Source: an uncultured Pseudomonadota bacterium (GTDB lineage: Bacteria > Pseudomonadota > Gammaproteobacteria > Methylococcales > Methylomonadaceae). Taken from it: a stretch of DNA of 48,001 nucleotides. Shown piece by piece: positions 1 through 48,001 of the stretch. Position 1 is the first letter of the stretch, and the number at the start of each line of letters is the position of its first letter. The notes beneath the pieces are model-generated. The model did no database searches, was not told the origin of the DNA, and was given only the letters and a program-made list of their open reading frames with translations. The stretch spans positions 1 to 48,001 of the forward strand of contig CAIOHN010000192.1 in the NCBI GenBank assembly GCA_903858105.1, in the 5' to 3' direction. A program made the translations under genes and the position numbers.

Positions 1-1261
1 CTATCAAAAACAATCCGCGGAATTGACGGCCTGGCTGACATCACCGGACAAACTCGACAGAAGCCAAATCGAATTGCGCAAACAAGCTTTGCAGCAACAG
101 GCCAAAGACATTGCCGGACTAAAAGAAAAACTGGAACAACAACGCAGCACAGTCGTGGCATCCGGCAACGGCCCCAATATCGAGCTATTGGAACCCGCCG
201 TTACGGTAACCCGGGGCATACCCAGCATCCAGTTCGGCTTGGGCGAGAGCAGCAAACGCATTGTCGGCAAAATTGACGCCTCTACCGGCCTGAGCCGCCT
301 GCTGTTAAACGACAAAACCATAAAAGTCGATGCCAACGGCCGCTTTGAATCCGATGTTAGCCTACAAGGAACAGAATCCATCGTGCGCATCGTCGCCACG
401 GACAAGCGCAATCAAAGCAGCGATTTGAGCCTGCGCCTAGTGGCATCTGGCGGCGAATCGGCAGCGGAAGTGTTTCCAGCTTCGGCTGGCAGTGAGTTAA
501 AACGCTCCGGCGATATACAGTTCGGCAAGTTTTATGCGCTAATTATCGGCAACAACGAATATGGTGCTTATCCAGCCTTAAAAACCCCGATTGCCGACGC
601 CAAAAGCCTGGAACTACTGCTGCGCGAACGCTACGGCTTTAAAACCAAATTACTGGTAAATGCCAATCGCCACAACATTATGTCGGCGCTTAACGAACTT
701 AAGCAAAAGCTAGGCGATCAGGACAATTTACTGGTGTATTACGCCGGTCATGGCGAGATCGATAAAAAAAGCCAGACCGCGTATTGGTTGCCGGTCGATT
801 CCGAAACCGGCAATAGCGCCAACTGGATCTCCAGCCAGAGCATCACCGAGTTTTTAAGCATTATGCCGGCCAGACACATCATGGTGGTGGCTGATTCTTG
901 TTACTCAGGCGCCTTGACCGGCTCGGCCGTGGCAAAATTGCCGGACGGCATGGACGACGCGAAACGCGAACGCTGGCTGAAAGCCATGAATAGCCGCAAA
1001 GCCCGTACCGTGATGACCTCCGGCGGCGTCAAACCTGTTATGGATCAAGGCGGCGGCGATCATTCGGTATTTGCCAATGCGTTTTTGAAAGTGTTGCGTA
1101 GCAATAAGCGGATTATCGAAGATTACGATATTTTTCGGGATGTCTCGAATCAAGTGCGCGCATCTGCGTCACGCGGCGGCTTCGAGCAATCTCCGCAATA
1201 CGCACCGCTGCAACACGCCGGCCATGAAGGCAGCCCGTTCTTTTTCGTACCGGAAGTTTAA
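1..1261 (+). CDS. Caspase-family (peptidase C14, metacaspase-like) protein, 5'-truncated by the window edge
   Basis: The frame is open from base 2. A coiled-coil and an Ig-like region precede the caspase domain, which has FYALIIGNNEY, catalytic His in YYAGHG and catalytic Cys in VADSCYSG. Confidence 0.88.
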   Translation, partial: YQKQSAELTAWLTSPDKLDRSQIELRKQALQQQAKDIAGLKEKLEQQRSTVVASGNGPNIELLEPAVTVTRGIPSIQFGLGESSKRIVGKIDASTGLSRLLLNDKTIKVDANGRFESDVSLQGTESIVRIVATDKRNQSSDLSLRLVASGGESAAEVFPASAGSELKRSGDIQFGKFYALIIGNNEYGAYPALKTPIADAKSLELLLRERYGFKTKLLVNANRHNIMSALNELKQKLGDQDNLLVYYAGHGEIDKKSQTAYWLPVDSETGNSANWISSQSITEFLSIMPARHIMVVADSCYSGALTGSAVAKLPDGMDDAKRERWLKAMNSRKARTVMTSGGVKPVMDQGGGDHSVFANAFLKVLRSNKRIIEDYDIFRDVSNQVRASASRGGFEQSPQYAPLQHAGHEGSPFFFVPEV

Positions 1262-1271
1262 ACAAATGCTG

Positions 1272-1308
1272 CTGACGGGCAAGCCTGGGCTTACCCGTCA
1301 GAGTTTTT
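1272..1308 (+). terminator. Rho-independent terminator between convergent genes
   Basis: Hairpin CTGACGGGCAAGCC-TG-GGCTTACCCGTCAG followed by AGTTTTT. Confidence 0.7.
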
Positions 1309-1317
1309 AGCGCAGAA

Positions 1318-2661
1318 CTATTTCCATTTTTTCAGCAAACCTTTTAGCCCGGCTTTAGCGACTGCCGACTCTGCCGCAGCGGCTTCAACAACAGGCTCAG
1401 GCTCTGCAACGGCAACCGCCGCTATTACAGCCTCGGCTGGTTTACTTTTACCGAACAGACTTTTCAGCTTACTGCCTGCACCCGCCGTGGTCTCCTTAAC
1501 CGTCTCGACAGCGGCTTGCTCTAACGCTACGGCGCTGGCCTGAATCTCGGCGACCGCTTGTGTAACCGGCTCGACGATTTGCTCGATTTGCTCGGCAATG
1601 GGCTGCTCAGCCACCGTACCCAACTTCTGGTCAAACTTGGCAACCTGCTGCATGGTGTTGTTCAACATCTGCTTAAATTTGCCAAAACCGCCGTTTTTCT
1701 GAGCCAGTTTATCAACCGATGACTGTTTAGCACTTGCTTGTACTGGTGCCGCCGCCACCGGCTTTTCTACTATCGGCGCAGGTTCTGCCGTAACCACTTT
1801 TGGCGGCTCAATCGGCGCAGGTGCAGGCGCTTGTACGATAACCGGCTCAACAATCTCAACCGGACGCGGCTGAATAAGCGGTGCTTCAGCTACACTGATT
1901 TTAGGTGCGGGTTGAACAACGGACTGCGCGACTGCAGACGCTGAGCGCGCCGCTTCGGCTTGATGTTTTTGCAAGGTCTCGGCCAACAGTTTTTCGGCAT
2001 TGACTTGCTCGCGTTCGCGCAGGATTTTTTGCTCTTCCACCGCCAGTTCCAGTTTGGCCAGTTGTTCGGTTTGCGACTCCAGCCGCAACTGTAATGGCCC
2101 TAACAAGGCATCTTTTTCAGCCAATTTTGAGGTTTCCGCCCAAAGCGATAATTGCAACTCGGTTTTAGCCTGTTGCTCGGCCTTAAAGCGGTCGGCTATT
2201 TGCGCGGCAATCGCGGCGTAACTTTGCCATAACGGAGTCGAATCCAGATTGCTGGCGGCTGGCAATGTCGGTTCACTCAATTCAAAATTGCTGGCCAGAT
2301 TTTTGATGCTGTCGATCAATTGCCGATTGCCCTGCTCGATTTTCTGCTCTGCCTGTGCGGCCCGTTGCAACTCGCTAACCACAGTGGCTTGCGCCGCTTC
2401 CAATTCCTGAGTATTCGCCGCCAATTGCTCCTGCAAGCCTTGTAGCTGCTGCTGAGCGCTATCCAAACCGGCTTTTAGCTCCATGCGGGCTTTTAAATTA
2501 ATCGCATTGGTTCTTTTTAAAAAAGAAATCCTGATGCTGTAAAAAACCGCTGTCACCAACCACACTGCAATCGCTAAACATCCGGCATATTCTTTATTTT
2601 CAAGGGTCAGGCGATACCAATCCAAGAGGATGGTTTGAATCATGGGCAAATACACTTCCAT
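1318..2661 (-). CDS. Hypothetical membrane-anchored coiled-coil protein with Pro/Ala/Val-rich C-terminal region
   Basis: 447 aa ORF with one N-terminal hydrophobic helix, Q/E/L/A-rich heptads and a low-complexity tail. An AGGA RBS-like sequence lies upstream. Confidence 0.75.
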   Translation of the reverse strand: MEVYLPMIQTILLDWYRLTLENKEYAGCLAIAVWLVTAVFYSIRISFLKRTNAINLKARMELKAGLDSAQQQLQGLQEQLAANTQELEAAQATVVSELQRAAQAEQKIEQGNRQLIDSIKNLASNFELSEPTLPAASNLDSTPLWQSYAAIAAQIADRFKAEQQAKTELQLSLWAETSKLAEKDALLGPLQLRLESQTEQLAKLELAVEEQKILREREQVNAEKLLAETLQKHQAEAARSASAVAQSVVQPAPKISVAEAPLIQPRPVEIVEPVIVQAPAPAPIEPPKVVTAEPAPIVEKPVAAAPVQASAKQSSVDKLAQKNGGFGKFKQMLNNTMQQVAKFDQKLGTVAEQPIAEQIEQIVEPVTQAVAEIQASAVALEQAAVETVKETTAGAGSKLKSLFGKSKPAEAVIAAVAVAEPEPVVEAAAAESAVAKAGLKGLLKKWK

Positions 2662-2982
2662 AAAATAATCCTGGCTAAATATAGTTTTTATAATAATGAC
2701 CTAAGCACAGTTGATTGCAGGCATGGGCCACAGCGCATGCCAGTATATCAGCTTGAATAGTTAAACTTACCGCAAGAGGATGGAATGTGGCAGAAAATTG
2801 CCAATGCATTGTTTAGAAGAAGCTTCTGTGGTCTTGCCAAATGCAGACTAGTCAGAACTGAGCCGACTGTTTTTTACGAAGGGAATAACTAAACGAATTG
2901 TCTTTGCCGACAAGCCTTGCAGAAAGGCTAGCTTTATAACGTGTTACTCAAAACGAACGAATTCGTCCGGGTAGTTAGTGTA

Positions 2983-3020
2983 ATTTGCCGAATACGCTTA
3001 TCACTGTGTATTCGGCAAAT
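2983..3020 (-). terminator. Stem-loop downstream of the acyltransferase gene (probable terminator)
   Basis: 13-bp perfect inverted repeat ATTTGCCGAATAC...GTATTCGGCAAAT. Confidence 0.55.
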
Positions 3021-3059
3021 CGCAATCTTAAAGCAGAAATCAACAATCGCTAACAGTGA

Positions 3060-3803
3060 TCAAGCCCGTTGCCGCTTGTCAACATTCGACTCATCCATCT
3101 CTGAATAGCGACGATATTCAAATCTATAATCAGTTTCCCACAGGGAGTTAGCCAGCACATCTGCGACATCCAGTGAGTAAGGAATCCGCTGTCCTCTGTG
3201 ATCGCAAGCCTCAGCGACCTGCCGCATGGCAAATCCTTCTTTTTTTACCGCCAAAGCCAAGGCAGGCGCTACCAAAAAGTACATTTGCGTAATGTCATTT
3301 TGCGATGAATACACCACAGCAGCGCGGATCAAGCCCCACATGATGCTTCTGTTCTGATTTCTCAGCGTACTCAAATACCGGATATTGCTGGTTTCGTCGC
3401 TTGCTTGCTCGGCAAAACTTCTGGGGGCAAAGCGCCTGGCCTCTCGCAATACGCACAGCCTGGATAATTCCATTGAGTGTTGGTATTGATCGGGTGTGAT
3501 AGGAGTTGTTGGAACGCATTTGGTTTCAAAAGGAAAAGCAGAGCTAACTTGCGAAACCAGTCTTAGTGCGCCCAGCCATTGTCCAGTGTGCGTATGCCTG
3601 ACCATAAAATGCGCTGATTGACTATCCCAATCGTCAATTTCCATTTGATCCGGAAACTTGTCTTTATCCTCAAAACCCATTTCATCACAATATACTTGGT
3701 ATCTGAGGTTGTAGTGAATCAGCTTGCTTTCAGGCGTATCAGCTAAAAAAACCTCAAAACAACTATCAAAGGAATGCTTTTCAGAAATCAAGTGAAACTC
3801 CAT
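3060..3803 (-). CDS. PEP-CTERM/exosortase system-associated acyltransferase (LuxI-like GNAT fold)
   Basis: Motifs FEVFLADT, LRYQVYCDEMGFE, EIDDWD, GALRLV, ELSRLCV and DHRGQRIPY. Start is ATG 3803, or TTG 3791 with a GGAG RBS. Confidence 0.8.
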   Translation of the reverse strand: MEFHLISEKHSFDSCFEVFLADTPESKLIHYNLRYQVYCDEMGFEDKDKFPDQMEIDDWDSQSAHFMVRHTHTGQWLGALRLVSQVSSAFPFETKCVPTTPITPDQYQHSMELSRLCVLREARRFAPRSFAEQASDETSNIRYLSTLRNQNRSIMWGLIRAAVVYSSQNDITQMYFLVAPALALAVKKEGFAMRQVAEACDHRGQRIPYSLDVADVLANSLWETDYRFEYRRYSEMDESNVDKRQRA

Positions 3804-4042
3804 AACATAATTATTCGATGTCCCTAAAAACCAGGAACCAATCTGCAATCACATAAAAACCAAGCAATCAATAGATTGCCACTGGCCTTCAGCGCTAAAT
3901 GGCTAGATATTATCCAGATCAATTAGGTCGGCTACAACCAACCATTCTCTTAGAATATCTATTCCACTAATTGAATTGGAAGCCCGACGACTAACGCAAG
4001 CAAAACCGGACTAGCCCGGTAAAACACAAAGCTGACTTGAAT

Positions 4043-4106
4043 TTACAGAAGCCAGATTAAAGAAAACCTGCAATTTTGATTAAGATCAGATGAAGATTGG
4101 ATTAAC
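4043..4106 (-). promoter_or_regulatory. Putative promoter with 11-bp-periodic direct repeats upstream of the acyltransferase (copy A)
   Basis: Minus strand reads GTTAATC-caat-CTTCATC-tgat-CTTAATC. The region is similar to 16697-16770. Confidence 0.55.
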
Positions 4107-4133
4107 GCGTTTATTTCTTCTGCCGCCAAAGGC

Positions 4134-5069
4134 TTAATTTTCGGGCATTGCCCGCAACCAATAGGCCTTGTGCAAACTTAGAAATCGATTAAAACGCGAT
4201 GGCATTTTTCGATGCAAAGCGCCGCCCATCTTAAATCCCAGCCATTTCAGACCCGTTCTTAACAGCGCAGAAGGGATTAGCCAAGGCGCATTTTTGCGCA
4301 AATATCGCAGTTCGGAGATGACAAAACGCAAACCTTCGCCCGCTGCACCGCCAAAAGTCTGCTGTAACCAAGGCGTATGGGTGTGAAACACCCCAATATC
4401 GAAATAGCGCCTGAATTCATCCGCAAAGCCGTAATCATGCGAATGAAATACCGCCGCATCACCGCTATAGGCAAGTTTCCAGCCATTAATCAGTAACTTA
4501 CCAGCGACAAAAGTGTCTTCATTCATGATGGTGTTAAGCGGAAAACCGCCAACACTCATCAAGGCACTACGCCGGTACGCGGCAAAGGAATTGGAAATAA
4601 ACACGGTTTTAATGCCAAATCGGGCACTATCTGCCAAACCGCGCAGCTGACTTTGAGCTGGGTAATTGAACAAGCGCGCATGTGCGCCAATCGGCCCGGC
4701 ATTGCGATGCGGTAATTGGCGGCCATAGGCAGCGCCGACGCTGTCATCGGCAAATGTCGCCAATAACTTTTCGATGGCATCAGGATTGGCCAACAAGGCA
4801 TCTTGCGTCAAAAACAGTACAATATCGGCTTCTGGCAGGCCATTTACGCCGGATTGCCGCGTACCGCCGTGATTGAATTCTGACTTGGAGATTATTTGCA
4901 CCTCAAAACCTGCCGCCCTCGCCTGCGCTGCGGTATCGTCGCTGGATGAGGAATCTATCAATAACAGAAAATCCGGCTTCACGGTTTGCGCGGCAAAGGC
5001 CTGCAGCCAGGATGACCAGAGTTGGCCCGCGTTAAGCGTGGGTACGATCAAGCCAACTTTACTATTCAT
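4134..5069 (-). CDS. Glycosyltransferase family 2 (rhamnosyltransferase-like)
   Basis: IVPTLNA, IDSSSSDDT, FNHGGTR, FLTQDA, SNSFAAYRR, NED and VFHSHDY motifs. ATG 5069 overlaps the upstream stop. Confidence 0.88.
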   Translation of the reverse strand: MNSKVGLIVPTLNAGQLWSSWLQAFAAQTVKPDFLLLIDSSSSDDTAAQARAAGFEVQIISKSEFNHGGTRQSGVNGLPEADIVLFLTQDALLANPDAIEKLLATFADDSVGAAYGRQLPHRNAGPIGAHARLFNYPAQSQLRGLADSARFGIKTVFISNSFAAYRRSALMSVGGFPLNTIMNEDTFVAGKLLINGWKLAYSGDAAVFHSHDYGFADEFRRYFDIGVFHTHTPWLQQTFGGAAGEGLRFVISELRYLRKNAPWLIPSALLRTGLKWLGFKMGGALHRKMPSRFNRFLSLHKAYWLRAMPEN

Positions 5070-6264
5070 ACCGAGGGCCTTTAAGTACTGCATCCGACAA
5101 TTCGGCTTTACCAGTCGCAGTCAAGACCTGCCAGACTTTATCGCCCAATTTGACAGGATCAAGTTGTTGTTCGACATATTGACGACATTTCATCGACATA
5201 TTTTGCCAAGACATCGCGTTCAGCACATGAGTTTGGCGTAATACCGCACAAACAGATGCTTCAGTTCGCTCGAACACAAAACCAGCGCCGTGCGCTTGCA
5301 AATGATTCCAGGCCAAACCTTTGGCAACCAATACCGGTCGCCCTGCGGCCATCGCCTCGGCGACAACATTGCCAAAGTTTTCGCGCATACCGCCAGCCTG
5401 TTCCAACCCGGAAGGCAGCACCAGAAAATGGCTGGCTGCCAATAATTCCCTGACTTCATCAATCGGCAGATAGCCTTTGTAACTGATAGCACCTTGCGCC
5501 TGAGCGACTAATTCCTGAAATTCATCAAAATAGGCACCATCGACGCTACGTCCGGCGACGACCAAACGATCTGCCGGGCGACGAGTTTTCAACCAGGCGC
5601 GGATAAAGGCATTAATGCCTTTTTCTTGTTGAACATGGCCGAGGAAACACAGTTGTTGACCCTCTGCCGTCGGATAGTCGGCGACTTGATAATCCCGGCT
5701 ATCGATGCCATTAGGCACCAATAACACGCTGGCCGTATCACCCAGCACATCTCTCACGCCTTCCACCTCTGTATCGCTAGTGCAATGCACGGCGATGGCA
5801 CGGCGCAAAGTCGGAAAAGTCAGCCATTTATAAAATAGCCACTTGACTGGCTTGCGCTCGCGAATTAACTGCACATGTTCCGGCATCAAGCCGCCGTGAG
5901 CCGCCACCATATAAGGTCGCCGCAGCACCACGCAAAATAAGGCCGCCAAGGTAGATGGCCAAGTGGCAATCCCGTGTATGTAAACCAGCGGTGCTTCCCG
6001 ACACAGCTTAAATAATTTGGGAATAGCGCCTAAACCAAAACCCCAACGCCTGAATCCGTAACAGTGATATAACCTGACATCCACACCTTCGCCAACCTGC
6101 ACATCCTCGGCGCGCAAGCGACCGGTTATCGATTCATCGGCGGCTACCAGTGCCAACTTGTGACCGCGTTCAGCCCAGGCTTTGGTCAATACACCACAGG
6201 TGACGGACACACCGCCGTAGCCTTTGGCTGGTGGCACATGTGTCGTGACAATACCTACATCCAC
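5062..6264 (-). CDS. Glycosyltransferase family 4 (GT-B)
   Basis: GYGGV, VPNGID, EKG and ENFGNVVAEAMAAGRPV (EX7E) motifs. Confidence 0.9.
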   Translation of the reverse strand: MDVGIVTTHVPPAKGYGGVSVTCGVLTKAWAERGHKLALVAADESITGRLRAEDVQVGEGVDVRLYHCYGFRRWGFGLGAIPKLFKLCREAPLVYIHGIATWPSTLAALFCVVLRRPYMVAAHGGLMPEHVQLIRERKPVKWLFYKWLTFPTLRRAIAVHCTSDTEVEGVRDVLGDTASVLLVPNGIDSRDYQVADYPTAEGQQLCFLGHVQQEKGINAFIRAWLKTRRPADRLVVAGRSVDGAYFDEFQELVAQAQGAISYKGYLPIDEVRELLAASHFLVLPSGLEQAGGMRENFGNVVAEAMAAGRPVLVAKGLAWNHLQAHGAGFVFERTEASVCAVLRQTHVLNAMSWQNMSMKCRQYVEQQLDPVKLGDKVWQVLTATGKAELSDAVLKGPRYE

Positions 6265-6282
6265 TGCATTTCTCCGATCATC

Positions 6283-7137
6283 TTATTTTCCATACACTAA
6301 AAACCCGCGCCAAATTCCGACCAGGTTATAAAACGAATACGCCAGTTTTTTTCGATTACATAACAGCATCGCCCAGGTCATCTTCAAGGCCGGGGCGACA
6401 AACATCTTGCGCACGATGTAATACAAAATAAAGGCGTCATGTTGATTGGCAAATTTGCGCATATACGCGCCAATGCCGGTCGAATACATCAGCATCCGCG
6501 CCGTGCCCAGTTTGTAATGATCTTTATCCGCGTGATAAATCTTGATCGACGGCGTATAAAAAGCGCGGCCACCGGCCCGCAACAAACGATACAACATCTC
6601 AAAGCCTTCGCCGCCGGCATATTTGGAACCGATGCCAAAGTCATGATCCAGATGAAACTGCGCCCTATCAATACGCTGCAGGTCAAAAAACTGGGTAAAT
6701 TCCACGCCCATCATCTTAAACCGGGTGAAATAACCGGCTTTGTGACTATTAACGCCAATGCTGAAGCGGGTCGATGAAAAATCGTAAGATCCGGCCACCA
6801 GAATGGCTATTTGTTCTTGCCGGGCAAACTCGGCTACCACTTTTTCCAGCACGTCGCTGGCATAGGCGCAATCGTCATCGGGAAACGCCAGGATGCGACC
6901 TTGCGCCAGCGCGATGCCGTAATCCCTGGCCCGGGCGTTGCCGGTAAAGTCGACTTTAATGTGCTTAATGTCCAGCACCGGCTTAAACGATTCCAATATC
7001 GAATCGATCAAACCATCTTTATTTTGATCAATCACGATCAGTTCAAAATCCTTGTAGGTCTGAAACAGCAAGGACTTTAAAAAATCCAGTAACTCGCAAT
7101 CCCGGCCCAAAGTAGCTAACACCAGTGACACTTTCAT
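6283..7137 (-). CDS. Glycosyltransferase family 2
   Basis: KVSLVLATLGR, ELIVIDQN, ARDYG and FPDDD (DxD) motifs. Confidence 0.88.
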   Translation of the reverse strand: MKVSLVLATLGRDCELLDFLKSLLFQTYKDFELIVIDQNKDGLIDSILESFKPVLDIKHIKVDFTGNARARDYGIALAQGRILAFPDDDCAYASDVLEKVVAEFARQEQIAILVAGSYDFSSTRFSIGVNSHKAGYFTRFKMMGVEFTQFFDLQRIDRAQFHLDHDFGIGSKYAGGEGFEMLYRLLRAGGRAFYTPSIKIYHADKDHYKLGTARMLMYSTGIGAYMRKFANQHDAFILYYIVRKMFVAPALKMTWAMLLCNRKKLAYSFYNLVGIWRGFLVYGK

Positions 7138-7139
7138 CG

Positions 7140-7925
7140 TTATCCTTTGGCCCAATGCGCCGATTTTGCCTGTAGATAAATCGTGGCTTCGTACCAGCTA
7201 AACATCAGCGCAAACTCCAAACCGGCCGCGCCATCCAAAAACCCGCCTCTAAATAAGTAGTGGTAACAAAACCGCGCCAGTATGCGCAGCCAGGAGCGGC
7301 CCAGCATCACACTCAAGCGACCGCGAGTGGTCATCACCGCACCGGTGGTTGGCTGTAATTGCACTTCCTGCGCGGCCTTGCCGACATGCTTGTGCATCCA
7401 GGCGATGATTTCGCCGTGATAAAAATAATGCGCGTAAGGAATATCCGTATTAGCAAGCCGACAGGTATTCAGCACCGCCTCGCCATGCCCGGTGTGGTTA
7501 CGCACAAAACTGACGTTCTCGCGCCGCACCAGTCGCGGGTGATAAATCGGATAGCCGGGGGCATGCTTTAAACGCTTGCCGCGCAGATATAAAATAGACG
7601 GCACCATCAGCACATCAAACTCGGCATTGCCAGACCAATCGCTTTGAAAGCGGTCATAAAATGCCTGCGGATAGATTTCGTCGGCATCGACGAACAAAAT
7701 CCAGGGTGTATCGATAGCGCACTGCCGTATCGCAAAATTGCGTTGCTCGGCAAAGCCCGGCCAGGGATTACTATAAATCGCGCAGCCTTTAGTTTTGGCT
7801 ATGTCCAGCGTTTTATCGCTACTGCCGGAGTCAACGATAACCACTGGATATTGATTAGGAATCGCAGCCAGACAACGCGGTAAATTATCTGCCTCGTTAT
7901 GAGTCAGGATGACGACGGTCAACAT
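7140..7925 (-). CDS. Glycosyltransferase family 2 (beta-1,4-glucosyltransferase-like)
   Basis: VVILTHNEA, VDSGSSDKT, WPGFAEQRNFA, FVDADE and GGFLDG motifs. Confidence 0.9.
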   Translation of the reverse strand: MLTVVILTHNEADNLPRCLAAIPNQYPVVIVDSGSSDKTLDIAKTKGCAIYSNPWPGFAEQRNFAIRQCAIDTPWILFVDADEIYPQAFYDRFQSDWSGNAEFDVLMVPSILYLRGKRLKHAPGYPIYHPRLVRRENVSFVRNHTGHGEAVLNTCRLANTDIPYAHYFYHGEIIAWMHKHVGKAAQEVQLQPTTGAVMTTRGRLSVMLGRSWLRILARFCYHYLFRGGFLDGAAGLEFALMFSWYEATIYLQAKSAHWAKG

Positions 7926-7928
7926 GCC

Positions 7929-8882
7929 TTATATCTTCTCCGCGTAGACAGTAATGTAAATACCCAGACCCAATACATTCATCAAACCGGTAAACGGCAG
8001 TTGCGCCAAGCCTACCGCAGCATCGATAACGGCGGCCAGGCTACCTTTTAATCCCAAGCGTCTGGATACGGCATTGGTCGGTACCCGACTGATTTGCTCG
8101 GTTTTCAACACCCGCAAGCCGTTGCGCTCCAGCAAACTGACTAAACCTTGCTTGGTAAAATAATTGACGTGTTCCGGCACCCACAAACAGGCGTTGTCTC
8201 TGGTGCCCAATAGCTTGACCAAAAACGATGCGTAATTAGGCACCGCACAGGCCAACAGACCGCCGCTTTCCAATAAGCCGACCACTTTGGCGACTGCCAC
8301 ATCCGGTTCCAGCAAATGCTCCAGCACTTGCGACATCACCACCACGCCAAATTTCTGCTCAGACTGATAGTCTTCAAACATGATAGGCAACGGTTCGTCG
8401 CCGTTCAGATCCTTGAACACCTGGTTTTCATATTCGCCGGGATTGATACTCACCGTGCGATAGCCCAAGCGTCTCAGACCTCGGGTATAAAAACCAAACC
8501 CGGAGCCAATATCCAGGGCGCGGTAATTGCCGGATTTGTTCAACTCATCGGCTTGCTGCGCCATGCGCTGCGCATCTACCGTGCAATTGGGAAATTCAAC
8601 TTCACGCACCAGCACTTCATCCAGGCTGATGGCCTGCGTCAAAGCCTGCCCGGAATATTGATAAATGCTCTTTAGCCATTGCCGATGCGGTGGTTGATTC
8701 AAAAACCCGGTACCACAAGACTTGCAACGGTAAATATGAAAAACTTTGGCCGTAGAGCCTTCGGTGTATTGATAATCTTTCTGCCGCCAAAAATCGATTT
8801 TATCCGCGCCGCAAGCCACGCAGTTATAAATAACATCGCCGTAAGTTTGTGTTGTTGTCATTACATATGCCATCGTCGTCAC
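7929..8882 (-). CDS. Class I SAM-dependent methyltransferase with N-terminal CxxC...CxxC
   Basis: LDIGSGFG, QVLEHL, AVPN and PEHVNYF motifs. The start codon is uncertain (8860-8882). Confidence 0.85.
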   Translation of the reverse strand: MTTMAYVMTTTQTYGDVIYNCVACGADKIDFWRQKDYQYTEGSTAKVFHIYRCKSCGTGFLNQPPHRQWLKSIYQYSGQALTQAISLDEVLVREVEFPNCTVDAQRMAQQADELNKSGNYRALDIGSGFGFYTRGLRRLGYRTVSINPGEYENQVFKDLNGDEPLPIMFEDYQSEQKFGVVVMSQVLEHLLEPDVAVAKVVGLLESGGLLACAVPNYASFLVKLLGTRDNACLWVPEHVNYFTKQGLVSLLERNGLRVLKTEQISRVPTNAVSRRLGLKGSLAAVIDAAVGLAQLPFTGLMNVLGLGIYITVYAEKI

Positions 8883-9007
8883 CGTTATTTATCCCCCTAA
8901 CCCACTCCCAGATGAAGAGGGGATTTTTAGAGGTTTCTCTAAATCCAAAAACCGCCGTGTTTTAAAAAGTCGGCGTTAAATCCATTGCCATTGTTAAACC
9001 AATGCCT

Positions 9008-9099
9008 TTAAGTTAAGTCCCCTCTCGCAATTGCTCCTGCATTACTCGACTACCCTGCATCCTTGCAGGCATCCAGTCGGAAAGGGGACTTAAGTTAAG
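9008..9099. repeat. Composite palindromic (REP/MITE-like) element with internal GGA-loop hairpins
   Basis: Outer inverted repeat TTAAGTCCCCTCTC / GAAAGGGGACTTAA. Direct repeat TTAAGTTAAG at 9008-9017 and 9090-9099. Two inner hairpins. Confidence 0.55.
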
Positions 9100-10397
9100 G
9101 ACATTGCATTCAGACCCGGCGTTTTCACAAGCGCCTGCTCAACCGCGTGCCAAGGTTTGGCCAATAGCGCCAAGACCAATGCTTCAATACCAAAATACAG
9201 CGGATTAGCCCAAGCCGCGCCCGGCAAACCAAATTGACTAACCATTAATGGAATACTGATCGCCGCACTCACGACCCCGCACACCCGGCCTTTCAACAAA
9301 ATTTTGGTGCGCTTGCGCGCCAGCAGCGGTTGCGCAAGCGCCGTACCCAAGGCATGCAAAGCACAGCCCAGCGCCATGGCCGGCATCAAATTTACTGCCG
9401 TGTGGTAAGACTCGGCTAACACCAAAGATGCCACCCAATCTTTAGTCAACAGCACCACCAGCAAACCCAGCACTCCCAAACCGGCCACGCTAGAAATCCA
9501 CACCCACAAAACCGCATAGGCCTGCCGAATGTTGTTGGCCGAAAACGCCTGAAAATACGCTGGCTGAAACGTGCGTAACAACACCATCGCACTGCGATTA
9601 AAGGCTTCGTTGACGATGGTATAGGTGGCCGCGTACAAACCTACGTCGGCGGCGGTCAGCAAATAACCGATCACATAACGATCACCCAGACCATTAATCC
9701 AAAAAATCAATTCCATCGGAATCAAGGGCAAGGCATACACCCAAACCTCGCGACCAAAATGCCGACTTGCCGACGCTTGTGCTGGTACTGCGCGACGACG
9801 TCTGGCGACGATCCAGATCAAGTTCGATAACAAACTGGCCAGGATATAACCCAGCAACACCCATTCGGCATTGCCGCCCAGATACCAAACCAAACCAATC
9901 GCCAACAGCGGTCGCAAAATGCTATCGCTGGTTTGCCACAAACTTGCCAAGCGCTGCTTACGCTCGCCTATCGCTAACTGGATACCCAATTCGCGTTGCA
10001 CCGTAATCGCCAACAACAAGCCGGCCAACACAAACAAAATCATATTGCCATCGGCAAACTGACCATAAATCAAGCCCGCCAAAATCAGCGCCGCTATTGC
10101 CAGGCCGGTGGCTTTTAAAGTCAATCCGGCGACCGCCGCATGCAAGCCAAGGCGCTCGGCGGGGTTTTGACATTCAGGGACAATACGCATACCGGCGCAG
10201 ATAAACGGGTAGGAAAACACCGCCACCCCCAGCGCCACAAAACCGTTCAATAAAGCCACCTGCCCATACACATCCGGTGCGATCAACTCGGTCAGCAAGC
10301 GGGTACCCAGCAGCAAAGCCACTGCGGAAGCCATTTGTCCAAACAAGGCCCAAAAGGCGTCGCCGAATAATTGGGTTTGTGAGATAGCCTTAAACAT
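9090..10397 (-). CDS. wzx: Wzx-type oligosaccharide flippase
   Basis: Polytopic membrane protein with LTELIAPDVYG and DRYVIGYLLTAADVGLYAATY (MOP/PST flippase signature), in an EPS cluster. Confidence 0.8.
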   Translation of the reverse strand: MFKAISQTQLFGDAFWALFGQMASAVALLLGTRLLTELIAPDVYGQVALLNGFVALGVAVFSYPFICAGMRIVPECQNPAERLGLHAAVAGLTLKATGLAIAALILAGLIYGQFADGNMILFVLAGLLLAITVQRELGIQLAIGERKQRLASLWQTSDSILRPLLAIGLVWYLGGNAEWVLLGYILASLLSNLIWIVARRRRAVPAQASASRHFGREVWVYALPLIPMELIFWINGLGDRYVIGYLLTAADVGLYAATYTIVNEAFNRSAMVLLRTFQPAYFQAFSANNIRQAYAVLWVWISSVAGLGVLGLLVVLLTKDWVASLVLAESYHTAVNLMPAMALGCALHALGTALAQPLLARKRTKILLKGRVCGVVSAAISIPLMVSQFGLPGAAWANPLYFGIEALVLALLAKPWHAVEQALVKTPGLNAMSLT

Positions 10398-10408
10398 ATC
10401 CGTTTTCC

Positions 10409-11662
10409 TTAAGGTGTCTGCCGGACATAACCGGTATCGACTGGCAAAATGTGCGCCCGTCTGGCAGCGGCCTCAGATTTAACGGTACGTCCCAACACCA
10501 GTCCCCACAAAAACATCAAAATGGCGTTCTGCGGAAAGTACTCCCACATATTAAATGTCAGCCCGGCCACGAAGATAAACATCGTCACCAAGCCTTTATT
10601 AGGGTGGACAGACATCCGTGTCGTAGTCCATAAAAACATCAGGTACGCCAGCAATCCCAGCACGCCGTAGCCATTTAACAAAAACAAATACAAGCTGTCC
10701 GAATCAAACTGGCCCGGAAAATACTCGGCCCCAAACAACAGATTGACGGTGTTGGAACTCAAGCCCAAACCCCAACCAAACAGCACGTCCATCGGACCGT
10801 GCACATGGTGCTCAAACACCCGTTGCCACAAATCCAACCTACCGTCCTGGGTAGGATCAGCATCGTCGCGACCACTTAACAAGGGGCTGGAGGCTAAAAT
10901 TAAAGCGCCCACCGCCAAGATCGGGGCTGGCATCAGCAAGGCCCAGCGATCACGAGGGCGCAACGCGCAATAAACTTGAAAAAACACCACCAGCAAAGCG
11001 CTGATAAATGCGGTACGCGAGCCACTCAGCAAGGCCAAAAACACGCTCAGGGCCAACCAGCGGCGCATGCCGGGCACCAAAGCAAACAACAATGCGCAAG
11101 TCGCCATGGTCGCGCCAAACAAATTGGGACTTACAAAGCTACCAAATGGCCGCCCGCCGCCCAGCATCGACACCCCAAATAAAGGCGGCGCCCATAAAGC
11201 CTGTGCCAAAGCCAACCCGGTCTGCAAAACCATGTAATAGCGCAGATAACCGGCAAATTTGCTCACAACATAATCGCCAGCACCCAAACCACTGGTCACA
11301 AAACCAATCAAAGCCAGCGGCAGGTATTCAAATACCCGCAAGCCAGTCATCGGCACAATCAATGGCAAATCCAGATACAAGGCATAGGCCACTTCAAACA
11401 ATACATAGCTGGCGATCACGCCCAAAAACGCCAACACCGAACTACAAAAAATGCCGTTACGCAACCGCGGTTCCAGCCAGGCGTAGACGATCAATACCCC
11501 CAGCAAGGCTTCGCGTAACAAGCGCAAACCCACATCCTGCTCGCCGTACACTTCTTTAATCCCCAGCCAGGCCGATTCGACTTGCGGCAATGACGCCACT
11601 GTCGAGGCGCTAACCAAGGCAAACAACAGCATCGGCAGGTCTTTTTCCAGGCGGATTTTCAT
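10409..11662 (-). CDS. wzy: Putative Wzy polysaccharide polymerase / O-antigen ligase family protein
   Basis: Many TM helices with RPFGSFVSPN, LSGSRTA, GRLDLW, FGWGLG and DSLYL..GVLG motifs. Confidence 0.7.
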   Translation of the reverse strand: MKIRLEKDLPMLLFALVSASTVASLPQVESAWLGIKEVYGEQDVGLRLLREALLGVLIVYAWLEPRLRNGIFCSSVLAFLGVIASYVLFEVAYALYLDLPLIVPMTGLRVFEYLPLALIGFVTSGLGAGDYVVSKFAGYLRYYMVLQTGLALAQALWAPPLFGVSMLGGGRPFGSFVSPNLFGATMATCALLFALVPGMRRWLALSVFLALLSGSRTAFISALLVVFFQVYCALRPRDRWALLMPAPILAVGALILASSPLLSGRDDADPTQDGRLDLWQRVFEHHVHGPMDVLFGWGLGLSSNTVNLLFGAEYFPGQFDSDSLYLFLLNGYGVLGLLAYLMFLWTTTRMSVHPNKGLVTMFIFVAGLTFNMWEYFPQNAILMFLWGLVLGRTVKSEAAARRAHILPVDTGYVRQTP

Positions 11663-11671
11663 CGGCGCTGC

Positions 11672-14023
11672 TTAAACCCGCTCGTCGGCTTCAGCGGCAA
11701 CCGGCAACAACTCACGCTCCATTTGCTTGCCCAACCAATCGCCGACTGCATGATATTTGTCTTCCCAACTAGACTCGGACTTGGGTTCCTGATCGGCCCG
11801 CTGGTAGGCATAGCCGTAATACGGATAGTAAGACGAGCCTTCCTTCATATCGTTGATGATGAAGCCGTTAGGTTTGATACCGACTTGCTGGAAACGACGG
11901 GCGCTAACTTCCAATTCCTGCGCGGTATAGCGACCTTCTTTCACCACCAGAAAAGTGGCGTCGGCGTGTTTACCCAAAATCGCCGCGTCAGTGGCGCCCA
12001 AAATCGGCGGCGAATCGATGACGATATGGTTATAAAAGCTTTTTAATTGCTCCAACATCTCGGGAAGCTCGCCCAACACCAATAACTCAGCCGGGTTTAG
12101 CACCATATTGCCTCGTGGAATCAAATCGATGCCCACGCCTGGCAAGCTGATAATCACTTCGCCCAGCGTGGCTCTGCCAGCCAGTAAATCCGACAAACCA
12201 AGTTGCTTGCCAACCCCAAAAGTATCGTGCAAGCGACCATTACGCATGTCGGCGTCGATCACCAGCACCCGTTTTTTGATGCTGGCCAGCAAGGCTGACA
12301 AATTGGCGCTGACAAATGACTTGCCCATGCCCGGTGCCGGACTGCTGACCATGATGACTTTGCTTTCATGTTGCGCCAGCGTCGCTTCCAGGGTGGTACG
12401 CAGGCCCCGCAAAGACTCCACTGAAATATCCAGTGGGTCTTGACTCACCAAAATCCCGCTGTCGCGATCTTTGCCCAACAAACGACCAATCTTGTGTTGT
12501 TTTTTGCTATGCGGAATCGCCGCGAACATCGGTATGCCTACTTGATGTTCCAGCAAAGCCGGATAATTGTCGTGGCGTTGCAGCGAATGTCTCAAGAAAA
12601 TCAACGCCGATCCCAAACTCAAGCCCAACAAGCCAGCAATCGCCAACAACAAACTAGGCTTAGGCCAATACGGTTTTTCTGGGGTGACTGCAAAATCGAC
12701 AATCCGCGAGTTACCCAAAGAACCCGCCGCCGCGATACGTTGCTCCTGGGCGCTGTTCAGCAGCGAGGTATACAACTGGGTATTAACTTCCACATCGCGG
12801 GCCAGACTCACCATGTTTTGCTGGGTGCGCGGCAGGTCTTTGATACGTTTTTCCAAAGCCGCCAGTTTGTTGTTGACGCGTTTGATCTGGGCGTTGGTGG
12901 CCATCATGTCCGGATGCTCTGACTCCAGGCGCTGGCTTTGCTCGTCGTATTTTTGTTTGAGCTGAATGCCTAAGGTTTCCATATCCGAGGCTTGTTTCAG
13001 CAAAATCTCGGCTTCAGCAGAAATATCCACCGCGCCGTGTTGCTGACGATAAGCGCTCAAACCTTGCTCGGCTTTTTCCAGACGTTCTTTAACGATAGGC
13101 AACTGGCTTTCCAGAAAACCCAATTTTTGCGACGCTTCTGCCGACTCCCAGTTCACCGTGGCATTGACGTAAATCGCCGCAATATCGTTCACCGATTTGG
13201 CCAACTGTTCCGGGTCGCGGCCTTTTAACTCCACGCTCAGAATGTCGGTGTCTTTGGATACTTCCTTGACCGCAAAGGCTTTCTGCAAGGTTTCGATAGC
13301 CGATAAAGCCGTCCTGCGGGTCAATTCAAAATGTGTACCGGCATGCGCCTCCAGTTCATCGATTTTAATCATCACCGGCGTTTTTTCGCCGACCTCGCCG
13401 GTTAACACATCGCCGACATTACCTTCGATTACCACGTCGCCTTTCGGGCTAATTAATTCAAAGCGCCCTGCTTCCAAAGCAATCAGGGTAAATTCTTTTT
13501 CCAGGTAGCGATCCGGCACGTCAAAGGCGGCGATTTTCAACTTCTCGCCGCCCCAGGCCCAACGACTAAAACCCCACCAGGCATCAGATGCCGCATCGTG
13601 CGCATCGTGTTTGCGCGCCAGCGTTTCACCAATAACAGGAAAGAAATACGGCTCGGCTTCGATAGCCAGATTCAGGTTTTCGACCACTTTGCCCAGCACC
13701 GAACGCGAACGCAAAATCTCCACTTCGCGTTGCGCTCTGGGGCTTTCGGCTTCGGCGGGCGCTTGATTGGCTTCGCTACGCAAGCTAGCCGACAGCAAGG
13801 CTTTGTTTTTATCGATCCGCAACAAGGCGTCGGCTTTGTAGGTGCGCGGCGCCAGTACCAGGTAAACCGAAGTCACCAGCAGCACCGAACACAAAACGAT
13901 AAAAATGGTCTTTTTGCCTTCGATCAGCAAATCGACATAATCCCGAATACTCACGCCCTGCTCTTCGAGCCGGGACTGATTCAGCGGCGAAAACACAGGG
14001 GTAGCTTCAATTTTTGCTTGCAT
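11672..14023 (-). CDS. wzc: Polysaccharide co-polymerase / tyrosine autokinase Wzc
   Basis: Wzz-like N-terminus, ESLRGLRT, Walker A SPAPGMGKS, IDADMR, IDSPP and a C-terminal Tyr cluster SSYYPYYGYAY. Confidence 0.93.
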   Translation of the reverse strand: MQAKIEATPVFSPLNQSRLEEQGVSIRDYVDLLIEGKKTIFIVLCSVLLVTSVYLVLAPRTYKADALLRIDKNKALLSASLRSEANQAPAEAESPRAQREVEILRSRSVLGKVVENLNLAIEAEPYFFPVIGETLARKHDAHDAASDAWWGFSRWAWGGEKLKIAAFDVPDRYLEKEFTLIALEAGRFELISPKGDVVIEGNVGDVLTGEVGEKTPVMIKIDELEAHAGTHFELTRRTALSAIETLQKAFAVKEVSKDTDILSVELKGRDPEQLAKSVNDIAAIYVNATVNWESAEASQKLGFLESQLPIVKERLEKAEQGLSAYRQQHGAVDISAEAEILLKQASDMETLGIQLKQKYDEQSQRLESEHPDMMATNAQIKRVNNKLAALEKRIKDLPRTQQNMVSLARDVEVNTQLYTSLLNSAQEQRIAAAGSLGNSRIVDFAVTPEKPYWPKPSLLLAIAGLLGLSLGSALIFLRHSLQRHDNYPALLEHQVGIPMFAAIPHSKKQHKIGRLLGKDRDSGILVSQDPLDISVESLRGLRTTLEATLAQHESKVIMVSSPAPGMGKSFVSANLSALLASIKKRVLVIDADMRNGRLHDTFGVGKQLGLSDLLAGRATLGEVIISLPGVGIDLIPRGNMVLNPAELLVLGELPEMLEQLKSFYNHIVIDSPPILGATDAAILGKHADATFLVVKEGRYTAQELEVSARRFQQVGIKPNGFIINDMKEGSSYYPYYGYAYQRADQEPKSESSWEDKYHAVGDWLGKQMERELLPVAAEADERV

Positions 14024-14085
14024 AATTTTTCGTAAACCAAATTGGTTGAAAAGAAAATCTTGTTAAACCCTTAACCTGAGTAAGC

Positions 14086-15186
14086 CTACATCCCCATCAT
14101 CGCCGCTTGCGACATGATGGCGGTGAACGATCCCGGTAAAATCTGGTTCAGCACCCGCGACCATTGCGTCACACCGGCAGTACCAATGAACAGCGTGTCG
14201 TGAGCTTGTAGCGGAAATTGATCGGCCAGAATCATGGCATCCGGCGATTCGCCATTTAATTGGAAAATCTCGGGATGCATGTCGCCCGCGCGAATCACGT
14301 AAATATCGCCGGGCCGCGAGGTATTAAAGTCAACCCCGGACGCCTCGGCCAAAGCCTGCGACAAACTCATCCGACCTTTATTGATCTGAATGGCTTGCTG
14401 GCGATTGGCCTCGCCCATGACAAATACTTTGCTGTCTTTTTGATCGCCGACATTCAACACATCGCCGTCTTTTAACAGCAGGTTATGGCTGGTCAGGCCT
14501 TTTTCGTACATGGACTGCACATCCAGTTTGTAGAGTTTGCCGTCACGAGCCAGCGCCACATTGGCAAAATCGGAATCTTTGGTAGAACCGCCAGCCCTGG
14601 TGATGGCTTCCGCCACAGTCAACGGCGTTTCGTTCATGGTTTGCACGCCAGGACGGGTAACCTCGCCCACTACTGCCACCCGGTGCGCCTGGAAAGACAA
14701 CACGCGAATATCCAGTTTGACCTTTTTAAAGTATTTGGACAGTTCGTGAGTCAAATCGGCGCGCGCTTCAGTGACGGTCTTGCCGGCCACATGAATAGCG
14801 CCAACATAGGGGTAATACAGATCGCCATTCTCATCCACCACTTTACCGGCCATTTCCGGGGCGATTTTTTCGCCGCCGGGATCGTTTAGTTCAGGGTGTT
14901 CCCAAACGGTAATCTGCAATCTGTCCTGCGGACCGATGCGGTAACTGGTTTTATTGGGATCTACCGGCGGCAAGCTGTTGATGGCTTGCCGGCGATTGGC
15001 TTCCCGCTCGATAATCAAATCGGCGGTGATCGGCACGATACGGACTTTTTCTTTTACCAACTGCCCGTCTTTATTGGTTGGCAGCTCGATTTCGGTCATG
15101 CCGTTATCGTTGTTCATATCCATGCCCGGTGCCAGAAAACAGCCTGGCAAGGTTAAAACCAGCATGATGGGAATCAATCTAAACAT
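14086..15186 (-). CDS. wza: Outer-membrane polysaccharide export lipoprotein Wza
   Basis: Lipobox LPGC, YRIGPQDRLQITVWEHPEL, YPYVG, SLBB repeats and WSRVLNQILP. Confidence 0.93.
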   Translation of the reverse strand: MFRLIPIMLVLTLPGCFLAPGMDMNNDNGMTEIELPTNKDGQLVKEKVRIVPITADLIIEREANRRQAINSLPPVDPNKTSYRIGPQDRLQITVWEHPELNDPGGEKIAPEMAGKVVDENGDLYYPYVGAIHVAGKTVTEARADLTHELSKYFKKVKLDIRVLSFQAHRVAVVGEVTRPGVQTMNETPLTVAEAITRAGGSTKDSDFANVALARDGKLYKLDVQSMYEKGLTSHNLLLKDGDVLNVGDQKDSKVFVMGEANRQQAIQINKGRMSLSQALAEASGVDFNTSRPGDIYVIRAGDMHPEIFQLNGESPDAMILADQFPLQAHDTLFIGTAGVTQWSRVLNQILPGSFTAIMSQAAMMGM

Positions 15187-15199
15187 GTTCAATGGTTCC

Positions 15200-16621
15200 T
15201 TAGTAAGCGTTTTTATTGATAAAACCGGTCAGCACGGTGCGGAAGGCGATCTCCAGATCAAACCAGACCGACCAATGCTGGATGTAATACAAATCGTGTT
15301 CGATGCGACGATTCAAATCGGTGTCGCCGCGCCAGCCGTTGACTTGCGCCCAGCCAGTAATACCGGCTTTAACCATGTGTTTTTTCATGTAGTTGGGCAC
15401 TTGCTCTTTAAACACTTCGACAAAATCAGGGCGCTCAGGGCGTGGGCCGACCAGCGACATATCGCCCAGCAATACGTTGATCAATTGCGGCAGTTCGTCC
15501 AGGCTGGTTTTGCGCAGGAAAGCCCCGAACGGTGTGGCGCGATTTTCGCCGGGCTTGGCCCAGACTGCGCCGGTGTTGGCTTCGGCATCGACCGGCATGG
15601 AGCGAAACTTCAGCATGGTGAAGGAACGATTATTCCAGCCCACCCGCTCCTGGCGATAAAACACCGGGCCGCGTGAACTCAATTTGACGCCGATAGCCAG
15701 AAACAACATTAACGGGCTGATCAGCAGCAGCAACACGAAAGCCAGCAATCTATCTTCCAACTCTTTGATGTAGCGATTAACGCCATGCAGCGGCGACACG
15801 GAGAAATCCAGCGTCGGGATACCGGCCACGGTGTTAAGGCTAAGAAATTTGCTTTGTTTGAAGGCAAAACAGTCAATCACCAAGCGTATGCTGACCGGCA
15901 GATGTCTTAATTGATATTGGGCGCGTTCAGTTAAGGATTCGCCTTGATACGCCACCCAGACTTCGTCGATCGACTGCTCCGCGATGATGGCGGCTAAATC
16001 CTCCAATTTGCCCAGACGTGGCAGCGAGGCATCGTGCAGCGCATGCCGGTCTTCGCCTCTATCATCGACATAACCGACTACTTGCAAGCCGGCCCAGGAC
16101 GAATGATTCAACTGGCGACTAACCGCCACCGCCATTTGATTTAAACCGACCATGACAATCCGGCCTTGCGACCAGCCGCGAGCCCGCAACCAGCCCAACA
16201 CTTGCGCCAACAGCGCCCGAGCACTTAATACAAACGTCAGCCCCAACACACCCCAGGAGGCAATCCAGCGATAACTGGAACCAAACCAAAAGTGCATTCT
16301 GACTAATGCCACGATGGTTACCACCGCCAATAAAGCCGAAATCCAGGCTCTGACGATACGGGCAATCTCGCCGCGCATCGCATCGTTGCGCCAGGGCCGA
16401 TACACCTGACCAATTTCAAAAAAGATGATGGCCCCGAGTATGCCCAGCGCGATGACGATCCGGTAATCCTGATCGATGCCATAATCGCGCAACCAGTAAT
16501 AGTGAGTCACCCAGGCAGCGGCAAACAACATGGCAACGTCGATGATGCGCAGCAACAGAATCACCGTATGACCGTACTGCTTGAAGAGCCCGTTGAAAAT
16601 ATTTCCCAAACCGAGTGGCAT
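15200..16621 (-). CDS. wcaJ: Undecaprenyl-phosphate glucose phosphotransferase (priming glycosyltransferase)
   Basis: KFRSM, RKTSLDELPQLINVLLGDMSLVGPRPE, KAGITGWAQVNG and DLYYI motifs. Start placed at ATG 16621 after AGGGG. Confidence 0.9.
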   Translation of the reverse strand: MPLGLGNIFNGLFKQYGHTVILLLRIIDVAMLFAAAWVTHYYWLRDYGIDQDYRIVIALGILGAIIFFEIGQVYRPWRNDAMRGEIARIVRAWISALLAVVTIVALVRMHFWFGSSYRWIASWGVLGLTFVLSARALLAQVLGWLRARGWSQGRIVMVGLNQMAVAVSRQLNHSSWAGLQVVGYVDDRGEDRHALHDASLPRLGKLEDLAAIIAEQSIDEVWVAYQGESLTERAQYQLRHLPVSIRLVIDCFAFKQSKFLSLNTVAGIPTLDFSVSPLHGVNRYIKELEDRLLAFVLLLLISPLMLFLAIGVKLSSRGPVFYRQERVGWNNRSFTMLKFRSMPVDAEANTGAVWAKPGENRATPFGAFLRKTSLDELPQLINVLLGDMSLVGPRPERPDFVEVFKEQVPNYMKKHMVKAGITGWAQVNGWRGDTDLNRRIEHDLYYIQHWSVWFDLEIAFRTVLTGFINKNAY

Positions 16622-16696
16622 GTCTATTAATCCCCTGTGTTGTCCTTTTCCAATAACCAACCGATAAAACCGGTTTGTTACGCTTAGGTGCAAAGA

Positions 16697-16770
16697 TTAC
16701 AGAGGCAAGATGAGGAAAATCTGCGGGTTTGATTAAGATCGAATTAGGAAAGGCTTAACTTTGGATGAAG
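16697..16770 (-). promoter_or_regulatory. Putative EPS operon promoter with four 11-bp-periodic direct repeats (copy B)
   Basis: Minus strand reads CTTCATC-caaa-GTTAAGC-cttt-CCTAATT-cgat-CTTAATC, then a -10-like TAATCT. Similar to 4043-4106. Confidence 0.55.
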
Positions 16771-16862
16771 GCCGCATAACGCTAGCGGCCTTTAGGAAAA
16801 GGTCAGCGCTGATCAAATAAGTCGGCCTTAGCCAACGGCTTTAATCAGCGCCCCACAATCAC

Positions 16863-17717
16863 TTACACGGCATTTTTTTTGCCTTTAGCCAAACCCAGCA
16901 AACCCAGCATGCCGCTCATAAACAACCAGGTTGCGCCCGGCAAGGGCACTGCGGAGACCCCAGATACCGAAAAGGCTTGATTGAAAGCCGTGCCGCCTAC
17001 AATATCGGTGCCGATTCTCAACCAATCAGGTGCCAGGTTGCCATCGCGAATCCAGGATTGCAGATCAGGCGTGAATGGGCCGCTACCGCCGACTATCGGT
17101 TTAGCCGCCGACAGCCAGAGGAAATTACCGTTTTTCAGTTCCACCTGCGGGACAAAAAAGTAATGGTCTGCCGCCAGCGACATCGCGTTGTTAAAATTTA
17201 CCTCAAATCGCACTTCCTGACCGCTGACTGGCCCTTCACCGCCGGTAGTCTGGTTGGGAAGCGGATGAATGCCGTTGAGTACCGAATTTGCGGCGGTTGC
17301 ACTGTTATTCAAAGAAGTAACGCTAAAGCTTAAAGAGCCTGCTGCCGATTCGCGGCCATCGAAGGCGATGTCTGACGGCGAGTTAACGCGGGTCGGCACG
17401 CGGCCTGAGGGTGGGCTTACAGAATCCTTGGAGAATACCCGATAGATTTCTACATTCACATTGGCAATATCCCCCAGCGTGGCGCCGTTGGTTAATAGCC
17501 CGGTAAATGTGGCGTGGTTTAACTGGGTTTGCTGCGTCAACACGAAGTCGTCAGCCGATTCTATTTCGGCATTACCGGTTCCGCCGATCTGCGCGCCTGC
17601 GCCGAGTCTAAAATCCGCATCGCCGGTGCTGAAAGAAAATGCAGCGGCTTGGGCGTGGTGGGCGTTGGCTGCGAACAGTGTCGAAATGGCCAGCATAGGT
17701 ATGAATTTGTATTGCAT
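16863..17717 (-). CDS. Secreted VPLPA-CTERM (PEP-CTERM-like) sorting-domain protein
   Basis: AAGGAG RBS before ATG 17717. Signal peptide ending ...AQA. C-terminal AVPLPGATWLFMSGMLGLLGLAKGKK (motif, TM helix, basic tail). Confidence 0.88.
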   Translation of the reverse strand: MQYKFIPMLAISTLFAANAHHAQAAAFSFSTGDADFRLGAGAQIGGTGNAEIESADDFVLTQQTQLNHATFTGLLTNGATLGDIANVNVEIYRVFSKDSVSPPSGRVPTRVNSPSDIAFDGRESAAGSLSFSVTSLNNSATAANSVLNGIHPLPNQTTGGEGPVSGQEVRFEVNFNNAMSLAADHYFFVPQVELKNGNFLWLSAAKPIVGGSGPFTPDLQSWIRDGNLAPDWLRIGTDIVGGTAFNQAFSVSGVSAVPLPGATWLFMSGMLGLLGLAKGKKNAV

Positions 17718-17804
17718 GTGATTACTCCTTAAACAGATAAAAGTAATGAGGCACTTAGCTGTGCCACATATCAAGAAACTGATTCCAGCTTCTAATAATC
17801 TCAA

Positions 17805-17821
17805 TGCGAGTAACATGCCAA
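17805..17821 (-). promoter_or_regulatory. sigma54 (-24/-12) promoter of the VPLPA-CTERM gene
   Basis: Minus strand TTGGCATGTTACTCGCA with correct GG-N10-GC spacing, and an AT-rich tract just upstream. Confidence 0.7.
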
Positions 17822-17884
17822 AAGTAATAACAAAAATATTTATCTTAAAAATCATAACGTTAAAACAAATCATACTAAACTGAT

Positions 17885-17998
17885 CGCAACCCAGGGATGC
17901 GACGAAAGTTGCTGAGGAAAAGCTGAAAATGCGATGCAGCCACACAGCAAGCGGCCTAGGCAGCAATCCGGGTTGCTGCCGCAGCAACTTTTGTCGCA
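17885..17998. promoter_or_regulatory. Cluster of GCAAC-N4-GTTGC-like palindromes (candidate enhancer/UAS)
   Basis: GCGACgaaaGTTGC, GCAATccggGTTGC and GCAACttttGTCGC, plus a degenerate GCAACccaggGATGC. 17898-17914 and 17982-17998 form a 16/17 inverted repeat. Confidence 0.6.
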
Positions 17999-18211
17999 GA
18001 CTAAATTAAGCACTGCCTTCGGTGATTTTAAACCTCTGGTAGTGCGGCTTTAGCTGTCGCATTACCTAAAACGCTAATGCTTGATAATGTTATGCAGAAG
18101 CCATGCACCACTATCATGGGAACGACTACAAAATTTAAGCGTACCGCCATTGCATTCAAGGATAGAATGAGAAATCCAACTTAAAAGCCGAACTTTCTGC
18201 GATAAGCCAAC

Positions 18212-19184
18212 ATGACCCGGAAGAGTAATCCACACCTTTTACCATTGGGATATTTAGGCATTTTGCTGTGCACATGTGCTGCGGCTGAAACGCTGACGCC
18301 GCTGCCACTGACCACGACCGCCGACCCTGAAAAAATGGCATTGGGGCAGCGCTTGTTTCACGACCCCCAATTATCCGATCAGGGCAAACGCTCTTGTGCC
18401 AGTTGTCATCCGCTGGATAGCGGCGGCATGGATGGCAAAATCCGCGCTGAGTCGGCGGATGGCGTTTCTGTGCTGCGTAATACGCCCAGTTTGTTTAACG
18501 TGGGTTTTAACTACTTTTTTAACTGGGATGGCGTGGTGACTTCCCTGGAAGCACACACTGAAAAAGTCATGTTGAATCCCAAAATCATGAATGCCAAATG
18601 GCCGGTGGTCATCGAACGCTTAAGCGCCGAGCGTGATTATGTCGATGCTTTTTAGTCATGCCTACCCAGATGGCCTGACTAAAACCAATGTCATCGATGC
18701 CTTGAGTCATTTTGAACGTAGTCTGCTGACACCCAATGCGCGTTTCGACCGCTTTCTAAACGGCGATGCGACTGCGCTCGACGCCGACGAACAGCAAGGT
18801 TATCGATTATTTACCTCGCTGGGCTGTGTCGCCTGTCACCAGGGCATCAATCTGGGCGGTAATCTGTTTCAGAAGTTTGGCATATTCGGCGTCCCGCAAA
18901 CTACTCCCAATCAAGCTGACGGCGGACGTTACAGCGTGACCGGTAACGAGCGGGATCGAGGCGTGTTCCGGGTGCCTAGTTTGCGCAACGTTGCGGTCAC
19001 GGCACCTTACTTTCACGATGGTCGTGCCGCCAACCTGGAAACCGCGGTAAATACTATGGCCGAGTATCAATTAGGCAAGCCACTTGCAAAGCAACAGCGT
19101 ACTTTGCTGCTTAAGTTTCTGCAGACATTAACCGGCGAGTATCTCGGCAAAAGCCTGGCAGTCGATAACAAACCCAAACCATGA
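18212..19184 (+). pseudogene. Di-heme cytochrome c peroxidase (CcpA/MauG family), split by a +1 frameshift
   Basis: ORF1 (18212-18655) has LGQRLFHDPQLS, CASCH, NTPSLFN and NWDG. ORF2 has CVACH and FRVPSLRNVAVTAPYFHDG. Deleting one T from the T5 run at 18649-18653 fuses them into 323 aa. Confidence 0.85.
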
Positions 19185-21199
19185 CCACAATTTCCTGGCA
19201 GCCCAAACTGATCGTCGCCAGCCTATTGCTGGCATTGACGTATTTATGGCTGCAAAGCGCCAACCCGGAATTGGAACGCCGCAATCGCCTGCAAACCACG
19301 CTGCGGATCATAGAACTGCATGACGCGGAATTGATGCGGGACATATTGATGGCGCGGGCCGGTCTGTTAAGCAATTACGATGCCTTAACCAAAGCCGGCC
19401 AGGAATTGCTGCGCTTATCGCAAAGCCTGCGCACCGACTTGGAGCCGGTCGGCGGCGAGGCTGAGAAGCGGCTGGGGGCTTTGGCCGATAAGCTGTCTGC
19501 GACCATTCAGGAACGATTGGCAATGATCGAGTATTTTAAATCGGACAATGCGTTGCTCCGCAACTCGCTGATGTCCTTCAACGAGATGGGCAAAAGCTTG
19601 GGCACTAAGGCCAAACCTAACTACACCCCACCGCTAGAGAATCTGTGGCGCATGATGCTGGCTTTTCTGGAAACTCCCGAACCCACATTGGCCAGAGATA
19701 TTCAGCTGGAACTGGATCGGCTATCCGGGCTTGGCCCACGCTCTGACGACGACAAAATTTTGATCGCACACGGTCGCTTGATTATAGAAGTACTACCCAA
19801 GGTGGATACTTTGCTGCGGGAGATTCTCGACCAGTCTATCATCGTCCGGGTCGATGACTTGCAACAGGCTTTGCGCCATTACAGTGATGCAGTGGAACAG
19901 CAGGCACAAGCCTATCGCTTATCGCTGTATCTGGTGGCAGTTGTGCTATTGGCATATTTACTGTATCAATTTGCCATGCTCAGAGCGAGTACCTTGAGTT
20001 TGCGCCGAGCGCATGCAAATTTGCAACAGGCCGAAGCCTGGTTGCGCGAAAGCGAAGCCCAACTACGCGCTATCACCGATTCTGCGCATGAAGCGATTGT
20101 CTCCGCTGATGTCGCCGGAAACATTGTTTCCTGGAATCACGGGGCTAAGCTAATGTTCGGTTATTCATCGGAGCAGGCACTAGGCCAGCCATTCCAGCAA
20201 TTACTGGTCAATCCGCAACCAACCGCAGATCCGACAATCGCGATGCAGGAATCGACAGGTCTACGGCAGAATCGAGCTAGGTTTCCGGTCGAATTATCGC
20301 TATCGAGTTGGAGTCGAGGCGCAGAGCGTTACATAACCGCCATTATCCGCGACATCAGCTCCCGTAAACACCTGGAAGAAGTAGCCAGACAACAAGAGCT
20401 GCAATTGATTCAGGCGAATAAAATGAAGGCATTGGGTACTTTGGTAGCAGGCGTCGCCCACGAAATCAACAACCCCAACCAATTGATTTCACTTAACTCA
20501 GGGCTGTTAGCGGCTATTTGGAGCGACGCGCTCGATATACTGGAGGATCATTATCAAACAACAGGCGAATTTTCCTTGGGAGGCTTGCCATACACAGAGA
20601 TGCGCGGCACAGCCGGGGTATTGATCCATGATATTAAAGACGGTGCAAAGCGGATAGAACGCATCGTCGCTGAGCTGAAAAACTATGCCCGCCCGCAACA
20701 TAGTGGCGTGTCAGTGGCGATCTCAGTAAATGCAGTCGTGGAGCGCGCGGTGCGCTTGTTAAGCCATTTGATCAGCCAAAAAACCCGACGCTTCAAAACC
20801 GATTTTAGCGCAGCTTTACCACTGATAAATGCCGACCCACAGCAACTCGAACAAGTGGTGGTGAATCTGCTGATTAACGCTTTGGAAGCGCTTTCCGATC
20901 CAGAAAACGCTGTCAGTGTCGCCACCCGTTTACTCGACAATGGCGATTCGGTCTGCGTCGAAGTCCGCGATGAAGGTATCGGCATTGTCGCGGAACATAT
21001 CGAACAATTATGCGATCCCTTCTTTACCACCAAACAGGCCAACGGCGGCACCGGGCTGGGTCTGGCGATTGTGGCATCGTTGGTGCGCGCCCACGGCGGC
21101 CGCTTAAAATTTATCTCGTCAGTCGGGCAAGACACCTGCGCCCAGGCGATTTTCCCCGCAACTGCGATACAAGCCGATGAAACCGACTACGCCCAGTAA
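19181..21199 (+). CDS. Membrane sensor histidine kinase (all-helical DAHL-like periplasmic domain, PAS, HisKA, HATPase)
   Basis: Two TM segments flank a helical domain (RAGLLSNYD, FKSDNALLRNSL). PAS region SWNHGAKLMFGY, H-box GVAHEINNP, NLLINA, DEGIG, PFFTTK and GTGLGL. ATGA overlap with the peroxidase stop. Confidence 0.92.
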   Translation: MTTISWQPKLIVASLLLALTYLWLQSANPELERRNRLQTTLRIIELHDAELMRDILMARAGLLSNYDALTKAGQELLRLSQSLRTDLEPVGGEAEKRLGALADKLSATIQERLAMIEYFKSDNALLRNSLMSFNEMGKSLGTKAKPNYTPPLENLWRMMLAFLETPEPTLARDIQLELDRLSGLGPRSDDDKILIAHGRLIIEVLPKVDTLLREILDQSIIVRVDDLQQALRHYSDAVEQQAQAYRLSLYLVAVVLLAYLLYQFAMLRASTLSLRRAHANLQQAEAWLRESEAQLRAITDSAHEAIVSADVAGNIVSWNHGAKLMFGYSSEQALGQPFQQLLVNPQPTADPTIAMQESTGLRQNRARFPVELSLSSWSRGAERYITAIIRDISSRKHLEEVARQQELQLIQANKMKALGTLVAGVAHEINNPNQLISLNSGLLAAIWSDALDILEDHYQTTGEFSLGGLPYTEMRGTAGVLIHDIKDGAKRIERIVAELKNYARPQHSGVSVAISVNAVVERAVRLLSHLISQKTRRFKTDFSAALPLINADPQQLEQVVVNLLINALEALSDPENAVSVATRLLDNGDSVCVEVRDEGIGIVAEHIEQLCDPFFTTKQANGGTGLGLAIVASLVRAHGGRLKFISSVGQDTCAQAIFPATAIQADETDYAQ

Positions 21200-22613
21200 G
21201 GATGTCTCCCACCTGCCGATTCTGCTGGTAGACGATGAAGCGCAATTGTTGCACAGCGCCAGTTTGGTGTTGCGTAGCGCCGGCTTTGCCGAGGTACTGA
21301 CTCTGGACGACAGCCGAGCGGTTTTACCGTTGCTGGCAAGCCGGGCTATCGGCGTGATCGTGCTGGATTTAACCATGCCAAATCTATCAGGCCGGGAATT
21401 ATTGGAACAAATTGCCGCCGAGTATCCGGAAATTCCGGTGATCATGATGACGGCCACCAACGATCTGCAGACTGCGGTGCAGTGCATGCGCCTCGGCGCT
21501 AGCGACTACCTGCTTAAACCGGTAGAGCAAAGCGGCATGCTTGCCTCAGTGCGCAGGGCAATCGAAACCCGAGTCCTGCGTACAGATTTTTTATCGCTGA
21601 AAGAACGGCTGCTGACTAACAGCCCGCATGAAGCCAGCAGTTTTGCCGACATCGTCACCCAAAGCCCTGCCATGTTCGCGATTTTTCGTTACATCGAAGC
21701 AATCGCCACATCGCCACAACCAGCGCTAATCACAGGCGAAACTGGCTCCGGCAAAGAGCTTATCGCCCGCGCTTTGCATCGCAAGTCGGGCCGCCCCGGC
21801 GATTTGGTGGCTGTTAATGTCGCCGGTCTGGACGATACCTTGTTTGCCGATACCTTGTTCGGCCACGCCAAAGGCTCGTTCACCGGTGCCGAGCGGGCCC
21901 GCGACGGCTTGATCGCCAGTACCGGCGACGGCACACTATTTTTGGATGAAATTGGCGACCTCAGCATCGCCTCGCAAGTCAAGTTGCTGCGGTTATTGCA
22001 AGACGGCTCATTCTACCCGATAGGCGCTGACCGGCCGCGGCAAAGTCGGGCGCGAATAGTCGTAGCGACCCATTGCGATGTTAGACGTCAGGTCGAGCTT
22101 GGCACATTTCGGAAAGACTTATATTTCCGCCTGCGTACCCATCACATTCAATTGCCACCACTGCGCGACCGCCGCGAAGATCTGCCGCAACTGGCTATGC
22201 ATTTTGTCGTAAAAGCAGCCGAAAGCTTGGCAAAACCGATACCCAGCGTACCACCCAGCCTGTTTCAATGGCTGCACAACTATGCATTCCCCGGCAATAT
22301 TCGCGAGTTGGAAGGCATGATATTCGATGCGGTCGCTCGCAGTCAGGGAACGATGCTGTCGTTACAAAGCTTCAAAGAAGCCATTGCCAATGACTCGCCA
22401 ATGCATGACGACGGCGACGCAGCACCTGACATTGACGCTTCACCCGGCAGCTTTCCGGATCGCTTACCGACATTAAAGGAAGCAGAAGACTCGCTGATTA
22501 GCGAAGCCTTGCGCCGCGCCCACGGAAATCAGGGCGTAGCCGCTGGCTTATTGGGTATTAGCCGACAAGCCCTAAATAAGCGCTTGATTAGGCGTGAGGT
22601 AGAGAATATTTGA
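21177..22613 (+). CDS. sigma54-dependent NtrC-family response regulator (REC-AAA+-Fis HTH)
   Basis: LVDDE, LDLTMP, GETGSGKE, GSFTGA, TLFLDEIG, FPGNIREL and GNQGVAAGLLGISR motifs. Confidence 0.95.
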   Translation: MKPTTPSKDVSHLPILLVDDEAQLLHSASLVLRSAGFAEVLTLDDSRAVLPLLASRAIGVIVLDLTMPNLSGRELLEQIAAEYPEIPVIMMTATNDLQTAVQCMRLGASDYLLKPVEQSGMLASVRRAIETRVLRTDFLSLKERLLTNSPHEASSFADIVTQSPAMFAIFRYIEAIATSPQPALITGETGSGKELIARALHRKSGRPGDLVAVNVAGLDDTLFADTLFGHAKGSFTGAERARDGLIASTGDGTLFLDEIGDLSIASQVKLLRLLQDGSFYPIGADRPRQSRARIVVATHCDVRRQVELGTFRKDLYFRLRTHHIQLPPLRDRREDLPQLAMHFVVKAAESLAKPIPSVPPSLFQWLHNYAFPGNIRELEGMIFDAVARSQGTMLSLQSFKEAIANDSPMHDDGDAAPDIDASPGSFPDRLPTLKEAEDSLISEALRRAHGNQGVAAGLLGISRQALNKRLIRREVENI

Positions 22614-22834
22614 TTGCACAGACTCCAAGAAGCGGCTGTGATTGCGTAATCCTGCTTTTACATCCATTCGACAGAACGCCCGCAAGGACGTAAAGAATTT
22701 GCATTGAAATTTAGGCTGTGATAGAAAACTTGCGTGGCGAATGTAAGCGTCTAGGTTTAAACATTCAAAACCACATCCAAAAGGTTCAAACCTTATCACC
22801 AAGAAAAACAACTATAAATCTGAGGAGTACGCGA

Positions 22835-23092
22835 ATGAAAAAAACTTTAATAACAATCACTGCGCTCGCTTTATTGACCTTAATACCATCCCTGTCAAAC
22901 GCTGGCGACGCAGATACCTGCAAAGGTTGTCACAATGGTTCGGTTGGGCCAGCTGTTGACGCCTTAAAAACCAAGTTCAAAACGGCTGATGCGTTAGTAG
23001 CCGGTGCTAAAAGCTCACAAAACCCCATGATGAAGGCTGTCCAGGGCGATGAAGCTAAATTAAAAGCCGCTGCCGCTGAAATTGTGAAATAA
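22835..23092 (+). CDS. Small periplasmic monoheme c-type cytochrome
   Basis: GAGGAG RBS, signal peptide, CKGCH heme motif and a candidate distal Met (NPMM). 85 aa. Confidence 0.85.
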   Translation: MKKTLITITALALLTLIPSLSNAGDADTCKGCHNGSVGPAVDALKTKFKTADALVAGAKSSQNPMMKAVQGDEAKLKAAAAEIVK

Positions 23093-23110
23093 GACTAAGC
23101 TCATGTTCGG

Positions 23111-23145
23111 GTCGGGGTAATAGGATTGCGCTTGTTACCTCGACC
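23111..23145. terminator. Stem-loop between the convergent cytochrome c gene and the end of the nif operon
   Basis: GTCGGGGTAA...TTACCTCGAC inverted repeat with one G-U pair. Confidence 0.45.
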
Positions 23146-23205
23146 AGACACCTTTAGCGAATAGCCTGGATTCCGTTGCCCTTCATCCAGGCCTCATTAG
23201 ACGAT

Positions 23206-24477
23206 CTACAGCCTATCCGCCAACAACCTGATCGGATGCACCAACTTACGCGCGGTCTCTGCCCGTTCTGCATTCAAATAAAACGCGCAGCTGAAATTGC
23301 TGCTGACTACCACGTCCGCACCAGAACCTTCGATGGCTTGGCGCTTGGCATGCCGCAGTTGTTGGGCGTTATCGGGATGCGTCAGCATGTAGCTGCCACC
23401 CGCACCGCAACATAACTGATTGTCTGGCAAGGCTTCGATATTCAAACCGGGGATTTTCCGCAGCAAGGCATGCACGGACTGGCCGTTTTTCAAGACGTTA
23501 CGCTGGCTGCATGGCTCGTGAACCGCGACGTTTAAGTTGGATGCCGCCAGTTGCAGGTCATCCGGCCAATGCGCCAATAAAAATTGGTTGATGTCCTGCA
23601 AACTGCGGCCAAACCAACCGGCGGTTTCCGTATCATCGCCTTGATATTCGCTCAACATCGCACCGCAGCCGCTGGCGACGTAAATTATCGCCTCCACTTC
23701 CAGCTCATAAAATGCCGCGATATTTTTGTCTTTTAAGGTTTGCGCGGAACAGCCGTGATGTTGATGAATTGCGCCGCAGCAACCCTGGTTTTCTGGCACC
23801 ACCACTTCGTAGCCTATGGCATTAAGCAGTTTAATCGCCGCGCGCTGGGTGGCGCGATCGAAATGTTCGGCCAGACAGCCGGTGAACAAGGCCACTCGAC
23901 CACGGCGACGCGCGCGTCTACCGACCGGATAAATTCCGGCCAATCCGCCCAAGGCGGGCTCGCTCAGCAGATTTTCGGCGCTGGCCAGTTTTAATTTCTT
24001 GAGTAAGCCACTGGCCCGCAGTGGCTTGCGCAAACCGGAACGCAGATACAAAGATAACAAGGGCAAGAGCAAGCGTCGCCGGCGCTTGTGTTCGATCAAA
24101 AACAGCGCCAACTTTGCCAGCCAGGAACGCGAAACGCTTTGGCTTAATTTTTCCCTGGCCTGATCGAATAGCGTCCCGTAGTTCATCCGGCTGGGACAGG
24201 CTGTTTCACAGGCGCGGCATTGCAGACAGTTATCTAAATGTTCGTGCTCTTCCTCGCTGATCGCTACATCCTCTACCAGCACTTTGCTGATCGTGCGTAT
24301 GCGTTGCCGGGGCGTTTCGGCCTCGGTTTGGAATAAGCGAAACGTCGGGCAACTGCTGACACACATGCCGCAGCGCATACATTCGCCAGCATCCGGGATA
24401 TACGGGCCGCCACCAGTCGGCAGTTCCATGCCGTTATCGCCCGTCATACCCTGGCTAAAATCCATGATGTCGAACAT
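23206..24477 (-). CDS. Fe-S oxidoreductase, GlcF-like (2x 4Fe-4S plus two CCG domains)
   Basis: CMRCGMCVSSCP, CLQCRACETACP, FTGC, GCCGA, HEPC and LCCGAGG motifs. Start ATG 24477 with GGAGG RBS. Confidence 0.85.
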   Translation of the reverse strand: MFDIMDFSQGMTGDNGMELPTGGGPYIPDAGECMRCGMCVSSCPTFRLFQTEAETPRQRIRTISKVLVEDVAISEEEHEHLDNCLQCRACETACPSRMNYGTLFDQAREKLSQSVSRSWLAKLALFLIEHKRRRRLLLPLLSLYLRSGLRKPLRASGLLKKLKLASAENLLSEPALGGLAGIYPVGRRARRRGRVALFTGCLAEHFDRATQRAAIKLLNAIGYEVVVPENQGCCGAIHQHHGCSAQTLKDKNIAAFYELEVEAIIYVASGCGAMLSEYQGDDTETAGWFGRSLQDINQFLLAHWPDDLQLAASNLNVAVHEPCSQRNVLKNGQSVHALLRKIPGLNIEALPDNQLCCGAGGSYMLTHPDNAQQLRHAKRQAIEGSGADVVVSSNFSCAFYLNAERAETARKLVHPIRLLADRL

Positions 24478-24478
24478 G

Positions 24479-24928
24479 TCAGCCTCCCATGAGATGCGTG
24501 TAAGCACGGCGCAGCAATTCCATCTCGGCGGGCGGGCGACCGCGTAGTTCCGGTAGGGTGCGCATTTGGCAATTAAACGTTTGCATCAGCTGATGCGGTG
24601 GATCCAGCATTTTGAAGCGGGCCATATAGACGGTCATAATACCTCTTGGGGTATCGATCAATGCCTGATAACCGGCTTCGGCCTGCAATAAATCACTATC
24701 CAATCGCAATATCCTGTTAAGGCTGGTGACCAGCATTGCCGGATGCAAGCTGACGTTTCCGGGCGCGACAGCATCTTCGTCAAGCGCACTGGATAAGGCC
24801 GGCAGCGCCTGTGGAAAGCAGACGCTGCCGTTGGCTTGTTGGGTAAATAAGGTCAAGGCGCTGATATCGCCTTTGTAAAACAACAGCAGTCTGTGATTTT
24901 CAAATTCTGCCGGAATGCTGGGGTTCAT
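24479..24928 (-). CDS. Hypothetical protein (nif operon accessory)
   Basis: 149 aa ORF tightly packed in the operon; no recognised motif. Confidence 0.7.
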   Translation of the reverse strand: MNPSIPAEFENHRLLLFYKGDISALTLFTQQANGSVCFPQALPALSSALDEDAVAPGNVSLHPAMLVTSLNRILRLDSDLLQAEAGYQALIDTPRGIMTVYMARFKMLDPPHQLMQTFNCQMRTLPELRGRPPAEMELLRRAYTHLMGG

Positions 24929-24931
24929 CGC

Positions 24932-25894
24932 TTAGCCAGGGGCATAATTGTCCCATAAGGATTTAAAGCTGCTATCCAGCCGGGCCAAGCGACTATTGAT
25001 CTGATCCAACAGCGGATAATGCGGAAAGCGCGCCTTGTTACCGTCGCGATACCAATTGTCCATGGCTTCAGTCAATTGCGCTTTCTCGACAAAACAGTCG
25101 GCGATTTGCTGTTTGAGCCAACTGATACTGCGTTGCGGGGCCAAATCAGCCACCCGATAGCGTAATCCGTTATTAAAGATCCGCACCCCGCCACCCTGCG
25201 CAGCAGTGTGATACAAGGCGGTCGGATCGACGATTTCCACGCCGGCCAGATAATCGATACCAAATTCGTGCAACTGCGGCAACCACGGTACGGTCGGGCC
25301 CATCAACACTGTTTTGGCGTGGCTGGCCAGTTCCACCAGGCGTGGAAACGTTTTATTGGGGATGCTGCTGGCGGTCAAAAATACCCAGTCGGCTTGCGGC
25401 AATAAAAACTCGCACGCCGAATCAGGCAAATCCGCAGCCGACGGTTGCCGCTCCAAAATGGTTAAATGCATCTTGTCCTGATAGCGCTCGATACCCGGAT
25501 AGCGACCGATGACCACCACGTTTTTGCCCTGTAACTGCGGCAGGAAATGATCGAACACAGCCAGATTGGCGTGTTCGTCATGGCTATCTAAAACTATCGA
25601 TTCCGGCAGTGGCCGGGCATTGATGCAGCTATTGATTGCTGCCATCGCTACCGTCGATTTGTAGGGTTCCCATTCGGTAATCCAGGCCGCCAGATCGGTA
25701 ACCGGCTTGCCGCCTAAAGTCCCCGACCAGGGTAAGGTGCGAGTGCTTTGCCCCGGACTCATCGCCAAGCCAGCGGTCGCCCGACCCTTGCATTGGCACA
25801 GTGTCCAGACCAGGCCGATCATCAGGTTGTCAACCACCGCGTCGCTGCTGCAATAATCCAGCAATAATTCGTACAGTCGTTTTGGGTTAGCCAT
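24932..25894 (-). CDS. DUF364 / Rossmann-like putative heavy-metal chelation protein
   Basis: IGLVWT, GLAMSP, MAAINS, VVVIGRYP, LTASSIPNKTFPRL and MGPTVP motifs. Confidence 0.75.
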   Translation of the reverse strand: MANPKRLYELLLDYCSSDAVVDNLMIGLVWTLCQCKGRATAGLAMSPGQSTRTLPWSGTLGGKPVTDLAAWITEWEPYKSTVAMAAINSCINARPLPESIVLDSHDEHANLAVFDHFLPQLQGKNVVVIGRYPGIERYQDKMHLTILERQPSAADLPDSACEFLLPQADWVFLTASSIPNKTFPRLVELASHAKTVLMGPTVPWLPQLHEFGIDYLAGVEIVDPTALYHTAAQGGGVRIFNNGLRYRVADLAPQRSISWLKQQIADCFVEKAQLTEAMDNWYRDGNKARFPHYPLLDQINSRLARLDSSFKSLWDNYAPG

Positions 25895-25903
25895 TGCCCC
25901 TCC

Positions 25904-26284
25904 TCATTCTGGGATGTCCAGCAATTTTGCTTCGGTTTTAATGTTGTCCTGCTGCCCCCAGGCGTTGATCGCTTCAACAAACCAGCGCTTTTTAGTTGGG
26001 TGTGGCTGCACGACGTCGTATTCGGCATAAAAACTGCCGTCACCATGAAATTTAATCTGCCCGACCCGTTGTTGACTGGCGCTATACCAATAGCCAACCA
26101 AGTCCTGACTTTGGGTAAACGGATCGATGACTACGCTAAATTGGGCGTTATCGAAATCCGGCAGACTTAACTTGGTTTGCACCGGAAATCCCAATTTAAC
26201 GATGTTCTCGGTCATCCTTTGACAAACCGCTTTGCCAAAGCTGCGCTTGGCTGCGACTTGTTCAGTAAGCTCGTCGGTAGTCAT
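25904..26284 (-). CDS. Hypothetical protein (nif operon accessory)
   Basis: 126 aa with DPF and DGSFYAEYDVVQPHP..WFVEA..AWG. ATGA overlap with the upstream gene. Confidence 0.75.
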   Translation of the reverse strand: MTTDELTEQVAAKRSFGKAVCQRMTENIVKLGFPVQTKLSLPDFDNAQFSVVIDPFTQSQDLVGYWYSASQQRVGQIKFHGDGSFYAEYDVVQPHPTKKRWFVEAINAWGQQDNIKTEAKLLDIPE

Positions 26285-26787
26285 GCTGCGTCCTCCTGCA
26301 AGGCGTCCGCCAGATCCATAATCACCGAGGCACCGGAACGATCTTGCGGATCCAGGGTACGCATAATCCCCAAAATCAACTGGGCTTCGGCATCCAAATG
26401 CCGGCGCAGTTTGATAAACGCCAGCGCTTTCAAGCTATACAAATAAAACAGGCTAATCTCGCTGACATACATATCCCAGCTAACAAACTCGCGGCCCAAG
26501 CGGCGATAATCGGCAGGAAACCCACCCTGCCGGGCGGCTTCTTCCAAGGCAGCCATGACTTCGCGCTCCGCCTCCAGCAGACGGCCTTGGTAAAAATAAA
26601 ACTTGTACAAGGCAAAATAGGTTTGCAGACAACTGCCATCCAATTGTTGCGCCTGTTTGAAATATTTTTCCGCCAGCGGTTTATCGGCATGACTGGCTGC
26701 CACCGCCATTTGCAAGAGTTTATTCACCTCTTCCGGCAGGTTGGGGCTGAACAATACCCGCTCTTCAAAAACGGAAACCTGGCTCAT
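26281..26787 (-). CDS. Hypothetical helical (TPR-like) protein (nif operon accessory)
   Basis: 168 aa with YFALYKFYFY, FYLYSLKALAFIKLR and LDPQDRSGASV. Confidence 0.75.
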   Translation of the reverse strand: MSQVSVFEERVLFSPNLPEEVNKLLQMAVAASHADKPLAEKYFKQAQQLDGSCLQTYFALYKFYFYQGRLLEAEREVMAALEEAARQGGFPADYRRLGREFVSWDMYVSEISLFYLYSLKALAFIKLRRHLDAEAQLILGIMRTLDPQDRSGASVIMDLADALQEDAA

Positions 26788-26790
26788 GAC

Positions 26791-27114
26791 TTACCAAACC
26801 TCCGCTGGCGCTTTCAAAGCTTCTACCGGCGTGCCGCCCAGCAAATGCTGTTCGATAATGGTTTTCACATCGTCTTTACTGACCTTGCCGTACATAATCC
26901 CTTCCGGGTAAACCAATACGCTGGGCCCCAACATGCATGGCCCCATGCAACCGGTGTTGGTCAGGCCGATACGTTCAAACAAATTACGAGCCTGAATTTC
27001 GGCCATAAATTCGTTCATGACCTCGGCACAACCGCTGGCAGCGCAAGAGCCGCGAGGGTGGCCTTGAGGGCGGGCTTGAGTACAGACGAAGACGTGTTTT
27101 TCGGGACGTGGCAT
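26791..27114 (-). CDS. Thioredoxin-like [2Fe-2S] ferredoxin (Shethna/FeSI type)
   Basis: HVFVC...RGSC, GCMGPC, GPSVLVYPEG and IIEQHL motifs. AGGA RBS before the start. Confidence 0.88.
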   Translation of the reverse strand: MPRPEKHVFVCTQARPQGHPRGSCAASGCAEVMNEFMAEIQARNLFERIGLTNTGCMGPCMLGPSVLVYPEGIMYGKVSKDDVKTIIEQHLLGGTPVEALKAPAEVW

Positions 27115-27193
27115 GATGGCTTCCTTTGTTAGTTGATCTGACAAGTTGTGTCGCGATAGCGACACCTTAATTCATCCAATCGCATTAAATTCT

Positions 27194-27531
27194 GCGACGG
27201 GTTTTACCCCCTATGCCGCGCCGAGCACCGCAGCTTTTGCTGAGAACAGCCCGCCAGGGGCGTCGCATGGATGCGGCGCGTTGATGAAGGGCCAGGGATG
27301 GCCCTTTCGGCAACCCTCGGCAAAAGCTGCGGAGCGCAGGATCAAAGCGGCATCGGGGTGTCTTTTCTTTTGGATACTTTTCTTTGGCGGAGCACAAATT
27401 CGCCTGGAGCGAATTTGAACAGCCGACAGGCTGGCCCGAAGGGTGAAAACCACGGATGGTTTTCATAGCGAAAGTATCTCGGCTGTCGGTCCGAAAACCG
27501 ACTTCAAAAAAAACCGTCGCCATAGCGACAC
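27194..27531 (+). repeat. Structured dispersed repeat, copy 1 (MITE-like or ncRNA-like), with a ~75 nt nested insertion
   Basis: Homologous to 28672-28935. Multiple hairpins show compensatory changes between the copies. Confidence 0.8.
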
Positions 27532-27571
27532 CCCAAAACCATCACCGAGTACGCACAAAAACTAAAGCAGC

Positions 27572-27886
27572 TTACGCCGCCGCCTTATGCTCATGCGTAA
27601 AACAATCCTTAGGACAAACCTTAGAACACGCCTCACAGCCAATACAATCAGCCGCATTCTTCAAACTCATCACCATGCTGTTGTCATCGTCCTCAAAGTC
27701 GCCGTAGTCGTCGCCAAAATCCTCAGCTTCCAATACATCGTCTTTTTCGACCAAATCAAACACATCGCGCGGACAAACCTTGAAGCAACGCCCGCAACCA
27801 ATACAGGTGCGTTGGTTGATATCGGTCACATACGAGGGTGTCCAGACTGTGCCGCCATAGGTAACGCCGGTTACAAAATCACTCAT
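27572..27886 (-). CDS. fdxB: Ferredoxin III, nif-specific (2x 4Fe-4S)
   Basis: WTPSYV, CIGCGRCFKVCP, an acidic linker and CIGCEACSKVCP, downstream of nifX. Confidence 0.88.
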   Translation of the reverse strand: MSDFVTGVTYGGTVWTPSYVTDINQRTCIGCGRCFKVCPRDVFDLVEKDDVLEAEDFGDDYGDFEDDDNSMVMSLKNAADCIGCEACSKVCPKDCFTHEHKAAA

Positions 27887-27895
27887 CATTCCCCC

Positions 27896-28111
27896 TTACG
27901 CAGCTTCGCTGCTGGCAGCCAAGAATTTTTTGTTTGCTTCATCCCAGGCTTTGCAGGCATCGTAAGCAGTTTGCGCGATACCCATCAGTTCGCCGTAGGC
28001 ATCCGGCAATCTATCTTCGATCAAATCGTGCAATTCCATCGCCGCCTCGCTGGCCAGGCGCTTGGTTTTTTTAACGTCTTTTTCCAGTTTTTTAAGTTCT
28101 TCGTCGCTCAT
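27896..28111 (-). CDS. CCE_0567-family (Rop-like) nif-associated small protein
   Basis: AMELHDLIEDRLP...AQTAYDAC motif in its typical position between DUF269 and fdxB. Confidence 0.8.
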   Translation of the reverse strand: MSDEELKKLEKDVKKTKRLASEAAMELHDLIEDRLPDAYGELMGIAQTAYDACKAWDEANKKFLAASSEAA

Positions 28112-28119
28112 AACTCACC

Positions 28120-28593
28120 TCAAGCTTCGGCTACTTCTCTGTATTGCGTGATCAAGCCCAAGGCTTTTTCCAGGGCTACGTCGGTTTTTTCGTTCAGATC
28201 AGCCAGGCTTGGAAAGCCAAAGCGATGTACATCGCGCAAGACTTTATCCACCACAATCAACTTGCCGACCAACACCAAAGCCCGGCCAAAACCTTCGTGG
28301 GTAATATTGATAACCGGCACCGCCATCAGTCCGGATTTTTTCTCGATCAAGGATGCGATGCTGTTGTAATAGGCTTTAACCCGCGCCAAGGTAATTTCGT
28401 CAGGATCGCCGACGATAGGGATTTCGCGTTTGCGTTCTTTGGTCAACACCAATGGGTCGATAACTTTCTCATCCGACCAGCCATCGTAGGTGTCGTAAGT
28501 ATCCAGGGCGCGAAGTTGTTTCAGCATTTCGGTAACGATATCTGAAGTCATAAACGGGTCGCCGGCTTCGACGACTAATGCTGCTTGGGACAT
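28120..28593 (-). CDS. NifX-associated nitrogen fixation protein (DUF269)
   Basis: QLRALDTY, IPIVGDPD, HEGFGR and LRDVHRFGF motifs. Confidence 0.88.
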   Translation of the reverse strand: MSQAALVVEAGDPFMTSDIVTEMLKQLRALDTYDTYDGWSDEKVIDPLVLTKERKREIPIVGDPDEITLARVKAYYNSIASLIEKKSGLMAVPVINITHEGFGRALVLVGKLIVVDKVLRDVHRFGFPSLADLNEKTDVALEKALGLITQYREVAEA

Positions 28594-28671
28594 GGTGGTT
28601 CTCCTATGGGTTTTTGTTTAAGCGGTCTTCGGTTCTTGGCCGCTGCAAAGTATTTGTGTTGTGTCGCAACC

Positions 28672-28935
28672 GCGACGGTTTTCCCCCGTATGCCGCGCCG
28701 AGCACCGCAGTGTTTGGCGAGATTTGCCCGCTAGGGGTGCGGCATGGATGCCGCACGTCTGCAGAGGGGCAGGAAGCCCCTTCTGCAGACCCTTGCCAAA
28801 CGCTGTGGAGCGCAGGATATCAGCGGCATCCGGGTCGCCTTTTCTTTGGTTACTTTCTTTTGGCGAAGCAAAAGAAAGTAACTCGCCGGCCGGTGCGAGA
28901 ACCGGCTTTAAATTAAGCTTCGCGATAGCGAAACC
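28672..28935 (+). repeat. Structured dispersed repeat, copy 2
   Basis: Shares TATGCCGCGCCGAGCACCGCAG, GGAGCGCAGGAT, GCGGCATC and the CTTTTCTTT...TACTTT...GAAAGTA block with copy 1. Confidence 0.8.
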
Positions 28936-28962
28936 ACATAAACCAGATTGCAAAATATCAAA

Positions 28963-29448
28963 TCACTCATCCCAGCCTTCGGATTCCATTTCATCAAACC
29001 GTTCTGGATTTGGGCCTTTATACTGATTGATCGCCTTGGCCAGCCAGCTCGACGGCCCGGCTTTCATCTCTTTCTGCAGGTCGCTAATCAAATCCTTGAT
29101 AGTGCTGCCTTCTTGAACTTTGACCGGCTGAATGCCTTGGGCAAGAATTTGATTGATCGCCGATGCGCCAATGGCTTGGCAATACACTGCCGCGCAACCG
29201 TCCAGCAATTGAATCTTTACCGATAATTTGTCTTCGTTGCCGTCCTGAGCCAGTTCACCAAATTGGGCGGCTTCCATTAGCTCCGACTGCTCTGGATCGA
29301 CCGCATACACGGCGAAGGATTTGGCAGAACCGAAATGCTGATTCACATGAACCATGTCGGTGGTGGCAAAAGCGACTTTAATAGCGGTTTCCATGGGCAT
29401 CCTCTGTTCGTGGGTATGCAAAACCTGCATGCGGCGAGCTAATGACAT
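28963..29448 (-). CDS. nifX: Nitrogen fixation protein NifX
   Basis: [30 protein letters not shown] and WLAKA motifs, directly after nifN. Confidence 0.9.
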
Positions 29449-30836
29449 GACGGCGAGCAGGTTTGGCGTTCGGATTCGGGTTTTTGGGCGTACGGCGAGT
29501 GATAAACCTCGATCTCTTCGTGGGCAAAATTAATCACCAGATTGGCCAGATCGAACAAGGCTTGCCGGGTGCCCCGATAGCCGATCCAGGTTTTTTGATA
29601 GCCGCCGATGATGTCGTATAAAGGAAAGCCCGCGCGTAACACCGGAATACCCAAGCGCTCGGCACTGGCTACAGCATGCGAGTTGCCGATCAGCAGTTGC
29701 GCTTTGCGCTCTTTAGCCATCAGTTCCAGGTCTTCCAGGTCGCCAATCTTGATGCTATCGACTGGCGCGGTCGCCAACACCGGCGCGTTGCCAGCAGCTA
29801 TGGCGACCACCACTTCCGCGCCCATGCCTTGCACCAAATGGATAAACGCATTGAGTTGATCGGGATCACCGGCAATCGCTACTCGTAATTGGCCAAGCAT
29901 GAAATGGGTATCCAACATGGCGTCCTGCAATTGCGCGCGTTGCCGTTCTATTTTTTGCGGCACCGGTTGCTCGCTGATCTCGGCCAAGGTGGCAATCAAG
30001 GCATCGTTGGCTTGCAACCCGTATAAATGATCGAAAAAGTGGCTGGGAACCCCGGTTTTTTCCTGTAGCAAATCACCGGCTTTGCGCAGCGAAGCACCGA
30101 TTATCAAGCTGGCTCTGGCTTCGCCGAGCGTGGCCAATTCAGAAACCGGCGTGCCGCCGATAGTTACCGGCGAGAAATCGTCGTCGGTCAGACTGCCATC
30201 CAGGGAATCGGATAAATCCGGCACCAGAACCGGGCGTAAATTGAATTGTTCGATCAAATCGCGCAAAGCTTCCAAATCGCCGGGGGTCAACATGGGGCTG
30301 ACCAGCACGTTCAACTGACGTTTACGATTGCCGGGCTTGGTACCGGCGATTTCGGCATTTGGCACCAGTTCCTTGACGATTTCGTAAATCGTGGCGGCAA
30401 AACCGCTTTCCACGCAGCCGGTAAAATCGGGGGTATTCACCGCGACCACCGCGACATGGGCGTATTCGGGATATTTATCGCGAAACTCGCGCAGATTGCG
30501 ATGAACGTCGCAGCCTTGGGTTTCTGCCAAGCCAGTGGTCAATACCGCGATCAGGGCTGGATTGGATTTTTCGGCGATAGCTCGAATACCCTCGATGACG
30601 TTTTCGTCAGCACCCAGTACCGAGCTGGCCTGATCCATGGCGGTGGTTTGCAGCGGAATCGGCTCGCGGAAATGCCGGACAAAAAACACTTTGGCAAAAG
30701 CCGTGCAGCCTTGCGAACCGTGCAACATCGGGATGGCCCGATCAAATCCCAAGCAGGCCAGCGAGCCGCCCATAGGCTGACTGGCTTTTAGCGGATTGAC
30801 CGACAGGGCTTTATTGCGTTTGACGATTTCGGCCAT
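29439..30836 (-). CDS. nifN: Nitrogenase FeMo-cofactor scaffold NifN
   Basis: [40 protein letters not shown] and [13 protein letters not shown] motifs. Confidence 0.97.
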
Positions 30837-30839
30837 GGT

Positions 30840-32300
30840 TTAGACTCCAACGGCCTGCAGAACTTGCTGCTCAGTTGTATCGTTGGCCGCCGCTTCAACA
30901 GCCAGACTTGGCAATGACTTTGGTGTTTTCCAGGGTGGTGTCGCACGCACAGCTTCCCAAACCGGACTTTCCAGCGTCAGCGCCAACTGACGCACCAACT
31001 CCAGCATGCCTTGATAGCCTTCGTAGCCAAACTCGCGCTCCTGGTTAATATCCAGAAACGGAATCCGCGCTTTTAAGGCCGTGTACATATTGCGACCACC
31101 GGCGATCAGAATGTCGGCTTTGTAATCTGCAACCACTTTTAACAAGGCTTTCGGGCTGCCGTCTTCTATCATCAGCGTGTCTTCGCCCATCAGTTCGCGA
31201 ATCCGGGCTTTGTCTTCTTCAGTCGATTTTTTGGTGCCAGTGGCGACCACTACCATACCCAGATCTTGCAAAGCCGAGATCACCGACCAGCTTTTTACGC
31301 CGCCGGTAAACAGTAATACCCGCTTGCCTTTTAATCGGGTTTTCCAAGGGGCCAAAGCCTCGCGGATACGGTTTTCTTCGCGGGCGATAATCGCTTCGGT
31401 GCGCTCGATTAAATCAGCATCGTTAATCACCCGGGCAAAGTCGCGCAGAGCTTGACTGGTATCGGTAATGCCGTAAAAGCTGCCTTCAAACCAAGGCGTA
31501 CCGTATTGTTGTTGCAACCGGCGCGCCACGTTAACCATGGCTTTGGAGCAGACCATCATGTTGACTTCGGCTTTGTGCATGGTTTGCACTTCTCTAAACC
31601 GGGCGTCGCCTGACAAGGTACATAGCACCCGCAAGCCCATTTCGTCGAGTAAAGGCAGCACATGCCAAAACTCGCCGGCGATGTTGTATTCGCCGACCAA
31701 ATTCACGTCATGCACGGTAATGCCGGGGCGTTCGGTGCCCAGCGGCAGTGGATCAGGATCGCGAGTACCGATCACATGATTGACCATCGCGTCACCGGCA
31801 ATTCGGTTACCCAGATTTTTGGTGCCGTAAAAACCGGCGCAATCGATAGGCACGACCGGCACGCCCCAGCGTTCGGCGGCGGATTTGCAGGTGGCATTAA
31901 TGTCGTCGCCCACCAAGGCAGGTACGCAGGTGTTGTAGATGAATACGGCTGGCGGGTTGTAGCTTTCCACGGCTTGTTTGATGGCATGAAACAGGCGCTT
32001 TTCGCTACGGCCCATCACCACATCTTGTTCGGTTAAATCGGTGGTCATGCCGATGCGGTAAAGTTCTGACCCGGATGAACGCGTGCCGCGGTTATCCCAG
32101 GAGCTACCGGCGCAAGCAATCGGGCCGTGGACGATATGCGCCACGTCGGCAATCGGTAATAAAGCAATCTGTGCGCCATCAAAAGCGCAACCGCCCGCCG
32201 CAGAACCGGGTTTGGGTTTGGCGCAGCCGGATTTTTCCTTCTTGTTATGCTCGCAAGCCGGTTCGTCCAGCAGTTCCGCAATGTCTTTGGTCGATTTCAT
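30840..32300 (-). CDS. nifE: Nitrogenase FeMo-cofactor scaffold NifE
   Basis: [32 protein letters not shown] and FLDINQER motifs. Confidence 0.97.
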
Positions 32301-32330
32301 GGCACAACCTCAAGGTTTTTATATCCATAA

Positions 32331-32347
32331 TGCAACGGATATGCCAG
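32331..32347 (-). promoter_or_regulatory. sigma54 promoter of nifENX
   Basis: Minus strand CTGGCATATCCGTTGCA, a near-consensus GG-N10-GC site. Confidence 0.9.
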
Positions 32348-32390
32348 ATCATAAGCCTATGAATCTTATAAGTTTTCCCTTGATATTTTT

Positions 32391-32406
32391 TGTAGCAAAC
32401 CCGACA
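32391..32406. promoter_or_regulatory. NifA upstream activator sequence
   Basis: TGT-AGCAAACCCG-ACA (TGT-N10-ACA) upstream of the sigma54 site, with an AT-rich spacer between them. Confidence 0.75.
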
Positions 32407-32468
32407 ATCCGGCTTTAGCGTCTGACAAAGCGTGTGCGATTTCGCGTTACTGTTTAGCTTGTTTGATC

Positions 32469-33278
32469 ATGTTAGAGGAATATTTTCATTATCTAGGGGT
32501 ACGTACTAGCGGTCGCGGCGCACGATTGTTGGGATATGCACACGAGGCCGCCGCCCTGCAGGTGCGGCATCGGCGTTGCCGGGCGGCGTGGCAATCGCAC
32601 ATCCAGGCAACGCACAAGGCTTTGCTGACAGCCGCGCATGCCTTGCCAAATGCGGGCGGTACTGCTTTGATCATCGGCGGCGGCAATGTCCACGATCTGC
32701 CCGTCAGGCAATTACTGAATTGTTTTGAGCAGATCGTACTGCTGGATATTGCTTTTGCCTATTCGACTCGGCGGCTGGCCGCTCGCTGGCCAGGCCGGGT
32801 AGTCTGCTGCCTGCACGATGTCACTAGTGTGGTGGATTGGCTGGCTAAGCACCGCAAACTACCGCCAGAAATACTGTTTAGCACGCCTGAACTACCGGCT
32901 TTTTCGCCTCACCCCCGCTGGGTGGCATCGGTAAATTGCTTGAGCCAATTACCTTTACTACCGATTGACTGGCTATATGATCACGACGTCAATCAAGCAG
33001 AACTGGAGTGGTTCGGCCAAAAGTTGATACAAGCCCACCTTAATTGGTTGAGAGCCTGGCAGACACCGGTCTGTTTGATTACAGAAATTGAAGATCAACG
33101 TTTCAATCGGCATAACGTTGTCGAGGAAGTCATCGACTATCGCCCGCTACTTAGAGAATTTTTGCAGCCAGCGCGCCGCGTGGCTGGCTGGACCTGGCGT
33201 TTAAAACCGCCCGGTGAATTGAGTGATGGCCGTTGGGAATCCCGGATTGTCGAGGCTTATGTTATTGATCGGCAGTAA
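32469..33278 (+). CDS. Hypothetical protein, possible SAM-binding/methyltransferase-like fold
   Basis: ALIIGGG..DLP, IVLLDI, HDVT and VASVNCLSQLP motifs. Confidence 0.7.
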   Translation: MLEEYFHYLGVRTSGRGARLLGYAHEAAALQVRHRRCRAAWQSHIQATHKALLTAAHALPNAGGTALIIGGGNVHDLPVRQLLNCFEQIVLLDIAFAYSTRRLAARWPGRVVCCLHDVTSVVDWLAKHRKLPPEILFSTPELPAFSPHPRWVASVNCLSQLPLLPIDWLYDHDVNQAELEWFGQKLIQAHLNWLRAWQTPVCLITEIEDQRFNRHNVVEEVIDYRPLLREFLQPARRVAGWTWRLKPPGELSDGRWESRIVEAYVIDRQ

Positions 33279-33294
33279 AAGAGTAATTTTAATA

Positions 33295-33328
33295 CCCTCA
33301 TCCCAACCTTCTCCCTGAGGGAGAAGGT
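33295..33328. repeat. REP-like palindrome or bidirectional terminator between convergent genes
   Basis: CCCTCATCCCA followed by a perfect 10-bp stem ACCTTCTCCC-TGA-GGGAGAAGGT. Confidence 0.6.
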
Positions 33329-33389
33329 GTTTTTAAAAGCTTTTGCTTATCGCGGCAAGTCTGCCGCAATCCTAACTCGCGGGAACAAA

Positions 33390-33590
33390 CTAGAACGCGC
33401 AGCCCGATTTAATACCAAACTTTTTCAAGATTATCGCCAACGGACAAAAGCCGCTGAACGAGGCTTGCAATAAATTGGCACCGACAAAGGCGGTAAACCA
33501 CAACCAATTCGGCGAATGCCAATGCGCCAGCGCCAGACTAAGCAAAACAAACGAGCCGGCAAATGCCATTACCATGCGATCAATAGACAT
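33390..33590 (-). CDS. DUF2892 (YgaP-like) membrane protein
   Basis: [26 protein letters not shown]; located next to sqr. Confidence 0.85.
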
Positions 33591-33599
33591 AATTTTCTC

Positions 33600-34877
33600 C
33601 TATTTCAAACGTACCACACCTAAAAACTTCAGAATCAGACGCTCATAAAACGGCTCACTGATGCCGTTTTTGATTTTGCGCATAAAGTATTTTTCAAAGC
33701 CGATTTTAGCCAGATGCACCCATTTGCCGTGGTTGGACCAGGTGGTGTTTCTGGGCGGAATTTGCGGCACTGCCAAAAACGCCACACCGGTATCGCCCAA
33801 ATCGGCCAGACATAATGCGCTGAGGCTTGGAATATCCGTCGGTTGCTTGTCGGCCAGTTCGTCGCGAATATTATGCGCAGTTGCAGTTACCATAGACTCG
33901 ATCATATAGCCGGTTTTGGGTGTGCCGGTTGGTACCGGCGTTTTTTCCACCGGCGGCAATGCGACGCAAACACCCACCGAATAGATATTTTTGTAAGTCG
34001 GATTGCGCTGATGTTGATCGACAATCACAAAGCCACGCGGATTGGTCAAACCTTCTGCGCCGCAATGCCGCACGGCATCTACACCAGTAAAGGCTGGCAA
34101 CATCATCGAATGTTTGAACGGCACTTCATGCTTTTTCTTGTCATTGCCATCTTCATCCACTTCCGTGACATACATCATGCCCGCTTCGATTTTATCGACC
34201 TTGGCATTGGTGATCCATTTGATGGTTTTGTCGCGCAATGCGCTTTCCAGTAAACCTTTGGTGTCGCCAACGCCGCCCAGGCCTAAATGGCCGATGTACG
34301 GTTCGGCGGTAACAAAGGTCATCGGCACTTTGTCGCGGATTTTACGTTTACGCAGTTCGGTTTCCAGAATCATCAGATATTCGTATGCTGGGCCAAAGCA
34401 CGACGCGCCTTGCACCGCACCGATTACAATCGGGCCGGGGTCGGTCATAAATCTATCCCAATCCTGCGCCGCGACAGCCGCATGATCGACATGACAAACC
34501 GATGAGGTATGTCCGCCGTGCGGGCCTAAACCCGGTACTTCGTCGAACGCCAGCCGCGGGCCGGTAGCGATGATGAGGAAATCGTATTCAACAGACGAGC
34601 CATCGGCCAAATCAATTTTGTTATTGGCAGGATCGACTTTAGTGGCGGCTTTTTGAATAAAAGTAATGCCTTTTTTGGCCATCACCGGTGCCAGTTCGAT
34701 TTTTAAATCTTCCGGTTTGCGCCATTTAGGCGGCACCCAGGGGTTGGAGGGGACAAAATGGAAGGTCGGTGAATCGGATATCACCACCACCTCGTGCGCA
34801 TTACCCACAGTTTCCTTCATTTCATAAGCCATCGGCACTCCGCCGATCCCTGCGCCTAACACCACAATTCTCGCCAT
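33600..34877 (-). CDS. sqr: Sulfide:quinone oxidoreductase
   Basis: GAGIGG FAD motif, FVPSNPW, GASCFGPAYE, EPYIGHLGLGGVG, PKTGYMIESM and CLADLGD motifs. Confidence 0.92.
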   Translation of the reverse strand: MARIVVLGAGIGGVPMAYEMKETVGNAHEVVVISDSPTFHFVPSNPWVPPKWRKPEDLKIELAPVMAKKGITFIQKAATKVDPANNKIDLADGSSVEYDFLIIATGPRLAFDEVPGLGPHGGHTSSVCHVDHAAVAAQDWDRFMTDPGPIVIGAVQGASCFGPAYEYLMILETELRKRKIRDKVPMTFVTAEPYIGHLGLGGVGDTKGLLESALRDKTIKWITNAKVDKIEAGMMYVTEVDEDGNDKKKHEVPFKHSMMLPAFTGVDAVRHCGAEGLTNPRGFVIVDQHQRNPTYKNIYSVGVCVALPPVEKTPVPTGTPKTGYMIESMVTATAHNIRDELADKQPTDIPSLSALCLADLGDTGVAFLAVPQIPPRNTTWSNHGKWVHLAKIGFEKYFMRKIKNGISEPFYERLILKFLGVVRLK

Positions 34878-35080
34878 GACAATCTCCTCGCTGCTATTTA
34901 GATGAACACCGTTATCAAATAATTATTATTTTTTGCATTGTTATATGCCTGAATAACGAGCAACTCAAGAGTATTAGAACTCTCTAACATAATCAACTTA
35001 AATATTCCCGCCCTTTCTGGCTTTTGATGCGGTTTAACACTGAGTACAATGACCTACCCTAGCCGAAGCGGAATAACATC

Positions 35081-35476
35081 ATGACCAATCAACACGACTC
35101 AGACCAAGCCTGGCGCGAAAAGCTGACCCCGGAGCAATTCCATGTCTGCCGGGAAAAAGGCACAGAACCGCCGTTTACCGGCAAATATACCGATTGCGAT
35201 GAAGCTGGCGTTTACCGCTGCGTGTGTTGCGGCCATGCTTTATTCACCTCCGAACAGAAGTTTCATTCCGGTTGCGGCTGGCCGAGTTTTTGGCATCCGC
35301 TGGACTCTAATAGCCTTAACGAACAACCGGATACCAGCCACGGTATGCGCCGAGTGGAAGTCACCTGCCAATCCTGCGGCGCCCATCTCGGTCATGTATT
35401 TGAAGACGGCCCGCAACCCACCGGCCTGCGCTATTGCATCAATTCGGTTGCGCTAACCCTGGAAAAAAAATCATGA
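35081..35476 (+). CDS. msrB: Peptide-methionine (R)-S-oxide reductase
   Basis: [26 protein letters not shown] and RYCINS motifs. Confidence 0.97.
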
Positions 35477-36777
35477 TCGCCAGTCAACAGGTGCAAGATC
35501 TGCTGGATTTCATCGACGCCAGCCCCAGCCCGTGGCATGCGGTTGCTACGATTGAACAACGTTTACAGGCGTTTCAATTCCAGCGCCTCAACGAAAGCGA
35601 TGCCTGGTGTTTAAATCCGGGCGGTCGTTATTATGTAGTGCGTGACGATTCGTCCATCGCCGCCTTTGTGGTCGGTCGCCAGGATTTGGCTGAAACCGGC
35701 TTTAAAATTCTGGGTGCGCATACCGATTCTCCTGGCTTACGCGTCAAGCCTCAGCCCGTTTTAGAATCTGATCAACTACTGCGTCTGGCGGTGGAAGTCT
35801 ATGGCGGGCCGATTTTAGCCACCTTTACTGACCGCGACCTGAGTCTGGCGGGCCGGATTGCTTATCTTGACGATGACGGCACTATCGCCAGCCGCTTGCT
35901 GCGCTTTGACGAAGCGCTGCTGCGTTTACCCAATCTGGCGATTCATATGAATCGCGGCGTCAACGAAGACGGCTTAAAGCTGCACAAACAAAACGAATTG
36001 GCACCGATTTTCGCCAGCAGCGTGGAGCAGCAACTACCCTCTGATCGCTTGCGACAACTCCTGGAACACCAAAGCGGCATAGTGGCTGATCGCATTTTAA
36101 GCTGGGAATTAAATGTCTATGACACCCAAAAAGGCGTGCTCTGGGGCGAAGAACAACAGTTTTACGCCGACAGCCAACTGGACAATTTAGCCTCTTGTCA
36201 CGCCAGCTTGAGTGCTTTACTGGCTGAAAAATCTCTCAACAGCGACAGCACCTTGGTTTGCGCATTTTTCGACCATGAAGAAATCGGTAGCGAAAGCTGC
36301 AAAGGTGCGGCGGGTAGCTTTCTGCCTGACGTGCTGGAGCGCATTGCGCAAGGCGTTTGTCATCAGCCTGACCAATACCGGCGCGTGCTGGCTAACAGCT
36401 TTATGATCAGCGCCGACATGGCGCATGCCTATCAACCAAACTTTCCGACGGCTTACGAGCCAAATCATAAAATCCTGGTCAATCATGGGCCGGTAATCAA
36501 GTTAAACGTTAACCATCGCTACGCCTCAGAGTGCATTTCTGAAGCGATGTTTATGCGTATTTGTCAACAAGCCGACGTACCCTATCAAAAATACGCGCAT
36601 CGCGGCGACCTGCCCTGCGGCAGCACCATCGGGCCAATAGCCTCGGCCAAATTGGGTATCCGTAGCGTGGATGTAGGATCACCCATGTGGGCTATGCATA
36701 GTCTGCGCGAAAGTGCTGGAGTTGCCGACCACCTTTTTATGATCCAGGCACTGCGGGGATTTTTCGGCAACCACTGA
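35473..36777 (+). CDS. M18-family (aspartyl) aminopeptidase
   Basis: SPSPWHA, GAHTDSP, LDNL, DHEEIGS, SADMAHA, CGSTIGP and MHS motifs. ATGA overlap with msrB. Confidence 0.93.
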
Positions 36778-36824
36778 TTTTTCAACTATCCTTGCCTGAT
36801 GATTTTATCCGGTAGGGAATAAGC

Positions 36825-37406
36825 TTGGTCTCCGTCCTTTTCGCTGCAGATGCCTTGTGGTTGCGGCGTGTTCTTGTGTTGCTGAAATGCTGCTTACTGT
36901 GCTGCTGCGTCCTCAGTCAGTCGCAGGCGGATGACCGTGGTCTGGAATATAAAGTCAAGGCTGCCTATCTATACAATTTCACCAAATTCATCACCTGGCC
37001 GGAAAAAAGCAGCGCCACATTTAATATATGTATTATCGGTAACGATCCTTTCGGTAATTTACTGGACACGCTGGAAAGCAAAACCGTGCAGGACAAGCCA
37101 ATTCGTCTGCGCAGAATAGATTCGATCAAGCAGGCCAAGGAATGCGATATAGTCTATTTCGACAACCCCGATCAGCGTGCCGAGTTGTCATTGCCGGGCG
37201 TATTAATGGTCGGCTCCCTAAAAAACTCCCTGACAGTCAGTAGTGATCCTTTTTTTGCCGAAACCGGAGGCATGATAGGGTTTGCGCTGGATGACGGCAA
37301 AGTCAAACTGCATATTAATCTCAAAGCCTTAAAGCAAGGCGGCTTGACTATCAGCGCCAAGTTAATCGAAGTAGCCACTATTGTGGGAGGCAGCGAGCAT
37401 GAGTAA
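36825..37406 (+). CDS. YfiR-family periplasmic protein
   Basis: EYKVKAAYLYNFTKFITWP, ICIIGNDPFG, GGMIGF and LTISAKL motifs. The start is uncertain. Confidence 0.88.
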   Translation: MVSVLFAADALWLRRVLVLLKCCLLCCCVLSQSQADDRGLEYKVKAAYLYNFTKFITWPEKSSATFNICIIGNDPFGNLLDTLESKTVQDKPIRLRRIDSIKQAKECDIVYFDNPDQRAELSLPGVLMVGSLKNSLTVSSDPFFAETGGMIGFALDDGKVKLHINLKALKQGGLTISAKLIEVATIVGGSEHE

Positions 37407-39759
37407 AGCTTTCGCCCGACTGTCCATCAAAGGCAAACTATTTGCCATCGCGATCACCTCCAGTTTGTTTTCGATGTTGCTGGCCTTGATTATTTTGGTA
37501 ACAGTCAACATCACCGAGGTAAAAAACAAAGCCCAAAGCGACTTAGTCGCCGTGGCCAGTTTAATCGCCAATCGTAGTGTTGCCGCAGTGATGTTTGACG
37601 ACGCCAATTTGGCGAAAGAAAATCTTATATCTTTGAATAACCTGCCGGCGTTGCAAAGTGCTTGCGTCTATACCAAAAAAGGCCTGCTATTTACTTCGCT
37701 GGACAAACAAGCAGCCCCTTGTCCTGTCGCTTCGTACGGTTTGCATAATTATTTCGACAAACTCAAAATTTATGTTTATCAACCTATGCGGGTGGACGAG
37801 GACGTTGTCGGTGCAGTGTTTCTATCGGCCGATCTTAGCGCGGCATTTTGGCGAGAACTGCAATTTATCGGTGTAGTGCTGATCGTATTATTTGTGGCGC
37901 TATTCATTACCTTTTTGCTAACAGCACCACTGCTAAATCGGGTGGCCAAACCTATTGCTCAGTTGGCCAAAACCGCGCAAAAAGTCAGCGACGAGCACGA
38001 TTACTCACTACGCGCCGCTAAACATAGCAGCGATGAAATGGGTATTTTGGTAGACGCCTTCAACGAGATGTTGGATACCGTCGAGGTGCAGAATAAAGCC
38101 CTGGTTAGCGTTAAAAACAATTTCCAGGCGCTTTATGATAATAATCCAACCATGGTTTTCAATCTGGATATGCAAAACCAAATTATCTCGGTTAACCGGT
38201 TTGGTGCCAAACAATTGGGTTTGAGCGTTGAGGAGTTGCAAGGCTGTTCGATATTCAATTTTGCCCACCCTGAGGATCTTGAAGACTGCCAACAGTTCCT
38301 GCAAGTCTGTCGCAATTATCCCGAACAAGTTCATAAACTGGAAAGCCGCATTATTTGCCGCAACGGCAATACAATCTGGGCCAGGGAAACCGCGCGTTTG
38401 GTTAAGGACGAAAACAATCGCCGCCACTTGCTATTGGTTTGCGAGGACATTACTGAAACCCGCCGCTTGTCGGAGAAAATCGCTTACCAGGCCAGCCACG
38501 ACGAATTGACTGGCCTGGTCAATCGCAGACAGTTCGACATCCACATTCAAAATTTGGTCTTTCAAGCACAAAGCGACGATAGCTGTCATGTATTGTGCTA
38601 TCTGGATTTGGATCAGTTCAAAATCGTCAACGATACCTGTGGGCATCTGGCCGGCGATGAACTGCTACGCCAACTGGGCGACGTGCTGCGGCAGCAAGTG
38701 CGTAAAATGGATATTCTGGCCCGCCTGGGTGGTGATGAGTTTGGCATACTGATGTCTTACTGCTCTCTGGAGCAGGCTGTCATCACCGGCGAAAAATTAC
38801 GGGCAGCAGTGTGCGATTTTCAATTTGGTTGGGAAAATCGCAGTTTCAACATTGGTGTCAGCATTGGTATCGCGCCCATCAATCGCGCTTGCGGCAACGC
38901 TGTCGATGTTTTGAAAGAAGCCGACGCCGCCTGCTACGCGGCCAAAGAGAAAGGTCGAAATCGGGTCCATGTATTCAGCCCGGACGACGAAGAACTGACC
39001 ATGCGCCAAGGCGAAATGCAGTGGGTGGAAAAAATCCGCATGGGTATCGAGCAAGATCGCTTTCAGCTATACGGCCAATTAATTGTGCCGATTTCCGATA
39101 CCAAAGAAGGCCTGCACTTTGAAACCCTGATCCGTTATAGCGACGATCAAGGCAAGATTATTCCGCCCGGTGCGTTCTTACCGGCGGCTGAACGCTACAA
39201 CATGGCGTCACCATTGGATCGTTGGGTAATCTCTCGCTTATTTGAATACTTGTCGACTACGCCAGGTTTCCTGGATAGATTGGAAATGTGTTCGGTCAAC
39301 TTGTCGGGTTTGTCTTTGTCGGATCAAACCATGCAGGGATTTATAGACGAGCAATTCCGCAAATGGCAGATACCGACCAATAAGATATGCTTTGAAATCA
39401 CCGAAACCGCCGCTATCAGTAATCTGTCTTACGCACGGCAGTTTATCGACTCTCTGCGCAAAAAAGGCTGTCTATTTTCCCTGGATGATTTTGGCAGCGG
39501 TTTGTCGTCATTTGCTTATTTAAAAAACCTGCCGGTGGATTATTTAAAAATAGATGGCTTGTTTGTTAAAGATATAGTGGAAGATCAGGTAGATTTGACT
39601 ATGGTTAAAGCCATTAGTGAGGTGGCGCATGTCATGGGTAAAAAGACTATCGCCGAATTTGTGGAAAACCAGGATATTTTTGATCTATTACAAACCTTGG
39701 GCGTGAATTACGCACAAGGCTACGGCATAGCCAAACCAGTACCGTTGCGCGAATTATGA
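37399..39759 (+). CDS. Membrane diguanylate cyclase/phosphodiesterase (periplasmic sensor, HAMP, PAS, GGDEF, EAL)
   Basis: Two TM segments, HAMP (DEMGILVDAFNEML), PAS, HDELTGLVNR, RxxD I-site with GGDEF, ETL, DDFGSG, LKIDG and QGY motifs. Confidence 0.95.
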   Translation: MSKAFARLSIKGKLFAIAITSSLFSMLLALIILVTVNITEVKNKAQSDLVAVASLIANRSVAAVMFDDANLAKENLISLNNLPALQSACVYTKKGLLFTSLDKQAAPCPVASYGLHNYFDKLKIYVYQPMRVDEDVVGAVFLSADLSAAFWRELQFIGVVLIVLFVALFITFLLTAPLLNRVAKPIAQLAKTAQKVSDEHDYSLRAAKHSSDEMGILVDAFNEMLDTVEVQNKALVSVKNNFQALYDNNPTMVFNLDMQNQIISVNRFGAKQLGLSVEELQGCSIFNFAHPEDLEDCQQFLQVCRNYPEQVHKLESRIICRNGNTIWARETARLVKDENNRRHLLLVCEDITETRRLSEKIAYQASHDELTGLVNRRQFDIHIQNLVFQAQSDDSCHVLCYLDLDQFKIVNDTCGHLAGDELLRQLGDVLRQQVRKMDILARLGGDEFGILMSYCSLEQAVITGEKLRAAVCDFQFGWENRSFNIGVSIGIAPINRACGNAVDVLKEADAACYAAKEKGRNRVHVFSPDDEELTMRQGEMQWVEKIRMGIEQDRFQLYGQLIVPISDTKEGLHFETLIRYSDDQGKIIPPGAFLPAAERYNMASPLDRWVISRLFEYLSTTPGFLDRLEMCSVNLSGLSLSDQTMQGFIDEQFRKWQIPTNKICFEITETAAISNLSYARQFIDSLRKKGCLFSLDDFGSGLSSFAYLKNLPVDYLKIDGLFVKDIVEDQVDLTMVKAISEVAHVMGKKTIAEFVENQDIFDLLQTLGVNYAQGYGIAKPVPLREL

Positions 39760-41912
39760 GAACAATTATGTTGGACGCTCTGAAAAAACCATTTTTCAAA
39801 CATTCGCTGCTGCTAAGCCTGCTGCAGAACTACGCCTATGCCGAACAAAGCGTCACTGATTTGATGGACTTATCGCCAGCGGAACTCGCCAATATTTCGA
39901 TCACCATCGCCTCCGGCACCGCCAGGCCGGTATCGCAATCTGCGGCAGTCACCAGCGTCATCACCGCCGAACAAATCGCGACGATGGGCGCTACCGAGCT
40001 GCACGAAGTATTGGAAACCGTGCCTGGCTTGCATGCCACTATCCAGCCGGTAACCAACGACTATAATTACACCATGCGCGGCATCGGCAACACGACAAAT
40101 GCTGAGGTGTTGTTGATGCTGAACGGCACCCGTTTTTCGGTGCCGTATCAAGGCACCCATATGGCCGGCATGGTCATACCTGTCGAGAATATTCAGCGTG
40201 TCGAAGTTATCCGAGGGCCTGGGTCTGCACTGTATGGTGCTGACGCGTTTGCCGGGGTGATTAATATTGTCACCAAAAAAGCCGGTGATATTGATGGCGT
40301 AACTGTGGGTGCCCGCGGTGGAAATGCCAATACCAAAAGCACCTGGGGACAATATGGCGGCAAATGGCAAGGCTGGGATGTGGCGACTAGCTTGCAATAT
40401 AGCGATAACGGCGCAGATCCCAATAGAATAATTACCGCAGACGCGCAAACTCAGATAGATAGCGCACTGCATACGAATTCCTCGTTAGCACCGGGTGCTA
40501 TGCAAACCCAAAATGAGCGCTGGAACGGGCATCTTAACTTACAACGTAAACACTGGGATTTAGGATTTTGGGCCTTCAACGAGTCAAATTACGGCTTCCG
40601 CGCCGGTACTTTCGGCGCATTGGATAACAAAGGTAGTGGCAACGGCTCCAATTATCTGGCCGATATGCGTTATTCCACGGAGGATGATTTAGAAGACTGG
40701 GAGTTACAGGCACATGCCAGCTTTTTGCATACCGATGTCAACGCTAATATCTACGGCTTTCCTGCAGGTGCGGTTTTACCTATCGACGCCACCGGCAATG
40801 TGGCGGGTCAATTAGCCTCCACCAGGGGACTGGTACAATTCCCAGACGGCATGCGTTTTGTTGCCGGTTTTAAAAACACTGTGCCCAGCTTTGAATTTAC
40901 CAGCATTTACAAAGGCTTTTCCAATCACATAATCCGCACGATCTCCGGCTTTCGCTATGAAGAAATGAATACCCAGGAATCCAGAAATTACGGGGCAGGC
41001 ATACTGGATCAACCAACATTACCTTTAGTTGCAAGCGGTTTGCAAAACGTCACCGATACCCCATTGACAATCATCGGCGATCATCATAGAGACATTTGGT
41101 CGATGGCTGTTCAGGACGAATGGCAGTTTGCCCAAGACTGGCACTTAACTACTGGCTTGCGGTACGACCATTATTCGGATTTTGGCAGCACCTGGAATCC
41201 GCGCGCCGCTTTGGTTTGGAATATCAATGAGCAGTTGACCAGCAAACTACTGTATGGGCAAGCTTACAGAGCCCCAAGCTTTCTGGAGCAATATCAGCAA
41301 AATAGTCCGCTATTCCTCGGCAATCCTAATTTAAGCCCGGAAACGATCGCGACAACGGAACTGGCTTTTGATTATCGTCCCACGACAAACCTGAGAACCG
41401 CGCTGAATTTGTATCATTACGAGATCCACGACTTAATCACCGGCCCGATTGCAAGCACGTCTACGCTGACCGTGAAAAATACACCCGGACAGGATGGCTA
41501 CGGTAGCGAATTTGAATGGGACTGGAAGTTTCATCCAGAATGGAATTTACGCGGTAATTACGCCTGGCAATTTGCCCGTAACGAAGCATCCCACGTCAGG
41601 GTTAGCGGCGTACCGGAACATCATGTTTATTCGGCGCTGGCTTGGAGCTTTATGCCTAAATGGCAGATACAAACTCAAGTGAACTGGGTAGGACATAGGC
41701 TCAGCAGCCCAGACGATACGCGGGTTTTACAGGATTATCAAACCCTGGATATGACGCTGACTGCAAGAAAACTGATGGGTTATCTCGACCTGACCGCCTC
41801 AGCCCGCAATGTATTCGATAGCCAGGGCAAGGAACCGGCGACCTCCAGCTACCCCAATAATCTGCCGATTGTCGGCCAGACTTTTTACTTTGAAGCTGCG
41901 CTACATTTTTAA
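39756..41912 (+). CDS. TonB-dependent outer-membrane receptor
   Basis: LMDLSPAELANISIT, plug motif IQRVEVIRGPGSALYGADAFAGVINIVTK, RYDHYSDFG and a C-terminal Phe. Confidence 0.93.
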   Translation: MRTIMLDALKKPFFKHSLLLSLLQNYAYAEQSVTDLMDLSPAELANISITIASGTARPVSQSAAVTSVITAEQIATMGATELHEVLETVPGLHATIQPVTNDYNYTMRGIGNTTNAEVLLMLNGTRFSVPYQGTHMAGMVIPVENIQRVEVIRGPGSALYGADAFAGVINIVTKKAGDIDGVTVGARGGNANTKSTWGQYGGKWQGWDVATSLQYSDNGADPNRIITADAQTQIDSALHTNSSLAPGAMQTQNERWNGHLNLQRKHWDLGFWAFNESNYGFRAGTFGALDNKGSGNGSNYLADMRYSTEDDLEDWELQAHASFLHTDVNANIYGFPAGAVLPIDATGNVAGQLASTRGLVQFPDGMRFVAGFKNTVPSFEFTSIYKGFSNHIIRTISGFRYEEMNTQESRNYGAGILDQPTLPLVASGLQNVTDTPLTIIGDHHRDIWSMAVQDEWQFAQDWHLTTGLRYDHYSDFGSTWNPRAALVWNINEQLTSKLLYGQAYRAPSFLEQYQQNSPLFLGNPNLSPETIATTELAFDYRPTTNLRTALNLYHYEIHDLITGPIASTSTLTVKNTPGQDGYGSEFEWDWKFHPEWNLRGNYAWQFARNEASHVRVSGVPEHHVYSALAWSFMPKWQIQTQVNWVGHRLSSPDDTRVLQDYQTLDMTLTARKLMGYLDLTASARNVFDSQGKEPATSSYPNNLPIVGQTFYFEAALHF

Positions 41913-41921
41913 CGGTCGCCG

Positions 41922-42341
41922 CTAAGCCAGCTGAACCAAATTATGTTTATGGATAGAATCCAACAGATACGCCACTAATTTGCGGCTAAGCCAGGCTTCT
42001 CCGGCACTGACCGCGCCTATCATCCGGTTGATGTAGGTAGTCAATGAGCCACTATTTTGGTAGCCTTTAGCGCCCGCCAGGATACATTGCACAATCTGCT
42101 CGTCTCTTAAACTGTCGCCAATAACCACGATATTACTCGTCGGACTGGCTGCCAGCAGCATGCTTGTGTAGTCAGGGGTTTCGCTGCCGCGTAAGGCAAA
42201 GTTGAGCAAAATCAAGCTTGGCCTATGCTGCTCTGCTGCATTAAGCGCTTGAATTTCATCTGAATAAAAATCAACATCCGCTTCGGCCATTAATAGTAAC
42301 GGCTGTATTTGCCCAATGTTATCGATTACTTGAATTTTCAT
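41922..42341 (-). CDS. Stand-alone atypical receiver domain (NarL-like, no HTH)
   Basis: PSLILLN, AGAKGY and AVSAGEAWLSRK motifs. The ORF ends before any LuxR HTH. Confidence 0.7.
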   Translation of the reverse strand: MKIQVIDNIGQIQPLLLMAEADVDFYSDEIQALNAAEQHRPSLILLNFALRGSETPDYTSMLLAASPTSNIVVIGDSLRDEQIVQCILAGAKGYQNSGSLTTYINRMIGAVSAGEAWLSRKLVAYLLDSIHKHNLVQLA

Positions 42342-42421
42342 GATAAGACTTGTCTGTTTACCTAAATGGCCTAGCGCATGACTGGCTCCTTCGCCAGTTT
42401 AGCCGCCACTATCAATTAAAA

Positions 42422-43195
42422 TCAGCTGCTCACATCTATGAATCCATGCAACCCGCGCTTGGAATCTACAGCCAGCCAGTTCTTTAAGTATTGCAGTTCT
42501 TCGGTAGATTGCAATTCTTCCAGGCTTTTTTTATTTTTTAATAATCTGAACGCCGCTGACAGTACCTTGTAATTGTCGCCGACTATGCCTGCACGCCTCA
42601 AGCCGACTATGTTCAGCCGGTAATGTTTTGCCGGACGGCCACCAATTAACATAAACGGTATTACATCCATATTAATACCCGTAGTGCCCTGCACGATGGC
42701 ATACGCTCCGATCCGGCAAAACTGATGCACCACCACCGCGCCGCCCATGAACACGTTGTTGCCAACCTCTACAAATCCGCCGATTGCCACATTATTGGCA
42801 AAGATGGTCTTGTCGCCAACCGAACAGTCATGCGCCACATGACTATTGTTCATGAAATAACAACCAGAACCAATTCTGGTAGCAGAACCCGCTACAGTCG
42901 CCCGATGCGCAGTAAATCCTTCTCTAAATGCATTGTTATCACCAATTTCCAACCAAGATTCTGTCTGCTTTTGGAATCCCAGATCCTGCGGCAAGCCACC
43001 TAATACCGCATGAGGATGCAGCACATTGCCGGTGCCCATTTTTACCTGACCATGCACAACCGCATGCGCACCGATTTGGCTATTCGCGCCTATGCTAGCG
43101 CCCGATTCAATTACGGCAAACGGCCCCACGCAGACGTTCTCTCCCAGGGTAACGCCAGTGTCGATAAAAGCCGTTGGATGAATCAATGCTGTCAT
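42422..43195 (-). CDS. lpxA: Acyl-ACP--UDP-N-acetylglucosamine O-acyltransferase
   Basis: IHPTAFI, hexapeptide repeats, PQDL, HVAHDC, VHQFCRIG and LNIVGLRR motifs. Confidence 0.9.
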   Translation of the reverse strand: MTALIHPTAFIDTGVTLGENVCVGPFAVIESGASIGANSQIGAHAVVHGQVKMGTGNVLHPHAVLGGLPQDLGFQKQTESWLEIGDNNAFREGFTAHRATVAGSATRIGSGCYFMNNSHVAHDCSVGDKTIFANNVAIGGFVEVGNNVFMGGAVVVHQFCRIGAYAIVQGTTGINMDVIPFMLIGGRPAKHYRLNIVGLRRAGIVGDNYKVLSAAFRLLKNKKSLEELQSTEELQYLKNWLAVDSKRGLHGFIDVSS

Positions 43196-43197
43196 GG

Positions 43198-44082
43198 TTA
43201 GCCTCTTGGGTGGTGTTTGGTATGCAATTCTTTTAAGCGCTGTTGCGCAATATGGGTGTAAATTTGGGTTGTCGATAAATCGGAATGACCGAGTAATAAT
43301 TGTACGACTCTCAGATCGGCACCATGATTCAATAAATGCGTGGCAAACGCGTGCCTCAATGTATGCGGCGACAAGTGTTTATCGATGCCAGCCAATTGCG
43401 CATATCTTTTTATGATATGCCAGAACGCTTGCCTGGTCATGCAACTACCTCGCTTTGTAACGAACAAGTAATCGCTTTGCCTATTGCCGAGGATGGTTTG
43501 TCTGGCTCCGGTTATATATCGCTCAGCCCAATCCATAGCTTCTTCACCCACCGGCACCAAGCGCTCCTTATCGCCTTTGCCGGTGACGCGCACACAGCCC
43601 TGCCGAAAATTGATCTGGCTGAACTTAAGCTCCACTAACTCAGAAACCCTTAACCCGGTTGCGTAGAGCATCTCCAGCATCGCTCTGTCTCTAAAACCCA
43701 AGCTATCGCTTGTTTCTGGAGCCTCAAGTAAAGACTCAACATCAGTTTCGGATAGTGAATCCGGCAAGCCCCTGCCCAGTTGCGGCGCATCGATTAACTG
43801 CGTCGGATCTACGCTAACTTTACCTTCGCGCAGCATATAACCGTAGAAGCGACGCAAACAGGACAATATTCTGGCAGAAGAGCGACTACTTATGCCATCT
43901 TGTTGCCGACTAAGCAGAAAGCCCTTGATGCAAACCTCGTCAACCGCCAATAAATCCTTATGCTTTAACCACTTGGCAAACAGTCTAAGATCGCTGCCAT
44001 AGGCTGACAAGGTATTGTCGCTTAAGCCAAACTCCAGCCAGAGCGCATTTAAAAATGCCTCTATCGTCTGCGCGGAATTCAT
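43198..44082 (-). CDS. xerD: Site-specific tyrosine recombinase XerD
   Basis: GLSDNTLSAY, RDRAMLEMLYATGLRVSEL and SPHTLRHAFATHLLNHGADLRVVQLLLGHSDLSTTQIYTH motifs. Confidence 0.96.
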   Translation of the reverse strand: MNSAQTIEAFLNALWLEFGLSDNTLSAYGSDLRLFAKWLKHKDLLAVDEVCIKGFLLSRQQDGISSRSSARILSCLRRFYGYMLREGKVSVDPTQLIDAPQLGRGLPDSLSETDVESLLEAPETSDSLGFRDRAMLEMLYATGLRVSELVELKFSQINFRQGCVRVTGKGDKERLVPVGEEAMDWAERYITGARQTILGNRQSDYLFVTKRGSCMTRQAFWHIIKRYAQLAGIDKHLSPHTLRHAFATHLLNHGADLRVVQLLLGHSDLSTTQIYTHIAQQRLKELHTKHHPRG

Positions 44083-44585
44083 CACGCCTTTACGGCTACA
44101 TCACGTTCAAATTCAAGCAAGCGGCGCTTTAACGCCACAAACTCTCCATGTGCCTGGCCCATGAAACCGCCAATCCCAGCCTTTGCTACCACGCGATGAC
44201 ACGGAATAATACCGGCGTAAGGATTATTGCGGCAAGCGCCCGCCACCGCCCGTGGCCCGGAATTCAAGATCGCCGCCAATGCCGAGTAGGTTTGCACTTC
44301 ACCAACAGGAATAGCCAACAACTCGTCCCAAACGCGCTTGGCATAAGCACTGCCCTGGCTGAGCAACTTTACATGCAATGAAGTGCGCCCGGGGTTTAAC
44401 AGATAGCGTTGTACCTCGGCCGCAAATGGCGACGAAAGCCTGGCCGAATCATTACCGACAACCCAAGAGGCATCCATAATCACGTCGCCCAGCATAGTAA
44501 GCTTTAATTCGACATCCAACATAGGCACACTGACCTGCGTTGTCTCGCCTTCCACGACATCTTGCCAAAGAATCTGTAAGGGCAT
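44082..44585 (-). CDS. ogt: Methylated-DNA--protein-cysteine S-methyltransferase
   Basis: VWDELLAIPVG, RAVAGAC and the IPCHRV active site. Confidence 0.88.
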   Translation of the reverse strand: MPLQILWQDVVEGETTQVSVPMLDVELKLTMLGDVIMDASWVVGNDSARLSSPFAAEVQRYLLNPGRTSLHVKLLSQGSAYAKRVWDELLAIPVGEVQTYSALAAILNSGPRAVAGACRNNPYAGIIPCHRVVAKAGIGGFMGQAHGEFVALKRRLLEFERDVAVKA

Positions 44586-44605
44586 AGCTATTCCTGACTA
44601 TCGGC

Positions 44606-44639
44606 AAAAAAAAAGGCAGCTAAGCAGGCTGCCTTTTTT
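44606..44639 (-). terminator. Rho-independent terminator of the rpsP-rimM-trmD-rplS operon
   Basis: AAAAAAAAAGGCAGC-TAAGCAG-GCTGCCTTTTTT; the minus strand gives a stem followed by U9. Confidence 0.85.
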
Positions 44640-44679
44640 AACTATCTGGTTCGGCTTTGCCGAAGCAGATAGCAGCGGA

Positions 44680-45027
44680 TTAAGAAAGTTTTTCTTTAAT
44701 ACGCGCAGCTTTACCAGCCAAATCACGCAGATAGTACAGTTTGGCACGACGCACATCACCGCGACGTTTTACTTCGATACTGCCAACAGATGGGCTGTGA
44801 GTTTGGAAAACACGCTCAACACCAACGCCATGCGAAATTTTTCTGACGGTAAACGCAGAATTCAACCCGCGATTACGTTTCGCAATCACGACACCTTCAA
44901 AAGCCTGCAATCTTTCGCGAGTACCTTCTGTTACTCTAACTTGCACCACGACTGTGTCGCCAGGGGCGAAATCCGGCACATCTTTTTTCAGCTGTTCAGC
45001 TTCCAATTCTTCAATAATTTTACTCAT
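44680..45027 (-). CDS. rplS: 50S ribosomal protein L19
   Basis: [19 protein letters not shown] and [12 protein letters not shown] motifs. Confidence 0.98.
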
Positions 45028-45039
45028 AACCACACCCTA

Positions 45040-45780
45040 TTAAACAACTTCAGTTCTAAATTCTTTCAACAAAGCGTCCTGCTCTGCACTTAGCTTTACT
45101 TTATTTAGCAAATCCGGCCGCCTCAGCCAAGTGCGACCCAAGGCCTGTTTCATGCGCCAGCGTTTGATTTCTGCATGATTTCCGCCGAGCAATACCTCGG
45201 GGACATCACCAAATTCGCCGCGTTCTGGCCGAGTATAATGCGGACAATCCAACAAACCGTCAGCATGTGAATCCTGTTTTGCGGAATCTTCGTCGCCCAA
45301 TACACCCGGTATCAAGCGCGATATCGCATCAATCACTATCATCGCCGCCAACTCGCCGCCGCTAATGACATAATCACCCAGCGACCACTCTTCATCGCAA
45401 ACATGTTGGACAAATCGTTCGTCTATCCCTTCGTATCGGCCAGCGACAAGAATAACCTGCTCATACGAACTGGCTTCTTGTAATAAATTCTGGTTGATCA
45501 ATCGCCCTTGCGGACTTAGACAGATCACTTTTCGGTTAGCGAAAACATTGTGCTGCTTGGCCGCGTTTACCGCATCAAGCAAAGGCTGGTATTTCATTAC
45601 CATGCCCGGCCCGCCACCGTAAGGCCTGTCATCGACAGTTCGGTGTTTGTCATGTGTGTAATCTCTAGGATTCCAAACTGACAAGCCAACCAATCCACGC
45701 TCTATGGCTTTACCCGTAACACCGTACCCTGCACCGCCGGATACCATTTCCGGGAACAGACTGATTACATCGAAATGCAT
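45040..45780 (-). CDS. trmD: tRNA (guanine37-N1)-methyltransferase
   Basis: [23 protein letters not shown] and [11 protein letters not shown] motifs. Confidence 0.98.
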
Positions 45781-45787
45781 GCCTGGA

Positions 45788-46297
45788 TTAAAAGTCCGGA
45801 TCCCAATCCACGACTATCAGGCCGTTATCAAGATCGACTTTTATGACGGTGCTCTGCTGCAAAAATGGAATCAAGCGCTCTGTATCGCCATCAACCACCA
45901 CCAGCACATCATTGGCACCGGTCTCCATCAGGTTATCAACCGTTCCCAGTCTAATGCCTTCTTGGTTTTGCACGTCCAAACCGATCAAATCCGCCCAGTA
46001 ATACTCGCCAGACTCAGGTTTTGGCAACTGCTGTTTAAGTATCAGAATCTCTGACCCCATTAACTCAGCGGCCTGATCACGATCAGCCACATCCTGCAAC
46101 TCGGCAACCACCAAACTGCCTTGGCGACGTCCGCCAATCAGCTTATATTCCTTGACTTGGTTGTTTTTCTGCAAAAACCACGGAGAGTACTGCAATATAT
46201 TTTCGCGCGGATCGGTAAAAGAAAATACTTTTACCCAACCTTTAACACCGAAAACGCCGGACACTTGTCCAACGTTCAAATAATCCCCTGCTGGCAA
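45788..46297 (-). CDS. rimM: Ribosome maturation factor RimM
   Basis: [26 protein letters not shown] and DWDPDF motifs. TTG start. Confidence 0.96.
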
Positions 46298-46305
46298 AAC
46301 TAAAT

Positions 46306-46557
46306 TTATGCTGCAGCTTTATCGGCGTCTTTAATCAATCTGGCAACGCGGTCAGTTGGTTGCGCGCCGTTTGATTTCCAGTATTGGACGCGTTCGCTGT
46401 CCAATACCAATCTTTGCTCACCACCGCGAGCCAAAGGATTGAAAAAACCTACGCGCTCGATGTAACGACCATCGCGACTGCTTCTGCTGTCGGTAACAAC
46501 AACATGATAGAAAGGACGATTCTTAGCGCCGCCTCTGGACAAACGAATGCTTACCAT
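46306..46557 (-). CDS. rpsP: 30S ribosomal protein S16
   Basis: [17 protein letters not shown] and [14 protein letters not shown] motifs. Confidence 0.98.
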
Positions 46558-46646
46558 TTGGATACCTTAAAAAACATTGAATCAAAAATACTTAATCAAA
46601 CTATTCTACGCGATTTTCACAATAAGTGAAGGACAAATTACAATAG

Positions 46647-48001
46647 TTACATTCTCATGCCGCGCATATTGCTTTTTAGGCCGCGCACCATGTTGGCAAT
46701 ATTGCCTTTGCTGAACTTCTTCATCATTTTTTCCATCATCTGGTGCTGCTTCAACACGCGGTTGACCGCCTGCAAATCCAAGCCGCAACCATCGGCAATC
46801 CGCTGCTTGCGACTACCTTTGATCAAATCCGGAAAACGTCTTTCTTGCTTGGTCATTGAGTTGATCACCGCAATTTGATGCGCCAAATCTTTGTCGTTGA
46901 CCTTTTCTTTAATTTCTTTGGGCACCCCACCCATGCCGGGCAGCTTGTCCATCATCGCCCCGAGCCCGCCCATATTCTGCATTTGCTCTAACTGCTCTTT
47001 CAGGTCGTTCAAATCAAAGCTTTTGCCTTTTTGCAGTTTTTTAGCCAGTTGCTCGGCTTTTTTCTTATCAACTTTTTGTTCAATATCTTCGATCAGCGAC
47101 AACATGTCGCCCATTCCCAAGATACGCGAGGCAAGCCGATCAGGATAAAACGGTTCCAAAGCGTCGGTTTTCTCGCCAACGCCGATAAATTTGATCGGCT
47201 TGCCGGTAATATGCCTGATAGACAACGCCGCACCGCCGCGCGCATCGCCATCGGCCTTGGTCAGAATGACACCGGTTAACGGCAAGGCATCATGAAACGC
47301 CTTGGCAGTATTCGCAGCATCCTGACCTGTCATGCTATCGACCACAAACAAGGTCTCGATTGGATTAATCGCCGCATGCAGGGCTTTAATCTCCGCCATC
47401 ATTTCATCATCGATATGTAAACGACCGGCGGTATCGACAATCACTACATCCAGAAATTGTCGCTTAGCGGCGTCTATTGCCCGTTTGACAATATCAACTG
47501 GATTTTCGCTGATGTCGCTTTCAAAAAACTTCAAGCCAACATCGTCAGCCAAAGTCTGTAATTGTTTTATAGCGGCGGGACGATAAACGTCAACACTCAC
47601 CACCCCAACTTTTTTCTTTTTCTTTTCTTTTAAATGGCGGCCTAATTTTGCCACCGTAGTGGTTTTACCGGCACCTTGCAGACCTGCCATCAGAATAATA
47701 GCTGGAGGATTGGTGCGCAGATTCAGCTCTTCATTCGCCGAACCCATCACTTTAATCAGTTCGGTTTGCACCACTTTTATCAGCGCCTGCCCAGGCGTCA
47801 AACTGGCTTGAACCTCTTGACCCAGCGCGCGTTGCGTAACCTGCTCGATAAAATCAGTAACCACCGGCAAGGCAACATCGGCCTCCAGCAACGCCATCCG
47901 CACTTCGCGCATAGTGTCCTGAATATTGCTCTCAGTCAGGCGGCCCTGACCTTTAATTTTTTTTAGCGTGCCACTCAGGCGATCGGATAAATTATCAAAC
48001 A
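46647..48001 (-). CDS. ffh: Signal recognition particle protein Ffh (start codon cut by the window edge)
   Basis: GLQGAGKTT, DTAGR, TKADGDARGG and a Met-rich M domain. The frame extends to (A)TG TTT GAT AAT at 48000-48002. Confidence 0.98.
   Translation of the reverse strand, partial: FDNLSDRLSGTLKKIKGQGRLTESNIQDTMREVRMALLEADVALPVVTDFIEQVTQRALGQEVQASLTPGQALIKVVQTELIKVMGSANEELNLRTNPPAIILMAGLQGAGKTTTVAKLGRHLKEKKKKKVGVVSVDVYRPAAIKQLQTLADDVGLKFFESDISENPVDIVKRAIDAAKRQFLDVVIVDTAGRLHIDDEMMAEIKALHAAINPIETLFVVDSMTGQDAANTAKAFHDALPLTGVILTKADGDARGGAALSIRHITGKPIKFIGVGEKTDALEPFYPDRLASRILGMGDMLSLIEDIEQKVDKKKAEQLAKKLQKGKSFDLNDLKEQLEQMQNMGGLGAMMDKLPGMGGVPKEIKEKVNDKDLAHQIAVINSMTKQERRFPDLIKGSRKQRIADGCGLDLQAVNRVLKQHQMMEKMMKKFSKGNIANMVRGLKSNMRGMRM

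Follow-up and report, generated by a model that had tools for sequence, protein, structure and literature searches.

Why does a gene for a cytochrome c peroxidase-like protein lie within a signalling operon, what would such an operon sense and which gene would it control? We addressed this question in a window of 48 001 nt (the whole stretch of DNA that was analyzed) from a Methylomonas-like methane oxidiser. The cassette is composed of a CCP_MauG gene (18212..19184, + strand), a DAHL-PAS kinase gene (19181..21199, + strand), whose start overlaps the peroxidase stop by 4 bases, and a sigma54 activator gene (21177..22613, + strand), which overlaps the kinase gene by 23 bases. It is divergent from the gene of a secreted, VPLPA-tailed protein (16863..17717, − strand), and the arrangement of three overlapping genes opposite a VPLPA-CTERM gene given in a preliminary description of the locus was found in full. 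We consider it fairly probable that this cassette is a one-target circuit, in which a peroxidase-like haem protein without catalytic residues acts as periplasmic redox detector for the DAHL kinase.

The kinase is a membrane histidine kinase with the domain order DAHL-PAS-HisKA-HATPase. Its DAHL domain scored 168.6 bits against PF19443 (cut-off 38) and its HATPase domain 80 bits, a PAS domain is present, and HisKA scored 22.6, below the cut-off of 26.9, with an H-box visible in the sequence. A simple scan put only the second of its membrane helices above threshold; overall the protein belongs to the DAHL kinases. The activator (REC-AAA-Fis HTH) is of the NtrC type: it has the REC Asp, intact Walker A and B motifs, the Fis HTH and a GAFTGA-like loop, which reads GSFTGA in the window and GAFTGA or GAYTGA in close homologues. 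In most relatives' loci the activator gene is followed by a class II aldolase gene.

The spacer between the divergent genes suggests what this activator controls. As claimed previously, a correctly spaced sigma54 −24/−12 promoter faces the VPLPA gene (17806..17820, − strand); it is conserved among relatives, and each of the 11 relative genomes that carry the module has it. Taken alone, the motif match does not stand out from chance (the window has 2 matches against 0.99 expected, with 30 of 100 shuffles reaching 2), and the site is credible because it is conserved, its identity to the window being 86% across 8 relatives, while the spacer outside the motifs reaches 45%. Another sigma54-like string, near 17751-17766, was rejected for its 11-base spacing, and no sigma70-like promoter was found in 16600-18300. 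Next to the promoter lies an AT-rich tract (17821..17897); it includes an IHF-like sequence (17850-17862) that departs from the IHF consensus at one position. Beyond it follow two 16-bp dyads, a promoter-proximal one of the pattern TGCGAC-N4-GTTGC (17898..17913, + strand) and a distal one that is its inverted copy (17983..17998, − strand). These correspond to the enhancer-like palindromes noted earlier and are 96% conserved, while the surrounding spacer is poorly conserved. The proximal dyad is 92 bases from the promoter in the window (91-92 in relatives), and the spacing from dyad to dyad is 86 (88-89 in relatives). On the other side of the promoter we observed an inverted repeat at the predicted transcription start (17774..17793, − strand), a candidate operator or leader hairpin that is nearly invariant in 6 aligned sequences and shows no compensatory change in its stem among them, and the ribosome-binding site AGGAG of the VPLPA gene (17725..17729, − strand), which is conserved in the spacer alignment.

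The dyad pair is unique in the 3.26 Mb of the 78%-complete genome, in which no wider regulon was found. In metagenomes all eight loci carrying the pair adjoin the same activator subfamily, and at L195, L219, L221 and L222 the pair and a sigma54-like site travel with the activator to different genes; at L221 and L222 dyads and promoter are degenerate, and no dyad pair was found near the out-of-genus trio at L220. Because the pair follows the activator subfamily to other secreted-protein genes, the two dyads are likely to be its binding site. The preliminary description had named gene neighbourhood as a check, and the break in synteny that was to count against it was not seen: all four genes are syntenic, with the VPLPA gene adjoining the trio, in all 11 same-genus genomes that carry the activator gene. 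The VPLPA gene stands beside peroxidase and DAHL genes in 7 of 7 Methylomonas loci and in none of the 73 other loci. A general VPLPA-peroxidase link was rejected, as none of these 73 has both a peroxidase and a DAHL gene and only one has a weak MauG-like neighbour. Synteny together with the conserved dyads and promoter supports the proposed self-contained circuit with sigma54 control of the divergent gene, and we regard it as very likely that the activator drives the VPLPA promoter. Judged from gene order, the VPLPA gene is the lineage-specific output of the module, and the same activator subfamily has other predicted secreted targets elsewhere. The suggested tie of the surface protein to an EPS operon had to be given up: the operon adjoins in the window, but is missing from 8 of 8 relatives' loci.

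The likely output is a secreted protein of 284 aa from an ATG with a ribosome-binding site (the 374 aa of the ORF finder count from an upstream TTG). Its tail consists of a VPLP motif, a hydrophobic stretch and a basic end, and a protein 82% identical to it (P0021) is named VPLPA-CTERM. A homology search gave 7358 matches among 8000 scored, while no Pfam or NCBIfam model matched. The predicted structure is a jelly-roll, lectin-like domain (pLDDT 83) with the Cwp84 lectin-like domain as best fold match (Z 11.8, rmsd 3.1, 152 aligned), with which a viral capsid chain ties (Z 11.5). The protein is predicted to be a lectin-like surface protein. An exosortase is encoded in the same genome (PF09721, 225.9 bits, contig C364). 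Beyond the VPLPA gene, several relatives' loci contain restriction or mobile genes.

What the circuit might sense leads to the haem protein, which is similar over its full length to di-haem cytochrome c peroxidases (E 3e-62 to 1iqc, 2e-66 to 9qdt). Two CXXCH haem motifs are present, one in each half of the frameshifted gene in the window and both in 8 of 8 intact relatives, and the second-haem Met ligand, the bridging Trp and the Ca-site Asn/Thr/Pro are kept in the window sequence. However, in alignments to 1iqc, 9qdt and 3o5c the distal Gln/Pro/Glu is replaced by His/Val/Ile, in the window as in all 8 relatives. According to PMC6405878, bCCPs, MauG and BthA all share this triad, and the E277Q substitution impairs activity. 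Of the 8 relatives, 7 have another gene, outside the module, for a canonical Gln/Pro/Glu peroxidase; none was found in the window's own 78%-complete genome. The distal Glu is also missing in four out-of-genus trios and in two non-linked homologues (L017 and L018). Since the distal triad is absent, sensing via ordinary peroxide turnover is unlikely in the Methylomonas lineage. Of the earlier proposal of a peroxide or redox co-sensor, the co-sensor part is likely to hold, and the best reading of the protein in this lineage is a putative non-catalytic co-sensor. The altered pocket might instead serve a co-sensor whose signal is a ligand bound by the open haem (NO, CO, O2, sulfide or a small anion), with the distal His as ligand or hydrogen-bond donor, and not bulk redox. 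Replacing Gln with His and Glu with Ile lowers the polarity of the distal pocket and introduces a potential ligand; these changes are fixed in the 8 relatives, and the His recurs in G496, G524, L162, P0241 and P0242. Nevertheless, we consider ligand sensing improbable: all 62 DAHL-linked proteins retain the inter-haem Trp and the second-haem Met, which fits electron transfer.

The case for a dedicated redox co-sensor is extended by the pairing of peroxidase and DAHL genes across genomes. Among 65 DAHL matches in 401 genomes, which are kin chosen by the DAHL model, 57 have a peroxidase gene directly upstream on the same strand, 6 do not and 2 lie at contig ends, 12 matches below the cut-off being left out. 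The outputs of the peroxidase-paired sensors comprise histidine kinases, hybrid histidine kinases, GGDEF-EAL and GGDEF proteins. On a quick tree, whose branches are long and whose non-DAHL rows number only 20, all of one order, the DAHL-linked peroxidases group together (2 label changes compared to 18 when shuffled). Peroxidase distances track DAHL distances, also between paralogues in different genomes (Mantel r 0.55, reached in 0 of 2000 permutations; 56 rows left after removing 10 near-copies). Neither result proves contact, because neighbouring genes co-inherit. Two singletons (P0245 and P0248) are clean single-chain peroxidase-DAHL fusions with no membrane helix between the domains; the other four of six such fusions retain the first membrane helix of the kinase and may be read-through artefacts. 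We also found myxobacterial fusions of a Ser/Thr kinase, a transmembrane segment and a peroxidase. The distal Glu is retained in 43 of 62 DAHL-linked peroxidases and the whole triad in 32 of 56; most keep the Glu, and therefore loss of catalysis is not general. On balance, the haem protein is probably the co-sensor of the kinase.

Somewhat less probable still than ligand sensing at the haem is a DAHL domain that recognises a small metabolite itself, the peroxidase being merely a co-transcribed detoxifying or electron-transfer protein. For Tlp10, detection of small ligands, malate among them, by the DAHL domain is reported (PMC9796306), and six DAHL genes have no upstream peroxidase. A DAHL model of a relative is all-helical; its fold search returned nothing at E 0.001 or better, with a malate/succinate-binding McpS domain as weak best match (E 5.6e-3) and TorS as a weak neighbour (E 0.029, TM 0.45). 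However, 88% of the examined DAHL genes keep the overlap with an upstream peroxidase gene across unrelated outputs, and the triad was lost in the module while 7 of 8 relatives have a canonical paralogue.

In the window a single surplus T in the run at 18649-18653 splits the CCP_MauG gene into halves of 147 and 183 aa. If the gene were truly broken in this strain, the circuit would be decaying or locked; the frameshift does stand in the assembly, and at L199, one of 17 related loci, a different lesion, the duplication of 4 bases, lies a few bases from this position. Against this, the gene is in frame in the other 16 of 17, and an otherwise identical contig from run X1 (depth about 5) lacks the extra T; this is the only contig bridging the site, which runs X2, X3 and X4 miss, and X1 may be the source sample. 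Because of this contig the frameshift is probably an assembly error, and we hold a broken gene to be quite unlikely. A role as MauG-like oxidising enzyme, with the DAHL domain, a signal molecule or the surface protein as its substrate, is very improbable for the haem protein. The CCP_MauG superfamily to which it belongs does include modifying enzymes, but the haem protein has a His/Met and not a His/Tyr ligand pair at its six-coordinate second haem, it lacks the Glu that BthA is described to need (PMC6405878), and membership in the MauG/MbnH/BthA group was rejected as its halves, scored separately, remain far below the cut-offs (TIGR03791 at most 79.8 vs 443.85, TIGR04039 at most 102.9 vs 362.85).

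In the redox circuit that we favor, the haem protein would dock onto the DAHL helices and its haems would adjust to the periplasmic redox state (cytochrome pool, O2 or H2O2) with no efficient turnover. A redox-linked shape change would set the activity of the kinase; once phosphorylated, the activator would bind the two dyads and loop across the AT-rich tract to the sigma54 polymerase, and this contact would switch on the exosortase-sorted, lectin-like surface protein. We lean slightly towards redox or oxidant state as the signal. To a wider view we give an even chance: DAHL may mainly dock a dedicated di-haem co-receptor, peroxidase plus DAHL forming a widespread, undescribed class of periplasmic redox sensors, of which the Methylomonas pseudo-enzyme with its His/Val/Ile pocket would be a version wired to a single sigma54 promoter that decides on display of the surface protein. 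A literature search found no description of a peroxidase-DAHL sensor; supplementary gene-neighbourhood tables could bear on novelty.

Oxidant and redox sensing outside the inner membrane is poorly mapped in bacteria, and the role of DocA in colonisation without peroxide protection is left unexplained as summarised in a review (PMC3156733). With the triad lost in nature, sensing is set apart from detoxification, and a single promoter with a defined enhancer offers a reporter for the role of the haem protein, which makes the neighbourhood pattern directly testable. If the proposal is true, many genes labelled cytochrome c peroxidase need re-annotation, and in methane oxidisers the circuit may connect surface adhesion with gradients of oxygen.

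Among known systems, Agrobacterium VirA is the best NCBIfam match of the kinase (NF010411, over the DAHL region), although membership was rejected (250.7 bits against a cut-off of 647) and the window kinase has other cytoplasmic domains and a regulator of another class. The periplasmic protein ChvE is the partner of VirA. Like the canonical di-haem peroxidases of Nitrosomonas (1iqc) and Pseudomonas (1eb7) and the chain 9qdt, the haem protein keeps haem motifs, Trp, Met and Ca-site residues; unlike the canonical enzymes, it has His/Val/Ile for Gln/Pro/Glu and its gene lies in a signalling operon. With PrsK/PrsR, as described in PMC1569441, the cassette shares a kinase, an NtrC-type activator and an enhancer plus −24/−12 site before the gene of a C-terminally sorted protein. 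Membership was rejected (TIGR02916 70.5 vs 300, TIGR02915 264.3 vs 502.6), and PrsK had no match in the window's own genome at 1e-30. While PrsR is described as serving many genes, the window's promoter pattern precedes one of 24 tail-filter matches in the genome, a few of them false. Escherichia coli TorS, with TorT and apo-TorC, likewise has an all-helical periplasmic kinase domain controlled by partners, one of them a c-type cytochrome, and apo-TorC is reported to bind its periplasmic region (PMC8534201); unlike TorC, which is described as acting in its haem-free form in negative feedback, the partner has a peroxidase fold with both haem motifs kept. A further likeness, compared by description only, is to Campylobacter jejuni, where docA (Cj0020c), a peroxidase gene whose product is reported to confer no H2O2 resistance, lies directly upstream of the DAHL receptor gene docB/tlp10 (PMC3156733). 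Tlp10 is a chemoreceptor and reported small-ligand sensor, whereas the DAHL domain in the window is linked to a PAS kinase and a sigma54 activator; new here are the lost distal triad and a defined enhancer and target for a peroxidase-DAHL pair.

All four genes of the cassette were found at the positions assigned to them in the preliminary description. In the window sequence the VPLPA gene (17717-16863, - strand) is divergent from the genes of the peroxidase-like protein (18212-19184, +), the DAHL-PAS kinase (19181-21199, +) and the sigma54 activator (21177-22613, +), and the described overlap of these three was confirmed, with 4 bases between peroxidase and kinase and 23 bases between kinase and activator. 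Among named homologues, those closest to the VPLPA protein and to the activator come from Methylomonas (80-86% identity). We observed an orthologous peroxidase in 8 of 36 same-genus genomes (74-79% identity; referred to as relatives), and in all eight the VPLPA gene lies divergent from the peroxidase-kinase-activator trio, so that the proposed synteny holds. Activator matches at 1e-170 number 16 among 301 genomes of the order (the source genome, 11 of the same genus and four others), and each of the 11 same-genus loci, all of which were read, carries the full cassette. A VPLPA orthologue occurs in 13 of 45 genus genomes, namely the source genome, the same 11 and, as a broken fragment, G035. 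The four out-of-genus trios all keep the order peroxidase, DAHL kinase, activator; at L219:4855-12346 the trio has genes for a canonical peroxidase and for a formaldehyde-activating enzyme in its neighbourhood. VPLPA proteins form a large family spread across phyla (7358 matches among 8000 scored), and the VPLPA gene adjoins peroxidase and DAHL in 7 of 7 Methylomonas loci compared to 0 of 73 other loci. The suggested link to an EPS operon was not borne out, as none of the eight relatives has one beside the cassette. The Wzy-type EPS operon of the window (3060-16693, -) ends in a PEP-CTERM/exosortase-associated acyltransferase (TIGR03694, 169 vs 111.95 bits).

Taken alone, the -24/-12 site of the VPLPA gene (17806-17820, -) is no more than expected by chance. 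Upstream of it lie two 16-bp dyads (17898-17913 and 17983-17998), and across the eight relatives the dyads share 96% identity with the window, the promoter 86%, the non-motif stretch between 45% and the sequence further upstream 37%. The dyads are 86 bases apart in the window and 88-89 in the relatives, with 92 and 91-92 bases, respectively, to the promoter. By pattern search and weight matrix the pair occurs once in the source genome, and a scan of the metagenome collection returned 8 loci, seven of them Methylomonas-type with some near-duplicates, all beside this activator subfamily, whose helix-turn-helix end is nearly invariant. At two loci that were part of the matrix training set, the dyad pair lies 3' of the activator, together with a sigma54 site pointing at two different secreted-type genes (L195) or a promoter pointing at RTX-repeat and DUF3455 genes (L219). 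Ahead of a -24/-12-like site with CC at -12, a weaker pair was found at L221 and one seen by eye, under the matrix threshold, at L222; no pair was found at the out-of-genus trio L220. As the motif tracks the activator and not the target gene, we infer that the dyad pair is likely the binding site of the activator. At the predicted VPLPA transcript start (17774-17793, -) an inverted repeat is almost unchanged between sequences; as it shows no covariation, it may act as an operator and not as an RNA hairpin. Another sigma54-like site (32332-32346, -) lies just upstream of nitrogenase-component-type genes (29439-32300).

Next, we compared a relative's protein with solved peroxidases. Both CXXCH motifs, the bridging Trp and the Met ligand are kept, while the distal Gln, Pro and Glu (labels following Pseudomonas numbering) are replaced by His, Val and Ile, as in the window and all eight relatives; the Glu is also missing in the four out-of-genus trios. 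A canonical peroxidase identity was rejected by this altered triad. The triad is reported to be conserved across bCCPs, MauG and BthA, and the Glu to be required for activity (PMC6405878). The triad loss cannot be generalized to DAHL-linked peroxidases, since 43 of 62 keep the Glu, 32 of 56 have the full triad and two peroxidases with no DAHL link also lack the Glu. In 7 of 8 relatives a further peroxidase gene encodes the complete triad. In the source assembly (379 contigs, 3.26 Mb, 78% completeness) none of canonical size was found; three longer two-CXXCH family proteins (621-663 aa) are encoded on contigs C216, C66 and C244. A small secreted single-haem cytochrome c gene directly 3' of the activator (22838-23092, +), missing there in the eight relatives, is possibly an electron partner specific to this strain.

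Loops of these di-haem peroxidases move with redox state. In the mechanism that we consider probable as a whole, the exported haem protein would sit on the DAHL helices and report the periplasmic redox or oxidant state via its intact two-haem wire, without turning over peroxide efficiently. The activator, once phosphorylated by the kinase, would bind the dyads and switch on the sigma54 promoter that serves the surface-protein gene. Gas or ligand sensing by the haem protein in place of redox sensing is unlikely.

The pairing of peroxidase and DAHL extends well beyond this cassette. PF19443, the DAHL model, matched 59 of 401 genomes and none of the 14 controls. Within the 65 matches over the cut-off (12 under it were left out), 57, including the window, have a peroxidase gene immediately upstream and six have none; two lie at contig ends. 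For the cassette, we regard direct ligand binding by DAHL itself as slightly less probable still than gas or ligand sensing by the haem protein. The output domains of the paired proteins differ widely. Tree clustering, for which L011 and L187 were labelled DAHL-linked by hand, and distance correlation show co-inheritance and are not evidence of contact. Both domains occur in one chain in 6 of 77 longer homologues; four have a membrane helix between them and may be read-through, and two, both singletons, have none (P0245 and P0248, with a C-terminal nucleotide cyclase and kinase, respectively). An independent line comes from fusions of a Ser/Thr kinase, a single membrane helix and a peroxidase (P0283 and about 40 similar proteins, many from Sorangium), which suggest that the peroxidase serves as an outside sensor domain and represent a receptor-kinase version of the same idea. 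At L193:5931-10347 an OmpR-type regulator, a peroxidase and an 835-aa DAHL kinase adjoin virB-like type IV secretion genes, and at L039:4002-9648 and L040:4606-9450 the peroxidase-DAHL kinase pair precedes genes for a MauG-like protein with a Tyr ligand and for a TAT metallophosphoesterase, and an OmpR-type regulator is encoded close by.

In the window, one surplus T in the run at 18649-18653 splits the peroxidase-like gene. The only contig bridging this site (run X1, depth about 5, possibly from the source sample) is otherwise identical and lacks the extra T. The frame is intact in 16 of 17 related loci; the exception, L199, carries its own 4-base duplication near 6350, a few bases from the break position in the window, as an independent event. 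Hence the extra T is most likely an assembly error, and a gene truly broken in this strain is very improbable. MauG-like chemistry by the haem protein, with its replaced triad, we hardly credit at all.

The VPLPA protein was modelled as a beta-sandwich with a signal helix and a C-terminal helix (pLDDT 83). In structure it matches best to the lectin-like domain of Cwp84 (Z 11.8, rmsd 3.1, 152 aligned) and to jelly-rolls of viral capsids or baseplates (Z 8.7-11.5), followed by PHR and carbohydrate-binding modules; our guess from the model is that it may bind glycans. Homologues of about 495 aa (P0002-P0004 and similar), scoring equal to close orthologues, are perhaps tandem two-domain forms, and L059 has two adjoining copies. 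An exosortase is encoded in the source genome, in which no match to PrsK was found.

A PrsK/PrsR identity of the cassette and a VirA identity of its kinase were both rejected. We found no description of a peroxidase-DAHL sensor in the literature covered, outside which lie two primary Campylobacter papers. Among known systems, the cassette would work in a manner similar to TorS and its protein partners, and the peroxidase-DAHL pair resembles the gene pair DocA/DocB.

Follow-up and report, generated by a model that had tools for sequence, protein, structure and literature searches.

A dispersed repeat from the extended TwoAYGGAY family, with a predicted DNA-type triple helix, present twice within a nif gene run of a Methylomonadaceae bacterium

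In an uncultured member of the Methylomonadaceae, two spacers of a nif gene run are each occupied by a dispersed repeat that belongs to the extended TwoAYGGAY family. Our reading, to which we assign a probability of about 0.55, is that this repeat likely folds as single-stranded DNA and is probably a non-autonomous mobile element; a RAYT-type HUH nuclease is the leading, more doubtful candidate for its mover. The window analyzed is a stretch of 48,001 nucleotides (contig CAIOHN010000192.1), in which the nif run lies on the - strand in the order nifE-nifN-nifX-(NifX-associated)-ferredoxin III-2Fe-2S ferredoxin. A preliminary description, made from the sequence alone, had reported two diverged copies of a structured element in spacers of this run. 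The observation is confirmed: identity between the copies is 79% in one block of 207 nt and 77% in another of 73 nt, a 74-nt insert of copy 1 lies between these blocks, and every stem pair that had been listed is found in the sequence. They are, however, merely two among many, since a profile built from 11 seed copies gave 40 nhmmer matches in the same genome (78% complete). Both copies are also matched by model R1, built from 37 standard-length copies out of 52 near-full ones (longer copies and some near-duplicates were omitted); its training rows include copy 2 and exclude copy 1. The features of the window are as follows.

27147..27165, no strand assigned: lone terminal-type hairpin 5' of copy 1, in a spacer that is paired in 13 of 25 relatives
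27197..27539, + strand: copy 1, with insert, between the nif ferredoxin III gene and the 2Fe-2S ferredoxin gene (R1 E 8.5e-70)
27211..27350, + strand: 5' domain of copy 1, with a weak Rfam TwoAYGGAY match (29.6 bits)
27359..27390, + strand: pseudoknot 1 of copy 1, broken (TGTC versus GCGG)
27394..27467, + strand: secondary module of ~70 nt in copy 1, with three hairpins and one more CAYGGATG-loop hairpin, interrupting the triplex purine strand
27479..27529, + strand: pseudoknot 2 and terminal hairpin of copy 1
28660..28678, - strand: lone terminal-type hairpin 5' of copy 2; in two relatives (L030, L017) it ends a - strand copy or stands alone
28674..28942, + strand: copy 2, complete and of standard length, between nifX and the NifX-associated gene (R1 E 1.6e-84)
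28684..28834, + strand: 5' domain of copy 2 with a long basal stem (covariation)
28726-28737, + strand: small cGNNAg hairpin within the 5' domain of copy 2
28737-28756 and 28766-28780, + strand: two GGA-loop hairpins within the 5' domain of copy 2
28835..28882, + strand: pseudoknot 1 and predicted triple helix of copy 2 (covariation)
28835-28838 with 28863-28866, + strand: pairing of pseudoknot 1 of copy 2
28840-28847, + strand: third strand of copy 2, parallel on the purine strand 28870-28877 of hairpin 28849-28882
28883..28906, + strand: pseudoknot 2 of copy 2, 28883-28886 with loop 28895-28898 of hairpin 28889-28906
28919..28932, + strand: terminal hairpin of copy 2, cGATAg loop

Both copies fold better than shuffled sequences on both strands and best on the + strand, with RNA z-scores of -6.0 (+) and -5.5 (-) for copy 1 and -9.6 (+) and -7.7 (-) for copy 2; DNA parameters gave the same result. 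Among the 37 homologues of R1, pairing holds in 97.9% of 3107 cells, and 41 of the 84 pairs change on both sides, counts taken over related rows. None of 500 shuffles equaled this, and slid controls reached 41-48%. The compensatory changes of the preliminary description are thereby borne out, as is its choice of the + strand: 59 of the 3107 cells are G-T (15 of them in one column) versus 17 A-C, and the triplex signature described below favors the same strand. In the 5' domain, a shared basal stem carries two hairpins in succession; helices 5, 7 and 8 covary there. Copies carry two to three ANGGA hairpin loops. Loop 1 reads CA-NGGA-YG in nearly all 37 rows (ANGGA in almost all, AYGGAY in 16), and loop 2 is mostly TGGGAA or AGGAA. 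An unguided mutual-information scan added two H-type pseudoknots, each of which pairs in 37/37 rows (3/4 and 2/4 pairs covary), and a third strand. The earlier fold had missed both pseudoknots and the triple helix, and its account of copy 1 is to be corrected for the insert and the broken pseudoknot 1.

Columns 176-177 track columns 206-207 in parallel across the 37 rows: the first column pair is T.A-T in 19 and C.G-C in 18, and the second is C.G-C in 18 and T.A-T in 18, with one mismatch. Eight consecutive pyrimidine-motif triples are predicted, with loop 1 of the first pseudoknot as the third strand. Antiparallel pairing of this strand was rejected, as the perfectly complementary combination occurs in 0/37 rows. 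On a tree made without those columns, the two triplex haplotypes require at least six changes, some of which module swapping may explain. In 129 distinct matches from many orders, 239 of the 258 free test positions are T.A or C.G, 16 are G.T and 3 are neither. True T-A inversions face G in 16/16 cases (three haplotypes, two positions); a 17th T at the test positions is unpaired and faces C. In a prospective scan, the pattern required an inversion at a third position and allowed any base in the third strand opposite it; G stood there in 25 of 27 matches, with A and T once each; these matches are distinct, but many share metagenome samples, and the G.T-A rows are related, amounting to six haplotypes at three positions. 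The G.T-A rule is familiar from synthetic triplexes and is reportedly associated with work by Griffin and Dervan in 1989. As predicted from the alignments, the structure is a pyrimidine-motif triplex with a parallel third strand and G at T-A inversions, which is the DNA rule. The signature lies on the + strand in 35 of 39 class-level copies that had been found without the pattern, and on the - strand in one; of 1000 random genome windows, a single one contained it. In the window, the triplex of copy 2 is intact; copy 1 has a mismatched pseudoknot 1, and its insert cuts the purine strand.

Hairpin loops provide a second indication. In the 39 class-level copies, cGNAg triloops number 50 on the + strand and 1 on the - strand (4.3 in shuffles), cGNYAg loops 17 and 0 (2.0) and cGNRAg loops 2 and 0 (3.6), and no cUNCGg loop occurs; in 100 pattern-scan copies, among the matches listed, cGNAg was counted 103 times on the + strand and 9 times on the - strand (13.2). 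These counts use approximate dinucleotide shuffles and related rows. At the terminal hairpin, 64 of 72 copies have a GNYA loop. The possibility that cGNAg represents UNCG on the minus strand was rejected, since the stem is longer as a + triloop at 50/50 sites. GCGNAGC and GCGNNAGC mini-hairpins are described as far more stable as DNA than as RNA (PMC13037366). Because of the G at T-A inversions and the cGNAg and cGNYAg loops, single-stranded DNA is favored over a noncoding RNA, and we consider it fairly probable from these sequence patterns that the fold forms in DNA; RNA and DNA roles may coexist. Several points speak against the DNA reading: (i) the CA-NGGA-UG loops suit CsrA sites, an RNA feature; (ii) a G.U-A triple is present in the SAM-V riboswitch, which is RNA; (iii) in one DNA assay, G.T-A had no advantage over other non-canonical triplets; and (iv) the G.T-A rows are related, as noted above.

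In nine further loci, the same 3' triplex module follows another 5' domain, a single hairpin with a TGTYTGAG...CGAGTT motif and no GGA loops. Because the module persists where the GGA domain has been replaced, we take the triplex, and not the AYGGAY loops, to be the conserved core.

The best-surviving alternative, which we consider unlikely, is that the element is an RNA: a multi-copy Csr/Rsm-binding transcript with a 3' triplex-pseudoknot that guards against decay, so that a gene enclosed by a back-to-back pair would end in a sense copy. The nearly constant CA-NGGA-YG of loop 1, weak matches to the Csr/Rsm clan and inserts that contribute further GGA hairpins all fit such a transcript; U.A-U-rich triplexes in pseudoknots are known RNA folds, and a sponge or transcript proposal for TwoAYGGAY is already in print. 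The G.T-A rule, the cGNAg and cGNYAg loops and the retention of the triplex module without the GGA domain argue against it. Moreover, csrA does not follow loop type (typed by eye): 2 of 20 GGA-type hosts, one of them 100% complete, gave no csrA match, and the gene is present in 8 of 9 non-GGA-type hosts. No sigma-70-like promoter was found in 27000-29100. The genome of the window itself gave no csrA match (assembly 78% complete).

Within the extended TwoAYGGAY family, the repeat forms a divergent branch, although its Rfam score does not qualify it as a member. No part of the window reaches an Rfam gathering score; copy 1 scores 29.6 bits (E 0.046) against RF01731, whose gathering score is 43, and the best score in the same genome is 35.7. 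No RF01731 match exceeded the cut-off in 5 congeners. At the E-value level, there was none in 20 pattern-scan loci, among the matches listed, and none in 20 class-level loci, where weak RsmW was the sole match. The link is provided by genomes G157 and G103, in which R1 overlaps above-cut-off RF01731 matches on the same strand. Of 21 above-cut-off matches, 18 were examined: 12, all from these two genomes, have the triplex module downstream, 2 have an interrupted module, and 4, from four other genomes, have none. RF01731 thus combines two or more types of element, since four above-cut-off matches (L238 to L241) have a long rod at their end and no 3' extension.

As in RF01731 (Weinberg 2010, PMC2864571) and the extended TwoAYGGAY RNA described for Pseudomonadota in a preprint (Li et al. 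2026, bioRxiv 10.64898/2026.09.22.753630), two GGA-loop hairpins follow one another on a common, long basal stem. Matched to the wording of the preprint, the repeat further shares three extra hairpins, a 3' pseudoknot, divergent doublets, many copies in variable number, downstream REPs and variants with added AYGGAY hairpins. It differs in that AYGGAY is not found in both loops (the second usually deviates), in scoring below gathering, and in having no obvious 5' arrays of 5-6-mers beside the window copies, as judged by eye. The preprint suggests Csr sponging and mobility and settles neither; its main text has one pseudoknot, read as RNA, and does not use "triplex" or "triple" in the sense of a triple helix, whereas we find two pseudoknots and a predicted triplex. 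A literature search for a triplex or DNA reading of such repeats returned unrelated matches only. Thus, the family, which the preliminary description took for a possibly unannotated noncoding RNA, is not new and has for the most part been published; what specialists would not expect is the DNA-type triplex. The R200 repeat of Pseudomonas fluorescens SBW25 (320 bp, 47 copies; PMC2718517) may be this family, judging by its copy number, which is near the 48 TwoAYGGAY matches reported for that strain. No literature linking R200 and REPIN was found.

Copies are dispersed well beyond this genome. Matches to copy 2 occur in 21 of 24 congeners and in 6 of 16 further genomes of the same order, R1 matches 33 of 150 genomes of the class (one genome per family), and a GTDB pattern scan found at least 123 loci in many orders, including Methylomonas, Burkholderiales, Lysobacterales and Desulfobacterales. 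Phage records gave no match, and plasmid records gave partial 3' matches alone, none covering >80% of the query. Two viral contigs contain the triplex motif as a pattern match.

The orthologous nif spacers of 29 relatives occur in empty, single and paired states. At the nifX spacer, 28 were measurable, with 8 copies in the same orientation, 4 in the opposite one and 16 empty sites; at the ferredoxin spacer, 25 were measurable, with 13 back-to-back pairs, 3 singles, 2 fragments and 7 empty sites, and in one relative (L042) the pair at the nif spacer has collapsed. This variable state speaks against a nif-specific antisense role, and the special link to the nif mRNA that had been drawn from the strand of the fold is not supported; the copies look incidental to nitrogen fixation. 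For the element as a whole, the search for a clean insertion junction or a target duplication yielded none; at the nif spacers, empty and filled sites are too diverged to define a junction. In another relative, the ferredoxin spacer holds an ORF (NYN-like by eye) and no repeat, perhaps cargo minus its flanking pair. GTAG-type REP hairpins lie just 3' of the element in nine nif spacers, an arrangement that the preprint also reports for SBW25.

Divergent pairing is the prevailing layout. In two complete genomes, 80 of the 110 matches of at least 100 bits (20 weaker ones were dropped) sit in divergent pairs within 6 kb, and the 53 neighbor pairs within 6 kb comprise 40 divergent, 8 convergent and 5 tandem ones. 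From the pair lists, 40 regions were selected, of which 34 have a spacer >200 nt; GC is <0.48 in 28 of these and ORFs are present in 33. The ORFs include HNH, KAP NTPase, Mrr, deaminase, reverse transcriptase and IS110 and IS256 transposase genes, and many have no Pfam match; RAYT/Y1 genes or fragments occur in 6/34. No small nuclease was found among the 51 of 56 pair-spacer ORFs put through Pfam, and a crude motif screen of 29 additional divergent pairs likewise gave none inside them; one GIY-like ORF lies beside, not inside, a divergent pair. At one locus (L195, G016:C1:3604200-3610500), the pair surrounds a reverse transcriptase gene and an adjacent 302-aa ORF, also with IS110 and IS256; the reverse transcriptase locus is likely a retron-type defense locus. 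In the window, the hairpin at 27147-27165 is likely the remnant of a lost back-to-back partner of copy 1, and that at 28660-28678 the remnant of an oppositely oriented partner of copy 2.

Some copies contain inserted modules. Two families of ~70-nt modules, which start with ACAAAT and end in a CAYGGATG-type hairpin, occupy at least five positions inside the repeat, and a clean duplication of GA accompanies some of them; they occur at 27394-27467 of the window, in eight other contigs of the same genome and in four loci elsewhere, and a type-1 module sits in a different repeat at one further locus. These modules are possibly a second-level mobile element, to judge from their sequences. They may resemble the insertions known from ERIC repeats. 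Copy 1 appears to be chimeric: its pseudoknot 1 reads as the junction of two haplotypes that are intact in other copies, which suggests recombination.

Such exchange brings up a second alternative, in our view improbable, that the repeats are fixed recombination landing pads at which folded single strands promote exchange of enclosed genes or modules, with sites varying by loss and conversion. The low GC and unrelated accessory genes of the pair spacers agree with it, as do the collapsed pair in L042, the chimeric copy 1 and the fact that copy 2 is closer to its best paralogue-type matches (85-86%) than to copies at the same spacer (75-80%). It leaves unexplained how 50-60 copies reach new sites and span many orders, and selection for the triplex would still have to come from some protein or process. 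We hold that the element is probably mobilized and not merely reshuffled by recombination, although differential loss of ancestral pairs also accounts for the nif pattern. A third alternative, that the repeat is neutral and its covariation a mutational by-product of template switching, which perfects inverted repeats (inverted-repeat correction is an established process), would suit the very few wobble pairs but is largely refuted by the parallel covariation, because the third strand and its duplex partner form a mirror and not an inverted repeat, G tracks the T-A inversions, and loops and triplex are strand-asymmetric.

The preferred reading of a single-stranded DNA element would work as follows. 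Replication or uptake would expose the folded strand to an enzyme that is encoded elsewhere and is most likely a RAYT-type HUH nuclease. Back-to-back pairs, with or without foreign genes between, would be the usual unit and would leave each strand with a folded copy 3' of the cargo, and pairs would decay to single copies and then to lone hairpins, as may have happened in this window. This agrees with the earlier suggestion of a structure-selected, non-autonomous mobile RNA or single-stranded DNA element, and with its observation that no transposase lies inside the element. Of the marks of a MITE, terminal inverted repeats are absent from single copies. The identity of the enzyme is the more doubtful part. 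RAYT-like genes are present in 28 of the 33 carriers and in 57 of the 117 other genomes (56 of 116 once the unpublished genome G094, which bears on nothing else here, is omitted), with a Fisher p of 3e-4 that ignores kinship and genome size. Against a RAYT mover, no RAYT match was obtained in 5 of the 33 carriers, and the majority of RAYT genes are situated outside pairs (3/19 and 3/25 matches inside; 38/44 outside pair spacers). Among the matches listed, the 187 ORFs beside the 123 loci, many with short flanks, contain no recurrent mover family. In the genome of the window, a RAYT-like gene lies directly 5' of an insert-bearing copy (C138:14460-14915), and a possible nuclease ORF, by eye, lies 3' of a copy on another contig.

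Three known systems invite comparison. REP, BIME and REPIN sequences with RAYT (PMC6006769, PMC3116915) are likewise described as extragenic and multi-copy, with inverted pairs, a single-strand fold and RAYT nearby, but they measure 21-65 nt versus ~265 nt in several domains here; a short hairpin with a GTAG foot clustered round a cognate RAYT is not what we find, since our repeat has no GTAG foot, RAYT genes are mostly elsewhere and true GTAG-type REPs are separate neighbors. BoxC/PIT/TM-ECO (Holder 2015, PMC4666352) is also an intergenic bacterial repeat at variable loci with intrastrand DNA triplex potential; it is described as a nearly invariant motif of 37 nt, whereas here a pyrimidine-motif triplex is predicted inside a pseudoknot of a large element, with three-way covariation. 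The MALAT1 ENE, telomerase and SAM-II/V (PMC4836648, PMC7583470), as described, share a T/U.A-T/U run that includes one C.G-C and lies in a pseudoknot loop or at a 3' end; these are RNA, and here inversions take G and the loops are of the DNA type.

More tentatively, the Rfam "RNA" family could be a widespread part of a single-stranded DNA machine with an intrastrand triplex, kept by evolution within tandem pseudoknots and following the G.T-A rule, in which pairs end cassettes that capture accessory and defense genes and move them by a single-stranded route. If the DNA reading is true, three-way covariation over many orders would be direct evolutionary evidence on the cellular role of DNA triplexes, and the 50-nt size of the module makes the triplex testable as DNA versus RNA oligonucleotides. 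TwoAYGGAY would then move from a candidate CsrA sponge to a DNA-level element and would indicate how foreign genes may come to occupy fixed intergenic slots.

What the first reader, a model, noticed from the sequence alone, without database searches (positions are those of the whole stretch)
27259..28790. Hairpin loops of the repeats carry CsrA/RsmA-type A(N)GGA motifs
On the + strand, copy 1 hairpins are capped by CATGGATG, CAGGGATG, CACGGATG and CTGGA. Copy 2 hairpins are capped by CATGGATG and CAGGAAG. The loops are conserved while the stems change. GGA exposed in a short hairpin loop (CA-NGGA-UG) is the established CsrA/RsmA recognition site used by CsrB/RsmZ sRNAs. Inference: the elements could be dispersed CsrA sponges or portable CsrA-binding modules, or the loops could be recognised by the protein that mobilises them.
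Basis: partly seen in the sequence, partly recalled or inferred. Interest (0 to 1): 0.7.

Follow-up and report, generated by a model that had tools for sequence, protein, structure and literature searches.

The report
GGA-capped repeats bracketing gene-swap slots
The two hairpin-rich repeats in this nitrogen-fixation operon are copies of a dispersed, TwoAYGGAY-like structured element that in relatives stands in back-to-back pairs around exchanged foreign genes, and its GGA loops are likely docking sites for the regulator CsrA, because related elements in the CsrA-less bacteria sampled keep the same frame but lack the paired loops.

Summary
In detail: all six GGA loops are present and cap real hairpins. 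They belong to a ~265-bp dispersed element with at least 12 near-full copies here and 40-50 in complete relatives. It is a diverged, extended TwoAYGGAY RNA (RF01731 at 29.6 bits, below the 43-bit cut-off). CsrA binding, sponge function, mobility and divergent doublets were already proposed in print. Two things were not in the papers I read. (1) The same frame (basal stem, U-rich hairpin, 3' pseudoknot) spreads in csrA-less Burkholderiales with a different, GGA-free head: two or more GGA loops in 12 of 18 csrA-positive versus 0 of 16 csrA-negative genomes, all negatives from one order. So the loops track CsrA and are not needed for spread. (2) In relatives, back-to-back pairs bracket low-GC, partly anti-phage cargo that differs between genomes at the same site; one cassette sits at two sites with junctions inside the repeats. 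Here both copies are antisense to the nif mRNA, so that mRNA would not display GGA. No transcript, binding data or mobilising enzyme was found. Verdict: new variant of a known kind.

The parts
27197..27531 (+). Copy 1 of the extended TwoAYGGAY-type element, with a ~72-bp insert; antisense to the nif operon, its 3' end 40 bp from the stop codon of the nif ferredoxin III gene
   Evidence: nhmmer 27197-27398 and 27470-27531; RF01731 27211-27350, 29.6 bits, E 0.046
27260..27279 (+). Copy 1 hairpin H1, loop CA-T-GGA-TG
   Evidence: covarying stem (helix 7)
27280..27314 (+). Copy 1 hairpin H2, loop CA-G-GGA-TG
   Evidence: helix 8
27398..27469 (+). Optional ~72-bp insert in the tip of the U-rich hairpin, adding two GGA hairpins (CCTGGAG, CACGGATG)
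   Evidence: gap in copy 2; in 19 of 187 copies, always on the GGA strand
27478..27502 (+). Copy 1 3' H-type pseudoknot (predicted)
   Evidence: columns 219-222 pair with 231-234 in 99% of cells, with two-sided changes in 13 and 5 of 50 copies; place
27516..27531 (+). Copy 1 terminal hairpin, the sharp 3' end of the element (GCGACAC)
   Evidence: conservation ends after this motif in 172 copies
27148..27165 (.). Terminal-hairpin copy, likely the remnant of a lost minus-strand partner of copy 1
   Evidence: many relatives carry a full minus-strand partner whose 3' end lies at this place
28677..28934 (+). Copy 2 of the element, no insert; antisense to the nif operon, its 3' end 28 bp from the nifX stop codon
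   Evidence: first row of alignment A4
28737..28756 (+). Copy 2 hairpin H1, loop CA-T-GGA-TG
28757..28790 (+). Copy 2 hairpin H2, loop CA-GGA-AG
28849..28882 (+). Copy 2 long U/A-rich hairpin; this part is shared with GGA-free relatives
   Evidence: (I13), helix 9; pattern hits
28882..28906 (+). Copy 2 3' pseudoknot (predicted)
28919..28934 (+). Copy 2 terminal hairpin
28660..28678 (-). 3' end of a likely deleted minus-strand partner abutting copy 2
   Evidence: inverted repeat I1; full minus-strand copies at this site in L014, L015, L018, L020
28963..29448 (-). nifX (host operon, upstream of copy 2 in the mRNA)
   Evidence: TIGR02663 above cut-off
28120..28593 (-). NifX-associated protein
   Evidence: TIGR02935 above cut-off
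27572..27889 (-). nif-specific ferredoxin III
   Evidence: TIGR02936 above cut-off
26791..27114 (-). 2Fe-2S ferredoxin
   Evidence: NF041613, below its cut-off

Best explanation
The two repeats are copies of a ~265-bp dispersed, TwoAYGGAY-like structured element whose twin GGA hairpins likely bind a CsrA dimer when the element is transcribed as part of a neighbouring mRNA, and whose back-to-back pairs likely serve as recombination handles that let foreign gene cassettes be swapped at fixed sites in operons. Shown: a conserved frame (basal stem, U-rich hairpin, 3' pseudoknot, terminal hairpin) carries an exchangeable head. The GGA head is seen only in csrA-bearing genomes, while most csrA-less relatives carry a UGUYYGAG...CGAGUU head. 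Pairs are divergent and enclose low-GC genes that differ between genomes. Inferred: CsrA acts in cis on the read-through RNA (stability or translation of the cargo or next gene) rather than being soaked up; spread does not need the loops; cassettes move by homology-driven recombination between ~80%-identical copies. Also inferred: the two copies in this window are the surviving halves of former pairs, lie antisense to the nif mRNA, and are probably silent as CsrA sites unless antisense RNA is made.
For: Loops fit C-A-N-GGA-N-G with a free N. G-U exceeds A-C on the GGA strand, 67 against 14 cells and 30 against 14 columns, p 0.02. All 28 optional GGA inserts among 187 copies lie on the GGA strand. 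At least two GGA hairpin loops occur in 12 of 18 csrA-positive and 0 of 16 csrA-negative genomes carrying the frame (p 4e-5). The family of G061 (named Methylophilaceae) has csrA in 2 of 121 genomes, yet carries GGA-free divergent pairs. Neighbouring copies under 4 kb apart: 13 divergent, 2 tandem, 0 convergent in G051; 13, 1 and 0 in G016. Median GC is 42% for cargo and 55% for flanking genes. Cargo includes retron II-A twice, RexAB, PDC-S31, PDC-S59, a PARIS-like ATPase, EcoRV, GmrSD/HNH and Schlafen. Near-full-length PADLOC hits: 9 of 70 cargo against 1 of 90 flanking proteins. One cassette is 98% identical at two sites of G023; identity switches inside the flanking elements (0.74 to 0.97 on the left, 0.98 to 0.89 on the right). 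Same site with a different 5' flank: 68 cross-genome pairs, against 27 with the same flank.
Against: No transcript or binding evidence was obtained. All csrA-negative genomes come from one order, so the contrast may be a single evolutionary event. Their completeness is not given, and 6 of 18 csrA-positive genomes lack two GGA loops in the copies seen. G-T wobble is tolerated in single-stranded DNA too, so the strand bias does not prove RNA. There is no bias towards being read in the GGA sense: the 3' neighbour ends at the element in 101 cases and starts there in 65, and the 5' side is 67:67. Elements at one site are alike along their whole length (0.85-0.92 against 0.74-0.83 for unrelated copies, with no gradient), which frequent crossing-over inside them would erode; only one intra-element junction pair was seen. 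With any PADLOC hit at E 1e-10 the enrichment is weak (11 of 70 against 5 of 90, p 0.06). Most cargo has no family, and IS elements also collect there, as at any neutral landing site. Hairpin 2 reads TGGGAAG in 34 of 111 copies, lacking the A of ANGGA.
Confidence: 0.5

Rival explanations
1. Dispersed sponge: each copy is transcribed on its own and the 40-50 copies together titrate CsrA in trans, like CsrB/RsmZ.
For: Two to four GGA hairpins per copy, and inserts add more. The GGA head tracks csrA. Proposed in PMC4333381 and bioRxiv 10.64898/2026.09.22.753630.
Against: No conserved promoter-like sequence upstream: composition fades within about 40 bp of the conserved core, and there are 0 sigma-70 sites here. 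A near-complete csrA-bearing relative has almost no pattern hits (G054: 2, control 1). Copies sit wedged within operons.
Confidence: 0.15
2. The element works as folded single-stranded DNA, an attC-like site for an unidentified recombinase or HUH enzyme, and GGA is kept for DNA hairpin stability or protein recognition, not for CsrA.
For: Other loops are G-N-A or G-N-Y-A closed by C-G, the stable DNA mini-hairpin type (recalled). The 3' end is sharp. RAYT genes have an element within 1.5 kb at 9 of 28 distinct places (10 of 33 loci). REP-like CTAC motifs lie within 120 bp of the 5' end in 67 of 170 copies, against 9% in random genome windows.
Against: The head is swapped for a GGA-free one where csrA is missing. 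RAYTs are diverse (49-54% identity), many lie beside their own GTAG motifs, and they occur in 42 of 45 genus genomes whatever the element load. No transposase or recombinase family among 69 proteins on the 5' side of distant copies.
Confidence: 0.17
3. A selfish MITE-like repeat with no host role: the GGA loops were inherited from a CsrA-binding ancestor, and cargo simply piles up at neutral sites the repeats opened.
For: Copy number varies widely, and distant relatives have short empty sites of 28-134 bp. IS256, IS110, IS4 and RAYT genes are common in the spacers. The defence enrichment is modest.
Against: No terminal inverted repeat and no target-site duplication (longest outer direct repeat 3.8 against 3.7 in the null, 46 pairs). 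Compensatory change persists across 50 copies, and copies stay at their site about as long as the host genes do.
Confidence: 0.13
4. The GGA loops are what the mobilising protein recognises.
For: The loops are among the most conserved positions.
Against: Same-frame elements without paired GGA loops are multi-copy and in part paired in 16 csrA-less genomes.
Confidence: 0.05

Closest known systems
TwoAYGGAY RNA motif, Rfam RF01731, clan CL00106 (Weinberg et al. 2010, PMC2864571: table row and supplement passages seen)
   Same: Two adjacent hairpins with CA-N-GGA-UG loops on a long basal stem; copy 1 aligns over the full model, positions 1-168. Four copies of this family in relatives are RF01731 hits at 36.6-37.4 bits.
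   Different: Below the 43-bit cut-off. N is mostly G, T or A rather than Y, and hairpin 2 is often AGGAA or TGGGA. Over-threshold genus hits are a shorter subfamily that my profile does not match.
Extended TwoAYGGAY RNAs of Pseudomonadota (bioRxiv 10.64898/2026.09.22.753630: abstract, results section 8 and keyword passages read; supplements closed)
   Same: Extra hairpins, elongated basal stem, 3' pseudoknot, divergent doublets, variable copy number, extra GGA-hairpin variants, nearby REPs; sponge and mobility both proposed.
   Different: Its main text has no occurrence of 'cargo', 'Burkholderiales' or 'Betaproteobacteria'. Its doublets are a median 249 bp apart, while these are mostly 0.5-5 kb apart with genes between. 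It reports no GGA-free head. I did not test for its 5' 5-mer arrays, and its covariance model was not available.
YPAL/RU-2 repeats of Yersinia (PMC2759123: passages with the printed sequence; PMC2229807: parts 1-2 of 3 read; the primary paper PMC1636318 was not held)
   Same: By eye, the printed 168-nt unit also has two CA-N-GGA-TG-capped hairpins in a long stem and resembles the short over-threshold RF01731 hits. It is intergenic and mobile, with no known enzyme.
   Different: YPAL is reported to make 3-26-bp target duplications; none was found here. No U-rich hairpin or pseudoknot is visible in the printed unit. Not aligned by tool.
CsrB/CsrC/RsmY/RsmZ sponge sRNAs (as described in PMC4333381 passages; the rest recalled)
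   Same: GGA exposed in short hairpin loops, in pairs suited to a CsrA dimer.
   Different: Those are one to a few loci with their own regulated promoter and terminator. This element is dispersed, paired, embedded in operons, and has no promoter found.
Integron cassette arrays with attC sites (recalled)
   Same: Structured repeats bounding small, low-GC, often uncharacterised or anti-phage genes; occasional tandem arrays (L058 and L069).
   Different: Dozens of scattered slots with inverted pairs, ~265-bp multi-branch repeats, and no integrase seen beside them.

Membership tests
TwoAYGGAY (RF01731) | Score at or above the Rfam gathering threshold (43 bits) | tested here: not met
   29.6 bits for copy 1, no listed hit for copy 2; family copies in relatives reach 36.6-37.4
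TwoAYGGAY (RF01731) | Two sequential hairpins on a common basal stem | tested here: met
   (helices 5, 7, 8)
TwoAYGGAY (RF01731) | AYGGAY in both terminal loops | tested here: inconclusive
   H1 is A-N-GGA-Y in most copies, with N = T 48, G 40, A 16 of 111; H2 is mostly CAGGAAG or TGGGAAG. GGA is kept, the strict AYGGAY often is not.
Extended Pseudomonadota TwoAYGGAY (Li et al. 2026) | Extra hairpins, elongated basal stem and 3' pseudoknot | tested here: met
   12 helices including a covarying pseudoknot
Extended Pseudomonadota TwoAYGGAY (Li et al. 2026) | Divergent doublets and variable copy number | tested here: met
   26 divergent, 3 tandem, 0 convergent in two complete genomes; pattern counts from near background to about 55
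Extended Pseudomonadota TwoAYGGAY (Li et al. 2026) | Match to their extended covariance model | not testable with these tools
   model and supplements not available
Csr/Rsm sponge sRNA | Several GGA motifs in hairpin loops | tested here: met
   2-4 per copy
Csr/Rsm sponge sRNA | Stand-alone transcript from its own promoter | tested here: inconclusive
   no sigma-70 consensus site found; expression not measured
Csr/Rsm sponge sRNA | Binds and titrates CsrA | not testable with these tools
   needs EMSA, CLIP or a reporter
Classical MITE | Terminal inverted repeats on each copy | tested here: not met
   longest match between the ends is 3-5 nt in 163 of 187 copies
Classical MITE / composite transposon | Target-site duplication | tested here: not met
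   46 pairs, mean 3.8 nt against 3.7 nt in the null
Integron | Integrase gene next to the array | tested here: not met
   none among 104, 70 and 69 neighbouring proteins; a genome-wide integrase search was not run

The most novel reading that the evidence does not exclude
TwoAYGGAY is only the CsrA-adapted head of a much wider family of structured elements across Gamma- and Betaproteobacteria. Their inverted pairs form a dispersed, integrase-free cassette-exchange system that installs anti-phage and other foreign genes inside housekeeping operons, and the head is swapped to match the RNA-binding regulator of the host.
Probability: 0.3. Interest if true: 0.8.

Novelty: new variant of a known kind. 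Interest (0 to 1): 0.5.

Why it matters
TwoAYGGAY has stood since 2010 as an RNA of unknown function, with a CsrA guess untested in the papers I read. The csrA-negative relatives give a natural control that favours the guess and separates the loops from the ability to spread. The paired copies mark reusable slots whose cargo is mostly uncharacterised, so they are a direct route to candidate defence genes. They also make the mobility question testable with a marked cassette in a laboratory methanotroph.

Tried and rejected
Rfam at the gathering threshold over the window: 0 hits. Sequencing runs: no RNA holder was listed, which says nothing either way, and no reads were laid. csrA absence in G000, G004, G005 and G015 as a test of loop function: rejected, because the csrA-tRNA cluster is unassembled or partial there, while all 15 genus genomes with 5 contigs or fewer have csrA. 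lysC and gshA as synteny anchors for csrA: not conserved in this genus. RAYT as mobiliser: enriched nearby but neither specific nor predictive. Predicted identity gradient along elements from repeated crossing-over: not seen. Target duplication and terminal repeats: not found. One search was uninformative because partner elements were not masked; it was redone. One search counted both strands of the palindromic hairpin and gave 12 of 18 against 3 of 15 genomes; it was corrected, where a few wrong-strand rows may remain, so I count by genome. G639 was dropped there as a near-duplicate of G689; it has no GGA loop by eye and was added back. The GGA-free head has no Rfam match at E 0.5 in 12 loci, and a literal motif search of papers gave only unrelated eukaryotic papers in the listing. 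Paper searches for MITE plus defence hotspot, CsrA plus intergenic repeat and Methylomonas plus CsrA gave nothing on this element (listings only). QMITE1 papers were seen as a listing only. Passages of 10.64898/2026.05.24.727482 were irrelevant.

Full report
Observation. Both copies fold far better than shuffles (z -6.8 and -10.5). In the whole assembly, CA-N-GGATG loops are the commonest perfect-stem loops after one AT-rich motif: 30 of 381 occurrences close a stem of 6 bp or more, against 0 of 95 and 0 of 261 for permuted motifs.

Setting. The copies lie in two intergenic gaps of a minus-strand nif operon: nifE, nifN, nifX, NifX-associated protein, a 71-residue ORF, ferredoxin III and a 2Fe-2S ferredoxin. 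Both are antisense to the operon, so the nif mRNA would carry UCC loops, not GGA. Named records with close copies are Methylomonas, Methylobacter, Methylovulum, Methylocucumis, Methyloglobulus and Crenothrix, so I infer a Methylococcales methanotroph.

The element. It is about 265 bp long, with at least 12 near-full copies and many fragments in this 78%-complete assembly. Two complete relatives gave 45 and 51 BLAST pieces, with only 40 of 69 and 40 of 54 candidates scored. An alignment of the window's copy 2 and 49 of 122 insert-free copies gives 12 helices: a long basal stem, a small G-N-A hairpin, the two GGA hairpins, a U/A-rich hairpin, an H-type pseudoknot and a terminal hairpin. 98.7% of cells pair, and 37 of 82 pairs show two-sided change. 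Hairpin 1 keeps GGA in 111 of 111 parsed copies (10 of 121 not parsed, and a few nif-site rows repeat copies from G051 or G023), with a free base before it; hairpin 2 keeps it in 108 of 111. G-U outnumbers A-C 67 to 14 on the GGA strand. Three kinds of optional insert add further GGA hairpins; all 28 found among 187 copies are on the GGA strand, although one opposite-strand insert is visible in a Methyloglobulus copy (L366). The 3' end is sharp and the 5' end fades. There are no terminal inverted repeats and no target duplication.

What is known. Rfam RF01731 (TwoAYGGAY, clan CL00106) aligns over copy 1 at 29.6 bits, under its 43-bit threshold, and four family copies in relatives score 36.6-37.4. 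PMC4333381 (passages read) already proposes CsrA binding for TwoAYGGAY. bioRxiv 10.64898/2026.09.22.753630 (abstract, section 8 and keyword passages read) describes the extended structure, the pseudoknot, divergent doublets and copy-number variation, names both the sponge and mobile-element ideas, and leaves them unresolved. A full-text search for the name found 13 papers, of which 8 were listed.

Is CsrA present? Not in this assembly. csrA precedes tRNA-Ser(GCT) in all 6 loci checked, and that tRNA is missing here along with Arg(ACG) and Asn. 34 of 44 genus relatives have csrA, including all 15 with 5 contigs or fewer. The gap is most likely an assembly artefact.

A natural control. A Methylophilaceae record (L342, genome G061) carries the same frame with GGA-free tips, and its family has csrA in 2 of 121 genomes. 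A pattern for the U-rich hairpin hit 18 of 400 other genomes of the class, all 18 csrA-positive (csrA in 355 of 400 scored, a tally that includes G222, flagged unpublished, and omits G401). The same pattern, loosened by one letter, hit 13 of 331 genomes of the order of G061 (Burkholderiales in GTDB, recalled). Those 13, plus three more, are all csrA-negative (0 of 16). Folding the upstream body gave two or more GGA hairpin loops in at least one copy in 12 of 18 csrA-positive and 0 of 16 csrA-negative genomes; single GGA loops occurred in 14 of 18 and 2 of 15. Most negatives, and several positives, carry a different head with a UGUYYGAG...CGAGUU motif that has no Rfam match. Only one to five copies per genome were seen, and the negatives are one clade, so this is supportive, not decisive. 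It does show that paired GGA loops are not required for the element to be multi-copy, which argues against recognition of the loops by a mobiliser.

Pairs and cargo. In two complete relatives, neighbouring copies under 4 kb apart are divergent 26 times, tandem 3 times and never convergent (positions picked by hand). Their 3' ends abut host genes, often within 100 bp, and the space between holds genes of median 42% GC against 55% outside; 26 of 34 cargo ORFs run with the host operon (46 pairs). Cargo includes retron II-A at different sites in two genomes, RexAB, PDC-S31, PDC-S59, a PARIS-like ATPase, EcoRV, GmrSD/HNH, Schlafen, SIR2 and ParE, plus IS and RAYT genes, but most proteins have no family (70 of 74 cargo ORFs scanned, and one 'pair', L213, wrongly spans host urease genes). 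Near-full-length PADLOC hits are 9 of 70 against 1 of 90 flanking proteins, but any-hit counts are 11 of 70 against 5 of 90 (p 0.06). The same site carries different 5' DNA in 68 cross-genome comparisons and the same DNA in 27 (pairwise, not independent). At the two nif sites, relatives show pairs, single copies of either strand, collapsed remnants or short empty gaps, and both window copies have a partner-like remnant beside them. In G023 one cassette of about 0.8 kb occurs at two sites 2.3 Mb apart at 98% identity, with identity switching inside both flanking elements. That is the one direct sign of recombination within the repeats. Against it as a frequent event, elements at one site resemble each other along their whole length.

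Mobiliser. None was identified. RAYT genes have an element nearby at 9 of 28 distinct places, and REP-like motifs are enriched at the 5' side. But the RAYTs are diverse, many have their own GTAG motifs, and they are near-universal in the genus. No transposase or recombinase family appears among 69 proteins beside distant copies, although defence-type genes (DpnII, AbiV, HipA, ParE) do.

Reading. Shown: structure, conservation, dispersion, paired layout, cargo turnover, and the association of head type with csrA. Inferred: CsrA binds the twin loops in cis on read-through RNA; cassettes move by homology between copies; the two window copies are leftover halves and probably silent as CsrA sites. 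An earlier finding of this scan (e1-6996035) reported pairs bracketing anti-phage genes in another lineage. I reached that from my own calls before seeing it, and it is not independent support. Verdict: a new variant of a known kind, interest 0.5.

Noticed in passing
window 27530-27515 and 28906-28885 (minus strand): Read on the nif mRNA strand, the 3' hairpins of both copies score as intrinsic-terminator-like sites just after the ferredoxin III and nifX stop codons. They could attenuate or stabilise segments of the nif transcript.
   Followed up: no
L416, L424, L426, L432 (csrA-negative); L385, L390, L401 (csrA-positive): A second head type, UGUYYGAG-hairpin-CGAGUU, sits on the same frame in many Gamma- and Betaproteobacteria and has no Rfam match. 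It looks like an uncatalogued structured motif family.
   Followed up: partly
L418, L419, L417 (G615, G759, G841): A third head type (CCCTCTTTTGAGCGCAGCG core) on the same U-rich hairpin frame, multi-copy in csrA-negative genomes.
   Followed up: no
L440-L445: The over-threshold RF01731 hits in the genus are a short subfamily that by eye resembles the printed Yersinia YPAL/RU-2 unit; YPAL may be a TwoAYGGAY element.
   Followed up: partly
G000 C26, C260, C295, C347, C359, C231, C235: Small GGA-hairpin inserts of about 48-75 bp enter the element at several different positions, most beginning after a G-A-C. They behave like second-level mobile modules.
   Followed up: partly
L159:2984-6310 and L199:3879-5719: Related retron II-A systems (NDT effector plus RT, 73-78% DNA identity) sit between element pairs at unrelated host sites in G023 and G016.
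   Followed up: partly
L151 (G021), nif site 1: An 841-bp low-GC insert holding one ORF occupies the slot with only traces of the elements; the ORF was not annotated.
   Followed up: no
L371:1500-1660 (G061): The spacer of the GGA-free divergent pair holds CGTC-type REP-like palindromes, paralleling the GTAG-type REPs beside the methanotroph copies.
   Followed up: no
window 23206-26787 (minus strand): Several genes downstream of the nif ferredoxins (168, 126, 320 and 149 residues) have no NCBIfam family.
   Followed up: no
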